In this document: positions 1-43,890 of the stretch, one piece after another | How the letters are laid out: every line of letters starts with the position of its first letter | Numbering within the stretch: position 1 is the stretch's first letter | IMG/VR virus record: IMGVR_UViG_3300045988_042144 | Span: 1-43,890 of that record | Strand: one strand, 5' to 3' | Origin: a virus | Length of the DNA stretch: 43,890 nucleotides | The notes under the pieces: model-generated | The model's input: only the letters and a program-made list of their open reading frames with translations | Databases searched by the model: none | What the model was told of the DNA's origin: nothing | Made by a program: the position numbers and the translations under genes

Positions 1-102
1 ATCTTTTTTGCGTTGCTCCTCCATGCAGTCCGGGCAATATTTTTGCATCCCACTGTTGAGGACGTAAGGTTTTCCGCACGCCTCACAGATATACGTCCTT
101 CC
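1..102. repeat. Terminal overlap: nt 1-102 identical to nt 43789-43890, consistent with a circular or circularly permuted molecule of about 43,788 bp
   Basis: Direct comparison of the first and last 102 nt; a minus-strand ORF is in frame across the junction. Confidence 0.85.
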
Positions 103-366
103 AAGCTCCCGCGCGTGCCCCGCAGCCTTGGCTTGCTGGTGCAGCCGCGCTCTCTCTAGGTCGCGCTCACGCTTGCAGTCCGGGCATCTCTTGGCACTGG
201 GCCCGCCGATAAATTTCCGACCGCACTCGGTGCAAATGCGTTCAACTTTTTTGCCCTTGTGGATTGCTTTTTGCTGGCACTCGTCGCAAAGTTTTTGATA
301 CCGAGTAGGGTGCGGGATTGGGGTCCCGCACTCTCGGCAAATAACGTTGGCTCTGATCTCAGGCAT
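1..366 (-). CDS. 5' part (N-terminal 122 aa) of a ~390-aa multi-zinc-ribbon protein; the ORF runs off the left edge and continues at 43788..42982
   Basis: Start codon complement at 364-366 with GGAGGTG RBS upstream (minus strand); hand translation MPEIRANVICRECG...CDEC...CTECG...CPDC...CEACG...MQKYCPDCMEEQRKKD; last 16 codons identical to the start of ORF 42982..43836. Confidence 0.6.
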   Translation of the reverse strand, partial: MPEIRANVICRECGTPIPHPTRYQKLCDECQQKAIHKGKKVERICTECGRKFIGGPSAKRCPDCKRERDLERARLHQQAKAAGHARELGRTYICEACGKPYVLNSGMQKYCPDCMEEQRKKD

Positions 367-1096
367 TCGGCACCTCCGTTGGCTGGAGGTATTCGCCGCC
401 CAGCGTGCAGCCTGTGCCGATTGTGCAGTCGGCACCAAGCGTACACCAGTCATCGAGCGTGCAGCGGTCACAGAGACTGCAACCATCGCCGAGATCGCAA
501 CTGCAGCCTAGCTCACAACCGCAGCCCAGCTCGCATCGATCTCCCAGCTTGCAATCGTTGCCCAGCTCGCACTCAAGACCCAGCACGCACCCGTCACCGA
601 GTTCGCACGCACGACCGAGGCTGCACCAGTCTCCCAGCTTGCACTCATCCCCCAGCACGCACCTGTCGCCCAACACGCAGCGCTCGCCGAACTCGCAGTG
701 GTCACCAAATTCGCAGGCATCGCCAAACTCGCACTCGCGGCTCATCGAGCATCCGTCTCCAAACTCACAGCAGTCGCCGATCTTGCACTCTGGGAGCAGG
801 GTGCAGTAGCTTCCGAGCTTGCATCCTTCGCCGAGCTCACAGCGGTAGCCAAGCTGGCAGCCGTTTCCGATCACGCACTCATTCCCCAGCTTGCAGTAGC
901 TGCCCAGCTGGCATCTGTCGCCCAGATTCGCCCCGTCGCCCAGCTCACAAAGACGGCCGAAGGCCACCATGTGTGTGCCGTGAAAGTCGATCTCCGTGCA
1001 GTCAGTGCCGTCCGGGACGACCAGCTGGCCTATCCCATTGCGCTTCAGCGCGTCAAACTCGGCCTGCGTCATCTTGGTCCTAGTGATTTTTTCCAT
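359..1096 (-). CDS. Cys-rich hexapeptide-repeat protein: about 32 tandem LGxxCx units after a ~45-aa N-terminal domain; probable left-handed beta-helix; function unknown
   Basis: ORF track protein shows strict 6-residue periodicity (LGDRCQ LGSYCK LGNECV ...); AGGAGG RBS; paralogue of 40110..40814. Confidence 0.7.
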   Translation of the reverse strand: MEKITRTKMTQAEFDALKRNGIGQLVVPDGTDCTEIDFHGTHMVAFGRLCELGDGANLGDRCQLGSYCKLGNECVIGNGCQLGYRCELGEGCKLGSYCTLLPECKIGDCCEFGDGCSMSRECEFGDACEFGDHCEFGERCVLGDRCVLGDECKLGDWCSLGRACELGDGCVLGLECELGNDCKLGDRCELGCGCELGCSCDLGDGCSLCDRCTLDDWCTLGADCTIGTGCTLGGEYLQPTEVPNA

Positions 1097-1131
1097 TTTT
1101 TTGTCCTCCTTGATTTGTTGGTGGTGTGTGT
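1094..1131 (-). repeat. 38-nt translation-initiation leader, copy A (CATTTTTTTGTCCTCCTTGATTTGTTGGTGGTGTGTGT on the plus strand), filling the whole intergenic gap
   Basis: 37/38 identity with copy B at 1975-2012; contains AGGAGG and a CA-rich tract on the coding (minus) strand. Confidence 0.7.
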
Positions 1132-1520
1132 TACTCTTCGGATCGCGCGGCGGTGATCCGTGCGAGCTGGTCGGTCAGGACAGCGTATCCCAGCAGCATC
1201 TGGGTGTAGCTCGGGGCCTCACGGGCCTCACGAGTCTCCGAGCTGTCACGCTCCCAGTTCTCCACGCTCCGGCGCGGGATGCCGTAGGCGGCTGAAAAGT
1301 TGACCTGGGACATCCCGGTGATGCTGCGGATCGCGGCGATGCCGCCGTGCGACATGGTGTAGATCGCGTCCAGCACGCGGATGATGGAGGAGGTGTCATC
1401 CTCCCCGAATTCATCCATCCAGCCCTGCCAGCCGCGCTCGGCGATGTACAGGTCGTGCTGCTCGGGAGCGTACTCCTGAGCCGAGAACCAGATGCTGCGG
1501 AAGTCGTTGTAGGTGATCAT
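1131..1520 (-). CDS. 130-aa hypothetical protein with a C-terminal HTH-like segment (ITGMSQVNFSAAYGIPRRSVENWE)
   Basis: Internal ATG at residue 65 of ORF 1131..1712 preceded by TAAGGAGG; a 13-nt gap separates it from the upstream gene, suggesting coupling. Confidence 0.55.
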   Translation of the reverse strand: MITYNDFRSIWFSAQEYAPEQHDLYIAERGWQGWMDEFGEDDTSSIIRVLDAIYTMSHGGIAAIRSITGMSQVNFSAAYGIPRRSVENWERDSSETREAREAPSYTQMLLGYAVLTDQLARITAARSEE

Positions 1521-1533
1521 GCTGTTGTCCTCC

Positions 1534-1977
1534 TTAGTCACACTTGATGTAGTAGGTGATGTAGGCGTAGGTGGTGGTGTCCCAACGGGGAGAGCGCACG
1601 ACGTAACCTTCGCCGAATTTTCCGCGATACGGCTCAACGATGGGGCCGTTGACGCGGGAGACGTAACCACGGTAGCTGGCGGTGTGATGCAGATAGTAGT
1701 CAGGACTCGCATCCAGCTCCTCGACGGTCATCGCCGGGAATGTGTCGCTGATGTCGACGGCGCGGAACCCGGTGTTGTGGTACCACTCCGCAACCTTTTC
1801 CCAGTCGCTGGTGGCGGTGCGTCCGGCAGCCTGCTCGCAGCGGATGACGCTGCCGTCAGCCTTGACCTGGTAGCGGTACGCGCCGATGCGGAAATCGGTC
1901 TCGCCGTCGGCGGCGTGGTTGGTGATGGAGCGGATGGTGGAGTTGTTGATCATGGGGATGCGGTTGATTTTGAACAT
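1534..1977 (-). CDS. 147-aa hypothetical protein, first gene of the leftward cassette
   Basis: ORF with AAGGAGG RBS immediately downstream of a consensus promoter; no family recognised. Confidence 0.6.
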   Translation of the reverse strand: MFKINRIPMINNSTIRSITNHAADGETDFRIGAYRYQVKADGSVIRCEQAAGRTATSDWEKVAEWYHNTGFRAVDISDTFPAMTVEELDASPDYYLHHTASYRGYVSRVNGPIVEPYRGKFGEGYVVRSPRWDTTTYAYITYYIKCD

Positions 1978-2012
1978 TTTTTTGTCCTCCTTGACTTGTT
2001 GGTGGTGTGTGT
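1975..2012 (-). repeat. 38-nt translation-initiation leader, copy B
   Basis: Near-identical to 1094-1131 (one mismatch). Confidence 0.7.
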
Positions 2013-2072
2013 GGTGGTTGCTATTTGATGGCTCGGGATTTTTTCTTTTCCTCTCTCCCTTACCTTGATTAC

Positions 2073-2101
2073 ATTATACCACCAAATGAGTGGTATATCA
2101 A
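2073..2101 (-). promoter_or_regulatory. Near-consensus sigma-A promoter reading leftward (-35 TTGATA, 17-nt spacer, extended -10 TGgTATAAT) with an 8-bp perfect dyad TATACCAC-N7-GTGGTATA over the spacer and -10
   Basis: Reverse complement of 2073-2101 read directly; dyad at about 2075-2097. Confidence 0.6.
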
Positions 2102-2147
2102 CACCTTTTTGAAAAAAAGTGGTGAGATTTTCATTTTTTTTTTTGGC

Positions 2148-2765
2148 ATGATGGAGGCAGGAGGTGATATTGTGACGGAGCAGCAGGTGGATTGGGATCT
2201 GCTCAAGGGCGAGTATGCGACGCAGGACATCAGTCTGCGCCAGATCGCTGCCAAGTATCATCTCTCTCCCTATACAGTGCGCAGGAGGTCGGCTGCGGAC
2301 GGCTGGGTGGCCGCCCGCGAACAGTATCGCACAGAGCTGGCTCAAGAGATGTTGCAGCAAGCCAGCAAGGCAGCAGGGAGGAGCCGCGCGCAGAGTCTGA
2401 TCAAGCTCCAGCACGCCGCTGACCAGATGGTGGATGTGGTGGAGGCGTGTTTTCAGGACGCGACGCAATTTTATCGGTATATTGTAACCCAAAAACGAGG
2501 ATTTGATTCGGATGAGATCGAAAAGGAGTACGGCAAGCTAGACACCAAGGCCGTCAAAGACCTGACTGGCGCGATGCGCGATTTGGCTGCGGTGGTGCGT
2601 GACCTCTACGGTATTCCCACGCTGCCCCAGCAGTCGGCGATGGATCTGGCAGCTGAGCGTCTCAAGCTCGATCAGCGCAAGGCGGACGAGGCCGCTCACA
2701 AGGATGATGCGGCGGAGATCCGCGTTGTGATGGATGATCCCGCGCTGGAGGAGTACAGCTCATGA
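2148..2765 (+). CDS. terS: Terminase small subunit (HTH DNA-binding N-terminus)
   Basis: Position just upstream of and overlapping (ATGA) the large terminase; HTH-like ISLRQIAAKYHLSPYTVRRR; start could instead be GTG 2172 after GGAGGTGA. Confidence 0.6.
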   Translation: MMEAGGDIVTEQQVDWDLLKGEYATQDISLRQIAAKYHLSPYTVRRRSAADGWVAAREQYRTELAQEMLQQASKAAGRSRAQSLIKLQHAADQMVDVVEACFQDATQFYRYIVTQKRGFDSDEIEKEYGKLDTKAVKDLTGAMRDLAAVVRDLYGIPTLPQQSAMDLAAERLKLDQRKADEAAHKDDAAEIRVVMDDPALEEYSS

Positions 2766-4162
2766 TAGAGATGCATCTTCAGCCGCCGTCCGAGCGGCAG
2801 CGGCTGTTTCTGACCGCCCACACCAAGCACGTCGGCTATGGCGGCGCGCGCGGCGGCGGAAAGAGCTGGGCAGTGCGCACCAAGGCCAAGCTGCTGGCGC
2901 TGCGCTACCCCGGCATCCGTATCCTGATCGTGCGCCGGACGTACCCGGAGCTGATCAACAACCACATCCTGACCCTTCGGCAGGATCTGCTGGGCATCGC
3001 GGTCTATAATGACAAGGACAAACGGCTCAAATTTGCGAATGGCTCCTCCATCAACTTTAGCTACTGCGCGCGGGATCAGGACCTTGACCGCTTGCAGGGC
3101 GTGGAGTACGACGTGATTTTTTTAGACGAGGCGACGCAGCTGTCCCAGCATCAGGTCGAGGTCATTGCCGCGTGTTTGCGCGGCGTGAACAACTACCCCA
3201 AGCGGATGTACTACACCTGCAACCCCGGCGGACAGGGGCACGCCTACTTCAAGCGCATTTTTATCGACCGCAAGTATCAGCCGGGCGAGGACCCGGAGGA
3301 TTACACATTTATTCAGGCGCTTGTGACGGACAACGCGGCGTTGATGGCCTCCCAGCCGGACTACATCAAGCAGCTGGAGGCTCTTCCGCCCAAGCTGCGC
3401 GAGGCGTGGCTGTATGGGCGATGGGATGTATTCGAGGGGCAGTTTTTCGAGGACTTCATCGATCCCGGCGACGGCGCGGAGATCGGAGAGGAGCAGCACA
3501 CCCACATCGTCAAGGCATTCGTGCCGCCCAAACACTGGCGGCGGTATCGGAGCTTTGACTTTGGCTACGCCAAGCCGTTTTCGGTGGGCTGGTGGGCGGT
3601 GGATGAGGATGGTGTGATGTACCGCATCTTGGAGCTGTACGGCTGCACGGAGACTCCCAACGAGGGCGTTAAGTGGACCCCTGACAAGATATTTGATGAG
3701 ATTCGGCGCATCGAGCGGGAGCACCCGTACCTGAGAGGCTGCAAGGTGGACGGCGTTGCAGACCCCTCCATCTGGGACTCTTCGCGGGGTGTGAGCGTGG
3801 CGGATGTTGCCGCCAAGCACGGCGTGTATTTTGAGCCGGGGGACAACGCACGCATTCCCGGCTGGATGCAGGTGCATTACCGGCTGGCGTTTGACGAGGG
3901 CGGCAAGGCGATGATGTATGTATTTGAAGGCTGCAAGGCCTTCCGCCGCACGATCCCGCTGCTGTCCTACTCGGAGACCAAGCCGGAGGACTTGGACACC
4001 ACGCAGGAGGATCACGTCGCGGACGAGGTCAGATACTTCTGCATGCTCTCACCGCTGCCCCCGCGCGTGGTAACAGAGCCGATTGCGCCGCAGTACGACC
4101 CGCTCGACAGGGACAAGGACATCACCGAGGTCAAGGACAAGTACAGCATCTTCCGCTTGTGA
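2762..4162 (+). CDS. terL: Terminase large subunit (ATPase/nuclease)
   Basis: Walker A GYGGARGGGKS and Walker B DVIFLDEA; 466 aa; canonical position. Confidence 0.9.
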   Translation: MIEMHLQPPSERQRLFLTAHTKHVGYGGARGGGKSWAVRTKAKLLALRYPGIRILIVRRTYPELINNHILTLRQDLLGIAVYNDKDKRLKFANGSSINFSYCARDQDLDRLQGVEYDVIFLDEATQLSQHQVEVIAACLRGVNNYPKRMYYTCNPGGQGHAYFKRIFIDRKYQPGEDPEDYTFIQALVTDNAALMASQPDYIKQLEALPPKLREAWLYGRWDVFEGQFFEDFIDPGDGAEIGEEQHTHIVKAFVPPKHWRRYRSFDFGYAKPFSVGWWAVDEDGVMYRILELYGCTETPNEGVKWTPDKIFDEIRRIEREHPYLRGCKVDGVADPSIWDSSRGVSVADVAAKHGVYFEPGDNARIPGWMQVHYRLAFDEGGKAMMYVFEGCKAFRRTIPLLSYSETKPEDLDTTQEDHVADEVRYFCMLSPLPPRVVTEPIAPQYDPLDRDKDITEVKDKYSIFRL

Positions 4163-4183
4163 CGGATTTGGAGGGATATATAG

Positions 4184-6295
4184 ATGGCAAGACGCAGACA
4201 GGAGGCAGGGCAGCAGGGGCTGCCGATGGAGGAGCAGCAGATCGGAGGCGTTCCGCAGCTCGGCGCGGGGCAGCAGGTTGTGCCGCCTACGCCGGAAGAA
4301 GGTATTGCGATGCTGCAGAGCGACCCGACGATGACGGCGGGCATGGCAGCCGCAGCGCCGATCGCCGCCGAAGGCGCTGCAGGTGCTGGCGTAGACCTGC
4401 CCGGTGCGGCGGCGGAGGCAGCTGCATTGGCGCAGCCGGGGCCGATTGGCCGAGAAGAGATCGCGGAGGCCATGGCCACGCTGCGCAAATACAAGGAGGG
4501 CAAGGTCGCGCTCGAGCAGCGAATTGTCGAAAACGAGGACTGGTGGAAGCTCCAGCACTGGCGGCAGATCAAGCGCGGCGCGAAGAACCCCGGAGACCCG
4601 GAGCCCGCGTCCGGCTGGCTGTTTAATTGCATTGCTAACAAGCACGCAGATGCGATGGACAACTACCCGGAGCCCAACGTGCTGCCGAGAGAGCGTGACG
4701 ACGAGGCCGATGCCAAGCTCCTCTCCAGCATCCTGCCTGTGGTGCTGGAGCAGAACGATTATGAGCAGGCCTACAGCGATATGTGGTGGTATAAGCTCAA
4801 GGCGGGCACGGGCGTGATGGGCATCTTTTGGGACGCGCGCAAGGAGAATGGTCTGGGGGACGTGGACATTCGTCCGCTCGATCTGCTCAACCTGTTCTGG
4901 CAGCCGGGGATCACCGACATACAAAAGAGCCGCAACCTCTTTCACGTGGAGCTGATCGACCGGGACGTGCTGCTGCAGCAGTACCCCGGCCTCAAGGACC
5001 CGAGCACCTACGCATCGCTGGACGTGGCCAAGTACGTCTACGACGACAACATCGATACCACGGACAAGTGCATCGTGGTGGACTGGTACTACAAACTTCA
5101 AGGCGAGGACGGGCGCACGGTGCTGCACTACTGCAAGTTTACCGGCGAGACGGTGCTGTATGCTTCGCAAAACGATCCCGTGTACGCCGCCAAGGGCTAC
5201 TACGACCACGGCAAGTACCCGGTGGTGTTCGACACGCTCTTCCCCGAGGAGGGCACACCCGCGGGATTTGGCTACATCGACGTGTGCAAGGACGCGCAGA
5301 TCTACATCGACAAGCTGGATCAGGTCATTCTCAAGCACGCGGTGATGGGTAGCAGGCCGAGGTTCTTTGTCAAGGGAGACGGCAACATCAACGAGGCGGA
5401 ATACGCCGACTGGACAAAGGACTTTGTCCATTATTCCGGCAACGGCGATCCCAACGAGTCCATTATGCCCGTTGAGATTCCCAACCTTTCGGAGGCGTAC
5501 CTCAACGTACGTTCCCTTAAGATCGACGAGCTTAAGGAGACGAGCGGCAACCGCGACTTTTCTCAAGGCGGCACGTCCTCCGGCGTGACGGCGGCTTCCG
5601 CCATCGCCGCGCTGCAGGAGGCGGGCAGCAAGCTCTCCCGCGACATGATCAAGTCCGCCTACCGTTCGCATGCGGCGGTGTGCTACATGGTCATCGACCT
5701 GATGCGGCAGTTTTACACCGAGAGCAGGTATTTTCGCATCGTCGGTGAGCGCGGCCAGATGGAGTTTGTGCAGTTCACCGGGCGGCAGATCGCCGAGAAA
5801 CCCTTGGGGCCGGAGTACGGACTCAACGAGGGCTTCCGCGTGCCGATCTTCGACATCAAGGTCACGGCGCAAAAATCCTCGCCGTACTCAACCGTCGTCG
5901 AAAACGAGCGCGCCAAGGAGCTGTACGGCATGGGCTTCTTCCGCCCCGACCTCGCAGATCAGGCGCTGGCGGCGTTGGACATGATGACGTTTCAGGGTAA
6001 GGAAAAGGTGCGCGAGACGATTGCCAACAACGGCACGATGTACCAGCAGCTGCAGATGATGCAGCAGCAGATGGCGCAGATGGCCGCGATCATCGACGCG
6101 CAGAATGGTACGACAATCACGGACAACATGCTGGCCTCGTGGGGTCAGGGCGGAGGCGAATCCGCGCAGGGCAATGCGGACCGCGACGGCAAGGAGACCA
6201 CGTCGGACGCATACGGCAACGCGACCAAGGAGGACACGACGAGCTTGGCAGGTAAGGCTAGGACGCGGGCGGCCTCGGCGGCATCGCCCGCGTGA
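4184..6295 (+). CDS. Portal protein (703 aa, podovirus P22-like size)
   Basis: Position after terL; large size; Gln/Met-rich helical C-terminal tail; GGAGGGA RBS. Confidence 0.7.
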   Translation: MARRRQEAGQQGLPMEEQQIGGVPQLGAGQQVVPPTPEEGIAMLQSDPTMTAGMAAAAPIAAEGAAGAGVDLPGAAAEAAALAQPGPIGREEIAEAMATLRKYKEGKVALEQRIVENEDWWKLQHWRQIKRGAKNPGDPEPASGWLFNCIANKHADAMDNYPEPNVLPRERDDEADAKLLSSILPVVLEQNDYEQAYSDMWWYKLKAGTGVMGIFWDARKENGLGDVDIRPLDLLNLFWQPGITDIQKSRNLFHVELIDRDVLLQQYPGLKDPSTYASLDVAKYVYDDNIDTTDKCIVVDWYYKLQGEDGRTVLHYCKFTGETVLYASQNDPVYAAKGYYDHGKYPVVFDTLFPEEGTPAGFGYIDVCKDAQIYIDKLDQVILKHAVMGSRPRFFVKGDGNINEAEYADWTKDFVHYSGNGDPNESIMPVEIPNLSEAYLNVRSLKIDELKETSGNRDFSQGGTSSGVTAASAIAALQEAGSKLSRDMIKSAYRSHAAVCYMVIDLMRQFYTESRYFRIVGERGQMEFVQFTGRQIAEKPLGPEYGLNEGFRVPIFDIKVTAQKSSPYSTVVENERAKELYGMGFFRPDLADQALAALDMMTFQGKEKVRETIANNGTMYQQLQMMQQQMAQMAAIIDAQNGTTITDNMLASWGQGGGESAQGNADRDGKETTSDAYGNATKEDTTSLAGKARTRAASAASPA

Positions 6296-6309
6296 AGGAG
6301 GGACGGCAC

Positions 6310-6660
6310 ATGATTAAGGCGTTGATTGCACGGGATGCTGGATGCTCCCGTTACACGGTAGACATCGAGGGGCATGCGGAATTTGCCGAAGAGGGCAAGG
6401 ACATCGTCTGCGCGGGAGTCTCTGCGCTGGCGATGGCGGCGGTCAAGACGCTGTCCACGCTGGAGGAGGCGGGGATGTGCAGGGTGACGGCGTGCGATAT
6501 GCCCCAGCCCGGCTCCCTCCATCTGGAGACGGAGGTCGACGAGGGCGCGCAGAAGGTCAGCATCATGACGGTGATCTCGATGCTGGCGCATGGGCTGGAG
6601 GGGATTGCGCAGCAGTACCCCGACAACATCCAGCTGGCCATCGATGCCCCGCAGGAGTGA
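6310..6660 (+). CDS. prp: Prp-like cysteine protease (ribosomal L27 / capsid-processing protease family)
   Basis: GHAEFAEEGKDIVCAGVSA matches the Prp His/Cys dyad region (S. aureus Prp ...GHADHGEYGHDIVCAGASA); about 117 aa; AAGGAGGG RBS. Confidence 0.75.
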   Translation: MIKALIARDAGCSRYTVDIEGHAEFAEEGKDIVCAGVSALAMAAVKTLSTLEEAGMCRVTACDMPQPGSLHLETEVDEGAQKVSIMTVISMLAHGLEGIAQQYPDNIQLAIDAPQE

Positions 6661-6676
6661 GCAAACAGAAGAAATT

Positions 6677-6711
6677 GCGCGATGTGGTGAGAAACCGCAC
6701 CGCGCTTTTTT
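6677..6711 (+). terminator. Putative intrinsic terminator or attenuator between prp and the scaffold gene
   Basis: GC-rich bulged stem (GCGC..GGTG / CACC GCGC) followed by T6. Confidence 0.35.
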
Positions 6712-6826
6712 CATAATTGAGTTAGACGCTGGGGAGAGACCCAAGAAAGACAGCCGGACAGACGGCGGGCTCCGGGGAAAGACCCGAGATGACACTTCGG
6801 ATAGACGATGATGGAGGTGTGCATAC

Positions 6827-7777
6827 ATGATGCACGAGATTTTCGGTCTGCAGTTCTTCGCCGGTGGCGGCGGCGGTGGTGGTGCCGGAGGCGGCGCGGG
6901 CGGCGGTGCAGCCGGTGGTGCGGGAGCGGGAGCCCCTGCGGCAGAGGGCACGGCGGCAGCGGAATCGCTGGAAAATGTGCAGTACGGCAAACAGCCGGAG
7001 CAGGCACAGAGCGACCCCATTCGCCCTGAAAAGGCGGCAGAACCCCCGGACCGAAAGAAAGCGTTTGAGGCGCTGATTAAGGGCGAGTACAAGGATGAAT
7101 TTGCCGAACGTACGCAGCAGATCATCAACGACCGCTTTAAGCAGACCAAGACGCTGGAGACGCGGATGCAGCAGCTCGATCCCGTCCTGCAGATGCTGGC
7201 CGACAAGTACGGCGTGGACGATCCCTCTGACGTGGAGGCGATCTCCAAGGCGATTCAGGACGACGACAGCTACTACGAAGATGAGGCCGATGAGAAAGGT
7301 CTGTCCGTGGCACAGCTCAAGGAGTTCAAGCGCATGGAGCGGGAGAACGCCGAGTTTAAGCGCATGGCGGAGGAGCACGACCGCCAACAGCACGCGGACA
7401 TGATCTACCAGCAGTGGATCGACCAGTCCGAGCAGGTCAAGCAGATCTACGGAGACTTCGACCTCCGCGAGGAGATCGGCAACCCGGAGACCGGCGAGCG
7501 CTTTATGGGGCTGCTTCGTAACGGCATCGATGTCAAGACCGCCTATGAGGTGCTCCACAAGGACGACATCATCGGCGGCGCGATGCAGTACGCGGTGCAG
7601 CGGACCGAAAAGCGCGTGGCCGACACCATCCGCGCTCGCGGCATGAGGCCGCAGGAGAATGGCGCAGGCGGCAACGCCACGGCCATGATCCACAAATCTG
7701 ACGTTAATTCGCTGACCAAGCGCGACCGCGACGAGATCGCCCGGCGCGTAAGACGGGGAGAGAGAATCACGTTCTGA
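6827..7777 (+). CDS. Scaffolding protein with N-terminal Prp-type cleavage motif (MMHEIFGLQFFA|GGGG), a poly-Gly/Ala linker and an acidic coiled-coil body
   Basis: Position between portal/prp and capsid; composition; LQFFA motif identical to the L27 cleavage site. Confidence 0.7.
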   Translation: MMHEIFGLQFFAGGGGGGGAGGGAGGGAAGGAGAGAPAAEGTAAAESLENVQYGKQPEQAQSDPIRPEKAAEPPDRKKAFEALIKGEYKDEFAERTQQIINDRFKQTKTLETRMQQLDPVLQMLADKYGVDDPSDVEAISKAIQDDDSYYEDEADEKGLSVAQLKEFKRMERENAEFKRMAEEHDRQQHADMIYQQWIDQSEQVKQIYGDFDLREEIGNPETGERFMGLLRNGIDVKTAYEVLHKDDIIGGAMQYAVQRTEKRVADTIRARGMRPQENGAGGNATAMIHKSDVNSLTKRDRDEIARRVRRGERITF

Positions 7778-7800
7778 TCTCCCCACAGAAAGGAGAAAAG

Positions 7801-8796
7801 ATGGAGCTTATCAAGCTGATGACCCTGCAGTTCTTCGCGACTCAGACCACCCTGTTGGACGATCTGAGTCCCGAAATGAAAACCTACTATGAGAAGCGGC
7901 TGATCGACTATGCCGAGCCTGCTCTCGTCCACGACCAGTTTGCGGACAAGTACCCGATCCCCGCTCACGGCGGTAAGACCATTGAGTTCCGCAAATATTC
8001 GCCCCTTGCCAAGGCGCTGACTCCGCTGACCGAAGGCGTGACCCCCAACGGCAACAAGCTGGAAGTCACCGCGATCACCGCGACCGTGGCGCAGTACGGC
8101 GACTACATCGAGATTTCCGATGTGCTCGATCTGACCGCCATCGACCCCAACATGGAGCAGGCGACCAAGCTGCTGGGCGGTCAGGCCGGACGCACGCTGG
8201 ACACCATCACCCGCGAGGTGATCACCGCAGGCACCAACGTCATGTACGCGCCCAAGGCGGACGGCACTCCCGTCACCAGCCGCGCTACTGTGGCTGCGGA
8301 CTGCCTGCTGACCGTGGATACCATCTTTGTGGCCGTGGCGCGGCTGAAGGAAATGAACACCATGCCCATTGACGACTCCTTTGTCGCCATCGTGCATCCC
8401 AACGTGGCTGCCGACCTGATGCGCTCCGAGGCGTGGCAGGGCATCCACAAGTACATGGATGCGACTGCCATCTACAACGGTGAAATCGGCAAGATCGGCA
8501 ACGTGCGCTTTGTCGAGTCCACCGAGGCCAAGTGCTACGGCAAAGTCGGCGCGTCGAATGCGTCCGTCTACGCCACCATGATCATCGGTGCGAACGCCTA
8601 TGCGACCACCGACGTGACCGGCGGCGGCCTGCAGCACATCGTCAAGCAGATGGGTTCTGCCGGTACTGCCGACCCCCTGAACCAGCGCGCGACCACCGGC
8701 TGGAAGGCGATCAAGACGGCGGAGCGTCTGGTCGAGGAGTACATGATCCGCATCGAGCACTCCTCCAAGACCGGTCCCTCCAACCTTGCGAACTAA
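7801..8796 (+). CDS. Major capsid protein (HK97-fold type) with N-terminal Prp-type cleavage motif (MELIKLMTLQFFA|TQTT)
   Basis: 331 aa, position after scaffold, strong RBS, typical capsid-protein composition; strong terminator about 270 nt downstream. Confidence 0.8.
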   Translation: MELIKLMTLQFFATQTTLLDDLSPEMKTYYEKRLIDYAEPALVHDQFADKYPIPAHGGKTIEFRKYSPLAKALTPLTEGVTPNGNKLEVTAITATVAQYGDYIEISDVLDLTAIDPNMEQATKLLGGQAGRTLDTITREVITAGTNVMYAPKADGTPVTSRATVAADCLLTVDTIFVAVARLKEMNTMPIDDSFVAIVHPNVAADLMRSEAWQGIHKYMDATAIYNGEIGKIGNVRFVESTEAKCYGKVGASNASVYATMIIGANAYATTDVTGGGLQHIVKQMGSAGTADPLNQRATTGWKAIKTAERLVEEYMIRIEHSSKTGPSNLAN

Positions 8797-8824
8797 AATG
8801 GCGACGAAGAAAGGAGTAAAAGCT

Positions 8825-9058
8825 ATGCCTTCGACGAGTACTACCCCCGGCGCGTGGGATAAGGTCAAGATCAAGCTCCCCCGCATCCCCGGCTCCCGCA
8901 ACGCGGACGTGTTTGCCCGCGTCAACGACTACACCTGCCTCGTCAAGCGCGGCGTGGAAGTCGAAGTCCCCTACTGCGTGGCACAGGTGCTGCAGACCTC
9001 CGAGGAGCAGGATAACCGCACCGCCGAGCTGATCGAGCAGCTGACCGGGAACACCTAA
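8825..9058 (+). CDS. Small hypothetical virion-module protein (77 aa)
   Basis: ATG with GAAAGGAG RBS inside ORF 8786..9058. Confidence 0.45.
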   Translation: MPSTSTTPGAWDKVKIKLPRIPGSRNADVFARVNDYTCLVKRGVEVEVPYCVAQVLQTSEEQDNRTAELIEQLTGNT

Positions 9059-9065
9059 ACCCACA

Positions 9066-9099
9066 GGGAGGCGGAAACGCCTCCCCTTTATGCTATTTT
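9066..9099 (+). terminator. Rho-independent terminator after the capsid gene block
   Basis: GGGAGGCG-GAAA-CGCCTCCC hairpin followed by a T-rich tract. Confidence 0.7.
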
Positions 9100-9156
9100 G
9101 GCACGACACAGGCCGGTGCAAGCCCGGCAGATAGCTCAAGAGCGAGGAGTGATCAC

Positions 9157-9528
9157 ATGACGATCAATGAGGCCATCAATAAGCTGCGGGACATCAAGCC
9201 CACGCAGTTCGACAACCAGACGCTCGTCGGCTGGCTGTCGGAAGTCGAGCAGAAAATCTTTCAGGAAAACATCCGCTGGCACGAGGGAACGAGCGAGATT
9301 CCCCCGTGGCCGTATGACCCGGAACAGGATATGGACACCGTGCTGCTCATCCCGGAGCCGTACAGCAGCGTATACCTTCGGTATTTGGAGGCGCAGGTGG
9401 ACTATTACAGCGGTGAGTATGTTCGGTATGCCAACAGCATGACGATGTACAACGTCGCGCTGAGTGAGTATGTGGATTGGTACAACCGCAGCCATATGCC
9501 CAAGCAGGACAACTACATTCAGATTTAG
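9157..9528 (+). CDS. Hypothetical head-tail joining/adaptor candidate (123 aa)
   Basis: ORF with RBS; position after capsid. Confidence 0.45.
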   Translation: MTINEAINKLRDIKPTQFDNQTLVGWLSEVEQKIFQENIRWHEGTSEIPPWPYDPEQDMDTVLLIPEPYSSVYLRYLEAQVDYYSGEYVRYANSMTMYNVALSEYVDWYNRSHMPKQDNYIQI

Positions 9529-9538
9529 GAGGCGCGGC

Positions 9539-11257
9539 ATGGGATTTCTTCCGGAGCTTAACACCATCACACAGCAGCGCGAGGTGATCAGCGAGTTCGG
9601 CGGCTACAACCACAACCTGCGCATTGGCGGCTCGGAGTGGTACGACATGACCAATATGTCCTCCAGCCTGTTCCCGCTGATGACGCAGCGCGGAAAGCGG
9701 GCGCGCGTTCGGCAGCTCAACAGGGCCAACGGGCTGTTTGCCCACAACAGGCTCTGTTGGGTGGATGGCATGGATTTCTATTATGACGGCAAACCCAAGG
9801 GCAAAGTGACGGACAGCCGCAAACAGTTCATCGGCATGGGCGCGTACATCCTCATCTGGCCGGACAAGGTGGCCTACAACACCAACACCGACGAGTTCTT
9901 TGCGCTCGGCAACAAGACCGTGACGAGCGGCGAGGTGACGCTGTCCCTGTGCAAGCTGGACGGCTCGCCGTATGAGGGCTACAGTACCGGCGAGACTCCT
10001 CCCGCACAGCCCACGGACGGCGCGCTGTGGCTGGACACGTCCTCTGTTCCGCACACGCTCAAGGTCTACGCGACTTCGACGGCAATGTGGACCCCCGTGG
10101 CCACGACATACATCAAGATCGCGGCGACCGGCATCGGCAAAGGCTTTGCGGAATATGACGGCGTGAGCATCAGCGGCCTTGTCAGCGACCACAACGGCGA
10201 GTTCGTGCTCTACGGAGCCAAGGACGACTACATCATCATCACGGCGCTGATCGACGAGGTGACCAAGCAAACAGACCCCGTGACGGTGGAGAGAAAGATA
10301 CCCGACATGGACTATATGACGGAGTCGGAAAACCGCGTTTGGGGCTGCTCCAACGACAAGCACGAGGTCTACGCCTGCGCGCAGGGCGACCCCAAAAACT
10401 GGAACAAGTTCCTCGGCATCGCCAGCGATTCCTACGCCATGACCGTGGGCACGCCGGGAGACTTCACGGGCGCGGCGACGTACTTGGGCAGCGTGATCTT
10501 TTTCAAGGAAAATGTGCTGCACAAAATTCAGGGCAGCCGCCCCAGCAACTACCAGCTGACCAACACCAACTGCAGAGGCGTGGCCAAGGGAAGCGAAGGC
10601 TCGCTGGTGATCGTCAACGAGACGCTGTACTACAAGAGCCGCAACGATGTCTGCGTCTATCAGGGATCGCTGCCGACCTCCATCTCTGCGCCTCTGGGCA
10701 ACGTGCAGTACAACGATGCCAGCGCGGGCGCGATGAACGGCAAGTATTACATCTCCATGCGCGACCCGGAGGGGCTGGCGCACCTGTTTGTGTTTGACGA
10801 GGCGCGGCAGCTCTGGCACAAGGAGGACAATGCCGCAGCGATTGACTTCGCCGCGCTGGGCGGGGAGCTGTATTACATCGACGAGCGCGACAACTGCCTG
10901 TATTCGGTGGGCGGCAGCATAGGCGACTACGGCGATTCCAAGGCCAAGCCGGAGGACAAGGTCGAGTGGATGATCCAGTCCGGCGACATCGGGCTGGACA
11001 GCCCGGATGCCAAGTACATCTCCCGCTTGCAGCTGCGGATGAACGTGGAGGAGCGGTCGCTGGTGTGCGTGGATGTGCAGTATGACGACGAGGAGGGCTG
11101 GAGGGAGATGTACCGCATCAACCCCGCCGTCAAGCGCTCCTACTCCATCCCCATTGTGCCCAAGCGCTGCGACCATATGCGCATCCGTATGCACGGCTAC
11201 GGGCGCTGCGTGATCTATACGCTGACGCGCAACGTAGAGCAGGGAGGCGATCTGTAA
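9539..11257 (+). CDS. Large virion protein (572 aa), candidate tail hub/tubular protein (P22 gp10 / T7 gp12-like position)
   Basis: Internal ATG with GGAGG RBS in ORF 9464..11257; beta-rich YxxD-type repeats; function inferred from position only. Confidence 0.5.
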   Translation: MGFLPELNTITQQREVISEFGGYNHNLRIGGSEWYDMTNMSSSLFPLMTQRGKRARVRQLNRANGLFAHNRLCWVDGMDFYYDGKPKGKVTDSRKQFIGMGAYILIWPDKVAYNTNTDEFFALGNKTVTSGEVTLSLCKLDGSPYEGYSTGETPPAQPTDGALWLDTSSVPHTLKVYATSTAMWTPVATTYIKIAATGIGKGFAEYDGVSISGLVSDHNGEFVLYGAKDDYIIITALIDEVTKQTDPVTVERKIPDMDYMTESENRVWGCSNDKHEVYACAQGDPKNWNKFLGIASDSYAMTVGTPGDFTGAATYLGSVIFFKENVLHKIQGSRPSNYQLTNTNCRGVAKGSEGSLVIVNETLYYKSRNDVCVYQGSLPTSISAPLGNVQYNDASAGAMNGKYYISMRDPEGLAHLFVFDEARQLWHKEDNAAAIDFAALGGELYYIDERDNCLYSVGGSIGDYGDSKAKPEDKVEWMIQSGDIGLDSPDAKYISRLQLRMNVEERSLVCVDVQYDDEEGWREMYRINPAVKRSYSIPIVPKRCDHMRIRMHGYGRCVIYTLTRNVEQGGDL

Positions 11258-11706
11258 TGCCCGCATTCAGCCTGCCAAACCTCCGAAATGACATCAACTC
11301 CGCGCAAGATATGAAGCAGCTCAAGAACTACCTGTTTATGCTGGTGGAGAACCTTGAATACACGCTCAACAACCTCGATGCGGAAAACCTGACGGCGGAC
11401 TACAACGCCAGCACCAGCTACGCGGCGGTGCATGACGCATCGGTCTCGGCACAGCAGGCGGCAGCACAGGCACAGGCCGTGGCGGTGCAGATCGGCAGAT
11501 ACTCCGTGCAGAGCAGCAAGGTCATTCAGGCGATCAACGAGACCGCCGAGACCGGCCCCATCAAGGGCAGCAAAATCATCACAACGGCGGCGGCGGGAGA
11601 GATCACGCTGCTGGGCAAGGATTCCGCCGGGAACATCGTCCCCTGCAAGATCGCGGTCAGCGGCGATGCGACATCCGGCTATACCATCACGATCAGCGCG
11701 GTATAA
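11257..11706 (+). CDS. Hypothetical virion protein (149 aa), N-terminal coiled-coil-like then beta-rich; tail needle/plug candidate
   Basis: ORF overlaps the previous stop; position. Confidence 0.45.
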   Translation: MPAFSLPNLRNDINSAQDMKQLKNYLFMLVENLEYTLNNLDAENLTADYNASTSYAAVHDASVSAQQAAAQAQAVAVQIGRYSVQSSKVIQAINETAETGPIKGSKIITTAAAGEITLLGKDSAGNIVPCKIAVSGDATSGYTITISAV

Positions 11707-11715
11707 GGAGGAACT

Positions 11716-12957
11716 ATGGCAACCTACTCGACGATCAAGAAAGGGAGCAAGGGCGACAGCGTAAGACAGCTGCAGGAGCTGCTGAACGCCAACGGTTACA
11801 ACCTTGCCTCCGACGGCATCTACGGCTCCAAGACCGCTGCGGCGGTCAAGGACTACCAGTCCCGCAACGGCCTGTCTGTGGACGGCATCACGGGCAATAA
11901 GACGTGGTCGTCCCTGTACGGCGGCGGGAACACGGGCGAGGGCATGGACAGCGGCTTGGGTGGGAGCGTCAGCATGAGCGGCGGCTTCAGCGGCGTTTCC
12001 TCCGCGACCTCCGGCAAGCTGGCGCAGTACGAGGAGGGGCGGCCTGAGTGGGCTCCCTCGAAGGATATGCTCGATCTCAAGGACAAGCTCGACAAGATGG
12101 AGTCCAGCAAGCCGGGTGCGTACCAGAGCAAGTATCAAGCGCAGATCGACGGTCTGCTGGACAAGATTCTCAACCGGGACAAGTTCAGCTACAACTTCAA
12201 CGCCGATCCGCTTTACCAGCAGTACAAGGACCGCTACACCCAGCAGGGCAAGATGGCGATGCAGGACACCATGGCACAGGCGGCGGCGCTCTCCGGCGGC
12301 TACGGCAACTCCTACGCGCAGACGGTCGGCCAGCAGGCCTATCAGGGCTATCTGCAGGGACTGAACGACGTGATCCCGGAGCTGCGCAATCAGGCATATG
12401 AGATGTATCAGGACGAGGGCAACAACATGAAGAGCAACCTGAACATCCTGCAGGGGCTGGAGGACACCGAGTACGGCAAGTACCGTGACACCGTCAACGA
12501 CTATTGGACGGAGCTGAACTACTTCTACAACAAGTTCGGCGACCAGCGGAACTTCGACTTCAACAAGTATTCCAGCGACCTCTCTGCGTGGCAGGCCGAC
12601 CGCGCGTACTGGTATCAGAAATACTACGACGAGCAGCAGCAGGCGAACTGGGCAGCGGAATACAATCTTGCTGCGGCAAAAGTGTCTGGCAGCAGTGGCG
12701 GGAAAACAACCGGAAGAGGCAGAGGACCTGACAGCAAACCCGAGCCTACAGTGAAAAAAACGTATAACAACCAGTCTACGACCGCGCAGGGCAAACTGCT
12801 CAACATTTACGTTCCCGGTTACGGCAATATGTCTGCGAAAAAATTTGAATCTGCAAATGCGGCGGGTCAGATCGCCTACGGCAAAAACCAGTACGGGCAG
12901 ACGATCTATGTCAAGAAGGGCTATAAAGATACTGCCAAATCGACGAAAAAGAAGTAG
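11716..12957 (+). CDS. Virion-associated protein with an N-terminal peptidoglycan-binding domain (PG_binding_1-like) and a Gln/Tyr/Gly-rich body
   Basis: SKGDSVRQLQELLNANGYNLASDGIYGSKTAAAVKDYQSRNGLSVDGITG matches the PG-binding consensus; RBS GGAGGAAC. Confidence 0.65.
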   Translation: MATYSTIKKGSKGDSVRQLQELLNANGYNLASDGIYGSKTAAAVKDYQSRNGLSVDGITGNKTWSSLYGGGNTGEGMDSGLGGSVSMSGGFSGVSSATSGKLAQYEEGRPEWAPSKDMLDLKDKLDKMESSKPGAYQSKYQAQIDGLLDKILNRDKFSYNFNADPLYQQYKDRYTQQGKMAMQDTMAQAAALSGGYGNSYAQTVGQQAYQGYLQGLNDVIPELRNQAYEMYQDEGNNMKSNLNILQGLEDTEYGKYRDTVNDYWTELNYFYNKFGDQRNFDFNKYSSDLSAWQADRAYWYQKYYDEQQQANWAAEYNLAAAKVSGSSGGKTTGRGRGPDSKPEPTVKKTYNNQSTTAQGKLLNIYVPGYGNMSAKKFESANAAGQIAYGKNQYGQTIYVKKGYKDTAKSTKKK

Positions 12958-12966
12958 GAGGTTCGC

Positions 12967-15900
12967 ATGGCCAAGGACAAAAAGAAACGGTCTGCCAATT
13001 ACATCGGTGCTGCGGATGAGCTAGTAAGAAAGGCCAAGGCTGATCCGGAAGGCACCGCCGCCTCTGTATCGGAGTGGGAATCCTCTCAGCGGGAACAAGC
13101 AATTCAGGATCGTGCCGCCCGCGAAATTGCTGCGAAGAATCTTCGCAGCTATATTCAGAGGCATCCCAGCTTTTCCAGAAGCCAAAAGGACGCGACTGCC
13201 GCGGTTATACTCAGAGAAACGACGGATATCAATGCCGCTCGCAGGCGTGAGAATATCGGCAAGGCTCAGCGCGAAATCCAAAGTCAGAACGAGTTGACCT
13301 CGAATCCATACGCGCAGGCAATGCGTAAAACTATGCTCAACCAAGAACGTGCAAGGCTGGACAGTCTGCCGGGGTTTTCTGTGTCTGAATTGGATGCGCT
13401 TGATGACGATGAGCGTAACCGTCGTATAACAGATTGGGCAAAAAGATCGGCTGCGGTGGATCGTGGCCTGGAAAAAACCAATCAGAGCATTGACGCTTAT
13501 AATGCTGCGATGGCTCGTCAGCGCAACGACACTGAACAGGAAGAGCTGAACAAGTATATCAACAATCCCACCGCGATGGTGGCGCGCATGACCATGCTCA
13601 ATCAGGAGCGCGCGAGGCTGGACAGCCTGCCGAGCATGACTCTTGATGAGGCCATGGACTATGGTGCGCGGTCGGCTGCGGTTGATCAAGGGCTGCGCCA
13701 GACAGAGCGGAACCTCTCTGCCTATGACAAGGCAATGGAGCGGTTGAAATTGCAGCGGTATGGCGATACGGTGCGTGAAAATGCGGATTTCACAGAGTAT
13801 TCCAGAAAAGGCGCGTCTGCCGAAAACCCGGATAACCAGTGGCAAGCAGTTTGGACGGGGAACAGAGTAAAGAACCCTGTCACTTATGCCAGAGCCCAAG
13901 CCGAAAAGCCGAAGAATGCTTTTGCACGATTCATGGACAATGCGTTCAATTACGGGCAAAGCGACAGTCCGGGCGATATACAGCGCCTTGCATCCTACAT
14001 GACGAGGGATGAGGTAAACGTATACAATTACCTCTGGGCAAAGGATCAGGAAAACGGCACCAGCGACGCATCCAAGTATTTTACGGATTTGACCAAGACA
14101 CTGTTCGAAAGACAATCCGAAGGATATGTCGAAGGCGCGCAAAAATGGTCTACCGAAAGCGCAGGGAATTCCGCGCTTGCCAGCGGAACGACCGTGCTCC
14201 GCTCCCCCGCGAATGGCGTGGCATATCTGGATGCCCTTGCTACCAAAGCGCAGGGGAAAAGAATCGACCCAAGCAGCGCCACGCAAGTGCAGGCTCGTGT
14301 CAACATCGGCGTTCGAGGTGCAGTGGCGAATGAAATTTCCGACACTGTTTCCAGTGGTACGGGTTCACAGTTTCTTGGGGACGCAACGAGCTTTTTGTAC
14401 CAGACCGGCCTCTCTATAGCGGACTCGGCGCTCAACACGGCCATAACTGGAGGAAACGCGCTTGCATCTTCTGCCCTCATGGGCGGAACTGCTGCCACCA
14501 GCGCGATGCAGGAAGCGTTGGATGGCGGCGCATCTGATACGCAGGCGCTCGCAGTTGGCGGGTTGGCAGGATTCTTCGAGGCGTTCTTCGAGCGGTTCTC
14601 GATTGAGAACTTTTTGAAAATGTCCAGCCCTGCGGCAAAGGGTTCTGCGATTATGAACCTCCTGCGGCAGATGGGCATTGAAGCGTCCGAGGAACTCGGA
14701 ACGGAAGTTGCCGATATAGTATCCGAGTATCTGGTGATGCGTGACATTTCCCAGTACAAGGATGCTACTCCGGGCGAGATCGCGCAGCAAATTGCACTGG
14801 CTGCACTTGGCGGAGCCTTGTCTGGCGGCGTGATGGGCGGAACCGGTCTGCTCGTTAACAATATCCAGTCGAATCAGATCGGTAAAGCTGCATCTCGTGT
14901 CGGCGTGAGCGACAGTGTGATTCTGGACGCGCTGAATTCGAACGATCCCAGCGCACGCGCCTTGGCACAGCAAATGCTCGACGGGGAAGCAAAGACGAAC
15001 TCTCAGAATGTTGGCAAACTGTACGCCAGCCTTGCCGAGAACGGCGAATACAGCAACTACGACACCGAGGCGATCCTGCGTGCCGCTGCCGAGGAGGCCG
15101 CAGCCGAAAAGCAGCAGAAGAAGAACAGCAAAACTGCCCAGCGGCAGACTGCCTCCCAGAACGCCCAGAATGCCCCTGAGAGCGTTTCCGCGCAGGAGCA
15201 GACCAATCGCACCAACACGGAAGAAAATGCCCAGCAGACCCGCAAGCAGCCCCGCGTGGACTATGCCACGAACGTGGTGGACAACGAAGAGACTGACATT
15301 ACGGGCATCCACTCCGTCGAGGACGGCACGGTGTATGTGCAGGCGGGAGATAACGTTGTCGCGCTGAACGACGTGGAGTTTGCCAACGCGGACATCGGCG
15401 AGTTGTATGAGCGCGCCGGGAAATATGGAACGGAGGCGGCGCAGCGTTTTGTGAAGGCGTATGACGGCGGCTCTGTGGAGCAGTATGCCAAGGGCTTTGA
15501 CGCGATGTACCGAGCCGCCAGAGACGGTGTTGCCTACGACACGGCGCTGCAGCAGAGTCTCTATGTGGAGAACTACTTAAGCGAGGATCAGCGGATGCAG
15601 GCGTATGCCGCCGGGCAGAGCACCTCTTCGCAGACCCAGACGCAGGTTGCAACCAATCAGGAACAGGTTGCAACTGAGCAGCAAGTTGAAAAACCCCAGA
15701 ACACTGAGGTTTCTGCCGCTGTGCAGACCGAAACAAAGGCGGCGCAGCAAGTTAAAAAGGCAGCCAAGCCCGGCCTGACGCGCAGCTATGCGCGCGCGGA
15801 GCTGACGAGCGAGCAGCGCAGCGCCATCAAGAAGAATCGCGGCCAGCTTCAGGTGGTGGACACGCTGGCCAAGAAGTACGGGCGCGAGGTCGTGCTGGTC

Positions 15901-18900
15901 GGCAGCCTGCAGGGCATGGAGATCAACGGTCAGACGGTCGAGCAGAGCGCCAACGGCGTGTTCGATCCTTCCAGCGGACGTATCTATATCGCAGCGGATG
16001 CGCAGGACGGCGCGTTTGCCTACGTCGCCATGCATGAGCTGGCGCACAGCGTCCGCGCCGCAAGCGAGAGCGATTACAACGCCCTTCAGACCACGGTGTT
16101 CGACGCGCTGACCAAGAACGGGCAGAATGTGGACGATCTGGTCAAATACCAGATGGACACGTTCGGCTACTCCGAAGACGTGGCGCGAGAGGAAGTCGTG
16201 GCTAACTCTGCCGCGACGGTGCTGACGGACGAGGAGTTCGTGCGCAATCTGTACAACAACGAGCACAGCCTGTTTGAGCAGATTCGCAAGTTCTTCAATG
16301 AACTGGCGGAGACCTTCAAACAGCTCACCCAGAGCGCGAGCTGGAGTCAGGACGCTGCGCTCACGCCGGAGAACGTGCGCGCCATCGCAGAGGTGTTCGA
16401 CCGGGTGGCGGCGGATACGGCATACGCAGAACGGGAAAATGCTGTGAATTCTCCCCAAAATAAGTTCAATTTTGTGGATTATTCCGAGCGAGAAAAACTT
16501 GGTTGGGAGGGAAGCAAAAGCATTGTTCTTTACGAGAATGATGCACAACTTGATAGGTTCGTGCAGACTGCCATTGAAGACAAATCAATTCATAAGAAAT
16601 TGTATTTTGGCAAAATCCCGTCAGAATTGAGCACTGAAGTGTTCGAAAAAACAGGAGTTAATGTTGATGGGTACAATTTTACGCTAAGAGCGGATGAGAT
16701 CAGAAAGATACTAAAAGACCATGGACAAAGGGCAAAGGAGGCTAACAGAGGGCAACAACCAATTACGCAGAAGGACTTCGCACGAATCCCAACGGTTGTT
16801 TTGAATCCGGATAATATAAAACTTTCTGATAAGCTCTTTGAGGGGAAACCTGTAATCCTTTTTGAAAAAGAAATAAATGGGAGAAAGACGGTAGTAGCCT
16901 ATGTAACAAAAAAACACATGGATTTGACTGTGCAAACCATGTATTTTGGTAAAGAAAAAGGGAGCAGACCCACTACGCCGAGTGATGCTTCAAGCATCGT
17001 CTTGCAAACGTCCGAAACGCTTAGTGGTAATGCTCCCATTACAACGGTAGCAGAAGCATCTGACGTTGTCAAGGGGGCGGTAGAAGATATCTCTGCCAAA
17101 ACCACAGACAATAATTCTGACAGCGGCATCAAGCTCTCCGTCAAGGACGTGGAGCCTGCCGACGCGAAGAAGCTGCAGCGGGAGAACGACAAGCTCAAGA
17201 GCGCGCTGGAGAACGCGCGCGCACAGCTGCGGCTGACGGATGGGATGCAGGTGGACGAGAAGGCGGTCACTAAGCTGGCGCGCGGCATCGTCACGGATTA
17301 CAGCAGCAAGGCCGACGTGACCAAGCTCTCAAGCGACCTGTACCAGCTCTTCAACTACGCCTCTCACAGCCCGGACACCGATGCAGCGTTTTCCGAACTG
17401 AACGACATCGGCATCGGTTTGGCACGACAGGTGATCGAGCAGTCGCAGCAGGTGGACACCTCTGTATCGGAGCAGTTCTCCGATCTCAAGGACTACCTGA
17501 AGAGCACGCCCATCCGGCTGACGGACGCGCAGAAGGAGCAGATCGCGGCCTCTTACGGCAGCTTGGCCAACTTCCGCAAGGAATATCGCGGCACGATCAA
17601 GATTTCAAACGACGGCGTTGCGTTGGACACGGTGATCGGCGAAATGGCAGAGTCCTATCCGTTTCTGTACGACGGCATTCAGGGCGGCGACCTCATCGAG
17701 ACGCTGACCAACGCAGCCGACGTGACTAAGCCGCAGATCGTCAATCCGTACTACATGGATATGGACGGCGCGGCGGCTGACCTGTGGCTGGAAATCCAGC
17801 AACGGTATACGGACACGCCCATGGTGCAGACCTATGCCGACAAGCAGAAGGCCAAGCTGGTCGAGCTGAAACAGCAGCAGAAGCAGCAGATCAAAGACCT
17901 GCGCCAGCAGGCAAAGGATGAAATGGACGTTGCGCTGCAAATCGCCAAGGAACGCGCCCAGCGGCAGCAGGACGCTGCTGTGCGCGGAGAGCGCCAGAAG
18001 CAGCAGGTCAAGACCGAAAAGCTCAAGGCAAAGAACCAGCAGCTCAGAACGGACATTGAGAACGAGCGCATTGCGAACGCTATCAACCGTGCGCTGGCAT
18101 CCAAGCGGTATGCTGCACTCAAGGAGCAACGCACCGCGGATCTCAAAACCCAGCGAGAGACCATCAAAACGCGGGAAAGAGTCGGCAGGTACAAAGACCG
18201 CATCAAGGCGGCGGCAATGACGCTGTCGGCATGGAACACGTCCCCCAGCGACAAGCGGTTTGTGCCGGAGGGGCTGCGCAGGGCGGTATCCGACTTTGTC
18301 AGCGCCATCGACATGGGCTTTAAGGAGGGCAGCAAGGTCTCCGAAAACTGGAAAGCGCGGATGCGGCAGATGCAGATCGCCGTGGAGAACGCGCAGAGGA
18401 GTTCGCCCGACGTGGGCATGGCGACGTGGGATCAGGAAACCGTGGACAACCTCGCCTCGCTGACCGCGCTGATCGAGGGCAACGACAACATCAAGAGCCT
18501 CCGCGACCTGAGTGAGCCACAGCTCAAGGCGCTGGCGGACGTGCTCAACGGCATCAAGCACGAGGTCATCAACGCCAACAAGATGTTTGTCAACGGCAGG
18601 CGCGAAAGCCTTTCCAAGGCGGCGGACAGCGAGATTGAGCGGATGGGCTCCCGGAAGACCGGCAAGGTCCGCAAGCAGCTCCAGAAGATCATGGACAGCA
18701 AGCTCATGCTGGGCAACACCAAGCCTATCTTCCTGATGGACAGCCTCGGCGGCGAGTACGAGCGGATCGGCAGAGACCTTTTCAACGGTCGTACCGAGGC
18801 GGCGTTCATTCTGCGGGATTCCAAGGACTTTCACTCCGGCCTGAAAAAGCGCTACCACGTCGACAAGTGGCTGGATCAGAAGGGCGATGTGCTGACGCTG

Positions 18901-21900
18901 AACACGGAGTTCGGCGACACGATCCGGTTGTCCAGAGGGCAGGCGCTCGACGTATACGAAATGTACCAGCGCGAACAGCAGGACACGCACACGCGGCATC
19001 TTGCCGACGGCGGCATCGTGTTTAAGACCGACGCGGACGGAAAGCGCGTGGACGATACCACCGCGCATCCGATCTCCGACGCGGACATCCAGAAGATCAC
19101 GAGCTGGCTGACGGACGAGCAGATCGCCTATGCGGACGCTCTGGTGCGGTACATGAGCACCACGCTGGCGGAGGCGGGCAACAAGACCTCGCTGACGCTC
19201 TCCGGCTACAAAAAGTACACCGGGCAGCACTATGTACCGTTCAACTCTGCGAGCGATTACATCGCCCACGGAGCCGGTCAGGCGGACGGCCAGCAGACCC
19301 CGCGCCTGAAGAACTGGGGACACGGCAAGAGCATCAACGCCTTTGCCAACAACCCCGTGGTGGTGGAGAGCATCGACCAGATATTCGGCAACCACGCCGA
19401 AGAGATGGCCAAGTATGCGGGGCTGGCGATCCCGCAGGACAACATGATCCGCTACCTCAATTACAAGCAGCCCAACGAGCAGGGCAAGCGGCAGATGTCG
19501 ATGAAGTCCGCGCTGCGCGCCGCATACGGAGATAACGTGGTGCGGTACATCGACCGCTTCAACGCAGATGTCGGCGGGAAGATCACGGCGGACGTGCGCG
19601 ATCAGGAGATGGGACCGATGCTCTCCAGATTCAAGAAGGGCGCAGTGCTTGCATCCATGTCCGTTGTGGTGCAGCAGCCCACCGCATACTTCCGCGCATT
19701 CTCCTTGATGAATCCCAAATACATGAGGCTCGGCTGGACGGGCGCGTATCAGGAGGCGCAGCAGTACGCTGGCACGGCGATCATCAAGGACATCGGTGGC
19801 TTTGATATGCAGACCAGCAGGGGCGCTGCGGACTGGATACTCGACAAAAAGCCGACCAACCCGATCGGATGGACGGATAAGGTGTTTGGGACGCTGCCGG
19901 AAAAGGCGGATGCGGTCACTTGGGGTGCGCTGTGGAACTCGGTCAAGGCTGAGATTCACGGTGAGACAGGGCTTGCCATGAACAGCGAGGCGCTGCTGAA
20001 GGCGGCGGGCAAGCGCTTTGACGAGGTGATCGACTTTACGCAGGTGTACGACTCGACGTTCTCCCGCTCGGACTGGATGCGCAGCAAGAGCAAGTTCGGC
20101 AGCATGGTCACCTCCTTCATGGCGGAGCCCACGACCAGCATGAATGTGTTCATGTACTCCCTGCTGCACATTAAGGACAAGAACTACTCCGGCAAGGTAC
20201 ACTTCATCCCCGCCACGCTGGCACTGGCGGCGACCACGATCATCAACGCGGCGGTCAAAGCGGTCGTCTACGCCGCACGCGACGATGACGATTACGAGAC
20301 CTTCTGGGAAAAGTATCTGGCGCAGCTCAAGAGCGCGCTGTTCGGCGACAAGATCGAAGGGCTGCCTGACTGGCTGGGAACGCCTCTGGGCTTTGTGGCC
20401 GGAAGCGACTTCTCCGTGTTTACCCAGATTCCGCTCGTATCCGATGTCATGGAGCTTGCACAGGGCTACGACGTAACCCGCACGGACATGAACGTGGTGG
20501 GCGATGTGGTCGACGCGGCGCTCGGCCTGTTCAACGAGAAGAAGACGGTCTACACAAAGGTCAAGAACCTGATCGGCGCGGTGGGCAACCTGACCGGGCT
20601 GCCGGTCAAGAACCTCTGGCGTGACGTGGAATCGGTCGTCCGTCTCTTCGGCGTGGAGATTCCCGCCGCGACCGGCGGCACGGCGGACGGCTATGCGAAG
20701 CTCTACGAGACCATCGCGTCTGGCGATGACAAACGCGCCGAGAAGCTGCGCGACACCCTCGAAGGAAAGGGCAAGAGCAGCAAGGACATCGACACGGGCG
20801 TGGCCAAGTCGCTGATGGAAAACGACGAGCGCATCCGGCAGGCCTACGAGATGAAGGCCGAGGGCGACATCGCCGGGCTGGAAGAGCTGCGCGCGGAACT
20901 GGCGGAGACCTACGGCGAGGAAGTCGTGGACAAGGCGATCAAGCTCTACGAAAACAGCCTCAACTCCGAACTCAAAAAGAAAGCCGAGGCGCTGCTGGAA
21001 AGCGAATCCCGCATTGCAGAGCTTTACGATTACAGCGAAAAGGGCGAGACACCCAACACCGCAAAGGAGGAAGCGCTGCGGGAGCAGTTGGAGAAGCAAT
21101 ACGGCAAAGAACTTGTCGAGAAGGCACTGTCCGTCTATTCGGAACAGTTTGACGAGCTGGATTCCGCCCTCTACACGGCGGACGACATGGAGATGGTCGG
21201 CACACTGGCCTTTGAGAGCGGAAAGACCGCAGACCTCAAGACTGTCGTGGCGGAGATGGAGAAGGACAGCAAGGCCAACGACCCGAAGAAATCCGTACTG
21301 GACAAGGCCGTAACCGCCTTCAAACCCTTGTACACGGAAGCACTTGACAAGGGCTATGCGCAGAAGGCGGCGCGGATCAAGAAGGTGCTGCTGGATGTCT
21401 ACGGCAGCTACGGCATGACGGAGGAGAAGATCGACAAGTGGCTGCCGGGAGAGAAGGCGGCTGCCCTCTATGAAGCGGTGGACGCGGGAGCCTCCGTGCA
21501 GAGCCTCAACAAGCTCATCAAGGACGCGAAAGCCGCCGGGCAGAAGGACTCCAACATCATCAACAGGATCAGCAGCACCTACAAGGAAAAGATGCTGGAG
21601 GCGTGGCAGAAGGGCGACACGAGAACCTACAACCAGATTGCCTCGCTGCTGAAGAACCTGAACCTCTACGACAGCAAGGGCAAGCTCTACTACACCGACG
21701 AGCGCTTCAAGGACTGGCAGATGGCGGAGAAATACGACGATCTGCCGGAGGCGGTCAGAGCCGGAGATGCCGGTGCGGTCAAACAGTACGTTGCCAACCT
21801 GAAAAAGGACGGCTATTCGGATGGCCAGATCACGCAGCGCGTCAGCACCAACGTGCATGACGAACTGGTGGAGGCGTACCTCAAGGGCGACATGAGCACC

Positions 21901-22017
21901 TACAACAAGCTCAAAGCCATGCTGCAGTCGCTCGACCTGCACGACAAGAGGGGCAATCAGTATTACCCGGACAGCAAGATCGCAAAGTGGATCAAGGACG
22001 CGCAGGAGAAAAAGTGA
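12967..22017 (+). CDS. Giant 3016-aa virion/ejection (internal core or polyvalent-type) protein candidate with an HExxH metallopeptidase-like motif, an AT-rich inserted domain and internal repeats
   Basis: Single uninterrupted ORF with GGAGG RBS; sits between virion accessory genes and tail fibres; HELAH at aa 1023-1027 (nt about 16033-16047); long coiled-coil stretches. Confidence 0.75.
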   Translation: MAKDKKKRSANYIGAADELVRKAKADPEGTAASVSEWESSQREQAIQDRAAREIAAKNLRSYIQRHPSFSRSQKDATAAVILRETTDINAARRRENIGKAQREIQSQNELTSNPYAQAMRKTMLNQERARLDSLPGFSVSELDALDDDERNRRITDWAKRSAAVDRGLEKTNQSIDAYNAAMARQRNDTEQEELNKYINNPTAMVARMTMLNQERARLDSLPSMTLDEAMDYGARSAAVDQGLRQTERNLSAYDKAMERLKLQRYGDTVRENADFTEYSRKGASAENPDNQWQAVWTGNRVKNPVTYARAQAEKPKNAFARFMDNAFNYGQSDSPGDIQRLASYMTRDEVNVYNYLWAKDQENGTSDASKYFTDLTKTLFERQSEGYVEGAQKWSTESAGNSALASGTTVLRSPANGVAYLDALATKAQGKRIDPSSATQVQARVNIGVRGAVANEISDTVSSGTGSQFLGDATSFLYQTGLSIADSALNTAITGGNALASSALMGGTAATSAMQEALDGGASDTQALAVGGLAGFFEAFFERFSIENFLKMSSPAAKGSAIMNLLRQMGIEASEELGTEVADIVSEYLVMRDISQYKDATPGEIAQQIALAALGGALSGGVMGGTGLLVNNIQSNQIGKAASRVGVSDSVILDALNSNDPSARALAQQMLDGEAKTNSQNVGKLYASLAENGEYSNYDTEAILRAAAEEAAAEKQQKKNSKTAQRQTASQNAQNAPESVSAQEQTNRTNTEENAQQTRKQPRVDYATNVVDNEETDITGIHSVEDGTVYVQAGDNVVALNDVEFANADIGELYERAGKYGTEAAQRFVKAYDGGSVEQYAKGFDAMYRAARDGVAYDTALQQSLYVENYLSEDQRMQAYAAGQSTSSQTQTQVATNQEQVATEQQVEKPQNTEVSAAVQTETKAAQQVKKAAKPGLTRSYARAELTSEQRSAIKKNRGQLQVVDTLAKKYGREVVLVGSLQGMEINGQTVEQSANGVFDPSSGRIYIAADAQDGAFAYVAMHELAHSVRAASESDYNALQTTVFDALTKNGQNVDDLVKYQMDTFGYSEDVAREEVVANSAATVLTDEEFVRNLYNNEHSLFEQIRKFFNELAETFKQLTQSASWSQDAALTPENVRAIAEVFDRVAADTAYAERENAVNSPQNKFNFVDYSEREKLGWEGSKSIVLYENDAQLDRFVQTAIEDKSIHKKLYFGKIPSELSTEVFEKTGVNVDGYNFTLRADEIRKILKDHGQRAKEANRGQQPITQKDFARIPTVVLNPDNIKLSDKLFEGKPVILFEKEINGRKTVVAYVTKKHMDLTVQTMYFGKEKGSRPTTPSDASSIVLQTSETLSGNAPITTVAEASDVVKGAVEDISAKTTDNNSDSGIKLSVKDVEPADAKKLQRENDKLKSALENARAQLRLTDGMQVDEKAVTKLARGIVTDYSSKADVTKLSSDLYQLFNYASHSPDTDAAFSELNDIGIGLARQVIEQSQQVDTSVSEQFSDLKDYLKSTPIRLTDAQKEQIAASYGSLANFRKEYRGTIKISNDGVALDTVIGEMAESYPFLYDGIQGGDLIETLTNAADVTKPQIVNPYYMDMDGAAADLWLEIQQRYTDTPMVQTYADKQKAKLVELKQQQKQQIKDLRQQAKDEMDVALQIAKERAQRQQDAAVRGERQKQQVKTEKLKAKNQQLRTDIENERIANAINRALASKRYAALKEQRTADLKTQRETIKTRERVGRYKDRIKAAAMTLSAWNTSPSDKRFVPEGLRRAVSDFVSAIDMGFKEGSKVSENWKARMRQMQIAVENAQRSSPDVGMATWDQETVDNLASLTALIEGNDNIKSLRDLSEPQLKALADVLNGIKHEVINANKMFVNGRRESLSKAADSEIERMGSRKTGKVRKQLQKIMDSKLMLGNTKPIFLMDSLGGEYERIGRDLFNGRTEAAFILRDSKDFHSGLKKRYHVDKWLDQKGDVLTLNTEFGDTIRLSRGQALDVYEMYQREQQDTHTRHLADGGIVFKTDADGKRVDDTTAHPISDADIQKITSWLTDEQIAYADALVRYMSTTLAEAGNKTSLTLSGYKKYTGQHYVPFNSASDYIAHGAGQADGQQTPRLKNWGHGKSINAFANNPVVVESIDQIFGNHAEEMAKYAGLAIPQDNMIRYLNYKQPNEQGKRQMSMKSALRAAYGDNVVRYIDRFNADVGGKITADVRDQEMGPMLSRFKKGAVLASMSVVVQQPTAYFRAFSLMNPKYMRLGWTGAYQEAQQYAGTAIIKDIGGFDMQTSRGAADWILDKKPTNPIGWTDKVFGTLPEKADAVTWGALWNSVKAEIHGETGLAMNSEALLKAAGKRFDEVIDFTQVYDSTFSRSDWMRSKSKFGSMVTSFMAEPTTSMNVFMYSLLHIKDKNYSGKVHFIPATLALAATTIINAAVKAVVYAARDDDDYETFWEKYLAQLKSALFGDKIEGLPDWLGTPLGFVAGSDFSVFTQIPLVSDVMELAQGYDVTRTDMNVVGDVVDAALGLFNEKKTVYTKVKNLIGAVGNLTGLPVKNLWRDVESVVRLFGVEIPAATGGTADGYAKLYETIASGDDKRAEKLRDTLEGKGKSSKDIDTGVAKSLMENDERIRQAYEMKAEGDIAGLEELRAELAETYGEEVVDKAIKLYENSLNSELKKKAEALLESESRIAELYDYSEKGETPNTAKEEALREQLEKQYGKELVEKALSVYSEQFDELDSALYTADDMEMVGTLAFESGKTADLKTVVAEMEKDSKANDPKKSVLDKAVTAFKPLYTEALDKGYAQKAARIKKVLLDVYGSYGMTEEKIDKWLPGEKAAALYEAVDAGASVQSLNKLIKDAKAAGQKDSNIINRISSTYKEKMLEAWQKGDTRTYNQIASLLKNLNLYDSKGKLYYTDERFKDWQMAEKYDDLPEAVRAGDAGAVKQYVANLKKDGYSDGQITQRVSTNVHDELVEAYLKGDMSTYNKLKAMLQSLDLHDKRGNQYYPDSKIAKWIKDAQEKK

Positions 22018-22023
22018 AACAGG

Positions 22024-22050
22024 GAAGTGCCTCTTCGGAGGCACTTTTCG
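22024..22050 (+). terminator. Rho-independent terminator after the giant gene
   Basis: AAGTGCCTC-TTCG-GAGGCACTT hairpin followed by TTTCG. Confidence 0.6.
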
Positions 22051-22116
22051 CGTCTATGTGGTGAGAAAGCACGGCGGTTTGCATGATAGGATGAACCCAA
22101 GAAAGGCGGGGAACGG

Positions 22117-23619
22117 ATGAGATATGTAACGTATAACACGCGGCTGGACGTGCGCAGGAGCGGCAGCCAGGCGTCGATCAGGGTTCGTCAGGGCGAGCAG
22201 CGGTCTCGGAAGATCGTCGCCACGCTGACGGACGGCGGAAAGCCTCTGGACTACGAATGGCTGGACTCGGTGATCCTGCGCGCGGTGAAGCCGGATGAGA
22301 CGGTGCTCTTTAACGACTGCGAGCTGCTGGGCAGCACGATCACCTATATCTTCGACGAGCAGATGGAAGCCGTGGAGGGCACGGTGACGTGCGAGTTCCT
22401 TGTATACGGCGTGGACGGTGCGATTCTCTACTCGCCCAAGTTCGACGTGTTTGTCGAGGGTGCGCTGTATGACAACGGCAAGATCACCAGCCGGGACGAG
22501 TTCACGACACTGGTCAACGCCTTGGCCACGCTGAACCGCATCGAGGCGACCGAGGAAGAGCGGCAGGAGGCCGAGCTGGGGCGCGAAGATGCGGAGGCGC
22601 TGCGCGACGCTGCCGAGCAGGATAGAGCAGCAGCGGAGGCCGGGCGCGTGGCGGCGGAGGCCGTGCGCGAGGCGAAGATGTCGAACATCTCCGTCACGGC
22701 ATCCACGCTCAAGACGGGCTATCCCGCGACCGCATCGGTCTCGATGACGGCGGCGGAGGGCATTAAGCTGGCGCTGGGGCTGCCGCGCGGCGAGAAGGGC
22801 GAGACCGGGCTGGGCTTTAAGCTGGTGGACTACTTTGCCACGCCGGAAGAGCTGTATGCTGCCGTTCCGAACCCCGTACCGGGCAACGGCTACGGCGTTG
22901 GCACGAACCCCGTGGACGTATACATCTTCGGAGAGCACTCCGGCTGGAAGAACTACGGCCAGATCAAGGGCGCTGTCGGCGACACGGGCGCGACGGGCGC
23001 GTTTTTCTACCCCACACTGGACGACGCGGGGAACCTTAGCTGGTGGAACAACGGCGATCTGGAAAACCCGCAGACCAAGAACATCAAAGGGCCGAAGGGC
23101 GATAAGGGCGTGCAGGGGCCGAAGGGCGAACAGGGCGTACCGGGGCCGAAGGGCGATAAGGGCGACAAGGGCGATCCCGGCGCGGATGCGCAGCTGCCGA
23201 GCTGGGTGGGCAGCAAAAAGCCCAGCTATTCCGCGAACGAGATCGCCTTGGCTGACACGGCGGAAAATTACGAAGCGGTCAACGTCGAGGCGGCGCTGGC
23301 GGAAGAGGCTGCGGCGCGCAAGACGCTCGACGCGGCCAAGGCGGCAAAGTCCACGGTGAAGACGGGCACGCTGCTTGCGTCCAACTGGACGGGCACGGCT
23401 GCGCCCTACACGCAGACCGTCCACATCGACGGCGTGGGCGCTGCCACGAATGCCAGCGCGGACTACGAGCACAGCAGCGACCTTGACACGGAAAAGGCGC
23501 GTGCGACGGCTTGGAGCCGCGTGAGCTACTTTGAGCAGGGCGACGGCTACATCAAAGCGACGTGCATCGGGGACAAGCCGGAGGTCGACCTCCCGCTCAA
23601 ACTGATGGTCATCGGATAG
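22117..23619 (+). CDS. Tail fibre protein: BppU-N-like N-terminus, coiled coil, collagen-like G-X-Y repeats
   Basis: GPKGDKGVQGPKGEQGVPGPKGDKGDKGDPG (nt about 23089-23182); conserved fibre module LVDYFATPEELYAAVPNPVPGNGYGVG. Confidence 0.75.
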   Translation: MRYVTYNTRLDVRRSGSQASIRVRQGEQRSRKIVATLTDGGKPLDYEWLDSVILRAVKPDETVLFNDCELLGSTITYIFDEQMEAVEGTVTCEFLVYGVDGAILYSPKFDVFVEGALYDNGKITSRDEFTTLVNALATLNRIEATEEERQEAELGREDAEALRDAAEQDRAAAEAGRVAAEAVREAKMSNISVTASTLKTGYPATASVSMTAAEGIKLALGLPRGEKGETGLGFKLVDYFATPEELYAAVPNPVPGNGYGVGTNPVDVYIFGEHSGWKNYGQIKGAVGDTGATGAFFYPTLDDAGNLSWWNNGDLENPQTKNIKGPKGDKGVQGPKGEQGVPGPKGDKGDKGDPGADAQLPSWVGSKKPSYSANEIALADTAENYEAVNVEAALAEEAAARKTLDAAKAAKSTVKTGTLLASNWTGTAAPYTQTVHIDGVGAATNASADYEHSSDLDTEKARATAWSRVSYFEQGDGYIKATCIGDKPEVDLPLKLMVIG

Positions 23620-23628
23620 GAGGAGCGC

Positions 23629-25416
23629 ATGAAGACAATCCAGTTCAACGGGCGCAAGCCTATCCCAACCACCATCACGGTGGGCATGGAGAGCGACCAC
23701 AACGCGGAGACTGTGCGCTTTGCCGTAACCGAAACGCCGGAGAGCTACTGCCTGCTGTACATCACGGCGGGCAACTATAGCGACGTGGTGCAGCTCAACA
23801 ACGGCCTGTGGCAGCCGACGCGCACCCAGACCCAGCGCCCCGCGCGCTATCAGGGCTACATCGAGCGCCGCGTGGGGAACGACGTGGTGTGGCACAGCGA
23901 GCCGTTTTTTGTGATCGTGGATGTGCTCCCGGCGGCGAAGAAGAAACTGGAGAAGGCCTATCCCACGCTGCTGGATCAGGTGGCGGCGGAGGCGCAGCAG
24001 GTGCAGCAGAACACAGACGAGGTCATCCGCAAGGCGCAGACGGTCGCTGATTTTCAGAAGGCGACCGGGAACGTCACGGTGGATGTGACGCAGGTGGCAA
24101 GCGACGTGCCCGCATCCGGCGGCGCGACCATCGACACGGAAGGCATTGCGTTTACCTTTGACATCCCCAAGGGAGAGAAGGGCGACAAGGGCAGTCAGGG
24201 CGACAAGGGCGACACGGGCGCTCCGGGGCGCGGCCTGACGATCCTCGATTATTACGCCACGGAGGCAGCGCTGCGCGTGGCGGTGACGAATCCCGCACCG
24301 GGGGATGCATACGGCGTTGGCGTGGCAGCGCCTTATGAGATTTACGTCTGGAGCCCGTCCTTGGGATGGGTGAACAACGGCGCGCTCCAAGGCCAGAAGG
24401 GCGACAAAGGCGACAAAGGCGATCCCGGCCCCAAGGGGGACAAGGGCGCGGACGGTGCGAAGGGCGCGGACGGCGCACCGGGGCCAAAGGGCGAGACCGG
24501 GGCGCAGGGGCCGCAGGGCGCTGTGGGGCCGAACGCGGTCAGCACCTCCACAAGCACGGACATCACCGGGCTGCTCAAGGGCGCTGGCGGGAAGGTGGCC
24601 AAGGCGGTTGCCGGTACGGACTACGCTGCGGCATCCCATACGCATAAAACCAGCGACGTGGAAGGGTTGGATGAGATTTTGAGCAAGCCGGGATTGAACG
24701 CAATATTCATCGACCTGTCTGACGCAAACGCTACGGCGGAAGATATCGCGGAGGGCAAGATCGCCTACGTTGCGGATGCGCAGCGTATTGTCGGCACGGC
24801 AATCGCAGGGGGACTTGATCCCAACAACAAGCCGAGGATCACCTACACTGGTCAATGGAGCGGATGGTACATAGAATTTTATGGAGGCACGCCCTATTGG
24901 GAGGCTGTCTTCTATACTTCCGGCGCGCTTCAAAGCGCTGATAATTACAATGCTGATTTCTGGGGCATCGGCGGCGGTCCGTTCGATTATTCGGGTGTCA
25001 TGAACGGCGGATCGACAAATAAACTGTTGAATTTTGCGCTTTCGGCTACGCAATACGCGGTCACTGTTGGCGCGGGGGCGACGAAGAACACGCGCGGAAG
25101 CGGCGGTGACACCACGGTTGCAAGGGTGGGGGGATCAAGCAGTGCGGCGGCGATTTTTACGGCCAAGGGCGGCATCATGAATCAGTCGGGCACGGGCGAC
25201 AGATACCGATTTGGCGATCCTGATAAGGAAAATGAAGCGGGCGCAGATGGTACGTCCAACGGCTATGCGCACGGTACGGGCGGCTGGCTGCACTGGCGAT
25301 GCGGGGTTGACAACGGCGACGGCGAAGGCTACGGGGCTGGGGGCGACTACGGCGGCTATGGCAACGCGCTGGTGAACGCGCATCCCGGCGCTCTGGTCAT
25401 CCGCATCGCAGTATAG
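23629..25416 (+). CDS. Tail fibre protein 2: collagen-like repeats, SHTH-type fibre motif (AASHTHKTSDVEGLDEIL), C-terminal Gly-rich putative receptor-binding domain
   Basis: G-X-Y tracts at two sites; shared LDYYATEAALRVAVTNPAPGDAYGVG module; C-terminus ends ...GALVIRIAV. Confidence 0.75.
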   Translation: MKTIQFNGRKPIPTTITVGMESDHNAETVRFAVTETPESYCLLYITAGNYSDVVQLNNGLWQPTRTQTQRPARYQGYIERRVGNDVVWHSEPFFVIVDVLPAAKKKLEKAYPTLLDQVAAEAQQVQQNTDEVIRKAQTVADFQKATGNVTVDVTQVASDVPASGGATIDTEGIAFTFDIPKGEKGDKGSQGDKGDTGAPGRGLTILDYYATEAALRVAVTNPAPGDAYGVGVAAPYEIYVWSPSLGWVNNGALQGQKGDKGDKGDPGPKGDKGADGAKGADGAPGPKGETGAQGPQGAVGPNAVSTSTSTDITGLLKGAGGKVAKAVAGTDYAAASHTHKTSDVEGLDEILSKPGLNAIFIDLSDANATAEDIAEGKIAYVADAQRIVGTAIAGGLDPNNKPRITYTGQWSGWYIEFYGGTPYWEAVFYTSGALQSADNYNADFWGIGGGPFDYSGVMNGGSTNKLLNFALSATQYAVTVGAGATKNTRGSGGDTTVARVGGSSSAAAIFTAKGGIMNQSGTGDRYRFGDPDKENEAGADGTSNGYAHGTGGWLHWRCGVDNGDGEGYGAGGDYGGYGNALVNAHPGALVIRIAV

Positions 25417-25425
25417 GAGGAACAG

Positions 25426-26166
25426 ATGATTATCAAAAACGGAAGAGTGGGCGGTATACCTAGCGCCAGCCGCAATCCCTTCCTGAACGGAGAAATCACG
25501 TTTGACGGACCGTGGCAGGTCGGCTGGGAGATTTACGACGGCAAACTCTATGCCGAAGCGGTAATTGTCAAGTCTGGCACACTGACCGTGCAGAAGCAGT
25601 ATATCTGCGACCTGTGGATGATAGGCGGCGGTGGTGGATCTGCGACAATGACCAGCAGCTACAATCATCGCGCGGGTGGCGGGAGTGGCTTTACAGAGAT
25701 GGCAATCGGGAAGATTCTCGGCATTGCGCTGCACCCTGTGACAATCGGCGCGGGCGGAACGAATAACGATCACTACAGAGAGACGAGCTACAATACAGAT
25801 GTCGTGGGCACTAAGGGCGGATCAACCTCGTTTCTTGGCGTATCCGCCAATGGAGGGAACAACGGCACAGTACGCTGTAAAAAAGGAGAGACATCACCGT
25901 ATGACTGGACGCCGGGCACGGGAGGGAGCAACGGAGGGACGTCATACGGGGAAAACTTGTCAACAATGCCCTCTCGGCAGGCTCCCGGCGAGAACGGAAC
26001 ACCGGGCGCGGGGAAAATCATGTCCCGGTTTTGGGATGCGACGAAGAACACGGATTACGGGCGTGCGAATGGCACGGCGGCGCAGGGCGCGGGCTGGGGA
26101 TTGAGCGGCGCGGGCTACGGCGCAGGCGGCACATCCGGCGCGCTGGTTATCCGAATTGCAATATAG
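25426..26166 (+). CDS. Stand-alone paralogue of the Gly-rich C-terminal domain of fibre protein 2 (alternative distal fibre or receptor-binding domain candidate)
   Basis: Protein aligns by eye with the last ~240 aa of 23629..25416 (W..GW.I...G..Y.EAV......L......D.W.IGGG ... GALVIRIAI); GGAGGAAC RBS. Confidence 0.65.
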   Translation: MIIKNGRVGGIPSASRNPFLNGEITFDGPWQVGWEIYDGKLYAEAVIVKSGTLTVQKQYICDLWMIGGGGGSATMTSSYNHRAGGGSGFTEMAIGKILGIALHPVTIGAGGTNNDHYRETSYNTDVVGTKGGSTSFLGVSANGGNNGTVRCKKGETSPYDWTPGTGGSNGGTSYGENLSTMPSRQAPGENGTPGAGKIMSRFWDATKNTDYGRANGTAAQGAGWGLSGAGYGAGGTSGALVIRIAI

Positions 26167-26178
26167 GAGGGATGAAAA

Positions 26179-26385
26179 ATGGCAGTGTATCAGGCAAAGG
26201 ATGCCAACGGCGAGGTTGTGAATCTGGTGGAGATCGATCCGGGGCAGATCGAGGGCTGGCAGAAGCTGACGGGGCTGAAGCTGGAGCTGCCGCCGGAGCC
26301 GGACCCAGCAGAAGAGCCGAACCAGCCCGATCTGACGACGATGGAGGCGGCGCTCAAGGAACTGGGGGTGAAGACCCGTGACTAA
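26179..26385 (+). CDS. Small hypothetical protein (68 aa)
   Basis: ORF with GGAGGGA RBS. Confidence 0.45.
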   Translation: MAVYQAKDANGEVVNLVEIDPGQIEGWQKLTGLKLELPPEPDPAEEPNQPDLTTMEAALKELGVKTRD

Positions 26386-26803
26386 GCTGAGAAGCGACAT
26401 TCTTGAACAGGCGAAGGCGATCCGCGCAGCGACGCAGACCCTCGCGGCCTATGCGCCGGATGATGCGGCACTGGCGGCTCCTACAGTGCTGTTTGACGAA
26501 TGGAGCGCGGACAGCGTGGCATATGCCAAGGGCGACATCCGGCAGTACAACGGCCTGCTGTACCGCTGCGCACAGCCGCACACGTCGCAGTCGGACTATA
26601 CGCCGTCCACGTCGGTATCCCTCTGGACGCGGATCTCAGACCCGACGCAAGAATGGCCGAAGTGGATTCAGCCCACAGGAGCGCATGACGCATACGCCAA
26701 GGACGCAAAGGTCAGCCACAACGGCAAGCACTGGGTCAGCACGGCGAACGATAACGTGTGGGAGCCGGGCGTGTACGGCTGGGAGGAGGCGACCGAGGCA
26801 TGA
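26378..26803 (+). CDS. Carbohydrate-binding protein with two CBM5/12-like modules
   Basis: YAKGDIRQYNGLLYRCAQPHTSQSDYTPSTSVSLWTRI and YAKDAKVSHNGKHWVSTANDNVWEPGVYGWEE fit the CBM_5_12 pattern (Y.GD.V.YNG..Y.C.Q.HTS...W.P...W). Confidence 0.6.
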   Translation: MTKLRSDILEQAKAIRAATQTLAAYAPDDAALAAPTVLFDEWSADSVAYAKGDIRQYNGLLYRCAQPHTSQSDYTPSTSVSLWTRISDPTQEWPKWIQPTGAHDAYAKDAKVSHNGKHWVSTANDNVWEPGVYGWEEATEA

Positions 26804-27885
26804 TCTACAAGACGAAGGATGGCAAGACCGCTCCGGCAATCGCCGTGAAGACCGCAGAAGCGGCTGCCAAAGAATTCTCGGTTCCCGTGGGGCTGCTCCT
26901 GGGCACGGTGGAGCGCGAGAGCGATTTCCGGCTGGGGCTGGTGAGCACGGCGGGCGCGGTCGGTCCATGCCAGTTCAAGCCCAAGTACGCCAAGGACTAC
27001 TTCCGCTACGCGGGGTTTGAATTTGACCTCTACGGCTGGGGGAGCATCCGGGGCATGGCGGCGGTGTACGCCTACTACGCCAAGCTGGGCGAAAAGCGCT
27101 ACAGGTACACCGGCCTTAACAGCTGGCGGTACGCGCTGTGTGCGCACCGCTGGGGGCAGAACAGCCTGCAGGCGGTGAGCCTTGAATCCAAAGGCCGCGT
27201 GGAGGATGTCGAGGACTGCATGAGGCGGAACGGCCTCTGGTACGGTGAAAGCGTCATCGAGAAACCTCCCGAAGCGGTTGACGATGGCGTGCCGTCGCGC
27301 GCGGCGCAGTGGGCACTGTCCAAGGTAGGTTGCCGCTACAGTCAGTCAGAGCGCCTGAAGGAGAAGGTGTTTGACTGCTCCTCGCTGGTGGCGCGGGCAT
27401 ACGCGGCACAGGGCGTGGAGTGGGACAAGGTCGGCAGAGAGGTTCCGCTCTCCTGCGAGGAGGTCTACAGCGACCAGTTTGAACTGCTGTGGCCTGCCGA
27501 TTACACCAAGATCGGCAAGACATTCGGCGGCGTGAATATCATCAACAAGGCGCGTCAGCCGGGGGACGTGCAATTCCTCTGCACGAGCCGGTCGACGAGG
27601 AGAGCCAACAAGATCACCCATGTGACCATGGTGGCCAACCAAAGCGAGATCGTCCATGCCAGAGGGACGGCCTACGGCGTGCGCCGGGACGACATCGAAC
27701 TGTACAAGGGCAGGGTGTGCGCGGTGATCCGCTACAACCCCAACGCGCCGCTGCGGCTGGGAATGCGCGGTCTGCGCGTGAAGGTGCTGCAGGAGCGGCT
27801 GAACCGGCGCGGCGCGAACCTTGAGGCCGACGGCGTGTACGGCAAAAAGACTGCCGAGGCGGTCAAAAAATTCGGGGAGGCCTAA
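26800..27885 (+). CDS. Three-domain endolysin: lytic transglycosylase (SLT), NlpC/P60 peptidase, C-terminal PG_binding_1
   Basis: VERESDF...GAVGPCQF (SLT E-S / GLMQ-like); FDCSSLVARAY (NlpC/P60 Cys); LRVKVLQERLNRRGANLEADGVYGKKTAEAVKKF (PG binding); ATGA overlap with upstream gene. Confidence 0.8.
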   Translation: MIYKTKDGKTAPAIAVKTAEAAAKEFSVPVGLLLGTVERESDFRLGLVSTAGAVGPCQFKPKYAKDYFRYAGFEFDLYGWGSIRGMAAVYAYYAKLGEKRYRYTGLNSWRYALCAHRWGQNSLQAVSLESKGRVEDVEDCMRRNGLWYGESVIEKPPEAVDDGVPSRAAQWALSKVGCRYSQSERLKEKVFDCSSLVARAYAAQGVEWDKVGREVPLSCEEVYSDQFELLWPADYTKIGKTFGGVNIINKARQPGDVQFLCTSRSTRRANKITHVTMVANQSEIVHARGTAYGVRRDDIELYKGRVCAVIRYNPNAPLRLGMRGLRVKVLQERLNRRGANLEADGVYGKKTAEAVKKFGEA

Positions 27886-27886
27886 C

Positions 27887-28246
27887 ATGGACTGGATGGG
27901 TGTGCTGGATAAGGCGCTGGGCTGGGCGATCCCGGCCATCTGCGCCGGAGTCGTGAGCTGGTCTGTGGCGCGCGTGCGAGCGATGAACAAAGAACGCGCA
28001 GCCGACCGTGAACGCGACGCAGACGTGAGACAGGGGTTGCAGGCGCTGCTGAGAGACCGCATTATCAACGCGCACTCGCACTATATGAACAAGGGAGAGT
28101 ACCCGGTCTATGCCAGAGAAAATGTCAACGCGATGTATAAGAGCTATCACGCGCTGGGTGGGAACGGCACAGTCACGGCTATCGTCCGTGAGCTTGAGCA
28201 GCTTCCTACGCGGGAGGCGAACCATGAGGAGAAAGTGGACGCTTAG
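27887..28246 (+). CDS. Membrane protein (one N-terminal TM), holin- or lysis-associated candidate
   Basis: Internal ATG after GGGGAGG; TM LGWAIPAICAGVVSWSVARV. Confidence 0.5.
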   Translation: MDWMGVLDKALGWAIPAICAGVVSWSVARVRAMNKERAADRERDADVRQGLQALLRDRIINAHSHYMNKGEYPVYARENVNAMYKSYHALGGNGTVTAIVRELEQLPTREANHEEKVDA

Positions 28247-28475
28247 AAAGTACCTGCTGCTTGGGCTCGGTTTGCTCATGGCTGGAGGGATCGTGTACAG
28301 CTATCTCTTGGCCACGGAGGGCATGGATTCGAACGCGAGCGTAACCGAGCAGCTGATCACGGTGTTTGGCGGGGCGTTTATCGGCTATCTGCTGGCGGAC
28401 ACCGCTGATCATCACAGCCTCAACAAAACAGGAGCGTCGATAGACGATCCTAATGATACGGAAGGAGACGAATAA
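28224..28475 (+). CDS. Putative two-TM holin (83 aa)
   Basis: Two hydrophobic helices (LLLGLGLLMAGGIVYSYLL; LITVFGGAFIGYLLA) and an acidic C-terminus; GGGAGG RBS. Confidence 0.5.
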   Translation: MRRKWTLRKYLLLGLGLLMAGGIVYSYLLATEGMDSNASVTEQLITVFGGAFIGYLLADTADHHSLNKTGASIDDPNDTEGDE

Positions 28476-28477
28476 AG

Positions 28478-28786
28478 ATGGACAAGTGGATGTATGTGGT
28501 CATGGCCGTGTTGGCGGCGGGGATCGGAATGACGCTGTTTGTGGCCTTTATACTGTGGTACAAGGGCAAGCTCTCCGACGCGGACTTTGAGCGCGTCAAG
28601 GAGTGGGTGCGCATCGGCGTTGGCGCTGCAGAGCAGATTTTCGGCCCCAAGACGGGCGCACAGAAGAAGGCCTATGTGATCGGCCTGCTGGAAGCGATGG
28701 GCATTGAGGTCAACGATAAGATCAACGCACTCATCGAGGCCATGGTGGGCGAGCTGAATGCCAAGCCCACAGACAAGGAGAAGTAA
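28478..28786 (+). CDS. Putative holin, LL-H-like (single N-terminal TM)
   Basis: TM VVMAVLAAGIGMTLFVAFILWY then a charged region; about 100 aa; position in the lysis cassette. Confidence 0.5.
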   Translation: MDKWMYVVMAVLAAGIGMTLFVAFILWYKGKLSDADFERVKEWVRIGVGAAEQIFGPKTGAQKKAYVIGLLEAMGIEVNDKINALIEAMVGELNAKPTDKEK

Positions 28787-29023
28787 ATGCTTGCGGAGAT
28801 CAGCCATTGCACGCTTGCCGCAACCGAGTTGGGTGAGCTGATCGACGAGAACATCATCGGGAGAAACGCAGAGCGGAACAGATTGATCTGCCGCAGGGTT
28901 TTTCTGGACGGCGTTCCCTATGAGCGGGTAGCCGAGGAATTCGGCCTCTCCCGCACCCAGATCGTGCGCGTGCTCCAAGCGGGGTTCGGCGTGCTGGAAG
29001 GGAAAATACGACCATTTTCGTGA
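28787..29023 (+). CDS. Small sigma-70 region-4-like / LuxR-type HTH protein (78 aa)
   Basis: RVFLDGVPYERVAEEFGLSRTQIVRVLQAG resembles sigma region 4; a perfect palindrome TTTTCGTGA-GG-TCACGAAAA overlaps its stop. Confidence 0.5.
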   Translation: MLAEISHCTLAATELGELIDENIIGRNAERNRLICRRVFLDGVPYERVAEEFGLSRTQIVRVLQAGFGVLEGKIRPFS

Positions 29024-29053
29024 GGTCACGAAAATGATATGAAACAGGGCATA

Positions 29054-29095
29054 AACAGGCTCTTTCGCGTAATCGCGAAGGGGCCTGTTTTTTTG
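29054..29095 (+). terminator. Strong rho-independent terminator ending the late/lysis operon
   Basis: Long stem AACAGGCTCTTTCGCG-TAAT-CGCGAAGGGGCCTGTT followed by T7. Confidence 0.8.
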
Positions 29096-29121
29096 CACAA
29101 TAAAAGCAGGAGGTGCGGCAA

Positions 29122-29496
29122 ATGAGCAATTACATGAACCCCTACATGAATCCGTATGGGCAGCGTCCCATGTGGCAGCAGCCCGTCACGCCTCAGATGC
29201 CCGCCAGACAGCTTCTGCGCGTGTCGGGGATCAACGGTGCCAAGGCTTTCCAGATGAACCCGAACGAGGTCGTGGCGCTGTTTGACGAGGGCGACGACAT
29301 CCTCTATGTCAAGTCCACCGACAGCGCAGGATTCCCGACGATACGGCGCTTCCGCTTTGCAGAAGAGGCGGAGACTCCTGCGCCCGCTCCGCCCCCGGCG
29401 GAATACGTCACCCGGAAAGAGTTCGACGAGCTGAAAGGAATGGTGATGGCTTATGGCAAGCAGCCTGTTTCGGAACCTCCCGCCCAGCAGGCCTAA
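29122..29496 (+). CDS. Hypothetical Tyr/Pro-rich protein (MSNYMNPYMNPYGQRP..., 124 aa)
   Basis: ATG nine nt after AGCAGGAGG; ORF track 29113..29496. Confidence 0.5.
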   Translation: MSNYMNPYMNPYGQRPMWQQPVTPQMPARQLLRVSGINGAKAFQMNPNEVVALFDEGDDILYVKSTDSAGFPTIRRFRFAEEAETPAPAPPPAEYVTRKEFDELKGMVMAYGKQPVSEPPAQQA

Positions 29497-29662
29497 CAAC
29501 CCGCTGCAGATGATCGCGGAATTCAAAAAATTCGCGCAGGGCATGACTCCTCAAAAGGCAGAGCAGGAGATCAACCGCCTGCTCCAGTCCGGCCAGATGA
29601 GCCAGCAGCAATTTGAGCAGCTCAAGGAGCAGGCTCAGGACTTTATGCAATTTTTGAAGTAA
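29453..29662 (+). CDS. Small Gln-rich hypothetical protein (start uncertain; overlaps the previous gene out of frame)
   Basis: ORF track only; no clear RBS. Confidence 0.3.
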   Translation: MASSLFRNLPPSRPNNPLQMIAEFKKFAQGMTPQKAEQEINRLLQSGQMSQQQFEQLKEQAQDFMQFLK

Positions 29663-29705
29663 GCCGGTGCGCAACGGTTTGCGAATAAATGAAAGGAGAA
29701 TCACC

Positions 29706-30311
29706 ATGGAAAACTTCAGTCTTTCCGACATCGCTGCCGCGACTCGCGGCAATGACGGTGAGGGATTCGGCAGCGGCTGGTTCCTGATCGTCGTGCTCTT
29801 CCTCTTCATGTTTGGCTTCGGCGGCAACGGCTGGAATCGCCAGATCGACTACGGCCAGTATGCGACCGCTGCCAGCCAGCAGGAAATCCTGTTCGGCCAG
29901 CAGTTCGGCCAGGTCAACGACCGCCTGACCAATCTGGGCAACGGCATCTGCAGCCTTGGCTACGAGATGCAGGGCGGCATCGGTCAGCTCGGCAAGGAGA
30001 TGGCGCTGGCGCAGAACGGCACGAACATGGCTCTCATGCAGACCGGCAACGCCATTCAGGGGCAGCTGGCAGAGTACTGCTGCAACACCCAGCGCGCTAT
30101 CGACGGCGTGAACGCGAACATCGATGCGAAGTTTGCGGCGCTGGAAAAGTCCCAGCTCGAACAGCGCATTACGCAGCTTGAGCAGTCGAACAACCAGCTC
30201 TTCGTCCGTGAGCAGCTGTACGGCGTAGTCCGCTATCCCAACGGCTACTCCTACAACGCGGGGCCTTCGCCCTTCTGCAATGGCGGCTGCTGCAACGGCA
30301 ACAACTTCTAG
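29706..30311 (+). CDS. Membrane protein with an N-terminal Gly-rich TM (GFGSGWFLIVVLFLFMFGFGGNGW), Gln/Asn-rich coiled coil and Cys-rich C-terminus (FCNGGCCNGNNF); YjcZ-like sporulation-protein resemblance
   Basis: Internal ATG after AAAGGAGAA; sequence features read directly. Confidence 0.5.
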   Translation: MENFSLSDIAAATRGNDGEGFGSGWFLIVVLFLFMFGFGGNGWNRQIDYGQYATAASQQEILFGQQFGQVNDRLTNLGNGICSLGYEMQGGIGQLGKEMALAQNGTNMALMQTGNAIQGQLAEYCCNTQRAIDGVNANIDAKFAALEKSQLEQRITQLEQSNNQLFVREQLYGVVRYPNGYSYNAGPSPFCNGGCCNGNNF

Positions 30312-30333
30312 GCCCTGTTGGCCGACTTTGAAA

Positions 30334-30358
30334 GGCAGGGCAATCCCTGCCTTTTTTG
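30334..30358 (+). terminator. Rho-independent terminator
   Basis: GGCAGGG-CAAT-CCCTGCC followed by T6. Confidence 0.75.
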
Positions 30359-30374
30359 CGAAAGGAGAAGAATC

Positions 30375-30779
30375 ATGGCAAAGAGTCTGATCTATACGGT
30401 AAACACCACGGGCGCCGCCGCGCCGATCGGCAGCACCGTCCCTGTGGGCAGCGTCATCCGGCGGTACGGCAAGTGCATCAGCGCCGAGGGCGAGAGCATC
30501 GTGCTGCTTGAGCCGGGAGATTATCTTGTGACGATGACCGCGACCGCGACGGCAGCGACCGTCGGAAACGTGGCGCTTGGCATCCAGCAGGACGGCGTCG
30601 CCGTGCCGGGAGCGACCGCAACGGAGACCGTTGCGACAGCAGGCACCGAATACGTCAATCTGTCGTTCGCTCCCATCGTGCGCGTGAGATGCTGCGGCAA
30701 TGCGCGTCTCACCGTTGTGGTTGCCGGTACGACTGAGCCGACGATCACCAACATGGCGATTGGAGTGGTTAAGGTATGA
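30375..30779 (+). CDS. BclA C-terminal-domain-like (TNF/C1q-like jelly-roll) protein, exosporium-protein-like
   Basis: GDYLVTMTATATAATVGNVALGIQQDGVAVPGATATE...APIVRVR...LTVVVAGTTEPTITNMAIGVVKV parallels the BclA CTD pattern (G.Y.IT.IANTATASVLG..TIQVNGVPVPG...APIVIQ...VIVTG...IIIEKV). Confidence 0.55.
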   Translation: MAKSLIYTVNTTGAAAPIGSTVPVGSVIRRYGKCISAEGESIVLLEPGDYLVTMTATATAATVGNVALGIQQDGVAVPGATATETVATAGTEYVNLSFAPIVRVRCCGNARLTVVVAGTTEPTITNMAIGVVKV

Positions 30780-31078
30780 TGGACGAGTTGACGATGCTCT
30801 ACGAGCAGATCGACGAAGAGATCAACGATGCGCGGGACTATGCCAAGGACGCGATGCACTTCCGCGAGAAGAACCCCGGCATGGCGCAGGCATACATCAA
30901 ACTTTCATCTGACGAGCTGCAGCACGCGCAGGTCCTGCAGGGACTGGCGATGCAGCAAAAAAAGGAGCACCCGTCCTCCGAGGAGGCGCGGATGCTCATG
31001 GAATGGATCAGAGCTTGTCAGGACGAGCGCATGAAAGATGTTGTGAAGACTCACGAAGCGTACCAGAAGAGCCGATAA
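30776..31078 (+). CDS. Hypothetical helical protein (100 aa)
   Basis: ORF overlapping the previous stop. Confidence 0.45.
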   Translation: MMDELTMLYEQIDEEINDARDYAKDAMHFREKNPGMAQAYIKLSSDELQHAQVLQGLAMQQKKEHPSSEEARMLMEWIRACQDERMKDVVKTHEAYQKSR

Positions 31079-31104
31079 GGGCATACAACATTTGTGCTTT
31101 CTGC

Positions 31105-31372
31105 GTTTTGACGACAGTTTGACGACATTTTACACCCTTTTACAGCTTGTTACACCTGCTGTGTAGCGCACGAAATGCCTGAATTATCGACTTTTTCGGC
31201 ATTTCTTAAAGTCAGCAGATAAGTTTCAGGTACTAGTGAAGATCCCTTCATGCAGGTTCAAGTCCTGTTTCTCGCACCATCGAAAAATCCCTTGATTCAG
31301 GCAAAAACTTGAGTTAAGGGATTTTTTGTGTTCGTTATGAAGGTATAACTTGACGACACTTTGACGACACTT
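31105..31372. other. attP-like region: tRNA 3'-end fragment (about 31240-31279, T-arm GCAGGTTCAAGTCCTGT plus acceptor 3' strand TTCTCGC-A-CCA) flanked by arm-type direct repeats TTGACGACA-N-TTTGACGACA at 31108-31127 and 31350-31369
   Basis: Sequence read directly; adjacent to the integrase 3' end; no 5' half of a tRNA is present. Confidence 0.5.
31281..31330. terminator. Bidirectional terminator between the late operon end and the integrase 3' end
   Basis: AAATCCCTTGATTCAGG / CTTGAGTTAAGGGATTT imperfect inverted repeat flanked by an A-run and a T-run. Confidence 0.55.
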
Positions 31373-32486
31373 GTACCGAGTTTTCGGTTTTTGAGGAAGC
31401 GATTCCGAGGGCTTCACGCAACATTTTTACATCTTCCTTGACGTATACGTTGGCTGTAACATTGATGTCTCTGTGGCCCAGAACTTTGGCGATGGTGTAA
31501 ATATCAACGCCGTCTCGGCGGAGTTTGGTTCCGTAGGTATGGCGGAGTTCGTGCGCAGTGACCATCGGAATGTCCGGGCGTAGCTTGCAGGCGCGCCGCA
31601 TGAAGGAAGCCATCCTCTTTGACCACGCATTTGGGCTCTGGAGATTCCCCAGTTTGTTGGGGAATAAGTACAACCCCTCGCGCGGAACGCCTCTGAGAAT
31701 GGCGCTGGCGGCCTCTGAGAGAGGATTGGTGCGGTAGGAGTCCTTCTTCGGCGGACGGATCACCACGCCCTTTCCGCGCACATCCGCGAGGGATCGGTTC
31801 ACGGAATAGGTTCCCTCCGACAGATTGATGTCGCTCCACATCAAACCGAGCATCTCACCGCGCCGCATCCCGGTTTCCAGCAGCAGCGCGATCTCCGGCA
31901 TATTCTCCTGCAGGGCGAACTGCTCCAAGAAGGCAATCTGATCGTCCGGTAGGGCATGCTTCTCATGCTCCTCTGCATCGCTGGAGAAGTTGATGTGTTT
32001 GGCGGGATTTGCCCGCAGGATACCATTGTCCACGGCGGTGTCGAAGATGCCCATCAGGCACATATGCATCTTTTTGAGCATGGATACGGAATAATCCGTC
32101 TTCGCCGCGTAGAATTTCTGGATGTTGATGGGCTTGATGTTGATGAGCTTCAGCCTTCCGAGCGCAGGCGAGAGGTGATTCCGTATGGTGTTCTCGTAGG
32201 TGAACTGATAGGTGTTTTCGTCCACATGAGGCTGGATGTAGGTTTTCAGCCATTCCTGCGCCCACTCTCTGAAGGTTACATCGTCGTCGATGATCTCGGC
32301 GGCGGATCGCAATGCAGACTCGGATTGAATCTTGTACTCTTCCGCCTGACGCACCGCGTCGGCCTTTGAGACATCAGAGTAAAAGGATTTGCGGATTGGC
32401 TTGCCGTGGATGTCGGTCCCGACGGTGATTTTGACTTCGTATCGCCCGTCGTTGCGGTTGGGCTTGGCTTTTTTTGGCCGTGGCAT
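31335..32486 (-). CDS. int: Tyrosine site-specific integrase
   Basis: C-terminal catalytic signature ...HELRHTYGTKLRRDGVDIYTIAKVLGHRDINVTANVY (R..H..R..Y); 383 aa. Confidence 0.9.
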   Translation of the reverse strand: MPRPKKAKPNRNDGRYEVKITVGTDIHGKPIRKSFYSDVSKADAVRQAEEYKIQSESALRSAAEIIDDDVTFREWAQEWLKTYIQPHVDENTYQFTYENTIRNHLSPALGRLKLINIKPINIQKFYAAKTDYSVSMLKKMHMCLMGIFDTAVDNGILRANPAKHINFSSDAEEHEKHALPDDQIAFLEQFALQENMPEIALLLETGMRRGEMLGLMWSDINLSEGTYSVNRSLADVRGKGVVIRPPKKDSYRTNPLSEAASAILRGVPREGLYLFPNKLGNLQSPNAWSKRMASFMRRACKLRPDIPMVTAHELRHTYGTKLRRDGVDIYTIAKVLGHRDINVTANVYVKEDVKMLREALGIASSKTENSVQVSSKCRQVIPS

Positions 32487-32582
32487 GAAAATTCCCCTTT
32501 CTTTTTGTCGAAAAATGCGCTACAATATAGATGCATGGCATGACCTTTCCGGTGGTCAGGATGCGTGCGCTACAAGGTAACT

Positions 32583-32620
32583 CCCCTCAGACGTTGCGGG
32601 TCTGAGGGGAACTTTTTTTT
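32583..32620 (+). terminator. Rho-independent terminator (plus-strand polarity) between int and the XRE-TM gene
   Basis: CCCCTCAGA-CGTTGCGGG-TCTGAGGGG followed by T8. Confidence 0.65.
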
Positions 32621-33176
32621 ACCCTCGATAAATGCCTTTGGTGCTGTCCGCCATATCAAACGCGAAGTAGGCAAAGCCCGCGTAAACCATGACGATGATG
32701 AGAAGGACGATAACAAGAACAAAGCAAACGAACAGCACGCGCTTATCCCGTGAGGCCGTCTGGAATTCCCGTATGGCGATGTCGAGACGAGCGTCGATTT
32801 CGGAGAGTTTGCCGGACATTTCCTCGTTCTCCCTTCGCAGTTCGCGCATCCGGCGTTTGAAGTCGATCTCCATGCTCTGGGCAACGTCGCGCTCATCGGC
32901 GAGCTGCTGCTCCAGCGTGTTGATCTCCTCCTGCGTTTCTGGATCGAGCGGCGTGCCGTCGAGCGCCAGAAGTTCGGAAACGGAATAGCCGTAGACGGAT
33001 GCGATGCGCTCCATCGTGTCGATAGAGGGAGATTTGACGCGCTTGTTGCAGTAGTTGTAAACGGTGGTGCGGCCAACGCCGCTCTGCTCGGAGATCTGAT
33101 CGAGCGTGTATGCGTTATCCGTATACAGCTTAGACAGCATATCCAGAGCTTTTTCGATGGTGGTGGTGATAGCCAT
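32619..33176 (-). CDS. XRE-family HTH regulator with a central coiled coil and a C-terminal transmembrane anchor (tail-anchored membrane repressor candidate)
   Basis: N-terminal HTH (LDQISEQSGVGRTTVYNYCNKR); C-terminal LFVCFVLVIVLLIIVMVYAGFAYFAF. Confidence 0.7.
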   Translation of the reverse strand: MAITTTIEKALDMLSKLYTDNAYTLDQISEQSGVGRTTVYNYCNKRVKSPSIDTMERIASVYGYSVSELLALDGTPLDPETQEEINTLEQQLADERDVAQSMEIDFKRRMRELRRENEEMSGKLSEIDARLDIAIREFQTASRDKRVLFVCFVLVIVLLIIVMVYAGFAYFAFDMADSTKGIYRG

Positions 33177-33424
33177 TCCTCCTTTCTGTGTGCGCGGGAA
33201 ATGACAAATTCAGGCGAAATTCAGCCCATGTCCAGCATCATGAATGCGGATGCGGTAACCCGATATGGATTTCCGCATCCGCTGGGTGTACGCTGTTCTT
33301 GACGGCGGGCTTCCTCCTGTAACCCCCTTGAGCCATGAGCCGCCGACCGCCGCGCCGCCGCAACAGGCGCGGCGGATTTTACCGGACTATGATGCGTCAG
33401 CGCATGGATATATAGGAGGCAAAC

Positions 33425-33523
33425 ATGTTGGGGATCACCATCGAGATGCTGAACAAACTGACCGACGAACAACTCCGAATCGTATTGCTGTTCTTGCAGA
33501 CGTTGCTGAATGCGCCGGATTAA
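33425..33523 (+). CDS. Candidate 32-aa micro-protein MLGITIEMLNKLTDEQLRIVLLFLQTLLNAPD
   Basis: Consensus AGGAGG eight nt upstream of the ATG; followed directly by a bidirectional terminator; below the ORF-track size cutoff. Confidence 0.35.
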   Translation: MLGITIEMLNKLTDEQLRIVLLFLQTLLNAPD

Positions 33524-33527
33524 AACC

Positions 33528-33566
33528 AATGGCAGGTGAGGTTATTCCTCGCCTGCCATTAGTTTT
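33528..33566. terminator. Bidirectional terminator (14-bp stem) overlapping the stop of the repressor gene
   Basis: AATGGCAGGTGAGG-TTATT-CCTCGCCTGCCATT followed by GTTTTT; A/T-rich on the other side. Confidence 0.7.
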
Positions 33567-33907
33567 TCCAAGTCAATCAGGACTTGCCATTGGGATTCGT
33601 CCAGCTTGCTCAGAGCGTACAGCAGACGTTTTTTGTAGCTTTCGTCGGTGTCCTTGAGGATCGTGCCGAAGAACACGGCCAGCTCCTCGTTGCGCGTTTG
33701 CGGGAGGAACATCTCCCCCTCGCCGGTGCGCAGCCATTGTTCACTGACTCCGTATGTATTACATATCAAGTCAACCAGCAGCGGCTTTGGCGCGGTCTTA
33801 TGCAGTTCAATATTTGTAATCGCCCCGCGTGTCAACCCTAGCCTGCCCGCAAATTCGTCTTGCGATAGGTTCAGAGCTTTTCGCAGGATTCGGATGCGGT
33901 CGTTCAT
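33542..33907 (-). CDS. CI-like XRE-family repressor (HTH only, 121 aa)
   Basis: LRKALNLSQDEFAGRLGLTRGAITNIE HTH; divergent from an operator-bearing promoter region; AGGAGG RBS. Confidence 0.8.
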   Translation of the reverse strand: MNDRIRILRKALNLSQDEFAGRLGLTRGAITNIELHKTAPKPLLVDLICNTYGVSEQWLRTGEGEMFLPQTRNEELAVFFGTILKDTDESYKKRLLYALSKLDESQWQVLIDLEKLMAGEE

Positions 33908-33929
33908 TAGATCACCTCCTTTGATAAAG

Positions 33930-34020
33930 AGTGTAGCACTTTTTTATCGTATTGTCAATACAAAAAACACATAAAAATTTGCTCAAATGCATTGACAATA
34001 CGATAATAGCATGGTATTAT
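33930..34020. promoter_or_regulatory. Genetic-switch region. Two inverted copies of the operator TATCGTATTGTCAATAC (33945-33961 and 33990-34005, each containing an ATTG-N-CAAT core). They overlap the -35 boxes of divergent promoters: rightward P (-35 TTGACA 33992-97, 17 nt, extended -10 TGgTATTAT 34012-20) and leftward repressor P (-35 TTGACA, reverse complement of 33953-58; -10 TACACT, reverse complement of 33930-35)
   Basis: All elements read directly from the sequence on both strands. Confidence 0.65.
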
Positions 34021-34044
34021 GTATTTGTGATACAGAGCAACTGC

Positions 34045-34434
34045 TCACTTCGGTGGGTTGCACTTTTTGCAAGGCGTGTAGCCGTTCGCAATCGCCTTGC
34101 TGAGCGTGATCTCATAGCAGCTGTTCCACAGAGAGCCGCAGCTCCTCCGATGGTATTTGCTTCCATACTCCGTGACGTAGACGATGATCTCTGCATCCTC
34201 TGCCGATGGCGTTGGCGTGTAAACTACGCGCGTCGGTGTCGGCGTTGGCGTCCGTGTCGGCTTGACGGTTGGCACACGAGTTGGCGCAGCGGATCGAGTA
34301 GAGAAGTAATACTGAAACGGTGTCGGTTGCGGAGATTCAACGTAAGCCGTGGTGTGTGGGTTGGCCCTGATGAAACTCACGGAGGGAACGGTGGTGTTTG
34401 CGGCTGGGAAAGATTCTTCGACGGAAGACTCCAT
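34045..34434 (-). CDS. Protein with a Pro/Thr-rich linker and a C-terminal Ada-like zinc-binding motif (SCGSLWNSC ... GYTPCKKCNPPK)
   Basis: ORF track; F/Y-x-PCK(R/K)C motif typical of Ada N-terminal Zn-binding domains; lower GC than its surroundings. Confidence 0.45.
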   Translation of the reverse strand: MESSVEESFPAANTTVPSVSFIRANPHTTAYVESPQPTPFQYYFSTRSAAPTRVPTVKPTRTPTPTPTRVVYTPTPSAEDAEIIVYVTEYGSKYHRRSCGSLWNSCYEITLSKAIANGYTPCKKCNPPK

Positions 34435-34443
34435 TGCGGAGAT

Positions 34444-34689
34444 TCACCAAAGAAGAGCTACCGCAGTGACCATCAAAGCGGCGAATATGATGGCTACCTT
34501 CGCCGAATCAGACAAAGGTTCTCGGTGTCTGATGGAATCACCTAGCTCCCTGAACCAGTCCTTGATGCGTGGCCATGCGGTGTCCGCAAGCCAGTCAACG
34601 AAGGAGTTCCAGAGATGGACGGAGAGCCGGAATAGCCCGTACAGGATAAGACCTGCAAACAGGATGAGCAGAAATTTTCCTGAGTCCAT
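34444..34689 (-). CDS. Small membrane protein (two TM helices); start taken at the internal Met
   Basis: ORF 34444..34755 would overlap the RBS of the divergent gene; internal MDSGKFLLILFAGLILYGLF is a more plausible start. Confidence 0.4.
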   Translation of the reverse strand: MDSGKFLLILFAGLILYGLFRLSVHLWNSFVDWLADTAWPRIKDWFRELGDSIRHREPLSDSAKVAIIFAALMVTAVALLW

Positions 34690-34769
34690 GAAAGAATCGC
34701 CTACCTTATTAAAGATTGTTATCCACAGTCTAACATCAACGTTTACAAAAATCAACAGGAGGGATAGAG

Positions 34770-34934
34770 ATGTCGGAAAAAGAGAAGCAGATGCTGCGAG
34801 AGATGGACAAGCTCATGAAGAAGCTGTCGGAGGTGGACAGGGCGTACTTCCTCGGCTATGCCGAGGGCATGAGCGCGTCGCTGACCATGCCGCCGCAGGA
34901 GGCGCAGCCAGAATCGGCTGGAAAGGAGGGATGA
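34770..34934 (+). CDS. Small hypothetical protein (54 aa), first rightward early gene
   Basis: AGGAGGGA RBS seven nt upstream; hand translation MSEKEKQMLREMDKLMKKLSEVDRAYFLGYAEGMSASLTMPPQEAQPESAGKEG. Confidence 0.5.
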   Translation: MSEKEKQMLREMDKLMKKLSEVDRAYFLGYAEGMSASLTMPPQEAQPESAGKEG

Positions 34935-34937
34935 GCC

Positions 34938-35234
34938 ATGGAAGAGGGAAAGCTGATCGTGCCGAAGATCGTGCTGGAAAAGTACGATGAGCTGTACGAT
35001 CTGGTGGAGAACCAGAGCACCGACGGCATCCTGCTGCCGAAGCAGGTGGCCAGATACCTTGGCAAGGACACCGAATGGCTGCTGAACACGATCTACGAGG
35101 GGAGCTGCCCCTTTGCCTTTGGAAACAACCGGGGCGTGAAGCGTGGCAGCAGCTGCATCCACGTCCTGCCGTTTTACGCCTACATGGTGCAGGGGCAGCT
35201 CTTCAACGCGGTGATGGATCGGAGGGATAAGTGA
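34938..35234 (+). CDS. Hypothetical protein with AlpA/Xis-like HTH features (excisionase or regulator candidate)
   Basis: AAGGAGGGA RBS; ILLPKQVARYLGKDTEWLLNTIYEG. Confidence 0.4.
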   Translation: MEEGKLIVPKIVLEKYDELYDLVENQSTDGILLPKQVARYLGKDTEWLLNTIYEGSCPFAFGNNRGVKRGSSCIHVLPFYAYMVQGQLFNAVMDRRDK

Positions 35235-35464
35235 TGCAGGTTCACAGCTTCAAGCCGCTGCTCTACGCGCTGGAGGCGAAGAAGGTAAAACGATCCCAGC
35301 TAGCCGATGCGCTGGGCATCTCGCGCTCGGCGCTGTGGCGCAAACTGCATGGAGAGCGGGCTTTTACATGGTGGGAAGTCGCGGCGATCTGCAGGTGGCT
35401 GGGATGCAAAAATCCGCTGGAACTGTTTCCGGCAAAGAAGGAGGACATCGAAAAATGGGACTGA
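35231..35464 (+). CDS. Cro-like / XRE-type small HTH protein (77 aa)
   Basis: RSQLADALGISRSALWRKLHG HTH; overlaps neighbours by four nt. Confidence 0.5.
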   Translation: MMQVHSFKPLLYALEAKKVKRSQLADALGISRSALWRKLHGERAFTWWEVAAICRWLGCKNPLELFPAKKEDIEKWD

Positions 35465-35652
35465 GTGAGCTGTATCTGCAGATGGGGAGACTGATCTGCG
35501 CGTTTGTGATGATCGTAGGGATCATCGGCATCCTGATGCTGGCGATTGACCGCATGGCCACATGGGGTCAGGAGAAGATCGACGCGACCGTCGAGCGCAA
35601 GCGCATGAGCTACCGCAAGGTGGCAAAGCGGCACGGCAGGATCGTGAGATAA
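35455..35652 (+). CDS. Small membrane protein (65 aa)
   Basis: Internal ATG of ORF 35335..35652; TM LICAFVMIVGIIGILMLAI. Confidence 0.4.
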   Translation: MGLSELYLQMGRLICAFVMIVGIIGILMLAIDRMATWGQEKIDATVERKRMSYRKVAKRHGRIVR

Positions 35653-35740
35653 AAAAAGGACCGCTGGGAAGAACCCAGCGGTCAGCACACACAATGCGGA
35701 GAACAACAAAAACTCCACACCACCAAGGAGAGTATAACAC

Positions 35741-36232
35741 ATGGACAGAGGAAACACAAGAAGATTGTCGGTGATCCGCGCGGAATGCGGATACTCGCGG
35801 AAGGAACTGGCGAAGGCCTCCGGCGTATCGGAACACACCATCGTGGAGTACGAGACGGAGATACGGCTGGCAACTCCCAAGACGATGGACAAGCTGTGCA
35901 AGGCGCTGGGTGTGGCGCGCAGTGAGGTGGCAATCGATTATGTCACCAGCCACAACGCCGGATGGGCACGAAGGGCGCTGGAGGCGAACGATCCGCAGGT
36001 CTGCGACAAGGGCGTTGAGCGCTTCCGCACGCAGGCCAACGTGCAGGTCGGGCAGCGCCTGACGCGCAAGCTGAGCAGCCACGTCGGCGGCGCGGGATGG
36101 GTAGAGATGGAGGTCATTGAGATTCGTCCATTCTATTTCCGGGCAAGGGCGGTCAGGGGCGGCTGGTGCGAGTGCTTCGGCTGGCATGATTTTTTGACGG
36201 GCAACGATTATGTGAGGAGGATTCATAGATGA
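35741..36232 (+). CDS. XRE-type HTH-domain protein with an unknown C-terminal domain (regulator or antirepressor candidate)
   Basis: N-terminal HTH (RKELAKASGVSEHTIVEYETE). Confidence 0.55.
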   Translation: MDRGNTRRLSVIRAECGYSRKELAKASGVSEHTIVEYETEIRLATPKTMDKLCKALGVARSEVAIDYVTSHNAGWARRALEANDPQVCDKGVERFRTQANVQVGQRLTRKLSSHVGGAGWVEMEVIEIRPFYFRARAVRGGWCECFGWHDFLTGNDYVRRIHR

Positions 36233-37218
36233 GCACCTACGTTTTTGTGAGCACGGCGGACATGAGCCGCGAAGAATGGCTGGAACAGCGCCGCAAGGGC
36301 ATCGGCGGCAGCGACGCGGCTGCGCTGGTTGGCATGAACGACTACTCGACCCCTTGGTCGATCTACGCGGACAAAAAGGGCATCCTCCCGCCCAAGCCGG
36401 ACACCGAGCCGATGCGCATCGGGCGCGACCTCGAAGATTATGTGGCCAAGCGCTTTACGGAGGCCTCCGGCTTCAAGGTGCAGCGCGCCAACGCGATCTA
36501 CGCCAACGACAAATATCCCTACAGCCTTGCCAACATCGACCGCAGGATCGTCGGCCACAGCAAGTGCGGACTGGAGTGCAAGACCACCAGCGCCTGGAAC
36601 GTCAAGACCTACAAAAACGGCAGCTTTCCGGATCGCTTTTACTGCCAGTGCGTGCATTACATGGCGATCATGGAGTACGACCGCTGGTATCTGGCGGTAC
36701 TGGTGCTGGGAGAAGGCCTCCACATCTACCAAATGACGCGATACGAGGTGGACGAGACCCCGCAGTGGTGCGAGGGCAGTGTGTACGTCGATCAGGGCGA
36801 GATTGACGCGCTGATGGGCGCAGAGAAGGCGTTCTGGCAGGATCACATCCTGACCAATACTCCGCCAGCCGTGGACGGCAAAAAGGCCACCACGGAAGCC
36901 GTGAAGGCCGCTGCAAGCGCAGGAAGCAGAGAAGATACCATTGACCTTGGTGCATCTCCGGCACTGCAAAACTGGCTCAACATCGACGGGCAGATCAAAG
37001 CCCTGAAAAAGGAGCAGGAAAAGTGGAAGCAGTCCATCATACTGTCCCTGATGGGCGCGCGGCACGGCGTGAGCGGCAAGATCAAGGTGGACAACGTGCC
37101 TGCCAGCAAAAAGACCTTCGATCCCGAAAAATATAAGAAAGACTTCCCCGGCGCAGACCTAGCGCCGTACTACACTATCACCACCAGCACCAGATTCACC
37201 GTTAAGGAGGGCAAATGA
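36229..37218 (+). CDS. YqaJ-like (lambda-Exo-type) recombination exonuclease
   Basis: N-terminal EEWLEQRRKGIGGSDAAALVGMNDYSTPWSIYADK typical of the YqaJ family; paired with RecT. Confidence 0.8.
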   Translation: MSTYVFVSTADMSREEWLEQRRKGIGGSDAAALVGMNDYSTPWSIYADKKGILPPKPDTEPMRIGRDLEDYVAKRFTEASGFKVQRANAIYANDKYPYSLANIDRRIVGHSKCGLECKTTSAWNVKTYKNGSFPDRFYCQCVHYMAIMEYDRWYLAVLVLGEGLHIYQMTRYEVDETPQWCEGSVYVDQGEIDALMGAEKAFWQDHILTNTPPAVDGKKATTEAVKAAASAGSREDTIDLGASPALQNWLNIDGQIKALKKEQEKWKQSIILSLMGARHGVSGKIKVDNVPASKKTFDPEKYKKDFPGADLAPYYTITTSTRFTVKEGK

Positions 37219-38132
37219 CCATGACTAAGATTTCTGCTGCCGTTCAGCAGCGCGCCGCTGCTTCCGCTCCCGCGACCGCCTCTGTGGGCGTGATGCTCAA
37301 CTCCCTGCTCGACCGCGAAGGCTACCGCAAGCGCTTCGACGAGCTGCTGGGCAAGCGCGCACCGCAGTTCGTTTCCTCTATCGTCAGCATGGTCAACGGA
37401 GACAAAAAGCTGCAGAAGGCGTTCATGAATGCGCCAATTACAGTGATCCAGAGCGCGCTCAAGGCCGCGACCTTTGACCTGCCGATTGACCCGGCGCTTG
37501 GATATGCTTACATCGTGCCTTTTAACAATCTGAAAGATGACGGCTCCTATGTGATGGAGGCATCGTTCGTGATTGGTTATCGCGGACTGCTGCAGCTGGC
37601 GATGCGTACCGGCGCATACGAGAAGATCAACGTGGTCGATGTACGAGAGGGCGAGCTGGTGAGCTACAACCGCCTGACGGAGGACGTAGAGCTGGAATTT
37701 GTTGAAGATGAGGACGAACGAGATGCACTCCCGATTATTGGCTGGTGCGGATATTATCGCCTGACAAATGGGATGGAAAAGACCATCTACATGAGCCGGA
37801 AGCAGATCGTCAAGCACGAGGAGAAGAACCGCAAAAGCAAGTATATGGGAAAGGGCTGGCGCACCGATTTTGATGCAATGGCTGCGAAAACCGTGCTGCG
37901 CAGACTGATTGGGAAGTGGGGCATCCTCTCCATCGATTATCAGATGAAAGCGGACGCACGCACCATGGCGGCAGCGGAAGCACTTGCCACCGGGAAGATC
38001 GATGATATGGAAGCACCCATGGACATCACGCCTGAATTCGTGGTTTCTGATGAGGATGCCGCCATCGTGGCAGAACTGGACCGCGAACAGGCAGAGGCAC
38101 AGGAAGCCGAGCAGCAGAAGATGGAGATGTAA
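37215..38132 (+). CDS. recT: RecT-family single-strand annealing protein
   Basis: FVIGYRGLLQLAMRTGAYEKINVVDV... RecT-like core; operonic with YqaJ. Confidence 0.8.
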   Translation: MTMTKISAAVQQRAAASAPATASVGVMLNSLLDREGYRKRFDELLGKRAPQFVSSIVSMVNGDKKLQKAFMNAPITVIQSALKAATFDLPIDPALGYAYIVPFNNLKDDGSYVMEASFVIGYRGLLQLAMRTGAYEKINVVDVREGELVSYNRLTEDVELEFVEDEDERDALPIIGWCGYYRLTNGMEKTIYMSRKQIVKHEEKNRKSKYMGKGWRTDFDAMAAKTVLRRLIGKWGILSIDYQMKADARTMAAAEALATGKIDDMEAPMDITPEFVVSDEDAAIVAELDREQAEAQEAEQQKMEM

Positions 38133-38135
38133 CAT

Positions 38136-38975
38136 ATGGCATGGATCGAGGTGCATGATACCCTGCCGGATCATCCCAAGGTCCTACGCGCCGCCAAGGC
38201 TCTGAAGCTGGACAGCGATGCCCTCGTGGGCAAGCTCGTCCGGCTCTGGGTCTGGGCGCTGGGCAACCGGGAGGACGGCGTGCTGAATGATCTGGATGCG
38301 GATCGGCTGGATGTCATCATGCAGTACAAAGGCAAGGCCTCCGCGCTGCTGGAGGCACTGGTCGCGAACCGGCTGCTGGACGAGCTGCCGGACGAGCATT
38401 ACATGATCCACGATTGGGACGAACACGTCATGATGCTGCGCGACAAACGCGAGGAGAAGCGCAAGCAAAATGCGGAGCGCGTCAAGCGTTACCGTAACGC
38501 AAAAAAACGAACGGAATCAGAGAACTGTAACGCGGATGTAACGCATGAATGTAATGCAGATGTAACGCATTACAACGGCGTTACATGTAACGCAAGTAAT
38601 GCGCGTACCGTACCTAACCGTACCATAGATGACCTTAATGACGACCCTACCACCCTAGCTGTCTGCGCGCGCGAGGCGGCACCGCTGCCTGTGGATAACT
38701 TTGAGGATCAGGTGCGGGAGACGATCTCCGATGGCTTTCTGCGCCTGACGGGGCGCGAGGCGAATCCGGTGGAACTGGACGCTCTCGTGGCGAATACGGG
38801 ATCGGACGGGGGTATGTCCCCGGAGATGGTGCTCCTGGCGGTCTCCAGAGCGGTCACATACGGCGCGAAGAGCATCGTTGGATACTCGACAAGGGTGATG
38901 GTCGAATGGCGCAGGAAGGGGCTTTTCTCGCCCGCTGCAGTGGATGAATGGGAGGCGGCGCGAGATGGAGTATAA
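38136..38975 (+). CDS. Replisome organiser / DnaD-like replication initiation protein
   Basis: C-terminal DnaD-like segment (AKSIVGYSTRVMVEWRRKGLFS); in-gene iteron array. Confidence 0.65.
   Translation: MAWIEVHDTLPDHPKVLRAAKALKLDSDALVGKLVRLWVWALGNREDGVLNDLDADRLDVIMQYKGKASALLEALVANRLLDELPDEHYMIHDWDEHVMMLRDKREEKRKQNAERVKRYRNAKKRTESENCNADVTHECNADVTHYNGVTCNASNARTVPNRTIDDLNDDPTTLAVCAREAAPLPVDNFEDQVRETISDGFLRLTGREANPVELDALVANTGSDGGMSPEMVLLAVSRAVTYGAKSIVGYSTRVMVEWRRKGLFSPAAVDEWEAARDGV
38493..38593 (+). repeat. Iteron array inside the organiser gene: TGTAA(C/T)GC at 38493, 38526, 38537, 38550, 38561 and 38586, plus one inverted copy (GCGTTACA 38578); candidate phage origin
   Basis: Read directly; 11-13-bp spacing of the central four copies. 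Confidence 0.6.
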
Positions 38976-39342
38976 GCTCGTCATCGAGGGCACGCTGCCG
39001 GGCCTGAACGAGTACAGTGACACGGAGCGAAAGATCTCCGGCGCGAGGGCTGCCGCACGGCTCAAACGGGACACGCAGGAGCTGATCGGCTGGTATATTC
39101 GTGCCCAACTCAAGGGCTTGCAGGTCGGAAAAAGGGTGCGTTTGGAGTACAAATGGATCGAGCCGAACCGCCGAAGAGACATGGACAACATCGCCTTTGC
39201 ACACAAGTTTGTGCAGGATGCGCTCGTCGAAAACGGCGTGCTCGGCGGCGACGGATGGAGGTACATCAGCGGATTTTCCGACGAGTTTGACGTGGATCGG
39301 GAACGCCCGAGAGTGGAGATTTTGATCATCGAGGAGGAGTGA
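38965..39342 (+). CDS. rusA: RusA Holliday-junction resolvase
   Basis: NRRRDMDNIAFAHKFVQDAL matches the RusA catalytic region (RRRRDLDNLQKAAFDAL). Confidence 0.75.
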   Translation: MEYKLVIEGTLPGLNEYSDTERKISGARAAARLKRDTQELIGWYIRAQLKGLQVGKRVRLEYKWIEPNRRRDMDNIAFAHKFVQDALVENGVLGGDGWRYISGFSDEFDVDRERPRVEILIIEEE

Positions 39343-39551
39343 AGATGAGCAACAACATTACGGCAGACGATATCCGCAAGGCGGCGGTGGAGCTGATCGA
39401 AGAAATAACAACGTCCCATAAAGTGCTCGCAGGAGTCAATGCGGCTGAGATGATGCGACTGAATGAGCTTAAGACGCAGGCAATACTTGGGTATATCAAC
39501 GGTGTTTGCGCGCTGGCGAAAAGAGTGACGGAGGGCGAAGAAGATGTATAA
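39339..39551 (+). CDS. Hypothetical protein (70 aa)
   Basis: ORF, GGAGGAG RBS. Confidence 0.45.
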   Translation: MKMSNNITADDIRKAAVELIEEITTSHKVLAGVNAAEMMRLNELKTQAILGYINGVCALAKRVTEGEEDV

Positions 39552-39780
39552 GCCCATGGAGACACGCGACATGGCGTTAGAGATCGGGCGGTTGCTCAAC
39601 CTCCGCAAGGCTGTTATGGATGACAATAATATGGCGATAGCTGCGATGGGCGTTGGGAAAAGCGTGGCGGTAGACACCATCGACAATATCATCAAGTACC
39701 TGCTGGATCTTAGCCGAGAGTACACCGAGGTCTGTTGGAGGCTGCGGTTGTACGGAGAGGAGGCGACCACGCATGACTGA
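39544..39780 (+). CDS. Hypothetical protein (78 aa)
   Basis: ORF overlapping neighbours. Confidence 0.45.
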   Translation: MYKPMETRDMALEIGRLLNLRKAVMDDNNMAIAAMGVGKSVAVDTIDNIIKYLLDLSREYTEVCWRLRLYGEEATTHD

Positions 39781-40117
39781 CACCATCGACCGCGACGAGC
39801 TGCTGCGGGAGCTGACCAAGCGACGTGCCGAAAAGGAGCACGACCGCGACCTCGACAGCGTGTTTTACAGGCAGGGGTACATAGGTGGGTTTTATAAGCA
39901 GGGGTACATGGACGGGTATGACGATGCGATCAAGGCGATTGACAGCATTCTGCCCGCCGACGTGGAGCCGGTGCGCAGGGGCACGTGGAGGATGATCGAC
40001 CTGTCTGACGATTACAAGATCGTCAAGTGTAGCAAGTGCGATTATCTGATGGAGCAGGGGACACAGACACCATACTGCCCGCGCTGCGGAGCGAAGATGG
40101 AGGACAAAAATGCGTAA
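39773..40117 (+). CDS. Hypothetical protein with a C-terminal zinc ribbon (CSKCDY...CPRCG)
   Basis: ORF; CxxC-x15-CxxC. Confidence 0.45.
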   Translation: MTDTIDRDELLRELTKRRAEKEHDRDLDSVFYRQGYIGGFYKQGYMDGYDDAIKAIDSILPADVEPVRRGTWRMIDLSDDYKIVKCSKCDYLMEQGTQTPYCPRCGAKMEDKNA

Positions 40118-40814
40118 GATGACACAAGCGGAGTTTGACGAGCTGAAGCGCAACGAGGATGGATACCTGGTCATCCCGGACTGCACTGACTGCACCGAGA
40201 TTGACTTTGGTGTGGCGGACAAGGTGGTCTTTGGCGACGGATGCAAGCTGGGCAACAGATGCGATCTGGGCTACGGGTGCAAGCTGGGCTACGGGTGCGT
40301 GCTGGGCGACGGGTGCGTGCTGGGCTACGAGTGCAAGCTGGGTGACAGCTGCACACTCGGCAGTGGCTGCGTGCTGGGCGACGAGTGCGTGCTGGGCGAA
40401 TGCTGCGATCTAGGCAACTGGTGCGATCTAGGCGAATGCTGCGATCTGGGCAGCTGGTGCGATCTGGGCTACGGGTGCGAGCTGGGCAACGAGTGCAAGC
40501 TGGGCGAGTACATTGACGCGCGTGCAACGCTTGAAGCGGGGCGTGTGCAGGATGGTCTGTATGTGCAGATCGGTAATATCGGCAGTGAGCATCGGACGGC
40601 CTACTTTTACATCGATAGGGATGGAGCAATGTTTGTCCGCGCTGGGTGCTGGTTTGGCGGGATGAATGACTTTAAGGCACGCGTCAAGGATGTGCATGGC
40701 GGCAAGATCTATGAAGCGCAGTATATGGCAGCGTGCGCTTATGCAGAGGCAGTGTTGCCGCAGATGCTCAAGGAGAGCGACGCGGCAAGGAAGGAGCAGC
40801 ATGACAATCAATGA
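40110..40814 (+). CDS. Second Cys-rich hexapeptide-repeat protein (about 16 LGxxCx units) with an extra C-terminal domain; inverted paralogue of 359..1096
   Basis: Shared N-terminus MTQAEFDELKRN...TDCTEIDF and repeat; about 80% nt identity over the first ~120 nt with the start of the other copy. Confidence 0.7.
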   Translation: MRKMTQAEFDELKRNEDGYLVIPDCTDCTEIDFGVADKVVFGDGCKLGNRCDLGYGCKLGYGCVLGDGCVLGYECKLGDSCTLGSGCVLGDECVLGECCDLGNWCDLGECCDLGSWCDLGYGCELGNECKLGEYIDARATLEAGRVQDGLYVQIGNIGSEHRTAYFYIDRDGAMFVRAGCWFGGMNDFKARVKDVHGGKIYEAQYMAACAYAEAVLPQMLKESDAARKEQHDNQ

Positions 40815-41163
40815 ATTTTTGCAAAAATATCGAAAGCAGCGTAATGGCATGCAGATCGTCCGTCCGCGCGTGAGGTGCGCAGATGGGTATACGGTGTCGG
40901 TGCAGGCGGGGAATAGGTGGAACAGCGAGCCGCAGCTTGACACAGGATGGTACAGCAAGGTCGAACTGGGCTACCCGACAGCGGCGGACGAAGAGTTGCG
41001 AGACTACGCCGATGAAAAAAGAGACCTCCGCGGCACAGTGTACGGTTTTGTGCCGGTCAAACTGGTGGACGAGGTGCTGACAAAGCACGGCGGGATTGTA
41101 GGTGCGGATTTTAGCAACGACGGGGCAGGATTTTGGGAGGGAGAAACCAATGACGACGATTGA
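40801..41163 (+). CDS. Hypothetical protein (120 aa)
   Basis: Internal ATG of ORF 40666..41163 overlapping the previous stop. Confidence 0.4.
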   Translation: MTINEFLQKYRKQRNGMQIVRPRVRCADGYTVSVQAGNRWNSEPQLDTGWYSKVELGYPTAADEELRDYADEKRDLRGTVYGFVPVKLVDEVLTKHGGIVGADFSNDGAGFWEGETNDDD

Positions 41164-41356
41164 GTTTCTTCAGCGGCTGATCCGCACAAATGAGACCAAC
41201 ACCCGCCACGCACAGGAGAGGCATGACGATGGAGCACTGGTACGGCTGGACGAGACGCGCCAGCACCTGTTCGCGGCGTTGCGGGCGGTGGAGCTTGCTG
41301 AGCAGATCGGCGCGATGTTTGGGGAGAACAAAGAAGTAAGGGAGGACGAAAAATGA
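41150..41356 (+). CDS. Hypothetical protein (68 aa)
   Basis: Internal ATG after GGAGGGAGAAACC. Confidence 0.4.
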   Translation: MTTIEFLQRLIRTNETNTRHAQERHDDGALVRLDETRQHLFAALRAVELAEQIGAMFGENKEVREDEK

Positions 41357-41733
41357 AAAAGAAACTGATTGCGGCGTTGGCCGTGTGCCTTGTGATGGTG
41401 CTAACGGGATGCACCGAAGCCGATAAGGTCAACTACAATATGTCCAAGCAAGCGTCGTATTTTGAATCTGAGCGGCGTATCACCGTATATAATGCCCGTA
41501 CCGATCTGGTTATCTTGTATGCCGAAGGTTACATGGACATCTCCAACAATAGTACTAATGAGCTGGTTGTCACGGTTAAGACTGGGCCTAGTACCTACAA
41601 GAAGAATTACATTTATCTCAACGATTATACGATGTATGTTGTTGAGGATATCACTGGCACACACGCCGACCCGTACCATTACGAGCTGCATTTTCATACT
41701 GAGTTCCCTGTTTCTGTAGGCGTTAAACCATAA
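41353..41733 (+). CDS. Lipoprotein (signal peptide plus LTGC lipobox), low-GC moron
   Basis: MKKKLIAALAVCLVMVLTGC; local GC clearly below the genome average. Confidence 0.65.
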   Translation: MKKKLIAALAVCLVMVLTGCTEADKVNYNMSKQASYFESERRITVYNARTDLVILYAEGYMDISNNSTNELVVTVKTGPSTYKKNYIYLNDYTMYVVEDITGTHADPYHYELHFHTEFPVSVGVKP

Positions 41734-41748
41734 GGAGGACGAACGGCC

Positions 41749-41979
41749 ATGATGATCAGCACATACGACGGCAAGCGCGCTTACAACAGCCGATACATCC
41801 GCAGCATTCAGCTTCGGCGCGGGGTAGGCGGCGCGGAGATGGAGATCGTCGCGGACATTGACGGCGTGAAGGGTGTAACGATATTATATCGTGCTAACAT
41901 ATACGAAAATCCAGAAGCGGAAGAATGCATTGAGCGTGTCTACAAGAGACTGATAGACAGGATCAACGAGGAGAAATAG
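41749..41979 (+). CDS. Hypothetical protein (76 aa)
   Basis: ORF with GGAGGACGAA RBS. Confidence 0.45.
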   Translation: MMISTYDGKRAYNSRYIRSIQLRRGVGGAEMEIVADIDGVKGVTILYRANIYENPEAEECIERVYKRLIDRINEEK

Positions 41980-41982
41980 AGA

Positions 41983-42549
41983 ATGGGACACACAAAGGAC
42001 ATCAGCAGCAAAGAATCCAAAGCCAACAAGAAGAAGTACGCCGAGATGGCGCAAAAGCTGCGAGAGCAGGCTCCTGCGGCTGCGGGAAGACCGCTGAACT
42101 GGATGGAGCAGCAGAGCCTCCAGACGATCTTTGCCATAGGGGAGTTCCCCGATGTGGCAAAGGGCGTGCTGGGGCCGAGGCTGGACACCATCCGCAACAG
42201 CAAGCAGCGCCTCGGGATCATCCAATGGGCGGCGCGCAGCCTGTTTGAGGACTGCATCAAGCAGCTCACGCCGGATCAGGCCGATAGATTCGTAAAAACC
42301 GCGCAGGTCATGCGCTGCGAAGTGCATCCGGCGGGGATATCCAAGGCCCCGCGAACGAAGGACGAAACCATCGTCAACTGCCAAGACCTGTACACGCTGG
42401 TCGAATCAGTCTACCGGCACGAGTGCATGATGTGCAGCAAAAAAGGCCGCGAAGTCAAAAAGTGCGGCCTGAAGAAAGCGCTCGATGCGATGATGATCCT
42501 GACGGCACATGAAGAAGCGTCCGAAGGGGACTGCTGGTATCAACTGTAA
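41983..42549 (+). CDS. Hypothetical protein with a C-terminal Cys cluster (CMMCSKKG...KKCG)
   Basis: ORF track; no family recognised. Confidence 0.45.
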   Translation: MGHTKDISSKESKANKKKYAEMAQKLREQAPAAAGRPLNWMEQQSLQTIFAIGEFPDVAKGVLGPRLDTIRNSKQRLGIIQWAARSLFEDCIKQLTPDQADRFVKTAQVMRCEVHPAGISKAPRTKDETIVNCQDLYTLVESVYRHECMMCSKKGREVKKCGLKKALDAMMILTAHEEASEGDCWYQL

Positions 42550-42570
42550 CAGCGACGGAAGGAGGCCTCC

Positions 42571-42792
42571 ATGCCCATCAACACGACGGGGAGCGCCAAC
42601 GCGATCTGCCCGTTTTACCTGCGGGAATCGACCAAGTCTATCTCCTGTGAGGGGTTCGCGGGGGAGGCCTGCCTGATCCGATTTGACTCTGCCGGAGCCC
42701 GCCGAACGTGGGCGCTGGACCACTGCGAGAGGTACGACTACGGGGAGAGATGCCCCTACGCAAAAATGATGGAAAAATTGTACGAAAATTGA
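42571..42792 (+). CDS. Small Cys-rich hypothetical protein (zinc-finger-like)
   Basis: GGAGG RBS; CPFY...CEGFAGEAC...CERYDYGERCPY. Confidence 0.45.
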   Translation: MPINTTGSANAICPFYLRESTKSISCEGFAGEACLIRFDSAGARRTWALDHCERYDYGERCPYAKMMEKLYEN

Positions 42793-42914
42793 GAAATACC
42801 ACTACAATAGGCCGGGGTGATGTGATATAATAACGGTGCGAATAAAAGTCATCGCTTTGGAGAGTGTGACCGTCGGAACCAGGCTGACTGAGATCACGCC
42901 CCAGGAGGGGAAAA

Positions 42915-42984
42915 GAGCCACCCATTCGGCTGGGGTGGCTCTTTTTCTGTGTGAATAAGCCGCCACACATGGGGCGGCTTATCA
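42915..42984. terminator. Bidirectional terminator region between convergent units: hairpin 1 GAGCCACCC-ATTCGGCT-GGGTGGCTC plus T5 (plus-strand polarity); hairpin 2 ATAAGCCGCC-ACACATGG-GGCGGCTTAT abutting the stop of the minus-strand gene
   Basis: Read directly. Confidence 0.7.
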
Positions 42985-43890
42985 CTGATCTGTCTTTTGC
43001 GGCTCTTGCTCCGGCGTTGCTTCTTTTTTTTGTGCTTCGCGGGCGCGCTTATTTTGATATGCATTGGCTGCGTACTCTCTATACGCAATCTTGGCACACT
43101 TACGGCAATACTGCTGACTAGGAGTCTCTAGCACATAATCATTGCCGCAGCGCTTGCACGGATAGACCTCGCCTATATGGCGGCTGGCCTTCGGGCGCAT
43201 GCGTCTTGAGTATTCCAACGTCTGCTGGCGCTGGACCGCTATCTTGCATGCGGGGCAGTATTTTGCAATGCGATCTCCCATAAATTCGATACCGCACTTT
43301 TGACAAGTTTTTTTTACATCTCGGCGCGCGTGCTTCGGTAATTTTTCAGCCGCGGCCGCCAACGCCGCTATGTCTTTGTTTGCCATGTAGTCGCGGACCA
43401 GCTGCTGCAAGAGTTGTGATGCGGACATCCCATTAACAAGAGCCGCATTCGCAAACGACCTAGCCGCATCTACGGGCAATTTGCAACAGACTGCTTTGTG
43501 GGGTTGCACTAACTGATCGGTCGCTCCTGACGTCGAGAGCTCAGTCATCTGGCGTCTGGATTTTTGCGGATGCCCGGCGCCCTTTGTCGGGTGATAGTCC
43601 GGATCAGGATTACCCATTGACGCGTCGTATTGTTGCAACGCTCTTTTTTCCGCACATTCCGGGCTGCATGTAATCTCGCGCGTCCCCGGCTCGAGTATCT
43701 TACCGCAGATCACACATACTCTCATACGCGGGTATTTGGGATACTTGCCTTTATTGGCACGCATGTAGTCATTCACCTTTGCGAGGACATCTTTTTTGCG
43801 TTGCTCCTCCATGCAGTCCGGGCAATATTTTTGCATCCCACTGTTGAGGACGTAAGGTTTTCCGCACGCCTCACAGATATACGTCCTTCC
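42982..43890 (-). CDS. 3' part (C-terminal about 302 aa) of the multi-zinc-ribbon protein. It carries four more CxxC-(9-13)-CxxC ribbons and an RHH-like segment (KLPVDAARSFANAALVNGMSASQLLQQLVRDYM); the gene starts beyond the right edge, at window 366 in the circular frame
   Basis: ORF track 42982..43836 plus in-frame upstream codons to the window end that duplicate window nt 49-102. Confidence 0.6.
   Translation of the reverse strand, partial: GRTYICEACGKPYVLNSGMQKYCPDCMEEQRKKDVLAKVNDYMRANKGKYPKYPRMRVCVICGKILEPGTREITCSPECAEKRALQQYDASMGNPDPDYHPTKGAGHPQKSRRQMTELSTSGATDQLVQPHKAVCCKLPVDAARSFANAALVNGMSASQLLQQLVRDYMANKDIAALAAAAEKLPKHARRDVKKTCQKCGIEFMGDRIAKYCPACKIAVQRQQTLEYSRRMRPKASRHIGEVYPCKRCGNDYVLETPSQQYCRKCAKIAYREYAANAYQNKRAREAQKKEATPEQEPQKTDQ
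43789..43890. repeat. Right copy of the 102-nt terminal overlap
   Basis: Identical to nt 1-102. Confidence 0.85.

Follow-up and report, generated by a model that had tools for sequence, protein, structure and literature searches.

What does the leftward gene cassette beside the packaging genes of this temperate gut phage do, and how is its expression controlled? The question was addressed in the window, that is, the whole contig of 43,890 nt. The phage is siphovirus-like, presumably comes from a gut Firmicute and is temperate, encoding an integrase and a CI-like repressor; the cassette is situated in a variable genome region, where it adjoins the small-terminase gene and diverges from it. Bases 1-102 are an exact copy of the last 102 bases. 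The contig is therefore circular or terminally redundant (43,788 bp if circular), and gene D crosses the junction. The initial annotation had proposed a leftward four-gene cassette with its own promoter and dyad, read away from the structural genes, and this was confirmed, as genes A, B, C and D all lie on the minus strand. The range 1-2105 given for the whole cassette cuts it, since D continues at 42982-43788. The genes, promoter, palindrome and terminator of the cassette were established as listed here, together with the repeat and overlap features, in the order of transcription.

2073-2101, minus strand: sigma-A type promoter, -35 TTGATA at 2101-2096, 17-nt spacer, extended -10 TGgTATAAT at 2081-2073
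2075-2097, no strand assigned: predicted palindromic operator, TATACCAC-N7-GTGGTATA, perfect 8-bp arms
1978-2066, minus strand: 5' leader of about 89 nt, purine-rich, then CA-rich, with AAGGAGG at its end
1534-1977, minus strand: gene A, 147 aa, two domains
1131-1520, minus strand: gene B, 129 aa, helical N-domain followed by an XRE-type helix-turn-helix (HTH; about residues 60-95)
1084-1131, no strand assigned: leader-repeat copy, 92% identical to the copy at 1965-2012
359-1096, minus strand: gene C, 245 aa, 31 consecutive hexapeptide repeats
1-366, minus strand: 5' part of gene D, residues 1-122, its ATG overlapping the stop of C (ATGCCTGA)
42982-43788, minus strand: 3' part of gene D, residues 123-390, joined across the contig junction
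42905-42977, no strand assigned: terminator region, two strong hairpins, fold z-score -6.9
43789-43890, no strand assigned: assembly overlap, exact duplicate of bases 1-102

The promoter is near-perfect, as had been noted, with 11 of 12 consensus positions matched, a TG upstream of the -10 hexamer TATAAT (2078-2073, minus strand) and the 17-nt spacer, and it is conserved among related phages, in which the -35 is usually TTGACA. The dyad does have perfect 8-bp arms, but it is not limited to the -10 and the spacer as first described: it fills the entire spacer and overlaps both hexamers, the -35 included. Even at 3 mismatches it is unique in the window (0.03 chance matches expected), and it differs by one mismatch from the family consensus CCACYCA-N-TGRGTGG. 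An assignment as the phage CI operator was rejected, for no second copy or half-site cluster was found elsewhere, including the cI-cro intergenic region. Downstream, the leader contains a weak 5'-proximal GGGA...UCCC hairpin, is otherwise mostly unstructured and is preserved nearly base for base in five relatives (L001, L004, L009, L017 and L023). Promoter and leader gave no Rfam match, and a riboswitch-like leader was rejected because the folding is no stronger than that of shuffled sequence (z -1.4). At the other end of the cassette, the terminator comprises a 9-bp GC hairpin (about 42949-42977) and a 13-bp hairpin (about 42905-42945); the latter is flanked by A5 and U4 and hence able to stop transcription from both sides, in agreement with the bidirectional terminator proposed initially. 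The region gave only sub-threshold matches in Rfam, and a terminator search within positions 1-2800 found none.

The gene most informative about control is B, for which the earlier count of 130 holds for codons including the stop, the protein itself having 129 aa. It matches phrog_25567 (E 4e-22), and a profile search against the PDB returned 2ppx at E 2e-4, whereas at E up to 1 no Aca chain was matched (the solved chains include Aca1, Aca2, Aca7 and Aca10). B thus has an XRE HTH fold, as in Aca repressors and HigA-type antitoxins. The fold is equally common to antitoxins and Aca proteins.

Proteins of the B type and their operators were found in matching classes. B proteins behind ACCACYCA-type sites carry the recognition helix GIPRRSVENWERD, those behind TAGCACCGA-T-TCGGTGCTA carry GIPYRSVQNWEAG, and GAPRRSIQNWEYD is found behind a third operator variant. 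A metagenome scan with the pattern TTGAY-N3-CCACYCA-N-TGRGTGGTATAAT retrieved 104 sites, 81 of which are followed, on the same strand as the promoter, by an ORF with a B-profile HTH; 21 of the 23 others are on truncated contigs that end within 1.5 kb downstream. The regulators at these sites all contain IP[LRI]R[TS][IVL]ENWE. The operator class is therefore statistically linked to B-type HTH genes. In L211, L212 and L178 the same operator/HTH pair recurs, the HTH there being joined to an MNT nucleotidyltransferase domain. The classes of operator and regulator are few in number and related by phylogeny.

Homologous promoter-leader scaffolds were also found with other palindromes, namely ATATACGATTAATCGTATAT in L024 (twice), TATACGC-N4-GCGTATA in L055, GTTGCGCAAC in L072 and L137, and CATACTG-N4-CAGTATG in L020 (twice), while L037 has the promoter scaffold in common, but not the leader, with ACGCA-A-TGCGT as its palindrome. 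Each variant is accompanied by its own HTH or zinc-ribbon/RHH-like gene. Hence the palindrome is retained at the promoter position while its sequence changes. The D-type operator ATATACGATTAATCGTATAT was searched for in the window and none was found. Two candidate lines of evidence were discarded. The symmetric change in L023 was considered as covariation, and across 45 distinct operator sequences the Y/R position proved independent on the two arms (Fisher p 0.76), so this single symmetric change is no evidence. Use of the scaffold AAAAGGTGTTGAC-N18-TATAAT as a marker was rejected as well: it is a context of strong promoters in general, and many of its spacers are not palindromic.

Comparison of related cassettes showed a constant regulator surrounded by shuffled genes. 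Eight architectures have the promoter, the palindrome and B in common and differ in the genes flanking B. Before B stand A alone, A' (A with a different C-terminal domain), A' with a 185-aa gene, a left-handed beta-helix (LbH) gene with A' and the 185-aa gene, or a 94-aa gene with the 185-aa gene; in L004 the LbH gene comes directly behind promoter and leader. After B, the cassette stops in L017, L018 and L023, with neither C nor D downstream. B, including its N-domain, is 64-95% identical across relatives. It is the sole constant gene behind the promoter, and the cargo is variable. In other phages the same module lies between the lysis genes and the integrase. L024 and L055 carry tandem cassettes, each of those in L024 with its own promoter and palindrome, and the distant operon of L020 opens with a stand-alone member of the A C-domain family and closes with a homologue of B over its full length (hhalign probability 97.3%, E 2.5e-11). 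Within the window, a 48-nt repeat made up of the 3' portion of the leader, the ribosome-binding site and the opening codons occurs twice, with the A-B pair precisely between the two copies, at a spacing of 881 nt and with 0 chance matches expected; the same leader duplication is found downstream of B in L001-L003. Searches for close relatives by other routes gave little: the B alignment had no match in GTDB genomes, nor had protein A as single query in IMG/VR, and deposited phage genomes contained no close DNA relative, the sole match (73.9%) being to the hexapeptide repeats.

The cargo itself consists of proteins of quite different kinds. The N-domain of A (about residues 10-66) is common to 186-187-aa proteins of sister phages. 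Its C-domain, about residues 82-146, is a member of an unnamed but widespread family of phage proteins of about 65 aa, with the conserved motif HHTA..RGYVSR...Y.GRFG.GY...YYI. The AF2 model of this domain (pLDDT above 92) has one helix and four strands. One member, P0173, is fused to two XRE HTH domains. No family was found for A in Pfam, PHROGs, NCBIfam or PADLOC, nor for ten members of its C-domain family. The H-x-T ... YY pattern seen initially is present in A, but the suggested kinship to ADP-ribosyltransferases (Arr, DarT, Tpt1/KptA) was dismissed, as the pattern lies in a small four-stranded beta domain and there is no such fold with a catalytic motif.

The statement that none of the proteins belongs to a recognisable family holds for A, while B has its PHROG match and both C and D fall into known families. 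C matches Pfam Hexapep at E 2.8e-35 (119 bits against a cut-off of 27, in 7 matched stretches) and LbH_EIF2B at E 9e-19, and falls into two families confined to phages, phrog_5353 and phrog_2154. Its repeats, [L/I/F]-G-x-x-C-x, run in register from residue 52 to 237, and the predicted fold is a left-handed beta-helix inside which the cysteines stack in ladders. C resembles LbH acyltransferases such as LpxA, LpxD, GlmU and NeuO, the last an LbH moron carried by a prophage (PMC3046976), in its [LIV]-G-x-x-[small]-x repeat. It differs from them in that the 31 repeats are uninterrupted by inserted loops, 29 of them have cysteine as the small residue, no partner domain such as a nucleotidyltransferase is attached and the protein is strongly acidic. 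An acyltransferase identity (LpxA, LpxD, GlmU, NeuD) was rejected because every NCBIfam score stayed below its cut-off, the best being PRK00892 with 92 bits against 207. D, a basic protein of 390 aa (pI 9.4), contains six CxxC...CxxC zinc ribbons and a central ribbon-helix-helix (RHH)-like segment. It matches the Pfam double zinc ribbon families DZR and DZR_2 with scores right at the thresholds; the RHH segment gives a weak match to phrog_7325 (E 0.17), and a related stand-alone 69-aa protein a weak one to ParG (E 0.025). The HNH endonuclease label of phrog_1271 was not adopted for D, because the match covers the ribbon region only (profile positions 155-259) and Pfam gives zinc-ribbon families only. 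Many cargo proteins are strongly acidic: the pI is 4.25 for C and 4.05-4.4 for the L024 cargo, and in 37 metagenomic architectures that of the first ORF, from crude ORF calls, is mostly about 4.1-4.4; A, with a pI of 6.4, is not. For A, C and D no enzyme, toxin or membrane family was detected, and Pfam, PHROGs and NCBIfam gave no anti-defence annotation. The cassette had been put forward as a defence module; it is an accessory cassette in a variable region of a temperate phage, but the defence-system identity was not sustained, since against PADLOC-DB 2.0 genes A-D gave noise only (JetA E 0.016, Csm6 E 0.007, PDC-S73 E 0.048), each match being a single weak stretch.

We consider it on balance probable that the cassette is an operon of the acr-aca type that represses itself and carries shuffled cargo, and other explanations were weighed against this. 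Quite improbable, in our estimate, is a type II toxin-antitoxin or abortive-infection pair in which A would be the toxin, B the antitoxin and autorepressor, and C and D passengers. It draws on the layout familiar from HigBA, MqsRA and HipBA, namely two short neighbouring genes, exactly 13 nt apart (the gap contains a GGAGGA ribosome-binding site), of which the second encodes the HTH protein as in higBA, behind a promoter with a palindrome, and on the HTH of B, which resembles those of HigA2, HipB, MqsA and PezA; the MNT fusions of some regulator relatives also fit. The pairing, suggested initially, lacks support on the side of the partner: the gene preceding B is exchanged while B stays constant, A has no known toxin family or fold, and the relatives of its C-domain are mostly stand-alone proteins of about 65 aa. 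Three of these were examined in context; in L019 and L021 the called neighbours have no Pfam HTH match, and in L020 the HTH gene lies four genes downstream of the A C-domain member.

A lysogenic-conversion 'moron' cassette, expressed from the prophage and serving superinfection exclusion or a changed host physiology rather than counter-defence, appears rather unlikely. The phage is temperate, the position between lysis genes and integrase seen elsewhere is a classic one for morons, the promoter is independent of phage factors with a terminator at the end, and an autorepressed promoter would give steady low expression in the lysogen, as for Aca2 (PMC6765145). None of the proteins A-D, however, has a membrane, surface or enzymatic domain typical of exclusion or conversion genes, and expression in the lysogen and early expression are not mutually exclusive. 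Most improbable of all is a role as phage developmental regulators, with B and D controlling the neighbouring late or packaging transcription and A and C as accessories. The cassette does abut and diverge from the small-terminase gene, and the HTH of B and the zinc ribbons and RHH-like segment of D would suit such a function, yet D is missing in L017, L018 and L023 despite the same packaging and structural genes, the module also stands after the lysis genes in unrelated phages, and the operator is unique in the window, so that no second regulatory target is visible.

The cargo operon of the acr-aca type thus remains the favoured explanation, and in layout the cassette is closer to acr-aca operons than to a toxin-antitoxin or defence system. 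Like acrIF8-aca2 of phage ZF40, for example, it has a strong promoter with an inverted repeat and a small HTH regulator gene conserved inside the operon, whose autorepression is predicted here by analogy. Cargo varies while regulator and operator stay together, and both kinds of operon are found in variable regions of temperate phages. B is similar in fold to Aca1, Aca2, Aca7 and Aca10, and sister cassettes have an RHH-like regulator, comparable to Aca14 (PMC13551039). Aca2, an HTH protein acting as a dimer, represses its own operon by binding to inverted repeats within the acr promoter, and lysogens produce it too (PMC6765145). Aca-regulated operons, RHH-type Aca among their regulators, hold many unannotated candidate anti-defence genes (PMC13551039). 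The differences are that B falls outside the solved Aca sequence families and has an extra N-terminal helical domain, and that Pfam, PHROGs and NCBIfam annotation identifies none of the cargo as a known Acr or other anti-defence protein. Moreover, aca genes are usually last in their operon, whereas B is the second of four genes.

Control of the cassette can accordingly be modelled on these operons. Host RNA polymerase would read the near-consensus sigma-A promoter, no phage factor being needed. It is quite likely that B binds the palindrome and represses this promoter: a dimer occupying the spacer palindrome would block the polymerase, so that the operon would fire strongly on naive DNA, presumably at entry or induction, after which B would set a low steady level, also in the lysogen. 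The exchangeable cargo would be A, C and D, and the operon may have arisen from two fused cassettes, A-B and C-D, the latter having lost its own promoter and retained the 3' end of the leader. The cargo would most likely act on the host early in infection, in counter-defence or takeover, rather than as a toxin or defence system. A counter-defence role, proposed by analogy with acr-aca operons, is a tentative possibility. The MNT nucleotidyltransferase domain is a toxin-antitoxin-type component, and its fusions in L211, L212 and L178 imply that the regulator is not specific to counter-defence.

To our knowledge, the anti-defence genes of gut-Firmicute phages are largely uncharted and show no sequence similarity to characterised ones. 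Most known anti-CRISPRs were discovered by searching beside a conserved regulator, and a search handle of this kind is provided here by regulator family B (phrog_25567 and its short relatives), its probable operator and more than 100 loci in which the two are found. Three protein families without functional annotation in Pfam or PHROGs, one of them with at least 341 clusters at 50% identity, become concrete candidates. It is conceivable, if somewhat doubtful, that the B-type HTH and the CCACYCA-N-TGRGTGG operator could mark a large undescribed Aca-like counter-defence set in gut Firmicute phages, with the cargo as new anti-defence classes. These would include the ~65-aa HHTA..RGYVSR..YYI beta domain, the multi-zinc-ribbon/RHH proteins and the acidic beta-helix with its cysteine ladders, which might be rod-shaped and mimic a nucleic acid or serve as a decoy. 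The operator would serve for finding further such operons. Should the cargo be unrelated to counter-defence, the family would be a clean case of modular autorepressed cassettes shuffled at a conserved leader.

The first 102 bases of the window recur exactly at 43789-43890 as a terminal direct repeat, leaving 43,788 unique bases. Thus, the window represents a phage contig that is circular (or terminally redundant), and its genes can cross the ends. The phage is temperate, since it encodes both a tyrosine integrase and a CI-like HTH repressor. A leftward cassette of four genes (A to D) is flanked by the end of the early genes and by the packaging genes, both of which run rightward:

1977..1534, minus strand, gene A, 147 aa
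1520..1131, minus strand, gene B, 129 aa
1096..359, minus strand, gene C, 245 aa
366..1 continuing 43788..42982, minus strand, gene D, 390 aa, across the contig junction
start at 2172, rightward, small terminase gene
2762-4162, rightward, large terminase gene
31335-32486, minus strand, tyrosine integrase
32619-33176, minus strand, CI-like HTH repressor

Genes A and B are separated by 13 nt, C and D overlap at their stop and start codons, and a search for a terminator inside the cassette found none. Two strong hairpins (fold z -6.9) follow D, one of them flanked by A and U runs, so that termination is possible both ways. The gene calls, promoter, dyad and hairpins bear out the four leftward genes, promoter, dyad and bidirectional terminator described in the initial annotation; its range (1-2105) was wrong, as D is cut at the contig junction. 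A non-coding stretch of about 110 nt (42792-42905, plus strand) separates the last early gene from the bidirectional terminator and has an extended -10-like TGATATAAT (about 42823-42831), from which a short transcript up to the terminator is possible; Rfam returned only sub-threshold hits for this stretch and the terminator region. The structural region contains a 3016-aa ORF (12967-22017, plus strand) with a PBECR3 domain at residues 1217-1331 (E 2.8e-18). PBECR3, the phage Barnase-EndoU-ColicinE5/D-RelE-like nuclease 3, is a hallmark of large "polyvalent" proteins, which are proposed to be injected and to counter host defences.

The cassette is preceded by the promoter TTGATA-17-TATAAT, with TG before the -10 and 11 of 12 positions matching the consensus. 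The dyad TATACCAC-N7-GTGGTATA at 2075-2097, unique in the window, spans the promoter spacer and overlaps both hexamers; this putative operator carries one mismatch to the family consensus. The promoter and a leader of about 90 nt recur nearly base for base in other gut-metagenome phages, either diverging from the small terminase gene or placed between the lysis genes and the integrase. Counting the window, eight gene orders follow the promoter.

Gene orders behind the promoter in the window and related loci (L-numbers). A', A-like protein with the N-domain of A and a different C-terminal domain; LbH, left-handed beta-helix (hexapeptide-repeat) gene.
Window: A-B-C-D
L001, L002: A-B-120aa-228aa(Zn)-38aa-D
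L017, L018: A'-B
L009: A'-B-171aa
L023: A'-185aa-B
L004, L005: LbH-A'-185aa-B-...
L010-L013: 94aa-185aa-B-71aa...
L014-L016: 94aa-185aa-B-171aa

Gene B is the sole gene common to all eight architectures (64-95% identity). Its product combines an XRE HTH with an additional helical domain at the N-terminus; it is modelled with six helices (pLDDT 82.7) and matches phrog_25567, of unknown function (E 4e-22). Operator variants follow the recognition helix of B in three classes. Scanning metagenome contigs with TTGAY-N3-CCACYCA-N-TGRGTGGTATAAT yielded 104 sites of this operator class, 81 with a B-profile ORF downstream on the promoter strand; for 21 of the other 23, the contig ends within 1.5 kb downstream. 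The regulators at these sites are HTH-only proteins (56-64 aa), B-like proteins (100-160 aa) or proteins in which the HTH is fused to a minimal nucleotidyltransferase (MNT), all with IP[LRI]R[TS][IVL]ENWE in common. The variable operator-arm position showed no covariation among 45 distinct sequences (Fisher p 0.76).

The palindrome has a single constant partner, B, which is probably a dimeric HTH protein, and a putative operator filling the -35/-10 spacer would block RNA polymerase; on both grounds we read B as the autorepressor of its own operon. The same logic, an HTH autorepressor acting on a promoter palindrome, governs anti-CRISPR (acr-aca) operons. Aca2, a dimeric HTH protein, recognises inverted repeats within the acr promoter and is produced in lysogens too (PMC6765145). 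Operons under Aca control hold many unannotated candidate anti-defence genes, and Aca proteins of the RHH (ribbon-helix-helix) type are known as well (PMC13551039). By sequence, B belongs to no solved Aca family, and its fold is common to antitoxins. In the metagenome loci L211, L212 and L178 the operator class lies directly upstream of 161-164-aa fusions of a B-type HTH to an MNT-like domain (...GSYAKG...SDIDL...), which is a toxin-antitoxin-type component. Such fused relatives make the regulator/operator pair a general device and no marker of counter-defence.

In other phages, homologous promoter-leader scaffolds bear very dissimilar palindromes at the corresponding position, and a separate regulator-like gene accompanies each. 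At L024, palindrome ATATACGATTAATCGTATAT occurs in two units in tandem; each comprises an acidic cargo gene and a zinc-ribbon protein containing an RHH-like part, and the zinc-ribbon protein of the second unit is a 97% homologue of D. D-like zinc-ribbon proteins are also encoded at L055 (TATACGC-N4-GCGTATA) and at L072 and L137 (GTTGCGCAAC). L037 shares the scaffold promoter alone, with ACGCA-A-TGCGT and a 68-aa HTH protein. In L020, the promoter has two CATACTG-N4-CAGTATG palindromes, and the last gene of the operon encodes a full-length B homologue (hhalign probability 97.3%, E 2.5e-11).

Many cassette leaders open with a short hairpin a few bases past the predicted start site (window 2040-2066, minus strand; L024 1770-1800 and 3285-3315; L055; L072; many of L147-L250). 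Its stems vary by locus with complementarity kept (GGGA/UCCC, GGGGA/UCCCC, GGGGC/GCCCC, GAGG/CCUC, GGAGC/GCUCC), and it may stabilise the 5' end of the mRNA or serve the regulator as an RNA site. A different, widespread conserved promoter-leader element occurs in at least 20 viral contigs of IMG/VR (including L034, L049, L057, L074, L083, L093, L097, L109 and L115), where the spacer of the scaffold promoter, AAATTAGAGAACACTCTA, is not a palindrome and the conserved leader contains a GGTTAGGG...CCTAA hairpin.

The initial annotation recognised no family among the four proteins, which does not hold for C and D. Pfam Hexapep identifies C as a hexapeptide-repeat protein (E 2.8e-35). It is acidic (pI 4.25), contains 35 cysteines and runs through 31 [L/I/F]-G-x-x-C-x repeats without interruption; it scores far under every acyltransferase cut-off. 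Residues at the Cys position of such a fold face the helix core, so the cysteines are probably structural ladders and not metal ligands. A second cysteine-rich hexapeptide-repeat gene in the early region (40110-40814, plus strand, 234 aa) encodes a protein that matches the N-terminal part of C at 52% identity and has an extra C-terminal domain (phrog_20532) absent from C. As genes of this type also occur in L004, L017 and L023, C looks, from these comparisons, like a truncated and expanded paralogue. D has six CxxC...CxxC ribbons, matching DZR and DZR_2 at thresholds, and a weakly supported central RHH-like segment; the "HNH endonuclease" label of phrog_1271 was rejected, its match being limited to the ribbon region.

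A belongs to no family in Pfam, PHROGs, NCBIfam or PADLOC. An exhaustive HMMER search divided it into two domains. Residues 10-66 share 68-77% identity with the N-terminal end of sister-phage proteins of 186-187 aa whose C-terminal domain differs, and residues 82-146 fall into a large family with 341 cluster representatives (E up to 0.001), mostly stand-alone phage proteins of about 65-75 aa. This family bears only generic names ("hypothetical protein") and is covered by no Pfam or PHROG model. Its motif is HHTA..RGYVSR...Y.GRFG.GY...P.WD[ST]T.Y...YYI, and AlphaFold2 models the domain of A confidently (pLDDT above 92) as one helix plus a four-stranded antiparallel sheet, which leaves the suggested ADP-ribosyltransferase fold unsupported. 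The domain also occurs fused to two XRE HTH domains (P0173), and a stand-alone member is the first gene behind the L020 promoter.

A 48-nt repeat (copies 92% identical), which takes in the 3' end of the leader, the ribosome-binding site and the initial codons, stands before both A and C and thus brackets A-B; it also follows B in L001. Viewed alongside the cassettes arranged in tandem in L024 and the LbH gene next to the promoter in L004, it suggests that the window operon is an A-B cassette fused to a C-D cassette minus its own promoter. In L001, a sister phage from the Hadza gut, the promoter before D is truncated and the -35 TTGACA is joined straight to the D start codon (10180-10215, TTGACAATAGATGCCTGAG); this deletion took the operator, -10, leader and cargo gene, all present in L024.

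The cargo proteins are small, unannotated, devoid of enzymatic or membrane signatures and, in a pI survey based on crude ORF calls, often very acidic. This profile is typical of anti-defence proteins, though not proof, and from it we infer a possible anti-defence role. The defence, toxin-antitoxin and ADP-ribosyltransferase interpretation proposed initially found little support. The cassette is best explained as a modular cargo operon that represses itself in the manner of acr-aca operons, through a regulator from a new family.

What the first reader, a model, noticed from the sequence alone, without database searches (positions are those of the whole stretch)
359..1096. Cys-ladder hexapeptide-repeat proteins (LGxxCx x16-32), two divergent paralogues
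Both 359..1096 (about 32 units) and 40110..40814 (about 16 units plus an extra C-terminal domain) have a conserved ~45-aa N-terminus (MTQAEFDxLKRN...TDCTEIDF) followed by perfectly periodic LGxxCx hexads. The period fits a left-handed beta-helix, but with Cys at the normally small inward-facing position. That predicts a stacked cysteine ladder (metal-binding or disulfide-rich). Repeat number differs two-fold between copies, suggesting expansion and contraction. No known phage function is recognised.
Basis: seen in the sequence. Interest (0 to 1): 0.75.

Follow-up and report, generated by a model that had tools for sequence, protein, structure and literature searches.

The report
Cysteine-cored beta-solenoid phage proteins
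Two genes of a temperate phage of gut Clostridia encode rod-shaped repeat proteins with a cysteine at every sixth residue; they belong to a large phage family of unknown function, and the cysteines look like core packing residues rather than a metal or disulfide site.

Summary
Gene A (359..1096, minus strand) has 31 gap-free C-x-[LIF]-G-x-x hexads, 30 of them with Cys. Gene B (40110..40814, plus strand) has 15, all with Cys. They share a ~40-residue N-terminal cap, and B has an extra ~100-residue C-terminal domain.

Both match Pfam Hexapep (E 2.8e-35 and 1.4e-14) and belong to a family of more than 500 unnamed phage and prophage proteins (phrog_5353, phrog_2154). Across about 1,750 family hexads Cys is 92%, Leu 91% and Gly 93%, and arrays run from 4 to 32 hexads.

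A metal or disulfide ladder is not supported. The few Cys replacements are mostly Val or Ile, and sister groups with the same caps use Ala, Ser or Asn. Neither protein has a signal peptide.

The conserved unit is B's C-terminal domain (phrog_20532, no Pfam or PDB relative). It follows hexapeptide, YdcK-type, pentapeptide and bactofilin-like solenoids interchangeably.

A is a truncated paralogue lacking that domain. It has the longest array and sits in a reverse-strand, promoter-bearing operon, coupled to a multi-zinc-ribbon gene. Function is unknown; the best guess is a non-enzymatic binding or steric scaffold.

The parts
359..1096 (-). Gene A: 245-aa Cys-hexapeptide protein (N-cap + 31 hexads + 10-residue tail, no C-terminal domain)
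392..949 (-). A's repeat array, residues 50-235: 31 uninterrupted C-x-[LIFM]-G-x-x hexads
   Evidence: codon diversity
950..1072 (-). A's N-terminal cap, residues 9-49 (MTQAEFDALKRN...TDCTEIDF...), 70% identical to B's
40110..40814 (+). Gene B: 234-aa full-architecture paralogue
40242..40511 (+). B's repeat array, residues 45-134: 15 hexads, Tandem Repeats Finder period 18 and 54
40512..40811 (+). B's C-terminal domain (phrog_20532 type; predicted four strands plus two helices). It is the only copy in the genome.
1..366 (-). 5' part of the 390-aa multi-zinc-ribbon gene Z. Its ATG at 366 overlaps A's 3' end by 8 nt.
42982..43890 (-). 3' part of gene Z across the circular junction (43789-43890 repeats 1-102)
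1131..1520 (-). o129: 129-aa ORF with a helix-turn-helix-like region (phrog_25567), upstream of A in the same operon
1534..1977 (-). o147: first gene of the reverse-strand operon
2073..2101 (-). Near-consensus promoter-like site (TTGATA, 17-nt spacer, TG, TATAAT; 11 of 12 matches) upstream of o147
1084..1131 (-). Leader and ribosome-binding site of A, duplicated at 1965-2012 (92% identical) in front of o147
   Evidence: D8
39773..40117 (+). up114: 114-aa ORF with a C-terminal zinc ribbon, overlapping B's start by 8 nt. It is conserved upstream of B-type genes only in close relatives.
40801..41163 (+). down120: 120-aa ORF overlapping B's end. It is fused in frame to B-like proteins in P0051 and P0072.

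Best explanation
**What they are.** A and B are real genes of a 43,788-bp circular temperate siphovirus-type phage of uncultured gut Clostridiales/Eubacteriales. They encode non-enzymatic, cytoplasmic beta-solenoid proteins.

**Structure.** An N-terminal cap starts a perfectly regular hexapeptide solenoid. Inferred from the canonical hexapeptide motif:
- Positions 1 (Cys) and 3 (Leu) form the buried core.
- Gly at position 4 makes the turn.
- Positions 2, 5 and 6 are solvent-exposed and free to vary.

The Cys columns are a packing variant of the 'small residue' position of that motif. They are not a metal or disulfide site.

**Where the function sits.** The solenoid is a rigid rod whose length and surface vary. 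In the full architecture (B and almost all relatives) the conserved function lies in the ~75-100-residue C-terminal alpha/beta domain. That domain is found behind at least four unrelated solenoid repeat types.

**Most likely role (inferred, not shown).** A stoichiometric binding or steric module acting early in infection, in host takeover or phage-versus-defence conflict. The C-domain would supply the conserved contact or oligomerisation, and the solenoid a fast-evolving surface or spacer.

**Gene A.** A is a truncated derivative cut just after the 'GEY' linker. It has the longest array in the family. It was captured in a reverse-strand operon with its own promoter (moron-like) and is translationally coupled to a multi-zinc-ribbon protein.
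For: **Fold and frame**
- Pfam Hexapep E 2.8e-35 (A) and 1.4e-14 (B).
- Gap-free alignment to the LpxD helix, E 1.7e-12.
- AlphaFold2 mean confidence 90.6 (A) and 87.6 (B), with a strict six-residue strand/turn pattern.

**Not an enzyme**
- All NCBIfam acyltransferase scores fall far below their cut-offs, for example LpxD 92 against 207.
- No insertion or loop occurs in 31 hexads.

**Core role of Cys**
- Family frequencies are Cys 92%, Leu 91% and Gly 93%; positions 2, 5 and 6 vary.
- Non-Cys residues at position 1 are Val 2.9%, Ile 2.3%, Ser 1.3% and Ala 0.3%. The hydrophobic replacements need two base changes, yet outnumber Ser, which needs one.
- Sister proteins with the same TQxEFD N-cap and the same C-domain have A-x-F-G, N-x-I-G or S-x-F-G hexads.
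- The N-termini are hydrophilic, so there is no signal peptide.

**Modularity of the C-domain**
- It has 321 hits among 1.84 billion representative proteins.
- It follows Hexapep, YdcK-solenoid, Pentapeptide and bactofilin-like repeats, and also occurs as short proteins (some may be fragments).

**Fast-evolving surface**
- B against its L011 orthologue is ~77% identical in both end domains and 100% at Cys, Leu and Gly.
- At positions 2, 5 and 6 it is only ~20% identical, which is no more than random hexads of the family. The two differ by one hexad.

**Genomic context**
- The genes always sit in phage early regions, next to Cro/CI-like regulators, RecT/ERF/Sak, SSB or replication genes.
- A second phage (L005) also carries two paralogues.

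**Anatomy of A**
- Related phage L001 lacks A and Z.
- L013 carries an in-frame fusion of A's start to Z.
- A is the only one of 122 family members without a C-domain.
Against: - No experiment or annotated homologue assigns any function. The host-takeover or conflict role rests only on gene position, modular architecture and surface variability.
- Unit shuffling by recombination or neutral drift could explain the surface variability equally well.
- 92% Cys is much stronger conservation than packing alone would seem to need, since Ser, Thr, Ala and Val fill this position in known hexapeptide proteins. A thiol-specific role within this subfamily is therefore not excluded.
- The AlphaFold2 models are right-handed, which conflicts with the sequence-based left-handed assignment. 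AlphaFold2 is also known to over-predict confident beta-solenoids for repeats (PMC11795689), so the in/out assignment of residues is inferred, not shown.
- A may be a decaying remnant: another phage (L013) carries a deleted A-Z fusion.
Confidence: 0.5

Rival explanations
1. Cysteine ladder as a functional thiol site. The stacked Cys columns would bind soft metals (Cu(I), Zn, Fe-S), act as a redox buffer or sensor, or form disulfides that rigidify the rod.
For: - Cys is 92% conserved across ~1,750 hexads despite diverged codons.
- Ser, which needs only one base change, is rare (1.3%).
- Extra Cys occurs at position 6 in 5.5% of hexads.
- In this phage both paralogues overlap zinc-ribbon genes.
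Against: - Homologous sister groups with the same N-cap and C-domain use Ala, Ser or Asn instead.
- Replacements are mainly Val or Ile.
- There is no signal peptide, and the hosts are gut Clostridia-type bacteria, so disulfides are unlikely.
- The hexad has no conserved His, Asp or second-Cys partner.
- In a three-sided solenoid the Cys residues of one turn would sit at different corners, and only same-column neighbours about 4.8 A apart could interact (inference).
- Zinc-ribbon neighbours are not conserved beyond close relatives.
Confidence: 0.15
2. DNA-mimic decoy. The acidic rod would imitate double-stranded DNA, as pentapeptide-repeat proteins (Qnr, MfpA) do structurally and Ocr and ArdA do functionally. 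It would block restriction enzymes, other DNA-targeting defences, or gyrase, with the C-domain acting as the dimeriser.
For: - A has pI 4.25 and a net charge of -22 on the array; B has pI 4.45.
- The CxLGxx family has a median pI of 5.08.
- The predicted shape is a rigid rod.
- The same C-domain is fused to genuine pentapeptide repeats.
- The genes sit in phage early regions.
Against: - Acidity is not conserved. The mean is -0.27 charge per hexad, and several members are near zero.
- C-domain proteins overall have a median pI of 6.3, and 37% are basic.
- Position 2 is Lys as often as Glu.
- No PADLOC match or other known anti-defence match was found.
Confidence: 0.15
3. Left-handed beta-helix acyl- or acetyltransferase. 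This is how some automated pipelines name the homologues (LpxD, LpxA, 'isoleucine patch' enzymes).
For: JGI's automatic names for a few homologues, and partial NCBIfam and PDB matches to LpxD, LpxA and GlmU helices.
Against: - Every enzyme model scores far below its curated cut-off.
- Only the repeat region matches.
- There are no loops, no substrate-binding domains and no conserved catalytic His.
- The array is perfectly regular and its length varies from 4 to 32 hexads.
Confidence: 0.03
4. Self-assembling filament or scaffold (bactofilin-like). Solenoids would stack end to end, or bundle, to build an intracellular structure during infection, with the caps regulating polymerisation.
For: - The AlphaFold2 models are right-handed three-sided solenoids, as I recall bactofilin to be.
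- One C-domain protein has a weak Bactofilin match (P0144, E 2.5e-5, below the cut-off).
- A lacks a C-terminal cap.
Against: - Neither A nor B matches the Bactofilin profile.
- Both ends are capped in nearly all members.
- The surfaces are highly charged.
- There is no direct evidence.
Confidence: 0.07
5. Non-functional repeat DNA or a decaying pseudogene (for A in particular).
For: - A lacks the family's C-domain.
- A related phage carries a deletion fusing A to Z, and another lacks A altogether.
- All six frames are open across the array.
Against: - All 31 hexads are in phase with no stop or frameshift, although the units are only 57% identical at the nucleotide level and their synonymous sites have diverged.
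- There is a strong ribosome-binding site, a promoter, and overlap with the downstream gene.
- The identical protein is recorded on three contigs.
Confidence: 0.05

Closest known systems
Hexapeptide-repeat left-handed beta-helix proteins (Pfam PF00132): LpxD, LpxA, GlmU, and the non-enzymatic eIF2B-epsilon and dynactin p25/p27
   Same: The motif is the same, [LIV]-G-x-x-[small]-x. The profile matches are strong: Hexapep E 2.8e-35, LbH_EIF2B 67.9 bits against a cut-off of 54. The alignment to the LpxD helix has no gaps. The rod is non-catalytic, as in dynactin p25/p27 and eIF2B-epsilon (my recollection, not tested here).
   Different: - Cys fills 92% of the small position, where PROSITE's hexapeptide signature lists S, T, A or V as I recall it.
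- The array has no loops or insertions over up to 32 hexads.
- There are no enzyme domains, and curated enzyme cut-offs are missed.
- AlphaFold2 models come out right-handed.
- The genes are phage early genes with their own N-cap and C-domain.
Pentapeptide-repeat proteins (Qnr, MfpA, AlbG; PF00805)
   Same: These are also regular, cap-flanked, non-enzymatic beta-solenoids whose exposed positions vary. Members of the phrog_20532 C-domain family carry true pentapeptide arrays in place of the hexapeptide array. Foldseek ranks EfsQnr and AlbG among the nearest solved folds, though not significantly.
   Different: The period is 5 rather than 6, with four sides rather than three. Their DNA-mimic and gyrase-protection function has not been shown for this family, and acidity is not conserved here.
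YdcK family (PF18836 solenoid repeat; PDB 2F9C)
   Different: The repeat is different (A-x-V-x-G-x, no Cys) and so is the N-terminal domain. Its function is also unknown.
Insect beta-helical antifreeze proteins (Tenebrio TmAFP, spruce budworm AFP); from my own recollection, not tested here
   Same: These are beta-helices with a Cys at every sixth residue and inward-pointing Cys. They are the best-known 'cysteine-laddered' solenoids.
   Different: They are secreted and disulfide-bonded, with 12- or 15-residue coils and Thr-x-Thr ice-binding faces. A and B have no signal peptide and no Thr-x-Thr face. The period-54 nucleotide repeat and the alternating charges fit three hexads per turn.
Bactofilin (PF04519); fold recalled, not tested here
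   Same: It is a right-handed three-sided solenoid of about 18 residues per turn, as I recall, which is the geometry AlphaFold2 proposes for A and B.
   Different: A and B do not match its profile. Bactofilins polymerise and lack this N-cap and C-domain.

Membership tests
Hexapeptide-repeat superfamily (Pfam PF00132 Hexapep) | Tandem [LIV]-G-x-x-[small]-x hexads scoring above the Pfam gathering threshold | tested here: met
   A scores 119 bits and B 53.4 bits against a cut-off of 27. A's LbH_EIF2B score of 67.9 also exceeds its cut-off of 54.
Left-handed parallel beta-helix fold | Left-handed three-sided solenoid with three hexads (18 residues) per turn | tested here: inconclusive
   - Sequence says yes.
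- The 54-nt super-period in B and the opposite charges at a lag of three hexads fit three hexads per turn.
- Foldseek lists no left-handed helix among its matches.
- AlphaFold2 is unreliable for repeat solenoids.
Left-handed beta-helix acyl/acetyltransferases (LpxA, LpxD, GlmU, NeuD etc.) | Whole-protein score above the curated NCBIfam cut-off | tested here: not met
   The best score is 92.3 bits against a cut-off of 207 (LpxD subfamily). All 23 models that A matches are below their cut-offs.
Left-handed beta-helix acyl/acetyltransferases | Loops or insertions and flanking domains that build the inter-subunit active site, with a catalytic His | tested here: not met
   A has 31 hexads without a single insertion or deletion. 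It contains only 3 His. Its flanks are a 40-residue cap and a 10-residue tail.
Left-handed beta-helix acyl/acetyltransferases | Obligate trimer | not testable with these tools
   Only monomer models could be made.
Phage families phrog_5353 / phrog_2154 (unknown function) | Profile match | tested here: met
   A matches at E 4.9e-23 and 2.6e-9; B at 7.4e-11 and 6.1e-4.
phrog_20532-type C-terminal domain family | Domain with the motif [IV]-G-x-[IL]-G-S ... V-R-x-G-C-[FW]-F-G ... F-x-x-x-V-K-x-x-H-G ... Y-x-A-A | tested here: met
   B matches phrog_20532 at E 2.5e-13. The window's six-frame translation gives one profile hit, at B, E 1.2e-33. A has no such domain, so A fails this feature.
Pentapeptide-repeat DNA mimics (Qnr/MfpA) | A(D/N)LxX pentapeptide period and a conserved, strongly acidic, DNA-like surface | tested here: not met
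   The period is 6 and no Pentapeptide profile hit was found for A or B. A and B are acidic, but acidity is not conserved in the family. Binding to gyrase or restriction enzymes cannot be tested here.
Disulfide-laddered antifreeze beta-helices (TmAFP type) | Secreted, intra-coil disulfides, Thr-x-Thr face, 12-residue coil | tested here: not met
   The Cys spacing of 6 matches. However, the N-termini are hydrophilic with no signal peptide, and position 2 is mostly Lys or Glu. Like charges recur at a lag of two hexads, which would stack unfavourably in a 12-residue coil.
Cys-lined metal-storage or metal-binding proteins (Csp, metallothionein-like) | Cys indispensable, with bound metal | tested here: inconclusive
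   Cys is 92% conserved within the subfamily, but sister groups with the same caps replace it with Ala, Ser or Asn. Metal content cannot be tested here.
Known anti-phage defence proteins (PADLOC-DB) | Profile match | tested here: not met
   A, B and o129 have no hit at E <= 0.1. Z, o147 and up114 have only marginal hits, E 0.005-0.05.

The most novel reading that the evidence does not exclude
Phages may have a previously unrecognised class of modular effectors: one conserved ~75-residue C-terminal domain (phrog_20532) coupled to any rigid beta-solenoid (hexapeptide, YdcK-type, pentapeptide or bactofilin-like). The rod would be a fast-evolving decoy or binding surface aimed at host DNA-handling or defence machinery. 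Within this class, the Cys-cored branch would hold three stacked columns of about ten buried thiols each, with their own chemistry (a soft-metal chain, or a redox or electrophile sensor). That would explain why Cys is kept at 92% when Ser, Ala or Val would fold equally well.
Probability: 0.15. Interest if true: 0.8.

Novelty: new variant of a known kind. Interest (0 to 1): 0.5.

Why it matters
- **A large, unstudied family.** Several hundred phage and prophage proteins share this architecture, and gut Clostridia phages are among their carriers. None has a name, a solved structure or a known function.
- **A sharper question.** The domain analysis changes the question from "what does a cysteine ladder do?" to [quoted passage not shown]. 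That can be tested with one pull-down or deletion experiment.
- **A structural oddity.** A solenoid with about 30 stacked buried thiols would be unusual and could serve as a protein-engineering scaffold.
- **A test case for prediction tools.** Two confident AlphaFold2 models have the opposite hand to what a textbook hexapeptide sequence implies. This is a concrete example of predictor behaviour on repeat proteins.

Tried and rejected
- **Enzyme reading.** Rejected because the NCBIfam cut-offs are not met.
- **Known defence proteins.** PADLOC gave nothing for A or B.
- **Pfam on the isolated domains.** There was nothing for the C-domain and only sub-threshold hits for the N-cap.
- **C-domain profile against PDB sequences.** No hit even at E <= 10.
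- **Whole-model fold searches.**
  - Foldseek against PDB found nothing significant for B or A.
  - The AFDB library was unavailable.
- **Link between two C-domains.** I tested whether the C-domain of the 'MKTIYLW' Cys-hexapeptide subfamily (phrog_32789) is related to B's C-domain. hhalign gave E 0.12, so this is not supported.
- **Cultured phages.** Nucleotide search found nothing related to the first 20 kb of the window. Protein search found only distant 'hypothetical protein' hits in Aeromonas, Shewanella and Flavobacterium phages, plus one Ruminococcus gnavus phage record that I did not inspect.
- **Literature.** Eight searches found no paper on Cys-hexapeptide phage proteins, this C-domain or the handedness question. 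They did turn up the AlphaFold2 solenoid caveat.
- **Volume-compensation idea.** I considered whether Cys+Leu is equivalent in core volume to Ala+Phe. I dropped it because C-x-F-G arrays are also common.
- **Positional selection on surface residues.** Not attempted, because unit shuffling makes orthology of individual hexads unreliable.
Full report
**1.

ORF 359..1096 on the minus strand (gene A, 245 aa) and ORF 40110..40814 on the plus strand (gene B, 234 aa) are present as described.

- In A, residues 50-235 form 31 consecutive hexads C-x-[LIFM]-G-x-x with no insertion or deletion. Thirty of the 31 start with Cys and one with Ala.
- In B, residues 45-134 form 15 hexads, all starting with Cys. 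A 100-residue non-repeat domain follows.
- The two proteins align at 48% identity, E 9e-41. Their N-terminal caps are 70% identical over 40 residues.

The reading frame is secure. Pfam Hexapep gives E 2.8e-35 for A and 1.4e-14 for B. AAGGAGG lies 8 nt upstream of A's ATG (D8). Independent gene calls on an identical public contig agree. The long ORFs in the other five frames are a by-product of the repeat.

The repeat is not recent slippage. A's 18-nt units are only 57% identical on average. They use both Cys codons (5 TGT, 25 TGC), several Leu codons and four Gly codons. B's array is more uniform: 72% identical, with a Tandem Repeats Finder period of 18 and a higher-scoring period of 54.

**2. 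Genome context**

The window is a circular contig. Bases 1-102 are identical to 43789-43890, so the genome is 43,788 bp.

It is a temperate phage. It carries:
- an integrase;
- CI/Cro-like helix-turn-helix proteins;
- YqaJ and RecT recombination genes;
- a DnaB_2-like replication protein;
- RusA;
- a large terminase and a portal.

Relatives are found in metagenome-assembled genomes of uncultured human-gut Eubacteriales and Clostridiales.

B lies in the rightward early operon, after RusA. Its start overlaps a 114-aa zinc-ribbon ORF by 8 nt, and its end overlaps a 120-aa ORF.

A lies in a four-gene leftward operon, o147-o129-A-Z, between the early genes and the terminase.
- Upstream of o147 is a near-consensus promoter-like site (TTGATA, 17-nt spacer, TG, TATAAT) at 2101->2073.

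This operon is a variable spot.
- Related phage L001 has only the o147-like and o129 genes there.
- L013 has o147, a 126-aa gene, and then an in-frame fusion of A's N-terminus plus six hexads to the C-terminal part of Z (P0009).
- A's leader and first codons duplicate those of o147: 48 nt, 92% identical (D8).

A ends '...CTLGGEYLQPTEVPNA'. It stops just after the 'GEY' that begins the linker to the C-domain in B-type proteins. A is therefore a truncated derivative of a B-type gene. Its N-cap is closest to P0007, which occupies the B position in phage L001.

**3. The family**

A search of 5.8 billion protein clusters found 526 homologues at E <= 1e-3. Almost all are unnamed, and a few carry automatic 'acetyltransferase' or 'LpxD' labels. 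PHROGs files them under phrog_5353 and phrog_2154, both of unknown function.

Statistics from 122 proteins (about 1,750 hexads):

| Hexad position | Main residues |
|---|---|
| 1 | Cys 92.4% (then Val 2.9%, Ile 2.3%, Ser 1.3%, Ala 0.3%) |
| 2 | Lys 34%, Glu 26% |
| 3 | Leu 90.8% |
| 4 | Gly 93.3% |
| 5 | Asp 33%, Asn 29% |
| 6 | Gly 37%, otherwise varied |

- Arrays run from 4 to 32 hexads, with a median of 14.
- A has the longest array and is the only member without a C-terminal domain.
- B and its L011 orthologue differ by exactly one hexad. They are ~77% identical in both end domains and 100% identical at Cys, Leu and Gly.
- At positions 2, 5 and 6 they are only ~20% identical. That is no better than random hexads of the family, which run at 22-30%.

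Every context I examined is a phage or prophage early region, next to lysogeny-switch regulators and recombination or replication genes. Phage L005 also carries two paralogues. In cultured phages I saw only distant 'hypothetical protein' hits.

**4. Fold**

By sequence this is a textbook hexapeptide repeat. A aligns without gaps to the helices of LpxD (E 1.7e-12), LpxA and GlmU, with Cys falling on their Val/Ala/Ser/Cys position.

AlphaFold2 gives confident models: mean confidence 90.6 for A and 87.6 for B, with a strict two-residue strand and four-residue turn pattern.

The models are not left-handed, however.
- **Foldseek.** This method is sensitive to handedness. Among its weak matches it lists no left-handed helix, only right-handed beta-helices and pentapeptide proteins.

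AlphaFold2 is documented to give confident but unrealistic beta-solenoids for repeat sequences (PMC11795689), and my alignments were shallow (52-54 sequences). I judge the true fold to be left-handed with about 65-70% probability, on the strength of the sequence evidence. This remains unresolved.

Two independent hints favour three hexads per turn over a 12-residue coil.
- B has a 54-nt super-period.
- Charge at position 2 is anticorrelated at lags of one and three hexads and positively correlated at a lag of two, each by 4-5 standard deviations against shuffles.

The second hint is largely a consequence of Lys/Glu alternation, so it is weak.

**5. What the cysteines are for**

The inward position of Cys is inferred from the canonical motif. 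I could not read it from coordinates.

Evidence for a packing role:
- The rare replacements are mainly Val and Ile, which need two base changes. Ser needs only one and is rarer.
- Proteins with the same TQxEFD-type N-cap and the same C-domain carry A-x-F-G, N-x-I-G or S-x-F-G hexads instead.
- There is no signal peptide, and the inferred hosts are gut Clostridia-type bacteria. Disulfides are therefore unlikely.
- The hexad has no conserved second metal ligand.

Evidence against a purely packing role: 92% conservation, with Ser, Thr and Ala nearly absent, is stronger than packing alone obviously requires. I keep a thiol-specific function at about 15%.

**6. The conserved part is the C-terminal domain**

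B residues 135-234 (phrog_20532, unknown function) found 321 proteins at E <= 1e-3 among 1.84 billion representatives. In these proteins the domain follows:
- C-x-[LFI]-G hexads;
- A, N or S hexads;
- YdcK-type A-x-V-x-G-x repeats (PF18836);
- true pentapeptide repeats (PF00805, E down to 7.6e-36);
- a weakly bactofilin-like repeat.

It also occurs as short 70-130-aa proteins, some of which may be fragments.

In B numbering, the invariant or nearly invariant residues are G158, S159, G179, C180, F188, V192, H196 and Y205. The domain has no Pfam family and no PDB sequence relative. The window contains a single copy of it, in B.

The modularity runs both ways. The 'MKTIYLW' Cys-hexapeptide subfamily ends in a different domain (phrog_32789) that is not demonstrably related (hhalign E 0.12).

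**7. Mechanism**

Shown:
- These are real genes in a large phage family.
- They are hexapeptide solenoids with an invariant Cys/Leu/Gly frame and a variable surface and length.
- They are not enzymes by curated thresholds.
- They match no known defence protein.
- The C-domain is modular.
- A is truncated and sits in a variable, promoter-bearing operon.

Inferred: the solenoid is a rigid rod used as a variable surface or spacer, and the conserved activity or contact lies in the C-domain. The genes then act by stoichiometric binding early in infection, or from the prophage in A's case.

A DNA-mimic version is attractive for A (pI 4.25, array charge -22) and B (pI 4.45). Acidity is not conserved across the family, though: the CxLGxx median pI is 5.08, and the C-domain family median is 6.3 with 37% basic.

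**8. Verdict**

The finding is genuine. It points to an uncharacterised, widespread phage protein architecture.

The specific 'metal or disulfide ladder in a left-handed helix' reading is only partly supported. This is a new variant of a known kind, the hexapeptide beta-solenoid, of moderate interest. Most of that interest now lies in the promiscuous C-terminal domain, the unexplained insistence on Cys, and the conflict between sequence and AlphaFold2 over handedness.

Noticed in passing
window 1-102 and 43789-43890: The two ends are 100% identical over 102 nt. The window is therefore a circular assembly of a 43,788-bp phage genome, and genes near the ends must be read across the junction.
   Followed up: yes
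window 1-366 (-) joined to 42982-43788 (-): A 390-aa protein with many CxxC zinc-ribbon pairs spans the junction. It is internally duplicated (residues 36-114 resemble 275-353 at 38% identity). It has a partial match to phrog_1271 ('HNH endonuclease'), and its start overlaps A's end by 8 nt.
   Followed up: partly
window 1084-1131 and 1965-2012: A 48-nt leader, ribosome-binding site and first codons are duplicated (92% identical) in front of A and in front of o147. This may be a recombination scar or a shared translation-initiation cassette.
   Followed up: partly
window 2073-2101 (-) and 2143-2171 (+): Divergent promoter-like sites lie in the AT-rich gap between the reverse operon and the small-terminase gene. 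The minus-strand site matches 11 of 12 consensus bases and has an extended -10 TG. The small-terminase ORF as listed (from 2007) or as publicly called (from 2028) probably starts too far upstream.
   Followed up: no
L013 2129-2695 (protein P0009): A related phage carries an in-frame fusion of A's N-terminus plus six hexads to the C-terminal part of the zinc-ribbon protein. This looks like a deletion with one end inside the repeat array.
   Followed up: partly
window 579-733 vs 40242-40396 (also 506-607 vs 40440-40507): The A and B arrays are inverted repeats of each other (71-78% complementary over up to 155 nt). They flank the ~3.3-kb arc that holds the last early genes and gene Z, so they could in principle mediate an inversion.
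   Followed up: no
window 22967-24491: Collagen-like Gly-X-Y repeats (9-nt and 27-nt periodicity) lie in the structural region, presumably in a tail-fibre gene.
   Followed up: no
window 39862-39915: A 27-nt tandem duplication lies inside the zinc-ribbon ORF upstream of B. It encodes FYRQGYIGG / FYKQGYMDG.
   Followed up: no
proteins P0051 and P0072 (homologues of B): In these, the B-like protein is fused in frame to a homologue of the 120-aa ORF that follows B (window 40801-41163). This hints at a functional link, or at recurrent loss of the stop codon.
   Followed up: partly
window 41353-41733 (+): A 126-aa predicted lipoprotein matches Pfam Phage_VG64 (E 8e-40). PHROGs labels the same family a 'recombination directionality factor', which fits poorly with the lipoprotein-like N-terminus I saw in the sequence.
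   Followed up: no
L005 6001-6933 and 7642-8430: An unrelated prophage also carries two divergent hexapeptide paralogues (310 and 262 aa) in its early region. Paired paralogues therefore recur in this family.
   Followed up: partly
models mf1e145327809 and m6b145eded191: AlphaFold2 gives high-confidence right-handed solenoids for a canonical hexapeptide sequence. This may be a useful test case of predictor behaviour on repeat proteins.
   Followed up: partly

What the first reader, a model, noticed from the sequence alone, without database searches (positions are those of the whole stretch)
6310..7860. Phage-encoded Prp protease with matching LQFFA cleavage motifs on both scaffold and capsid
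The 117-aa ORF has the Prp His/Cys signature (GH...DIVCAG). The next two genes begin MMHEIFGLQFFA|GGGG and MELIKLMTLQFFA|TQTT. Both reproduce the ribosomal L27 N-terminal motif (MLKLNLQFFA|SK) that Prp cleaves. This predicts N-terminal processing of scaffold and capsid by the phage's own Prp.
Basis: partly seen in the sequence, partly recalled or inferred. Interest (0 to 1): 0.65.

Follow-up and report, generated by a model that had tools for sequence, protein, structure and literature searches.

The report
Phage-encoded Prp head-maturation protease module
A temperate gut phage carries its own copy of the small cysteine protease that bacteria use to trim ribosomal protein L27, and its next two genes (scaffold and capsid) both begin with the L27-type cutting site, so the phage most likely trims its own head proteins; the same module recurs in about 140 related phages and is sometimes fused to the scaffold.

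Summary
Window 6310-6660 encodes a 116-aa Prp-family cysteine protease: Pfam PF04327 E 5.6e-20, His22/Cys34 conserved, AlphaFold model matching S. aureus Prp at TM 0.79-0.85. The next two genes are the scaffold (6827-7777) and an N4-gp56-type major capsid protein (7801-8796). They begin MMHEIFGLQFF|A and MELIKLMTLQFF|A. LQFFA occurs only at these two places in the six-frame translation (0.02 expected).

One correction: published Prp cleavage is F|A, not after Ala.

- 138 of 147 related loci with enough upstream DNA carry Prp, 137 of them just upstream of the capsid gene.
- The leader motif varies between phages but co-varies between scaffold and capsid within a phage, for example IQHF/IQHF and LHMH/LHLH.
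- In 35 loci, including cultured Faecalibacterium strains, Prp and scaffold form one ORF with the motif at the junction.
- Prp-less relatives (Bacillus phage Page, Paenibacillus phage API480) lack the leader.

Cleavage was not measured. Host-encoded Prp is known to process phage 80alpha capsid and scaffold, and phage Cp-1 encodes a distant relative. I found no description of a phage-encoded true Prp used this way. I rate it a new variant of a known kind, of moderate interest.

The parts
4184..6295 (+). Portal protein (P22-like), the gene immediately upstream of prp; context for the head module
   Evidence: PF16510 P22_portal E 1.7e-34 and phrog_156 E 4.6e-91
6310..6660 (+). Phage-encoded Prp-family cysteine protease, 116 aa, catalytic His22 and Cys34
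   Evidence: PF04327 at 71.8 bits. His/Cys align with S. aureus Prp 4peo/7kld. G21 H22 D31 I32 V33 C34 A35 are invariant in 32 homologues. AF2 pLDDT 85.6; Foldseek top hits 7kld/7jvs with TM 0.79/0.85. NCBIfam Prp equivalog models hit but far below cut-off, 52.5 vs 135 bits
6683..6712 (+). Terminator-like hairpin plus T-run in the 166-nt spacer between prp and the scaffold gene (possible attenuation of prp relative to scaffold/capsid; weak evidence)
   Evidence: Consensus scan. The number of such sites in the region is not above shuffles, so only its intergenic position is suggestive
6827..7777 (+). Scaffolding protein, 316 aa: leader, then a Gly/Ala-rich disordered tract, then a helical body
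   Evidence: phrog_13908 E 1.1e-84. Position between protease and capsid genes. Homologues in 161 loci
6827..6859 (+). Predicted scaffold leader peptide MMHEIFGLQFF (removed); P4-P1' LQFF|A at 6848-6862
   Evidence: The motif is conserved and co-varies with the capsid motif in relatives. In fusions it lies at the Prp-scaffold junction
7801..8796 (+). Major capsid protein, N4-gp56 family, 331 aa
   Evidence: TIGR04387 E 6e-91; PF25209; phrog_1357 E 1.6e-91
7801..7836 (+). Predicted capsid leader peptide MELIKLMTLQFF (removed); P4-P1' LQFF|A at 7825-7839
   Evidence: F12 is invariant and L9 is at least 90% conserved in 43 capsid homologues of 63-85% identity, while the other leader positions vary

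Best explanation
This is a head-maturation module of a temperate phage of Oscillospirales (Bacillota). The order is portal, then a phage-encoded Prp cysteine protease, then scaffold, then major capsid protein.

Proposed mechanism:
- The phage Prp (His22/Cys34 dyad) recognises the short N-terminal leader that scaffold and capsid share. The leader ends in L-Q-F-F|A, the same P4-P1' as the N-terminal extension of ribosomal protein L27.
- It cuts between Phe and Ala. This removes 11 residues from the scaffold and 12 from the capsid protein, so both mature proteins start with Ala.
- By analogy with 80alpha, cutting probably happens on soluble or assembling subunits before or during procapsid assembly.

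Shown here: the fold and active site of the enzyme, the motifs, the gene order, and the evolutionary coupling of enzyme and motifs.

Inferred: that cleavage occurs, its exact site, that the phage enzyme rather than host Prp (or both) does it, and its timing.
For: 1. Enzyme identity. Pfam PF04327 E 5.6e-20. PDB sequence hits to S. aureus, S. pneumoniae and S. mutans Prp, with His and Cys aligned. GH...DIVCA is invariant in 32 homologues. AF2 pLDDT 85.6 and Foldseek top 13 hits are all Prp structures, probability 1.0.

2. Substrate motif. LQFF|A sits at residues 8-12 and 9-13 of the next two genes and nowhere else in the window. It is identical to published L27 and 80alpha Prp sites.

3. Conserved linkage. 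138 of 147 loci with at least 1.8 kb upstream of a homologous capsid gene have a Prp ORF. In 137 it lies within 2.6 kb upstream on the same strand.

4. Co-variation. Motifs differ between phages but match between scaffold and capsid of the same phage. Examples: IQHF|G with IQHF|A, IQIF|G with IQIF|A, LHMH|D with LHLH|D, LQRF|A with LQRF|D. Over 53 non-redundant pairs there were 197 identical positions against 148.5 in shuffles, and 0 of 20,000 shuffles reached the observed value.

5. Natural fusions. In 35 loci Prp and scaffold are one ORF with the motif at the junction, e.g. ...YPDNLRFADVSRSGQQSMMDLQLF|AEGENAP. These include cultured F. langellae, F. gallinarum and F. tardum.

6. Co-absence. 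Bacillus phage Page and Paenibacillus phage API480 have capsid proteins 35-37% identical to the window's. They have no Prp gene and no leader motif on scaffold or capsid.

7. Same arrangement in unrelated siphophages. Enterococcus phiFL3A, Oenococcus Krappator149 and Latilactobacillus TMW 1.1447 P1 have a Prp gene after the portal gene. Their scaffolds and capsids carry NLQFF|A with NLQIF|A, NLQRF|A with NLQRF|A, and KLQLF|A with NLQHF|A.

8. Divergence from L27. Many Prp-encoding phages use motifs that L27 never shows, with P3 R/H/N/T and P1' D/G/E/N. In contrast, 118 of 120 sampled Clostridia L27 sequences have [LI]Q.F|A. This argues for a phage-specific enzyme.
Against: - No biochemical or proteomic data were available; cleavage is inferred.
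- The window's own motif is fully canonical. The host Prp, which the literature reports in all Firmicutes, could cut it, as it does for 80alpha, which has no Prp gene.
- In 80alpha, cleavage of capsid and scaffold is dispensable for viability, so the leader may matter more than its removal.
- Nine related loci had no detectable Prp yet most keep the motif, so a phage Prp is not obligatory in the lineage.
- The shuffle test ignores shared ancestry.
- The window's Prp scores far below the curated cut-offs of the ribosomal Prp equivalog models, so its specificity cannot simply be transferred from S. aureus Prp.
Confidence: 0.75

Rival explanations
1. The leaders are cut by the host's ribosomal Prp, as in phage 80alpha. 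The phage Prp would have another role: topping up Prp activity so that hundreds of capsid and scaffold leaders per virion do not titrate the essential host enzyme away from L27, or acting on host L27 itself.
For: - 80alpha capsid and scaffold are processed by host Prp, and that phage has no Prp gene.
- The window's motif LQFF|A is identical to canonical L27 sites.
- Nine related loci lack a detectable Prp. Eight of them keep canonical LQ.F|A on the capsid protein.
Against: - Prp-scaffold in-frame fusions with the site at the junction are hard to explain unless the phage enzyme acts on that site.
- Scaffold and capsid motifs co-vary into forms never seen in L27, such as P1 His and P1' Asp.
- The gene always sits inside the head module.
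- A 'supplement' role and direct cleavage of head proteins are not mutually exclusive.
Confidence: 0.13
2. The leader is a docking or folding signal that binds Prp (or another factor) but is not removed. Prp would act as an assembly chaperone or be catalytically irrelevant for these proteins.
For: In 80alpha the scaffold N-terminal sequence is required for assembly, whereas cleavage itself is dispensable. The authors suggest a chaperone-like or regulatory role.
Against: - The catalytic His, Cys and flanking residues are invariant in the phage Prps, indicating selection for catalysis.
- In fusions, an uncleaved Prp domain would remain attached to every full-length scaffold molecule.
- P1 Phe is invariant in capsid homologues, matching the known requirement of Prp catalysis for Phe at P1 (F12A blocks cleavage).
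Confidence: 0.07
3. Chance resemblance: the two LQFFA strings and the Prp-like ORF are unrelated.
For: None beyond the shortness of the motif.
Against: - About 0.02 occurrences are expected and two are observed, both at N-termini of adjacent head genes.
- The pattern recurs in about 140 loci and in unrelated phage lineages.
Confidence: 0.01

Closest known systems
Host Prp (S. aureus SAV1646/YsxB, MEROPS C108) processing of phage 80alpha capsid gp47 and scaffold gp46 (Wall et al. 2015; PMC5744158; PMC9405229)
   Same: - Same protease family and fold.
- Same F|A cut after an N-terminal leader of about 12 residues ending (N)LQ(F/H)F.
- Same pair of substrates, scaffold plus major capsid protein.
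- The motif mimics L27.
   Different: - In 80alpha the enzyme is encoded by the host in the rplU-prp-rpmA operon, and the phage has no protease gene. Here the enzyme is a divergent phage gene between the portal and scaffold genes.
- It scores below the NCBIfam ribosomal-Prp cut-offs.
- In relatives it is fused to the scaffold, and the motif drifts away from L27.
Streptococcus phage Cp-1 orf13 protease. It removes an N-terminal extension of about 40-48 residues from the major head protein. The MEROPS clan CR placement is as stated in PMC9405229; the original Martin, Lopez and Garcia 1998 paper is recalled from memory and was not read here.
   Same: A small (104 aa) phage-encoded cysteine protease that trims the N-terminus of the capsid protein. 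It gives a weak full-length match to PF04327 and has a GH motif.
   Different: - The Pfam match is below threshold (18.5 vs 27 bits).
- No L27-like LQFF|A motif is seen in the first 77 residues of the Cp-1 capsid protein.
- It is a phi29-like phage with a different capsid family.
- The gene lies among collar and tail genes, not next to the scaffold gene.
Deposited but uncharacterised phage Prp genes: Enterococcus phiFL3A gp45 ('peptidase', DUF464), Oenococcus Krappator149 and Krappator27, Latilactobacillus TMW 1.1447 P1 and TMW 1.1365 P3; PHROG 4478
   Same: A Prp gene directly after the portal gene. Scaffold and capsid both start with an NLQxF|A leader.
   Different: - These are siphophages with SPP1-type portals, an extra MuF minor head gene, and unrelated capsid and scaffold families.
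- They are annotated only as 'peptidase', 'ribosomal protein' or 'hypothetical'.
- I found no paper linking these genes to the leaders.
Protease-scaffold fusions and nested genes of other viruses: lambda C/Nu3, P2 gpO, herpesvirus UL26/UL26.5 (from general knowledge, not checked here)
   Same: In 35 relatives of the window, protease and scaffold share one reading frame. In several, an RBS-like sequence lies before an internal ATG that would give free scaffold. This is the same logic of a protease tethered to the scaffold with excess free scaffold.
   Different: - Those enzymes are serine proteases of unrelated folds that cut at C-terminal or internal sites inside the procapsid.
- Here the enzyme is a Prp-fold cysteine protease.
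- In the window itself the two genes are separate, in different frames with a 166-nt spacer.

Membership tests
Prp cysteine protease family (Pfam PF04327 / MEROPS C108) | Significant match to the family profile over its full length | tested here: met
   PF04327 at 71.8 bits against a cut-off of 27, profile positions 1-90 of 90
Prp cysteine protease family (Pfam PF04327 / MEROPS C108) | Catalytic His/Cys dyad (S. aureus His22/Cys34) in the GH...D(I/V)VCA context | tested here: met
   H22 and C34 align with 4peo/7kld. G21 H22 D31 I32 V33 C34 A35 are invariant in 32 sequences
Prp cysteine protease family (Pfam PF04327 / MEROPS C108) | Prp fold (beta-beta-alpha-beta-beta-alpha-beta) | tested here: met
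   AF2 pLDDT 85.6, element order E-E-H-E-E-H-E. Foldseek hits 7kld, 7jvs, 2g0j, 2idl, 1s12 and 4peo, TM 0.65-0.86
Prp cysteine protease family (Pfam PF04327 / MEROPS C108) | Endoproteolytic cleavage at F|A after an L27-type leader | not testable with these tools
   Needs co-expression or in vitro cleavage and N-terminal mass spectrometry
Ribosomal-processing Prp proper (NCBIfam equivalogs NF0111xx; gene between rplU and rpmA) | Score above the equivalog cut-off | tested here: not met
   Best model NF011126 scores 52.5 bits against a cut-off of 135. All 11 models are hit, all far below cut-off
Ribosomal-processing Prp proper (NCBIfam equivalogs NF0111xx; gene between rplU and rpmA) | Genomic context rplU-prp-rpmA | tested here: not met
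   Neighbours are the portal and scaffold genes. No L27-like sequence occurs in the window or in any fetched locus
Phage head-maturation (prohead) protease module | Protease gene inside the head module, adjacent to the scaffold and capsid genes | tested here: met
   Order TerL, portal, Prp, scaffold, capsid. The same position holds in 137 of 147 related loci
Phage head-maturation (prohead) protease module | Substrates (capsid and/or scaffold) carry the enzyme's recognition site | tested here: met
   LQFF|A on both. The motif co-varies within genomes and sits at the Prp-scaffold junction in fusions
Phage head-maturation (prohead) protease module | Mature virion proteins lack the leader | not testable with these tools
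   No proteomic data were available for this uncultured phage

The most novel reading that the evidence does not exclude
Phage-encoded Prp may be a widespread, previously unrecognised class of prohead protease in phages of Bacillota, forming private protease-substrate pairs.

- Because the phage carries its own enzyme, the leader can drift away from the L27 consensus (to R, H, N or T at P3, His at P1, Asp at P1'). Head maturation would then be insulated from, and would not titrate, the host's essential L27-processing enzyme.
- In Faecalibacterium prophages the enzyme is fused to the scaffold and would release itself by self-cleavage.
- A bolder corollary is that the bacterial Prp/L27-leader system and the phage system share a common origin. 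This bears on the open question of why Firmicutes L27 has a cleavable extension at all.
Probability: 0.35. Interest if true: 0.7.

Novelty: new variant of a known kind. Interest (0 to 1): 0.55.

Why it matters
Prp is currently described as a host factor that phage 80alpha borrows, and as a narrow-spectrum antibiotic target. Recent papers from the group that discovered it still treat the phage connection as host-encoded only, and call the purpose of the L27 extension unclear.

If the reading here is right:
- Many gut Clostridia phages, and several phages of lactic acid bacteria, carry their own Prp as a dedicated head protease. This would add a cysteine-protease class to the known prohead proteases.
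- Natural specificity variants (P1 His, P1' Asp) become available for studying how Prp recognises its substrate.
- The many 'hypothetical', 'peptidase' or 'ribosomal protein' annotations in phage head modules get a clear functional label.
- The evolutionary relationship between the ribosomal Prp/L27 system and phages becomes testable.
- Prp inhibitors might also block maturation of such phages.

Tried and rejected
- **Host L27 N-terminus: not obtained.**
  - No fetched locus contains an L27 gene.
  - The last protein search used a Clostridia-like L27 probe that I wrote from memory. It returned only Lachnospiraceae, Caloranaerobacter, Eubacterium and Acetobacterium names, and no Oscillospirales. 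It therefore gives only the general Clostridia L27 motif distribution, which is biased towards the probe.
- **Literature.**
  - Nine full-text searches found no description of a phage-encoded Prp acting on head proteins.
  - Wall et al. 2015 and 2017 are not held in the library. I cannot exclude that they mention phage homologues.
- **Close DNA relatives among deposited phages.** There are none. Megablast of 9.3 kb gave one 130-bp hit.
- **Prp by tblastn.** Only 14 deposited phages were found, because the protein is very divergent. Iterated profile search on the fetched loci was needed.
- **Terminator after prp.** A hairpin plus T-run exists, but the number of such sites is no higher than in shuffles. 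It is kept only as a side note.
- **Capsid N-terminus alignment with Bacillus phage Page.** The aligned region starts at window residue 16 and Page residue 11. Page lacks the motif, but the registration is too loose to say that Page 'starts at the mature end'.
- **Chance.** Rejected.
Full report
**1. What is in the sequence**

The finding lies in the head-morphogenesis block of a phage genome. Reading the + strand:
- Large terminase, 2762-4162 (PF03237/PF04466).
- P22-like portal, 4184-6295 (PF16510, E 1.7e-34).
- A 116-aa ORF, 6310-6660.
- A 316-aa ORF, 6827-7777 (phrog_13908, E 1e-84; the scaffold by position and composition).
- A 331-aa major capsid protein, 7801-8796 (TIGR04387 N4-gp56 family, E 6e-91; phrog_1357).

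All three genes of the finding have Shine-Dalgarno sequences 5-9 nt before the ATG. Elsewhere the window carries a tyrosine integrase (31335-32486, minus strand) and a YqaJ/RecT pair, so this is a temperate phage. The exact capsid protein occurs in 145 blocks of the assembly collection, on contigs that never exceed 50 kb, typically 42-45 kb. That suggests a genome of about 44 kb that is common in metagenomes.

**2. Checking the observation**

The 116-aa protein matches Pfam Peptidase_Prp over the whole profile, at 71.8 bits against a cut-off of 27. By sequence alone it finds the solved Prp structures of S. aureus, S. pneumoniae and S. mutans. His22 and Cys34 align with the catalytic dyad: VDIEGHAEFAEEGKDIVCAGVSA against VIMDGHADHGEYGHDIVCAGASA. 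In an alignment of 32 homologues, G21, H22, D31, I32, V33, C34 and A35 are invariant.

An AlphaFold2 model built from that alignment has mean pLDDT 85.6 and pTM 0.81. Its 13 best Foldseek matches in the PDB are all Prp structures: 7kld and 7jvs with TM 0.79/0.85, then 2g0j, 2idl, 1s12 and 4peo. After those the scores collapse.

The scaffold begins MMHEIFGLQFFAGGGG and the capsid protein begins MELIKLMTLQFFATQTT. LQFFA occurs at exactly these two places in the six-frame translation. About 0.02 occurrences are expected from composition, and no shuffle out of 300 gave two. A relaxed motif search found no other + strand gene carrying it.

Two small corrections:
- The ORF is 116 aa, not 117.
- Prp cuts between Phe and Ala, not after Ala (PMC5744158). 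The predicted leaders are M1-F11 (scaffold) and M1-F12 (capsid).

**3. Is the enzyme linked to the two leaders? Evidence from relatives**

A search of 5.8 billion proteins with the capsid protein found thousands of homologues. Some carry source names such as Oscillibacter and Clostridiales. In 43 of them, at 63-85% identity, the P1 Phe (F12) is invariant and the P4 Leu (L9) is at least 90% conserved, while the rest of the leader varies.

I fetched 80 viral loci, 80 genome loci and 6 metagenome loci around such capsid genes. I then searched all their ORFs with an iterated Prp profile. This gave five results.

(a) *Conserved linkage.* Of 147 loci with at least 1.8 kb of DNA upstream of the capsid gene, 138 have a Prp ORF. 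In 137 it lies within 2.6 kb upstream on the same strand.

(b) *Co-variation.* The leader motif differs between phages but is matched between scaffold and capsid within a phage. Scaffold / capsid pairs:

| Locus | Scaffold | Capsid |
|---|---|---|
| window | LQFF\|A | LQFF\|A |
| L031 | IQHF\|G | IQHF\|A |
| L047 | IQIF\|G | IQIF\|A |
| L033 | IQLF\|G | IQLF\|A |
| L013 | LRLF\|D | LRLF\|D |
| L052 | LQRF\|A | LQRF\|D |
| L066 | LKMF\|D | LRMF\|D |
| L076 | LHMH\|D | LHLH\|D |

The L076 pair has His at P1 in both proteins. Over 53 non-redundant pairs, 197 of 265 positions are identical, against 148.5 on average when partners are shuffled between genomes. No shuffle out of 20,000 reached the observed value. 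That control ignores shared ancestry, so it is not a probability.

(c) *Natural fusions.* In 35 loci Prp and scaffold are a single open reading frame with the motif exactly at the junction. Examples:
- L056: ...EKLDLQMF|ADGGAAAG. Its capsid protein begins ...KLDLQMF|ADTLN.
- F. tardum CLA-AA-H175: ...YPDNLRFADVSRSGQQSMMDLQLF|AEGENAP.
- F. langellae CNCM I-4541 (on a 985-kb contig), F. gallinarum JCM 17207 and a Lawsonibacter genome.

In the F. gallinarum (L140) and Lawsonibacter (L136) loci, a GGGGAG sequence lies 6-8 nt before an in-frame ATG-ATG that starts the leader. Free scaffold may therefore also be made from an internal start. This is inference from sequence only.

(d) *Co-absence.* The nearest cultured relatives by capsid sequence are Bacillus megaterium podophage Page and Paenibacillus phage API480, at 35-37% identity. 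They go from portal straight to scaffold and capsid. They have no Prp gene, even with an unfiltered profile search. Their scaffolds (MENELTGLGNQ..., MEDIDFEKEL...) and capsids (MATNVQGYNA..., MANINTTATV...) have no leader motif.

(e) *Independent lineages.* Siphophages with unrelated head genes show the same design, with a Prp gene after the portal gene:
- Enterococcus phiFL3A: scaffold MEQKKLLLLNLQFF|AEKDE, capsid MEKSLIKMNLQIF|AAKTK.
- Oenococcus Krappator149: ...LLNLQRF|AESG and MKQFINLQRF|ADIS.
- Latilactobacillus TMW 1.1447 P1: ...PMKLQLF|ADGG and MKKQLVMNLQHF|ADIL.

**4. Phage Prp or host Prp?**

Hosts named in the genome scan are almost all Oscillospirales: Oscillibacter, Faecalibacterium, Lawsonibacter, Ruminiclostridium and Faecousia. 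A few other Clostridia also appear. Occasional Bacteroides, Treponema and Oxalobacter bins are probably mis-binned phage contigs. The window's nearest relatives, at 72-74% capsid identity, are in an uncultured Clostridiales MAG and an Oscillibacter MAG. According to the literature such hosts have long L27 and their own Prp.

The window's motif is canonical. It is identical to L27 of S. aureus, B. subtilis and E. rectale and to 77 of 120 sampled Clostridia L27 sequences (that sample is biased by my probe). For this particular phage, host Prp could therefore contribute, and I could not retrieve the actual host's L27.

Across the family, however, Prp-encoding phages often use residues that L27 never shows:
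- P3 is not Gln in 23 of 53 capsid leaders and 34 of 53 scaffold leaders.
- P1' is not Ala in 25 of 53 capsid leaders and 43 of 53 scaffold leaders.
- Among the sampled L27 sequences, 118 of 120 are [LI]Q.F|A.

Nine loci had no detectable Prp. Eight of them keep canonical LQ.F|A on the capsid protein. L063 is a partial exception, with LTLF|D on its scaffold. This pattern, together with the fusions, is what one expects if the phage enzyme cuts the phage leaders, and if only phages without it must stay compatible with host Prp. The numbers are small and phylogenetically dependent.

The window's Prp also hits all 11 NCBIfam 'ribosomal-processing cysteine protease Prp' equivalog models, but far below their cut-offs: 52.5 against 135 bits. 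Its closest database relatives outside its own 96%-identical cluster are only 30-41% identical, although capsid homologues at 70-85% identity abound. It is a fast-evolving phage branch of the family, not a captured copy of the host gene.

**5. Mechanism proposed**

The phage Prp, a His22/Cys34 cysteine protease, binds the N-terminal leader of scaffold and capsid. It cuts after Phe: F11|A12 in the scaffold and F12|A13 in the capsid protein.
- The mature scaffold would begin with a Gly/Ala-rich flexible tract, a feature shared by the scaffolds of all these phages.
- The mature capsid protein would begin ATQTTLL.

In 80alpha, procapsids already contain cut proteins, and the scaffold leader is needed for assembly although its removal is not. 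By analogy the leader may act before or during assembly. That is inference.

My confidence that both proteins are N-terminally processed at this site by a Prp is about 0.85. My confidence that the phage's own enzyme does it, at least in part, is about 0.75.

**6. Comparison with what is known, and novelty**

- Host-encoded Prp cutting 80alpha capsid and scaffold at an L27-like F|A site is established.
- A small phage-encoded cysteine protease trimming the capsid N-terminus is known for Cp-1. The review places it in the same MEROPS clan. Here Cp-1 orf13 gave only a sub-threshold full-length match to the Prp profile (18.5 bits), and its capsid protein shows no L27-like motif.
- Phage genes of this family are annotated as 'peptidase', 'DUF464' or 'ribosomal protein' and form PHROG 4478.
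- In nine full-text searches I found no paper that describes a phage-encoded Prp together with matching leaders on scaffold and capsid, its fusion to the scaffold, or motif co-variation.
- The 2019-2026 papers from the Dokland group speak only of the host enzyme.
- The two founding papers (Wall 2015, 2017) are not in the library, so prior mention of phage homologues cannot be excluded.

I therefore classify this as a new variant of a known kind. The chemistry and substrates are those of the 80alpha case, but the enzyme is phage-borne, part of the head module, and co-evolving with (or fused to) its substrates.

**7. Verdict**

Interest is moderate at 0.55. The logic is a natural extension of 80alpha. 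What the family-wide picture adds:
- About 140 loci carry the module.
- 35 natural fusions exist, some in cultured Faecalibacterium lysogens.
- Natural specificity variants are available.
- The model is easy to test.
- It touches the unresolved origin and purpose of the L27 leader/Prp system.

Noticed in passing
window 12967-22017 (+): Single 3016-aa ORF with a PBECR3 (Barnase/EndoU/colicin-like) nuclease domain at residues 1217-1331. In near-identical phages (L004-L009) the same giant gene (2926-3538 aa) carries MuF_C, PBECR5 or PBECR3 hits instead. This suggests a swappable toxin-like cargo in a virion or ejection protein.
   Followed up: partly
L126-L169 (e.g. L135 4546-5926, L152 5034-5964, L140 4926-5907, L136 4707-5922); also L056, L079, L084: Prp and scaffold are one in-frame ORF in 35 loci, mostly Faecalibacterium prophages including cultured strains, with the cleavage motif at the junction. 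In L140 and L136 an RBS-like GGGGAG lies 6-8 nt before an internal ATG-ATG, which would give a nested scaffold gene in the manner of lambda C/Nu3.
   Followed up: yes
L076 and L077 (scaffold ...ILNLHMHDGAA; capsid ...RLNLHLHDANVQ): Both substrates of this phage have His instead of the otherwise invariant Phe at P1, and Asp at P1'. This is a candidate natural change in Prp specificity. I did not examine that phage's Prp pocket residues.
   Followed up: no
L094, L095, L115, L116, L121, L141, L163, L014, L063: These related loci have no detectable Prp gene, even with an unfiltered profile search of ORFs of at least 30 aa in the seven genome loci. Eight of the nine keep canonical LQ[LYHM]F|A on the capsid protein, so they are possibly host-Prp dependent like 80alpha. 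L063 has LTLF|D on its scaffold, which does not fit neatly.
   Followed up: partly
L023 (capsid N-terminus) and L137: The capsid proteins carry two leader motifs in tandem...KLDLQLFAMGVAAAQAQLDLQMFATQTT and MDLQLFASGTEARAPMDLQLFAGQTT. This looks like a duplication of the cleavage signal.
   Followed up: no
window 6863-6960 (scaffold residues 13-45): The Gly/Ala tract immediately after the predicted cut site differs in length and sequence among otherwise nearly identical phages (L004-L010). It appears to be a hypervariable low-complexity linker.
   Followed up: no
window 6683-6712 (+): A terminator-like hairpin (7 bp, 4 GC) followed by CTTTTTTC lies in the 166-nt spacer between the prp stop and the scaffold start. 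It could lower prp expression relative to scaffold and capsid. The count of such sites is not above shuffles.
   Followed up: partly
window 6848-6861 and 7825-7838: The two LQFFA motifs are encoded by the same 14 nucleotides, CTGCAGTTCTTCGC. This is probably just shared codon preference.
   Followed up: no
window 31335-32486 (-), 36229-38132 (+), 22117-25416 (+), 11716-12957 (+): Other genes in the window: a tyrosine integrase; a YqaJ exonuclease plus RecT recombinase; two collagen-repeat proteins, one with a BppU_N baseplate domain; and a PG_binding_1 protein in the structural block. The phage is therefore temperate, with a podovirus-like head module.
   Followed up: partly
L172 (Streptococcus phage Cp-1) 8805-9119: Cp-1 orf13 is annotated 'hypothetical protein' in the record. 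It gives a full-length but sub-threshold match to Peptidase_Prp (E 0.0024, 18.5 bits) and contains a GH motif. This is consistent with the review's statement that the Cp-1 protease shares a MEROPS clan with Prp.
   Followed up: partly

Follow-up and report, generated by a model that had tools for sequence, protein, structure and literature searches.

Polyvalent proteins occur in phages and in conjugative elements, and they were set out as a class by Iyer et al. (Iyer, Burroughs, Anand, de Souza & Aravind 2017, J Bacteriol 199:e00245-17; PMC5512222). Two other reports describe proteins comparable with the one discussed here. Proteomics shows the gp47 protein of the Stx phage phi24B (vb_24B_48, 2807-2811 aa), in which LPD and MuF-C domains occur, to be abundant in virions, and it has been proposed to be an ejection protein (bioRxiv 10.64898/2026.04.10.717836). 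The prophages phi1 and phi4 of Clostridium clostridioforme LM41 have an 8-kb ORF that takes up ~20% of the genome and shows similarity to LPD3, and the particles that dominate the LM41 supernatant by TEM are podovirus-like and are attributed mainly to phi1 (PMC11318856). The giant protein we describe is a new member of the polyvalent class. We believe that it probably travels in the capsid and enters the cell with the DNA, after which its zincin would free an effector, and we hold this reading with some confidence and some reserve.

The window, by which we mean the whole stretch of DNA analysed (43,890 nucleotides), has an identical 102-nt repeat at both ends, so it is a complete circular assembly of 43,788 bp, the complete genome of a temperate gut phage. 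A single ORF at 12967..22017 (+), from ATG to TGA, encodes 3016 aa (333.7 kDa, pI 5.4) and takes up 20.7% of that genome, in agreement with the 9-kb frame at about a fifth of the genome that an initial annotation had reported. The sequence reads as a perfect Shine-Dalgarno, AGGAGG, at 12956..12961 (+), 5 nt 5' of the ATG and overlapping the TAG stop of the upstream gene. At the other end a 9-bp GC-rich hairpin with a TTCG loop lies at 22025..22046 (+), 8 nt past the stop; it has a weak T tail and a terminator scan gave no call. The giant gene is neither a chance ORF nor an assembly artefact, because intact homologues of 2,900-3,500 aa are found on dozens of independent ~44-kb contigs and pN/pS is 0.11-0.19 in the conserved parts of the gene when it is compared with three relatives. 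The ORF is intact in more than 100 independent assemblies, which disposes of the worry that it might be split in the real genome.

Three things place the protein in the class of Iyer et al. It is a multi-domain phage polypeptide, with a zincin, a PBECR3 domain and at least four further conserved segments. It has signature domains of the class: PBECR3 here, and MuF_C, PBECR5, LPD3, ART-PolyVal and LPD-type domains in its relatives. Its gene keeps company with those of the portal-terminase system and the virion, lying after the head/tail-hub genes and before the fibres. The resemblance extends to the pairing of a zincin metallopeptidase (MPTase) hub with a PBECR effector, to mosaic orthologues, and to the packaging, injection and proteolytic release that are predicted in both cases. 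The protein departs from the class in that most of it is conserved scaffold without a match to a Pfam LPD or any other model (the N-terminal hydrophobic region and a 700-aa core), and in that its variation sits in one sharply bounded slot rather than in domain shuffling along the protein.

The individual systems are alike and unlike in different ways. Like phi24B gp47, ours is a giant polyvalent protein from a temperate phage of podovirus type, and the zincin motif has similar local surroundings in both. However, the two align only at the HExxH segment, and weakly (hhalign probability 3%); phi24B has a Gram-negative host, and its gene ends the late region whereas ours lies between head genes and fibres. 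The LM41 prophages (~41 kb), compared by description, resemble our phage in a gut Clostridia host, a temperate life style, a predicted podovirus form and an ORF that fills ~20% of the genome, but this ORF is described at the 3' end of the prophage (PMC11318856). P1 DarB and N4 vRNAP are also very large enzymes that ride in the capsid and reach the cell with the DNA, as our protein would if it is packaged, but it lacks methylase, helicase and polymerase domains and resembles neither of them in sequence or fold.

The zincin-like metallopeptidase spans aa ~936-1120 (15772..16326, +) and is recognised from invariant columns, sub-threshold profiles and a structural model. A HELAH motif lies at aa 1023-1027, and all 25 aligned relatives keep H1023, E1024, H1027 and E1076 unchanged, even at ~15-20% identity. 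The AlphaFold2 model (pLDDT 65-80) has three strands followed by the HExxH helix and another helix; this layout, with E1076 as the third-ligand Glu, is that of an MPTase. The Pfam matches lie below their cut-offs (DUF6782, 22.6 bits against 27; Peptidase_M78, 14.7 bits against 22). The best Foldseek matches, to anthrax lethal factor (E=0.036) and IrrE (E=0.24), are not significant; lethal factor is the relative that Iyer et al. reported for polyvalent MPTases (PMC5512222).

Downstream of the zincin, a cassette at aa ~1153-1390 (16422..17134, +), defined by its breakpoints in relatives, is replaced by recombination in otherwise near-identical phages. Its left DNA breakpoint is nt 16421 in 4 of 4 relatives and its right breakpoint falls at 17047-17135. 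Protein identity among close relatives is 94-100% and falls to ~20% across aa 1152 to ~1385, and in phages that are ~95-97% identical in DNA this stretch (aa 1152-1390) is the only sharp difference within the giant protein. Over the ~27-29 kb compared at four loci (window ~2960-32000) there is one other swap site, the tail-fibre gene. At least 8 cassette types occupy the slot. Besides the domains named above, the modules in relatives include SNF2 with an Eco57I-like methylase; in the family member P0106 the SNF2 and Eco57I-type module resembles P1 DarB. These modules, the swappable cassette, PBECR3 and the invariant zincin motif all bear out the polyvalent character that the initial annotation had suspected.

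The cassette here holds a PBECR3 domain (phage Barnase-EndoU-ColicinE5/D-RelE-like), a predicted RNase, at aa 1217-1331 (16615..16959, +). The Pfam profile match (PF18812) has E=2.8e-18 and 66.3 bits against a cut-off of 30, and covers profile positions 3-111 of 115. With HELAH it makes good the claim of at least one enzymatic motif. Whether the domain acts as an RNase is uncertain. It keeps H1252 and T1324, but K1247 stands in place of the first His of the H....HG motif, which is present in four other family members, and AlphaFold2 models it, as a helix and four strands, with low confidence (pLDDT 45-69). Where effector and scaffold meet lies the sequence IKLSVKD (17131..17151, +), which fits a family pattern [RK][YFL]S.[RK], often ..DIRYS.R. 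The motif is degenerate (2.1-fold enriched; the strict pattern is at the boundary in 51 of 135 proteins), and we regard it as a candidate processing site or module joint. The idea that the protein combines several effector domains goes too far for this copy, in which one effector and one peptidase can be recognised and the remaining ~2,500 residues are conserved scaffold.

The giant protein is thus a fixed scaffold with one exchangeable slot. The parts of the scaffold are an N-terminal Gly/Ala-rich hydrophobic region, the metallopeptidase, long helices and a 700-aa all-alpha core. The sequence is repeat-rich or of low complexity over aa 1-790 and 2580-3016. An internal duplication near the N-terminus (aa 89-184 and aa 179-259, 44-54% identical; 13231..13743, +) is variable or mosaic among close relatives. 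The Gly/Ala/Ser-rich region at aa ~450-700 (14314..15066, +) is conserved in the family, with the consensus ..YQTG.S..DS...MG..AA...GGALSGG.. and hydrophobic peaks at aa 528-546 and 605-630, and is a candidate membrane-active or channel part. Very long helices rich in Lys, Gln, Glu and Arg occupy aa 1623-1758 (17833..18240, +) by composition and AlphaFold2, which models single helices at aa ~1623-1668, 1690-1758 and 1850-1895. The long coiled coils of the initial annotation are borne out only in part, as very long single helices.

The all-alpha core at aa 1850-2550 (18514..20616, +) defines the family by alignment and AlphaFold2. Its invariant residues include H2011, G2071-N2072, Y2089, P2091, Q2237, K2274, D2315, T2358-Q-V-x-D2362 and E2387, and an RDDD motif follows a hydrophobic helix at aa 2416-2434. 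No structural relative of the core was found in the PDB. It falls within a match to PHROG 22978 (E=2.4e-237, aa 1370-2565 against profile positions 2029-3156 of 3513), a profile without annotated function. The core is found in at least 3,579 protein clusters, mostly of 2,300-4,900 aa. The C-terminal helical repeats (20803..21990, +), two copies in aa 2613-2729 and three of ~85 aa in aa 2766-3008, are common to close relatives only.

This scaffold is the basis of the strongest rival to our reading, that structure or ejection is the protein's main and essential task: as an internal core or pilot protein it would form a DNA conduit across the thick Gram-positive wall and membrane, and the cassette would be a dispensable passenger. 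About 2,500 of 3,016 residues are scaffold under purifying selection, the hydrophobic Gly/Ala-rich region and the hydrophobic core helix are kept in the family, almost all of the clusters with the core are giant proteins, and a peptidoglycan-binding protein is the constant upstream neighbour. For gp47, the authors of the phi24B study suggest that it acts as a conduit (bioRxiv 10.64898/2026.04.10.717836). Yet we found no fold likeness to any solved ejectosome component, a channel former of 3,000 aa would be expected to have more and longer hydrophobic stretches, and the cassette is not simply lost, since every relative inspected has some effector-type module in the slot. We consider this rival a possibility to be taken seriously, although an unlikely one. 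It overlaps our own explanation, and the difference is which function matters most. The initial annotation had compared the position of the gene with that of T7 gp16 and N4 vRNAP. We found no sequence or fold likeness to T7 gp15/gp16, the P22 ejection proteins or N4 vRNAP; an assignment by homology to the podoviral ejection proteins (T7 gp14-16, P22 gp7/gp20/gp16, N4 gp51/gp52/vRNAP) was rejected.

An injected effector carrier, as we prefer, has to be set against a protein that stays out of the virion, either a late cytoplasmic multi-enzyme or a weapon like the polymorphic toxins, freed at lysis against competitors as has been proposed for MuF toxins. The cassette polymorphism recalls polymorphic toxin loci, toxin systems also have MuF_C and PBECR domains (PMC5512222), and packaging is itself something we infer. 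Close relatives even have a MuF_C (PBECR-clade) module in the same slot, an exchangeable effector as in the MuF toxins of the SPP1 gp7 type. However, our protein has no N-terminal MuF domain (no Phage_Mu_F match) and no secretion signal, its variable module is internal rather than C-terminal, and the gene lies inside the virion module and is followed by a fibre gene, with no small immunity-type gene adjacent. We rejected the identification as a MuF polymorphic toxin. A protein outside the virion would also leave the lack of cysteine unexplained: its 3016 aa include none, whereas cysteine makes up 0.92% of the other phage proteins (P~7e-13), and this depletion is common to the whole giant-protein family. 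It fits unfolded threading through a narrow channel and exposure outside the cytoplasm. We find a role outside the virion improbable.

The neighbourhood speaks to the form of the phage. The gene order is TerL, a P22-like portal (4184-6295), Prp, scaffold, major capsid protein, proteins of 123, 572 and 149 aa, the peptidoglycan-binding protein and the giant protein, followed by BppU_N/collagen fibres and then lysis genes; the first of the fibre genes (500 aa) is 100 nt downstream. The Prp-type cysteine protease (6292..6660, +) adjoins the portal gene. The classical Prp cleavage motif, here ..LQFF|A, is found at the start of two proteins, the scaffold-like one (6827-7777) and the major capsid protein (7801-8796). 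The upstream gene (11716..12957, +) encodes 413 aa without cysteine and has an N-terminal PG_binding_1 profile match; such a gene also lies directly 5' of the giant gene in P0111 (~25% identity), the one distant relative examined for it. The order TerL, P22-like portal, Prp, scaffold, MCP, PG-binding protein, giant recurs in a relative at ~25% identity, where the tail genes come down to proteins of 123 and 591 aa and a single fibre-like protein. The portal, the Prp protease and the lack of tail tube, sheath and chaperones make this a podovirus-like genome, and they support the placement of the protein among virion genes by the initial annotation.

This gene content argues against a tail tape-measure of a long-tailed phage, and so against the reading of the protein as an uninjected one. 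A tape measure would account for the great size, the largely helical make-up and the Gly/Ala-rich hydrophobic segments, and a BppU_N baseplate-type protein does follow the gene. But the genome and its relatives have no major tail protein, tail tube, sheath, terminator, chaperone pair with frameshift, Dit/Tal or separate tape measure, and we rejected an assignment by gene context, between a chaperone pair and distal tail proteins with a major tail protein. At the usual ~0.15 nm of tail per residue, 3016 aa would mean a tail of ~450 nm. No tape measure is known with exchangeable RNase, ART or methylase-helicase modules. The particles attributed to the LM41 prophages, likened to ours by description, look like podoviruses (PMC11318856). 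We think a tape measure very improbable. Less credible still is a virion RNA polymerase of the N4 or crAss type. The size and position resemble N4 vRNAP, and vRNAPs of the N4 type likewise come joined to zincin MPTases (PMC5512222), but the modelled aa 790-2580 bear no polymerase likeness, which effectively refutes that identity for this part.

We therefore return to the polyvalent protein that is packed and injected. From gene position, cysteine depletion and the analogy with phi24B gp47, P1 DarB and N4 vRNAP, we infer a virion and ejection role. The 334-kDa polypeptide would be made late, together with the head and tail proteins, and a few copies would be packed in the head of this temperate, short-tailed phage, which would infect gut Clostridia, although profile searches found no MuF, portal-binding or other known head-targeting domain. 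It would leave by way of the portal and tail, either before the DNA or along with it. The scaffold, with the upstream peptidoglycan-binding protein, may provide both head incorporation and passage across, or insertion into, the Gram-positive envelope. The zincin would then cleave the chain, perhaps at junctions of the form [RK][YFL]S.[RK], and the effector freed in the newly infected cell may cleave an RNA belonging to the host or to one of its defence systems.

The replacement of the slot by recombination is a signature of an arms race. We also offer, tentatively and as a bolder proposal that we would not expect to hold in full, the idea that the conserved scaffold serves Gram-positive podoviruses as a dedicated chassis for effector delivery, one that would go into the capsid, pass down the tail, lodge in the envelope, cut itself at DIRYS junctions and free whatever effector the slot holds. 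If this is true, these phages would have a virion-borne counterpart of the polymorphic toxin systems, with plug-in anti-defence modules recombining at fixed joints.

The giant gene codes for a polyvalent protein as Iyer et al. 2017 define the class. The three of their defining features that can be judged from sequence are all present: a giant polypeptide of many domains, signature domains, and a setting among virion genes. The initial annotation was largely right to propose this type. The 9-kb ORF of 3016 aa it described is there, running from ATG to TGA at 12967..22017 on the plus strand, and the computed mass and pI of the product are 333.7 kDa and 5.4. A perfect AGGAGG (12956-12961) sits 5 nt upstream of the ATG, overlapped by the TAG of the upstream gene. 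The stop is followed 8 nt later by a GC-rich hairpin of 9 bp with a TTCG loop (22025-22046); the T tail is weak, the hairpin was not among the calls of the terminator scan, and the promoter and terminator predictions within the ORF are only chance-level matches. Positions 1-102 and 43789-43890 are an identical 102-nt direct repeat, so the assembly is a closed circle and the genome is 43,788 bp long. The giant ORF takes up 20.7% of it, which bears out the original figure of 20%. The worry that the ORF is split in the real genome can be put aside, since intact homologues of 2,900-3,500 aa lie on dozens of independently assembled ~44-kb contigs and, in comparisons with three relatives, the conserved N- and C-terminal parts of the gene have a pN/pS of 0.11-0.19.

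The protein opens with a charged part (aa 1-330) that is mosaic among close relatives and carries an internal duplication, aa 89-184 resembling aa 179-259. Next come a family-conserved Gly/Ala/Ser-rich segment (aa ~350-700) whose hydrophobicity peaks at aa 528-546 and 605-630, a low-complexity linker rich in Gln, Glu and Ala (aa 700-790), a small helical domain (aa 800-935), and a zincin-like metallopeptidase (aa ~936-1120). H1023, E1024, H1027 and E1076 are invariant in 25/25 aligned relatives, some of them only 15-20% identical, and the AF2 model of this region has strands followed by the HExxH helix. Its matches to Pfam DUF6782 and Peptidase_M78 are sub-threshold and the best Foldseek matches, anthrax lethal factor and IrrE, have non-significant E-values; Iyer et al. 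relate the MPTases of polyvalent proteins to lethal factor (PMC5512222). The variable cassette (aa 1153-1390) contains PBECR3 (aa 1217-1331, E=2.8e-18), in which K1247 takes the place of the first His of H....HG while H1252 and T1324 are retained, so we consider its RNase activity uncertain. After the junction motif IKLSVKD (aa 1389-1395) there is a helical region (aa 1400-1850) whose single helices reach a length of 69 residues, then the core that defines the family (aa 1850-2550), and finally helical repeats (aa 2613-3008) common to close relatives only. The core is all-alpha, with pLDDT mostly 75-94 and a hydrophobic helix followed by an RDDD motif; its invariant residues include H2011, G2071-N2072, Y2089, P2091, Q2237, K2274, D2315, T2358-Q-V-x-D2362 and E2387. 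The whole protein has not one Cys in 3016 residues, against 0.92% in the 19 other phage proteins examined (P~7e-13), and this depletion is family-wide. The peptidoglycan-binding neighbour (11716-12957) and the scaffold protein (6827-7777) are Cys-free too.

The cassette is where close relatives part company. In 50-residue windows they are 94-100% identical to the query and then fall abruptly to ~20% from aa ~1150 to ~1385. Ten clusters of cassettes fill this slot among the 68 relatives having both flanks, and the close clade accounts for at least eight. The PBECR3 of the present phage is one type; the others include a second, divergent PBECR3, MuF_C (the commonest, in 20 proteins), LPD3 with PBECR5, an unannotated domain with PBECR5, and LPD3 alone. 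Two long types, of 635 aa (the group of homologue P0018) and 818 aa (homologue P0052), fill the same slot without matching any Pfam family. The two types have in common the motifs ..DF..VC.K..., ..C..C.V.S. and ..G..DEHI....IPYH.SG.., and may represent a new effector domain.

The same boundaries are seen in the DNA of four relatives, whose retrieved loci of ~27-29 kb correspond to window ~2960-32000 and are 94-97% identical over that length. The left breakpoint of the cassette is nt 16421 in all four and the right one falls at 17047-17135. Within these loci the only other swap outside the giant gene involves the second tail-fibre gene, where a replaced segment (24644-26133), a second hot-spot of recombination, covers the C-terminal part of that gene and the gene after it. 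Module boundaries are marked by short conserved linkers, ..SVAEASDVVK.., and by the pattern [RK][YFL]S.[RK] (in P0006, P0015, P0070, P0078 and other homologues), for which the present phage has IKLSVKD, encoded at 17131-17151. At the boundary between effector and scaffold, the conserved rest of the protein, the motif often reads ..NPDIRYS.R.. and is kept in relatives sharing just ~25% identity. The pattern was also counted in 135 representatives, an independent set; it is enriched 2.1-fold over shuffles there and peaks 400-500 residues before the core, and the strict pattern stands at the effector/scaffold boundary in only 51 of the 135. A literature search for the 'DIRYS' motif returned nothing relevant. 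We regard the motif as a candidate, either for a processing site or for a joint between modules.

The family defined by the core is large. An exhaustive HMMER search with aa 1850-2570, clustered at 50% identity, gave 3,579 clusters at E<=1e-3 and 2,641 at E<=1e-30; nearly all of the proteins are 2,300-4,900 aa long, with the core near the C-terminus. PHROG 22978, a family with no annotated function, spans aa 1370-2565. Searched by Foldseek against predicted viral structures, the core model has 84 matches at E<=1e-3, and those with names are pieces of giant proteins of uncultured phages annotated as MuF-C, nuclease, PolyVal ADP-ribosyltransferase, LPD-containing, type I restriction enzyme or N-acetyltransferase. 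One weak fold match (E=6e-10, TM 0.23) is BFVD A0A8E5E9U1_2, the C-terminal piece of a 'structural protein' of Tenacibaculum phage Gundel_1, which may tie the core to a virion protein of a cultured phage; a literature search on this match gave nothing useful. The homologue P0106 (4476 aa; locus L086, 575-14005) resembles P1 DarB in its architecture, with an SNF2/ResIII helicase and an Eco57I-type methylase upstream of the same core. In the prophage of a distant relative (locus L087, 26178-28259) separate ART-PolyVal ORFs, one of 612 aa and one truncated, follow the lysis genes, so polyvalent-type modules also occur outside the giant gene. A search with a short core alignment found relatives in MAGs of Acutalibacteraceae, Oscillospiraceae, Ruminococcaceae, Lachnospiraceae, Roseburia and other gut Clostridia. 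By megablast and tblastn of the giant protein there is no cultured relative among 50,697 phage records. The matches in these records are unannotated human-faecal fragments, and PBECR3 alone matches the 'minor head protein and DNA pilot' of Rhodobacter phage RC1 and Rhodovulum phage RS1. Neither the whole protein nor the core profile has a match by sequence in the PDB, NCBIfam has none for the giant protein, and the paper on Paenibacillus podovirus API480 contained nothing of relevance.

The head genes of the phage are a small and a large terminase, a P22-like portal, a Prp-type cysteine protease, a scaffold-like protein and an HK97-type capsid protein. Downstream of the capsid gene are proteins of 123, 572, 149 and 413 aa and then the giant gene. 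The 572-aa protein would have 597 aa if started at an upstream GTG (9464) and has no relative in the PDB or among cultured phages; the 413-aa protein has a PG_binding_1 domain at its N-terminus. Two BppU_N/collagen-type fibres and then the lysis genes lie 3' of the giant gene, and the other side of the genome carries a tyrosine integrase, RecE/RecT and a replication initiator; the phage is temperate. The genome lacks a major tail protein, a sheath, a chaperone pair and a separate tape measure. A relative at ~25% identity has tail-type genes only for proteins of 123 and 591 aa and for one LRR fibre. Such a gene set is that of a short-tailed phage. Elsewhere, the ORF at 40110-40814 (plus strand, 234 aa) contains ~20 tandem copies of an 18-nt unit (40177-40525) that encode hexapeptide repeats. 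A 48-nt direct repeat, 92% identical, is found at 1084-1131 and 1965-2012 (TGATTTT..CATTTTTTTGTCCTCCTTGA..TTGTTGGTGGTGTGTGT); on the reverse strand it reads as a ribosome-binding-site-like AAGGAGGAC and then ATG, and the two copies may be duplicated start regions of two minus-strand genes.

The Prp gene (6292-6660) is just upstream of the scaffold-like and capsid genes, whose products begin with MMHEIFGLQFFAGGG (6827-6871) and MELIKLMTLQFFATQ (7801-7842), both with the LQFF|A motif. Prp classically cleaves at LQFF|A, as in ribosomal protein L27 and in the capsid and scaffold proteins of staphylococcal phage 80alpha. With these starts and the adjoining Prp gene, head maturation looks 80alpha-like in a phage with a P22-type portal. 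Cutting of the giant protein by Prp at such sites is not supported, since it contains no QFF or similar motif; its [KR][LF]|S.K junction bears only a loose likeness to the Prp motif.

Ejection of the giant protein into the cell is plausible. The argument is drawn from the position of its gene in a virion module with no tail tube, its constant pairing with the peptidoglycan-binding protein, the cysteine depletion, and the slot's arms-race pattern, to which the receptor-binding fibre offers a parallel. There are precedents as well: P1 DarB and N4 vRNAP are reviewed in PMC5512222, and phi24B gp47 is abundant in virions by proteomics and proposed to be an ejection protein (bioRxiv 10.64898/2026.04.10.717836). 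Against our family profile gp47 matches only in the HExxH segment, with 3% probability (hhalign). A published study of C. clostridioforme LM41 remarks on an '8 kb ORF, almost 20% of the genome' that resembles LPD3 in two prophages of this strain; both are predicted to be podoviruses, and in TEM the supernatant was dominated by podovirus-like particles (PMC11318856). In the likely mechanism, the giant protein would be packaged and then ejected, the zincin domain would mediate its release, and PBECR3 would cut RNA. A real alternative in emphasis is that the protein is mainly a structural conduit and the enzyme a passenger, and this overlaps the delivery we favor. An unpackaged toxin or cytoplasmic enzyme is disfavoured both by the genomic position of the gene and by the absence of a MuF N-domain, a secretion signal and an immunity gene. 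A virion RNA polymerase is rejected because the protein gave no sequence signal for one, nor a fold signal in the models, which cover aa 790-2580, and because the phage is temperate. The tail tape measure, raised at the outset as the reading that would overturn a delivered protein, is rejected on the gene content and on the ~450-nm tail it implies.

The basic picture of Iyer et al. 2017 is unchanged by this work and is extended to a large, uncharacterised family. The polyvalent class, similar giant ORFs in prophages of gut Clostridia, and an analogous protein in virions were already known. Four points go further than the literature we found: how large a family is built on the unrecognised 700-aa core, the fact that the slot is single, sharply bounded and hot-swappable, the junction motif that recurs, and the cysteine depletion. 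The conserved core, having no solved relative, is a worthwhile structural target, and the sharp joints of the cassette would permit cassette-swap experiments. To our knowledge almost nothing is known of the phage biology of Oscillospiraceae, Acutalibacteraceae, Ruminococcaceae and Lachnospiraceae, the families that would be among the hosts concerned. Should the giant protein be injected, these temperate phages, which are abundant in gut Clostridia, would each bring one exchangeable weapon into the cell, and the slot, with at least eight modules in phages ~95-97% identical in DNA, would form a natural catalogue of anti-host or anti-defence activities that act early.

Follow-up and report, generated by a model that had tools for sequence, protein, structure and literature searches.

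Can a prophage supply proteins to the spore surface of its host? The question is raised by positions 28787 to 31078 of a virus record of 43,890 nucleotides (IMG/VR IMGVR_UViG_3300045988_042144; "the window" denotes this whole stretch of DNA). A preliminary description had placed here, after the lysis genes, a block of insulated morons encoding spore-surface-like proteins under a sporulation promoter. Comparison with related phages indicates that the interval is one conserved six-gene accessory cassette, which occurs in hundreds of temperate phages of gut Clostridia. Its features are as follows.

28787..29023, + strand: HTH78, 78 aa, stand-alone sigma-70-region-4/LuxR(GerE)-type HTH protein; last gene of the late/lysis operon
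29013..29036, no strand assigned: perfect palindrome CATTTTCGTGA-GG-TCACGAAAATG, 11-bp arms, lying across the HTH78 stop codon
29053..29094, + strand: intrinsic terminator 1, with a 17-bp stem, 4-nt loop, and T7 run
29094-29101, + strand: -10 element of a putative cassette promoter (TG plus CACAAT), assigned by position
29108-29113, + strand: Shine-Dalgarno (SD) sequence of P2 (AGGAGG), after the putative -10 element
29122..29496, + strand: P2, whose N-terminus is rich in Tyr/Pro/Gln(/Gly); also contains a conserved beta-rich domain and a short coiled coil (phrog_21718)
29453..29662, + strand: P3, 69 aa, Gln-rich and helical, overlapping the 3' end of P2 in another frame (phrog_22984)
29706..30311, + strand: P4, 201 aa, with an acidic N-terminus of 24 aa, a TM helix flanked by Gly, a long helix, and a Cys-rich tail (phrog_16490)
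30311..30323, + strand: small stem-loop GGCC-CTGTT-GGCC, directly following the stop codon of P4
30331..30357, + strand: hairpin 2 and T6 run between P4 and P5 (arms 30331-30340 and 30345-30354)
30375..30779, + strand: P5, a stand-alone, 134-aa BclA-CTD/ExsFA-like protein with a predicted C1q/TNF jelly roll and a conserved CC motif
30776..31078, + strand: P6, 100 aa, helical, half-ferritin-like, with an E...Y...ExxH motif

Distribution and Genomic Context

The order HTH regulator, terminator, P2-P3-P4, hairpin, P5-P6 is shared by about 36 of 40 distant loci, which were retrieved through P4 and keep P2-(P3)-P4-P5-(P6) at identities down to 34%. The same order is present in the phage loci L041, L043, and L045 and in all 80 of the IMG/VR relatives (80/80), in 60 of which an integrase gene adjoins the cassette, and a relative of P4 is encoded on 449 IMG/VR contigs. 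Normally the cassette comes after the lysis genes and a strong terminator, with attP and the integrase gene next to it. Sometimes the cassette lies within the head module, as in L004 and L041, where it is found between MuF-like and scaffold genes with other accessory genes as its neighbors. The same cassette occurs together with differing tails, lysins, holins, and recombinases, and L046 has no cassette, although its endolysin is 74% identical. Because the gene order recurs, the sites vary, and the set is missing from a phage with so similar an endolysin, we regard the cassette as accessory and mobile.

Of the marks by which morons are recognized, presence or absence among related phages and varied genome contexts are seen here. 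A deviating base composition is not: neither GC content (0.585 for the cassette, 0.582 for the whole window) nor GC3, which resembles that of other genes, sets the cassette apart from the rest of the phage. As in phage morons and lysogenic-conversion cassettes (for example, lambda bor and lom, or the toxin genes at the ends of Gram-positive prophages), the genes are accessory and mosaic, follow a clear terminator, may have a promoter of their own, and lie between the lysis genes and attP. They differ from typical morons in that five or six of them evolve together, under a dedicated regulator and around an internal attenuator (both predicted), and in showing no compositional deviation; conserved down to the identities given above, the set is far older and more coherent. 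The accessory character of the block and its place beside attP and integrase, a classic site for lysogenic conversion, agree with the preliminary description, whereas its picture of separately insulated morons gives way to that of one co-inherited cassette. The first canonical hairpin with a T-run downstream of the cassette is at 31281-31328, beyond the attP core. As part of the best explanation given below, and with the same reserve, we suggest that the cassette is one self-contained, horizontally mobile accessory unit of temperate phages of gut Clostridia with Oscillospiraceae/Lachnospiraceae-type hosts.

Regulatory Signals

The ATG of HTH78 follows immediately on the holin stop codon. The protein itself matches Sigma70_r4 weakly (E = 0.002, 18.1 bits; Pfam cutoff 24.1), as it does SigG region 4 (E = 7e-4, under the curated cutoff). 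Most loci have an HTH gene of 66-95 aa directly upstream at the same position, and some of these positional homologues exceed Pfam cutoffs, two for GerE (32.2 and 27.2 bits; cutoff 23.5) and one for Sigma70_r4_2 (26.2 versus 25.7 bits). An HTH gene with some likeness to sigma region 4 and GerE does precede the block, as reported earlier, and HTH78 is presumed to be the cassette regulator. GerE of B. subtilis is a 74-aa LuxR-type regulator of late spore-coat genes. The HTH78 set resembles it and stand-alone sigma region 4 proteins in size and HTH type, and its members each stand directly upstream of a structural-type gene set; HTH78, however, is under every cutoff and has no accompanying SigK-type promoter.

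The palindrome across the HTH78 stop codon is a candidate operator or first RNA hairpin. Its arms are kept in close relatives with a variable spacer, and the half-site has no further exact copy in the window. The HTH protein probably binds this palindrome or repeats upstream and would thereby tune the cassette promoter.

Terminator 1 pairs 29053-29069 with 29074-29090 (17 pairs, two of them G-U, on the + strand only) and carries its T7 run at 29088-29094. Its region has a folding energy of -47 kcal/mol (z = -6.1), which none of 200 shuffled sequences equaled, in agreement with the earlier claim that a strong terminator ends the lysis operon. Nearly every locus has a hairpin with a T-run between its HTH gene and P2, and this T-run begins in most cases 34-40 nt before the P2 ATG. 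Both this hairpin and hairpin 2 were revealed by folding and a repeat finder; a simple terminator scanner, whose stem extension takes in the T-run, for that reason flagged neither.

A TAnnnT hexamer precedes the SD sequence by 6-10 nt in almost every homologous upstream region, and the sigma-A-like extended -10 pattern TGnTAnnnT is found in 12 of 29, against 3.3+-1.7 in shuffles. The cassette promoter thus looks sigma-A-like, with an extended -10 element and no -35. The window's own -10 box (CACAAT) is weak, matching at 4/6 positions, and transcription of P2-P6 might therefore come mainly from read-through of terminator 1 out of the late operon. The proposed sporulation promoter did not survive the search for it. 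With B. subtilis-type patterns, no SigK, SigE, SigF, or SigG consensus was matched in 28700-31100, none of the 29 homologous P2 upstream regions (0/29) has a SigK/SigE consensus, and the SigG -10 occurs in those regions at the level of chance (2 versus 2.0).

Between P4 and P5, the preliminary description had seen a second terminator. A hairpin followed by T6 is indeed there; the insulating role is not, since the hairpin lies inside the cassette. Taken alone, hairpin 2 is modest (z = -1.8). A hairpin is kept at this position in about 22 of 30 non-redundant loci, with compensatory changes in the stem among loci. The small stem-loop that precedes it matches no Rfam family, and an equivalent small hairpin, of the CGCTATAACAGCG or CGCCCTnTnGGCG type, stands ahead of a larger one in more than 20 loci. 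The SD sequence of P5 (30362-30367) begins only 5 nt past the T-run, which leaves no room for a P5 promoter, and as P5 has no promoter of its own, hairpin 2 is best read as an internal attenuator; on the sequence it is either that or an mRNA 3'-end element. In eight loci the gap between P4 and P5 is 0-25 nt or gives way to an overlap, a spacing by which the two are translationally coupled.

The Encoded Proteins

P5 gives the clearest link to spores. It matches Pfam BclA_C (PF18573) with E = 1.7e-7 and 31.6 bits (below the Pfam cutoff of 38), most of its homologues carry a precomputed PF18573 match, and the family profile finds five BclA sequences in the PDB at 4e-6 to 3e-5. An AF2 model (pLDDT 89.2, pTM 0.80) places a jelly roll at residues 5-133. 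The five best Foldseek matches of this model are all BclA CTDs (E from 5e-9 to 7e-8, TM 0.77-0.78), the best at TM 0.78 and 25% identity, followed by ExsFA/BxpB (TM 0.85 for BxpB) and C1q/TNF proteins, with EDA-A1 and C1q ranking high in the list. Profiles and model together identify P5 as a true homologue of the BclA CTD with a C1q/TNF-like fold, and the BclA-like protein and fold expected at this position have thus been found.

Like the CTD of BclA, the exosporium nap protein of Bacillus anthracis (PDB 1WCK, 3TWI), P5 is a C1q/TNF-type jelly roll expected to trimerize. BclA carries an exosporium-targeting motif at its N-terminus. P5 has no such segment, lacks collagen-like GXX repeats and, by sequence, a signal peptide, and stands alone (as do many phage homologues). 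It is carried by phages, and a membrane-anchored coiled-coil protein always accompanies it. ExsFA/BxpB, the anchor in the basal layer of the Bacillus exosporium (PDB 8D02, 7R5I, 9H3D), shares the TNF-like fold with P5 at only 13-15% identity and went undetected by sequence profiles. The title of 9H3D describes ExsF as a hub that binds N-terminal peptides of fiber proteins, which by analogy suggests that P5 could grip the tail of P4 as ExsF grips peptides.

P4 belongs to a large family (2,692 homologues at 90% clustering, 479 representatives at 50%). Its strongly hydrophobic TM segment (mean hydropathy 2.3) is followed, in the AF2 model, by a single helix of about 113 residues, a presumptive coiled-coil stalk with a CC(C) motif at its middle, and the protein ends in a Cys-rich tail (GVVRYP...PFC.GC.C) of a kind universal in the family. 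An N-out/C-in topology is weakly predicted, K+R being 0.56 in the N flank and 1.0 in the C flank. This architecture agrees with the Gly-rich-TM/Cys-rich protein described earlier; the accompanying comparison with YjcZ-type sporulation proteins is not borne out by family models. No YjcZ-like family was matched in Pfam or NCBIfam at E<=1, either by P4 or among 59 family members, and the likeness is confined to the Gly-flanked hydrophobic helix. YjcZ-type proteins are tiny, about 30-50 aa. With no model match and a length of 201 aa, P4 was rejected as a member of that group.

P2 is the Tyr/Pro-rich protein of the preliminary description; it begins MSNYMNPYMNPYG, and the Tyr/Pro/Gln-rich stretch is limited to approximately the first 30 residues. 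The protein, which lacks a signal peptide, matches phrog_21718 at 3e-15 and nothing in the PDB or Pfam, and none of its 356 homologues is named or has a Pfam domain. P3 (phrog_22984, 8.5e-12) is kept between P2 and P4 in other loci; it was absent from the earlier gene description. No characterized relative of P2, P3, or P4 was found among PHROGs, PDB, Pfam, or named homologues, and to speak of a "structural kit" is for this reason an argument from composition.

P6, described earlier simply as a small helical protein, resembles half of a ferritin. E15, Y22, E47, and H50 are invariant in an alignment of 15 sequences, 10 of which match Rubrerythrin, and the family profile finds the ferritin BfrB at 1.6e-5 and symerythrin at 2e-3, with the motif residues falling on the BfrB ferroxidase helices. 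The alignment is limited to profile positions 7-58, which pair with ferritin helices A-B, and a complete four-helix bundle with both halves of the site is lacking in P6. Having only half of a ferritin site, P6 would need to dimerize. With encapsulated ferritin, symerythrin, and half-ferritins it shares the E...Y...ExxH motif of a predicted ferroxidase half-site, a size of about 100 aa, and the first two ferritin helices; it differs from encapsulated ferritin in having no significant EncFtn match (0.33) and no encapsulin nearby.

Apart from the BclA_C match of P5, the cassette proteins have no assigned function, and all matched PHROG families are listed as "unknown function".

Possible Roles of the Cassette

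Sequence and domain models show neither a signal peptide nor a classical enzyme domain in any of the products, and for this reason they look like building blocks of a protein assembly. The best explanation that we can offer, tentatively and at a little less than an even chance, is that the cassette is a self-regulated kit that builds a P4 membrane stalk capped by a TNF-like trimer of P5. A small sigma-r4/GerE-type HTH gene stands at the end of the late/lysis operon, which the strong terminator ends; a sigma-A-like extended -10 promoter appears to lie between the T-run of this terminator and the first SD sequence, and the predicted attenuator splits the five genes into P2-P3-P4 before it and P5-P6, reached by read-through only. 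P4 would be a single-pass membrane anchor with a coiled-coil stalk of about 17 nm and a Cys-rich tail, and P5 a trimer of BclA-CTD/ExsFA type capping or hubbing that stalk. Between them, in separate polypeptides, they would provide the anchor, stalk, and knob that BclA, C1q, and TNF ligands combine, a pairing suggested by synteny, tight gene coupling, and analogy. P2 (Tyr/Gly/Gln-rich) and P3 may be matrix or adaptor proteins, and P6, as a di-iron half-ferritin, may serve to protect the assembly or to cross-link it.

The plan of membrane anchor, stalk, and trimeric knob known from TNF-superfamily ligands, C1q, and EDA-A1 would recur in P4 plus P5, with a TM segment as anchor, a long stalk, and a knob of TNF fold; in the cassette, in contrast, the parts are split over two genes, the predicted stalk is an alpha-helical coiled coil and not collagen, and there is no evolutionary link beyond the fold. 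Because P5 has no signal peptide and P4 is predicted to be C-in, the P4/P5 assembly is probably intracellular, most likely at the cytoplasmic face of the host membrane and, in a sporulating host, also at the mother-cell face of the forespore. The role of the cassette would probably be lysogenic conversion or a very-late function. The BclA homologue, the dedicated regulator, and the stoichiometry-controlling attenuator, if correctly predicted, point to a defined multi-protein structure that temperate phages would add to important gut anaerobes or assemble within them; should it alter the cell envelope or spore surface, this would be a widespread lysogenic conversion affecting the transmission and colonization of gut Clostridia.

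The possibility from which we started is lysogenic conversion of the spore: a sporulation promoter would drive the genes in the mother cell, and the host would incorporate their products in its spore coat or exosporium. P5 would then serve as a nap or anchor protein of BclA/ExsF type, P4, P2, and P6 as Cys-rich, Tyr-rich, and ferritin-like coat components, and the HTH protein as a GerE-like regulator. The homology of P5 to the BclA CTD, with a fold that also matches the exosporium anchor ExsFA/BxpB, speaks for this, as do the positional regulators that pass Pfam GerE. Spore-coat composition is echoed by the Cys-rich, Tyr/Gly-rich, and ferritin-like content, and coat and exosporium proteins, like the cassette products, lack signal peptides. 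If oriented N-out/C-in, P4 would extend into the mother cell from the outer membrane of the forespore, and the host flank of two loci (L010 and L011) carries DUF421/DUF4363 genes, which are common in spore-formers. Against it stand the promoter data, with no SigK/SigE consensus found and the sigma-A-like -10 enriched, and the lack of space for a promoter before P5. BclA_C aside, no YjcZ, coat, or exosporium family was matched, and every context inspected was phage, with no cassette in a sporulation locus. For related prophages there is just one named cultured host, Neglectibacter timonensis (the NCBI label of P0042, a homologue of P4), and this species is reported to be non-spore-forming (PMC11316587). 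We consider the spore proposal unlikely.

Similarly improbable is a place in the virion, with P5 as a trimeric capsid decoration protein or fiber knob and P4 and P2 forming a head or neck fiber, all expressed very late under a dedicated promoter. Phage fibers often bear C1q/TNF-like knobs at their tips, the regulator gene is co-transcribed with the late genes, and L004 and L041 have the cassette inside the head module; those copies, however, sit among other accessory genes, and the normal site is the one beside attP. P5 has sub-threshold matches to XM1_gp53 (PF23982; 1e-4, 22.6 bits, cutoff 27) and to the minor head protein family phrog_2122 (0.038). XM1 gp53 is a trimeric decoration protein at the capsid 3-fold axes (PMC10457771), and it and TW1 Dec are trimeric and beta-rich, as is expected of P5. 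The best structural matches of P5 are nevertheless BclA and ExsFA, with no decoration protein in the Foldseek top 50, and its genomic context is accessory, not structural. The strongly hydrophobic TM segment of P4 also argues against a virion part, as does the travel of the cassette with unrelated tail, lysis, and integration modules and its absence from a phage with a closely related endolysin.

Superinfection exclusion and defense are the commonest roles of prophage accessory genes, and a membrane-anchored complex that blocks the entry or development of competing phages would suit an accessory, mosaic cassette at the prophage end beside attP and integrase, with P4 as anchor and a constitutive-looking sigma-A promoter in many members; this is nonetheless unlikely as well, as PADLOC gave no match at E<=1 for the eight proteins searched, no nuclease, NTPase, protease, or other effector domain was found in Pfam or NCBIfam, and five structural-type proteins with internal stoichiometry control would be atypical of exclusion systems, which are mostly single membrane proteins. 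A virion part or exclusion device of this make-up would be a new one.

To return to the membrane-stalk kit, a bolder form of it, which we hold to be quite unlikely, is that a portable morphogenetic kit (GerE-like regulator, stalk, BclA/ExsF knob, matrix and di-iron proteins) lays an exosporium- or nap-like layer on the forespore or another membrane surface. If true, prophages would re-tailor the spore surface, and with it transmission, adhesion, and germination, across many gut commensals. The cassette is small and concrete enough to be put to the test, and the strain that carries P0042 may offer a candidate lysogen in culture.

A conserved accessory cassette in a temperate gut phage

The window represents the circularly permuted genome, approximately 44 kb in length and with a GC content of 58%, of a temperate siphophage. 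Phages nearly identical to it are contained in many human-gut assemblies, and a DNA search against deposited phages returned matches to unannotated human-faecal contigs only. The cassette and its surroundings are listed below.

Features of the cassette and its surroundings (window coordinates)
up to ~26.2 kb: structural genes
26378-26803: 141-aa ORF preceding the endolysin gene; CBM_5_12 present in relatives
26800-27885: endolysin (NlpC/P60 and PG_binding_1; also a weak N-terminal SLT-like stretch)
28478-28786: Holin_LLH holin, one of three small membrane proteins after the endolysin
28787-29023, plus strand: HTH78, small helix-turn-helix (HTH) protein
29122-29496, plus strand: P2, Tyr/Pro/Gln-rich protein
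29453-29662, plus strand: P3, small protein whose gene overlaps the 3' end of P2 in a different frame
29706-30311, plus strand: P4, membrane-anchored coiled-coil protein
30375-30779, plus strand: P5, BclA-like protein
30776-31078, plus strand: P6, ferritin-related helical protein
31335-32486, minus strand: tyrosine integrase, 3' of the cassette and of an attP-like region; the repressor is also located there

All the elements named in the preliminary description (the HTH gene, both hairpins, P2, P4, P5, and P6) were found in place, but its gene list had overlooked P3, which is real by its match to phrog_22984 (8.5e-12) and its conservation in other loci.

Comparison loci were gathered via relatives of P4 and scored using HMMs of the window proteins; the taxonomic labels of MAG contigs (Bacteroides, an archaeon, Eggerthellaceae) are unreliable at phage size and were left out of the host evidence. 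Some 36 of 40 loci, with P4 as little as 34% identical, keep the order P2-(P3)-P4-P5-(P6), which is also found in loci L041, L043, and L045. All 80 IMG/VR relatives share the gene order; an opposite-strand integrase gene directly follows the cassette in 60, and 18 of the 80 have a contig end no more than 700 nt from it. The companions of the cassette vary, including unrelated tail modules, lysins of the NlpC/P60, M15, and CHAP/GH25 kinds, different holins, and both tyrosine and serine recombinases. In two loci (L010 and L011) the cassette is the final phage block, with host genes next to it, and in two others (L004 and L041) it lies between a MuF-like minor capsid gene and a scaffold gene, amid other accessory genes. 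It is absent from L046, whose endolysin is 74% identical to that of the window phage, and its base composition matches the remainder of the phage genome. The conserved order, the variety of companions and positions, the absence from L046, and the composition together indicate a block that is accessory and mobile, yet old and coherent. The suggestion that these genes are morons thus holds insofar as they are accessory, mosaic, and mobile; they form one co-inherited cassette rather than separate morons.

In L043 (positions 2-5059 of a 123-kb Oscillospiraceae MAG contig), a CHAP-domain gene and a gene for a GH25 muramidase flank the cassette, which carries three extra small genes after P5. Host genes, including a CBAH gene of the bile-salt-hydrolase type, come next. 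L008 (85,016 nt) is about twice the length of the phage and has the integrase after the cassette, the arrangement of the free phage form; rather than an integrated prophage, it probably represents two phage copies assembled head to tail.

Putative regulator, promoter, and attenuator

In most loci the gene just 5' of P2 encodes an HTH protein of 66-95 amino acids, of the sigma-70 region 4 or LuxR/GerE type. These genes sit tight against the late genes before them; in the window, the ATG of HTH78 adjoins the holin stop codon. The positional HTH proteins span several sequence families, and the sigma-region-4 resemblance proposed for the window gene is carried by some of these homologues, which exceed Pfam cutoffs, whereas HTH78 itself gives only weak model matches.

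The HTH gene is followed by a strong hairpin and T-run. In the window, this terminator 1 has 17-bp arms (29053-29069/29074-29090), a 4-nt loop, and a T7 run, and its region folds at -47 kcal/mol (z=-6.1). Two of its pairs are G-U and form on the plus strand only, and it is therefore an RNA hairpin of rightward transcripts. A simple terminator/promoter scanner missed both hairpins of the cassette and called no promoter within the interval. In most loci the T-run begins 34-40 nt 5' of the P2 ATG, and a TAnnnT hexamer, often with TG in front, lies between it and the Shine-Dalgarno sequence. TGnTAnnnT occurs in 12 of 29 upstream regions, compared with 3.3±1.7 in shuffles, and L030 and L033 contain a perfect TGaTATAAT. 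A sporulation promoter had been proposed for the block; SigK/SigE patterns were found in none of the 29 upstream regions, nor was any sporulation-sigma pattern found within the window interval. The window box itself, TG-CACAAT (29094-29101), is weak, and the promoter of its cassette is inferred from position. Read-through from the late operon into P2 and beyond is possible. A lambda-Q-type regulated terminator was considered for terminator 1 and rejected, the match to phrog_79 being only 0.006 and a promoter 5' of the hairpin not being evident, although regulated read-through there is possible.

Elements upstream of the promoter differ between lineages: a perfect palindrome (29013-29036) in the window, two to seven tandem repeats of about 11 nt in other loci. 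Both are plausible candidate sites for the HTH proteins. Phased repeats of this length precede the cassette promoter or fall within the terminator loop at L011 ~9267-9300, L018 ~4046-4080, L034 ~563-635, L035 ~3719-3752, and L039 ~5384-5440; examples are TGACGATTTAT, TGACCAAACGA, TGGCAGATTTT, and ATTGCAAGAAT, each present three times. Because the repeat differs per lineage, such arrays may be sites specific to the small HTH proteins of each lineage, or curved DNA.

Between P4 and P5, the second terminator proposed earlier does exist as a hairpin with 10-bp arms (30331-30340/30345-30354) and a T6 run, modest when taken alone (z=-1.8). In approximately 22 of 30 non-redundant loci the P4 stop codon is followed by a small stem-loop, a GC-rich hairpin with a T-run, and, within a few bases, the Shine-Dalgarno sequence of P5; in the other eight the P4-P5 gap is 0-25 nt or the genes overlap. 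These layouts leave P5 and P6 without a separate promoter and place terminator 2 inside the cassette, as an attenuator or mRNA-end element rather than a boundary between units. As an attenuator, it should reduce levels of P5-P6 relative to P2-P4.

The small stem-loop after the P4 stop (window 30311-30323; L009 ~10603-10617; also L016, L019, L020, L022, L028, L030, L032, and others) is always 5' of the attenuator hairpin. Its sequence is of either of two types: (A)CGCTATAACAGCG(T)/TGCTTTAACAGCA or CGCCCTnTnGGCG/GGCCCTGTTGGCC. It matched no family in Rfam, where only chance-level matches were obtained, and may serve RNA processing or bind a protein.

The encoded proteins and their possible assembly

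The resemblance of P5 to the C-terminal domain (CTD) of BclA, an anthrax exosporium protein, is confirmed. P5 matches Pfam BclA_C at 1.7e-7 (31.6 bits, under the cutoff of 38), and this domain is found in most of 96 homologues, one of which is named "BclA protein" in nr. A profile of 52 family members matches five BclA sequences in the PDB (4e-6 to 3e-5). AlphaFold predicts (pLDDT 89) an all-beta jelly roll; the top five PDB matches of this model are all the BclA CTD (TM 0.77-0.78, 25% identity), and next in rank come F-BclA, the exosporium basal-layer anchor BxpB/ExsFA (TM up to 0.85), EDA-A1, and C1q. In contrast to BclA, P5 consists of the globular head only, without collagen stalk or targeting segment.

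The N-terminus of P4, some 24 residues long, is acidic and leads into a hydrophobic helix flanked by Gly. Next comes one helix of 113 residues, in the middle of which a CC(C) motif is conserved, and the protein closes with a disordered C-terminal tail bearing the family signature GVVRYP...PFC.GC.C. Flank charges weakly favor an N-out/C-in topology. The likeness of P4 to YjcZ-type sporulation proteins was not borne out by any YjcZ model match, and its family gave only scattered coiled-coil noise against Pfam (Baculo_PEP_C, TRAF, and Collagen_mid at 0.04). An i-spanin or a class III holin was a further candidate identity for P4. It was rejected because the hosts are monoderm Clostridia, a holin is already encoded, some cassettes are remote from lysis genes, and the N-terminus lacks positive charge.

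The N-terminus of P2 is rich in Tyr/Pro/Gln(/Gly), and the protein further contains a short coiled coil and a beta-rich domain that is conserved; none of its 356 homologues is named or carries a Pfam domain, and its profile has no credible match in the PDB or Pfam. In P6, E15, Y22, E47, and H50 are invariant, and the family profile aligns with the ferroxidase helices of BfrB (1.6e-5) and with symerythrin, so P6 is interpreted as a half-ferritin. Signal peptides were not found in P2, P3, P5, or P6, enzyme or defense domains were not found among the cassette proteins, and none of these matched a PADLOC defense model. Cassette families other than P5 are PHROGs of unknown function.

P4 is always followed by the BclA/ExsF-type TNF-fold protein. 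From this anchored coil and its partner, the low-complexity and half-ferritin partners, the absence of signal peptides and of enzyme or defense domains, and the cassette's own regulator, terminator/promoter junction, and attenuator, we infer, at somewhat less than even likelihood, a multi-protein assembly that would sit at the cytoplasmic side of the membrane. P4, probably a trimer, would be the anchor and stalk, and P5 a knob or hub holding the Cys-rich tail of P4, a grip that could be likened to that of ExsF, which, according to the title of PDB 9H3D, binds fiber N-termini. The cassette would be of the phage accessory or lysogenic-conversion kind, and is both widespread and experimentally tractable.

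That the proteins instead serve the host spore surface, as first proposed, would accommodate the BclA homology, the coat-like composition, and regulators resembling GerE, a LuxR-type coat-gene regulator, but is unlikely given the negative promoter test, the missing YjcZ match, cassette contexts that are all phage, and a host, Neglectibacter timonensis, reported as non-sporulating (PMC11316587). One P4 homologue (P0042) bears the NCBI label of this species, which makes an isolate of it a candidate lysogen. Equally doubtful is a role in the virion, to which weak decoration-protein matches and the head-module site in two lineages point; against this stand the transmembrane anchor of P4, the location of the cassette behind a terminator, and its mosaic distribution. 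Superinfection exclusion, which fits the genomic position but is without domain support, is slightly less probable still.

The BclA-like annotation is already present in public records. Literature searches on BclA or exosporium genes carried by phages yielded nothing relevant; the paper "Human-gut phages harbor sporulation genes" makes no mention of BclA, coat, or exosporium. Nor did an account of the whole cassette, of its regulator, or of its attenuator turn up.

The probable attachment region and a large tail-module ORF

Between the cassette and the integrase gene, positions 31252-31279, extending upstream to ~31230, resemble the 3' end of a tRNA gene, with a T-arm (GCAGG-TTCAAGT-CCTGT), acceptor strand (TTCTCGC), discriminator A, and CCA; a tRNA scan with ARAGORN found no complete tRNA in the whole window. 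A 20-pair hairpin with a T-run (31281-31328) follows directly. The tRNA-like stretch is probably the attP core for a tRNA-targeting integrase. On either side of it are two pairs of tandem 11-nt repeats, TTGACGACAnT (31108-31129 and 31350-31371), the second falling within the 3' end of the integrase gene. These were considered as sites for the HTH regulator and rejected; as they flank the attP core, they are more likely arm-type binding sites of the integrase.

In the tail-module position, a 3,016-aa ORF (12967-22017, plus strand) contains an internal PBECR3 nuclease domain (residues 1217-1331), which is Barnase/EndoU/ColicinE5-D/RelE-like; the orthologue in relatives bears MuF_C. Its product resembles a polyvalent protein or a toxin-bearing protein of tape-measure size.
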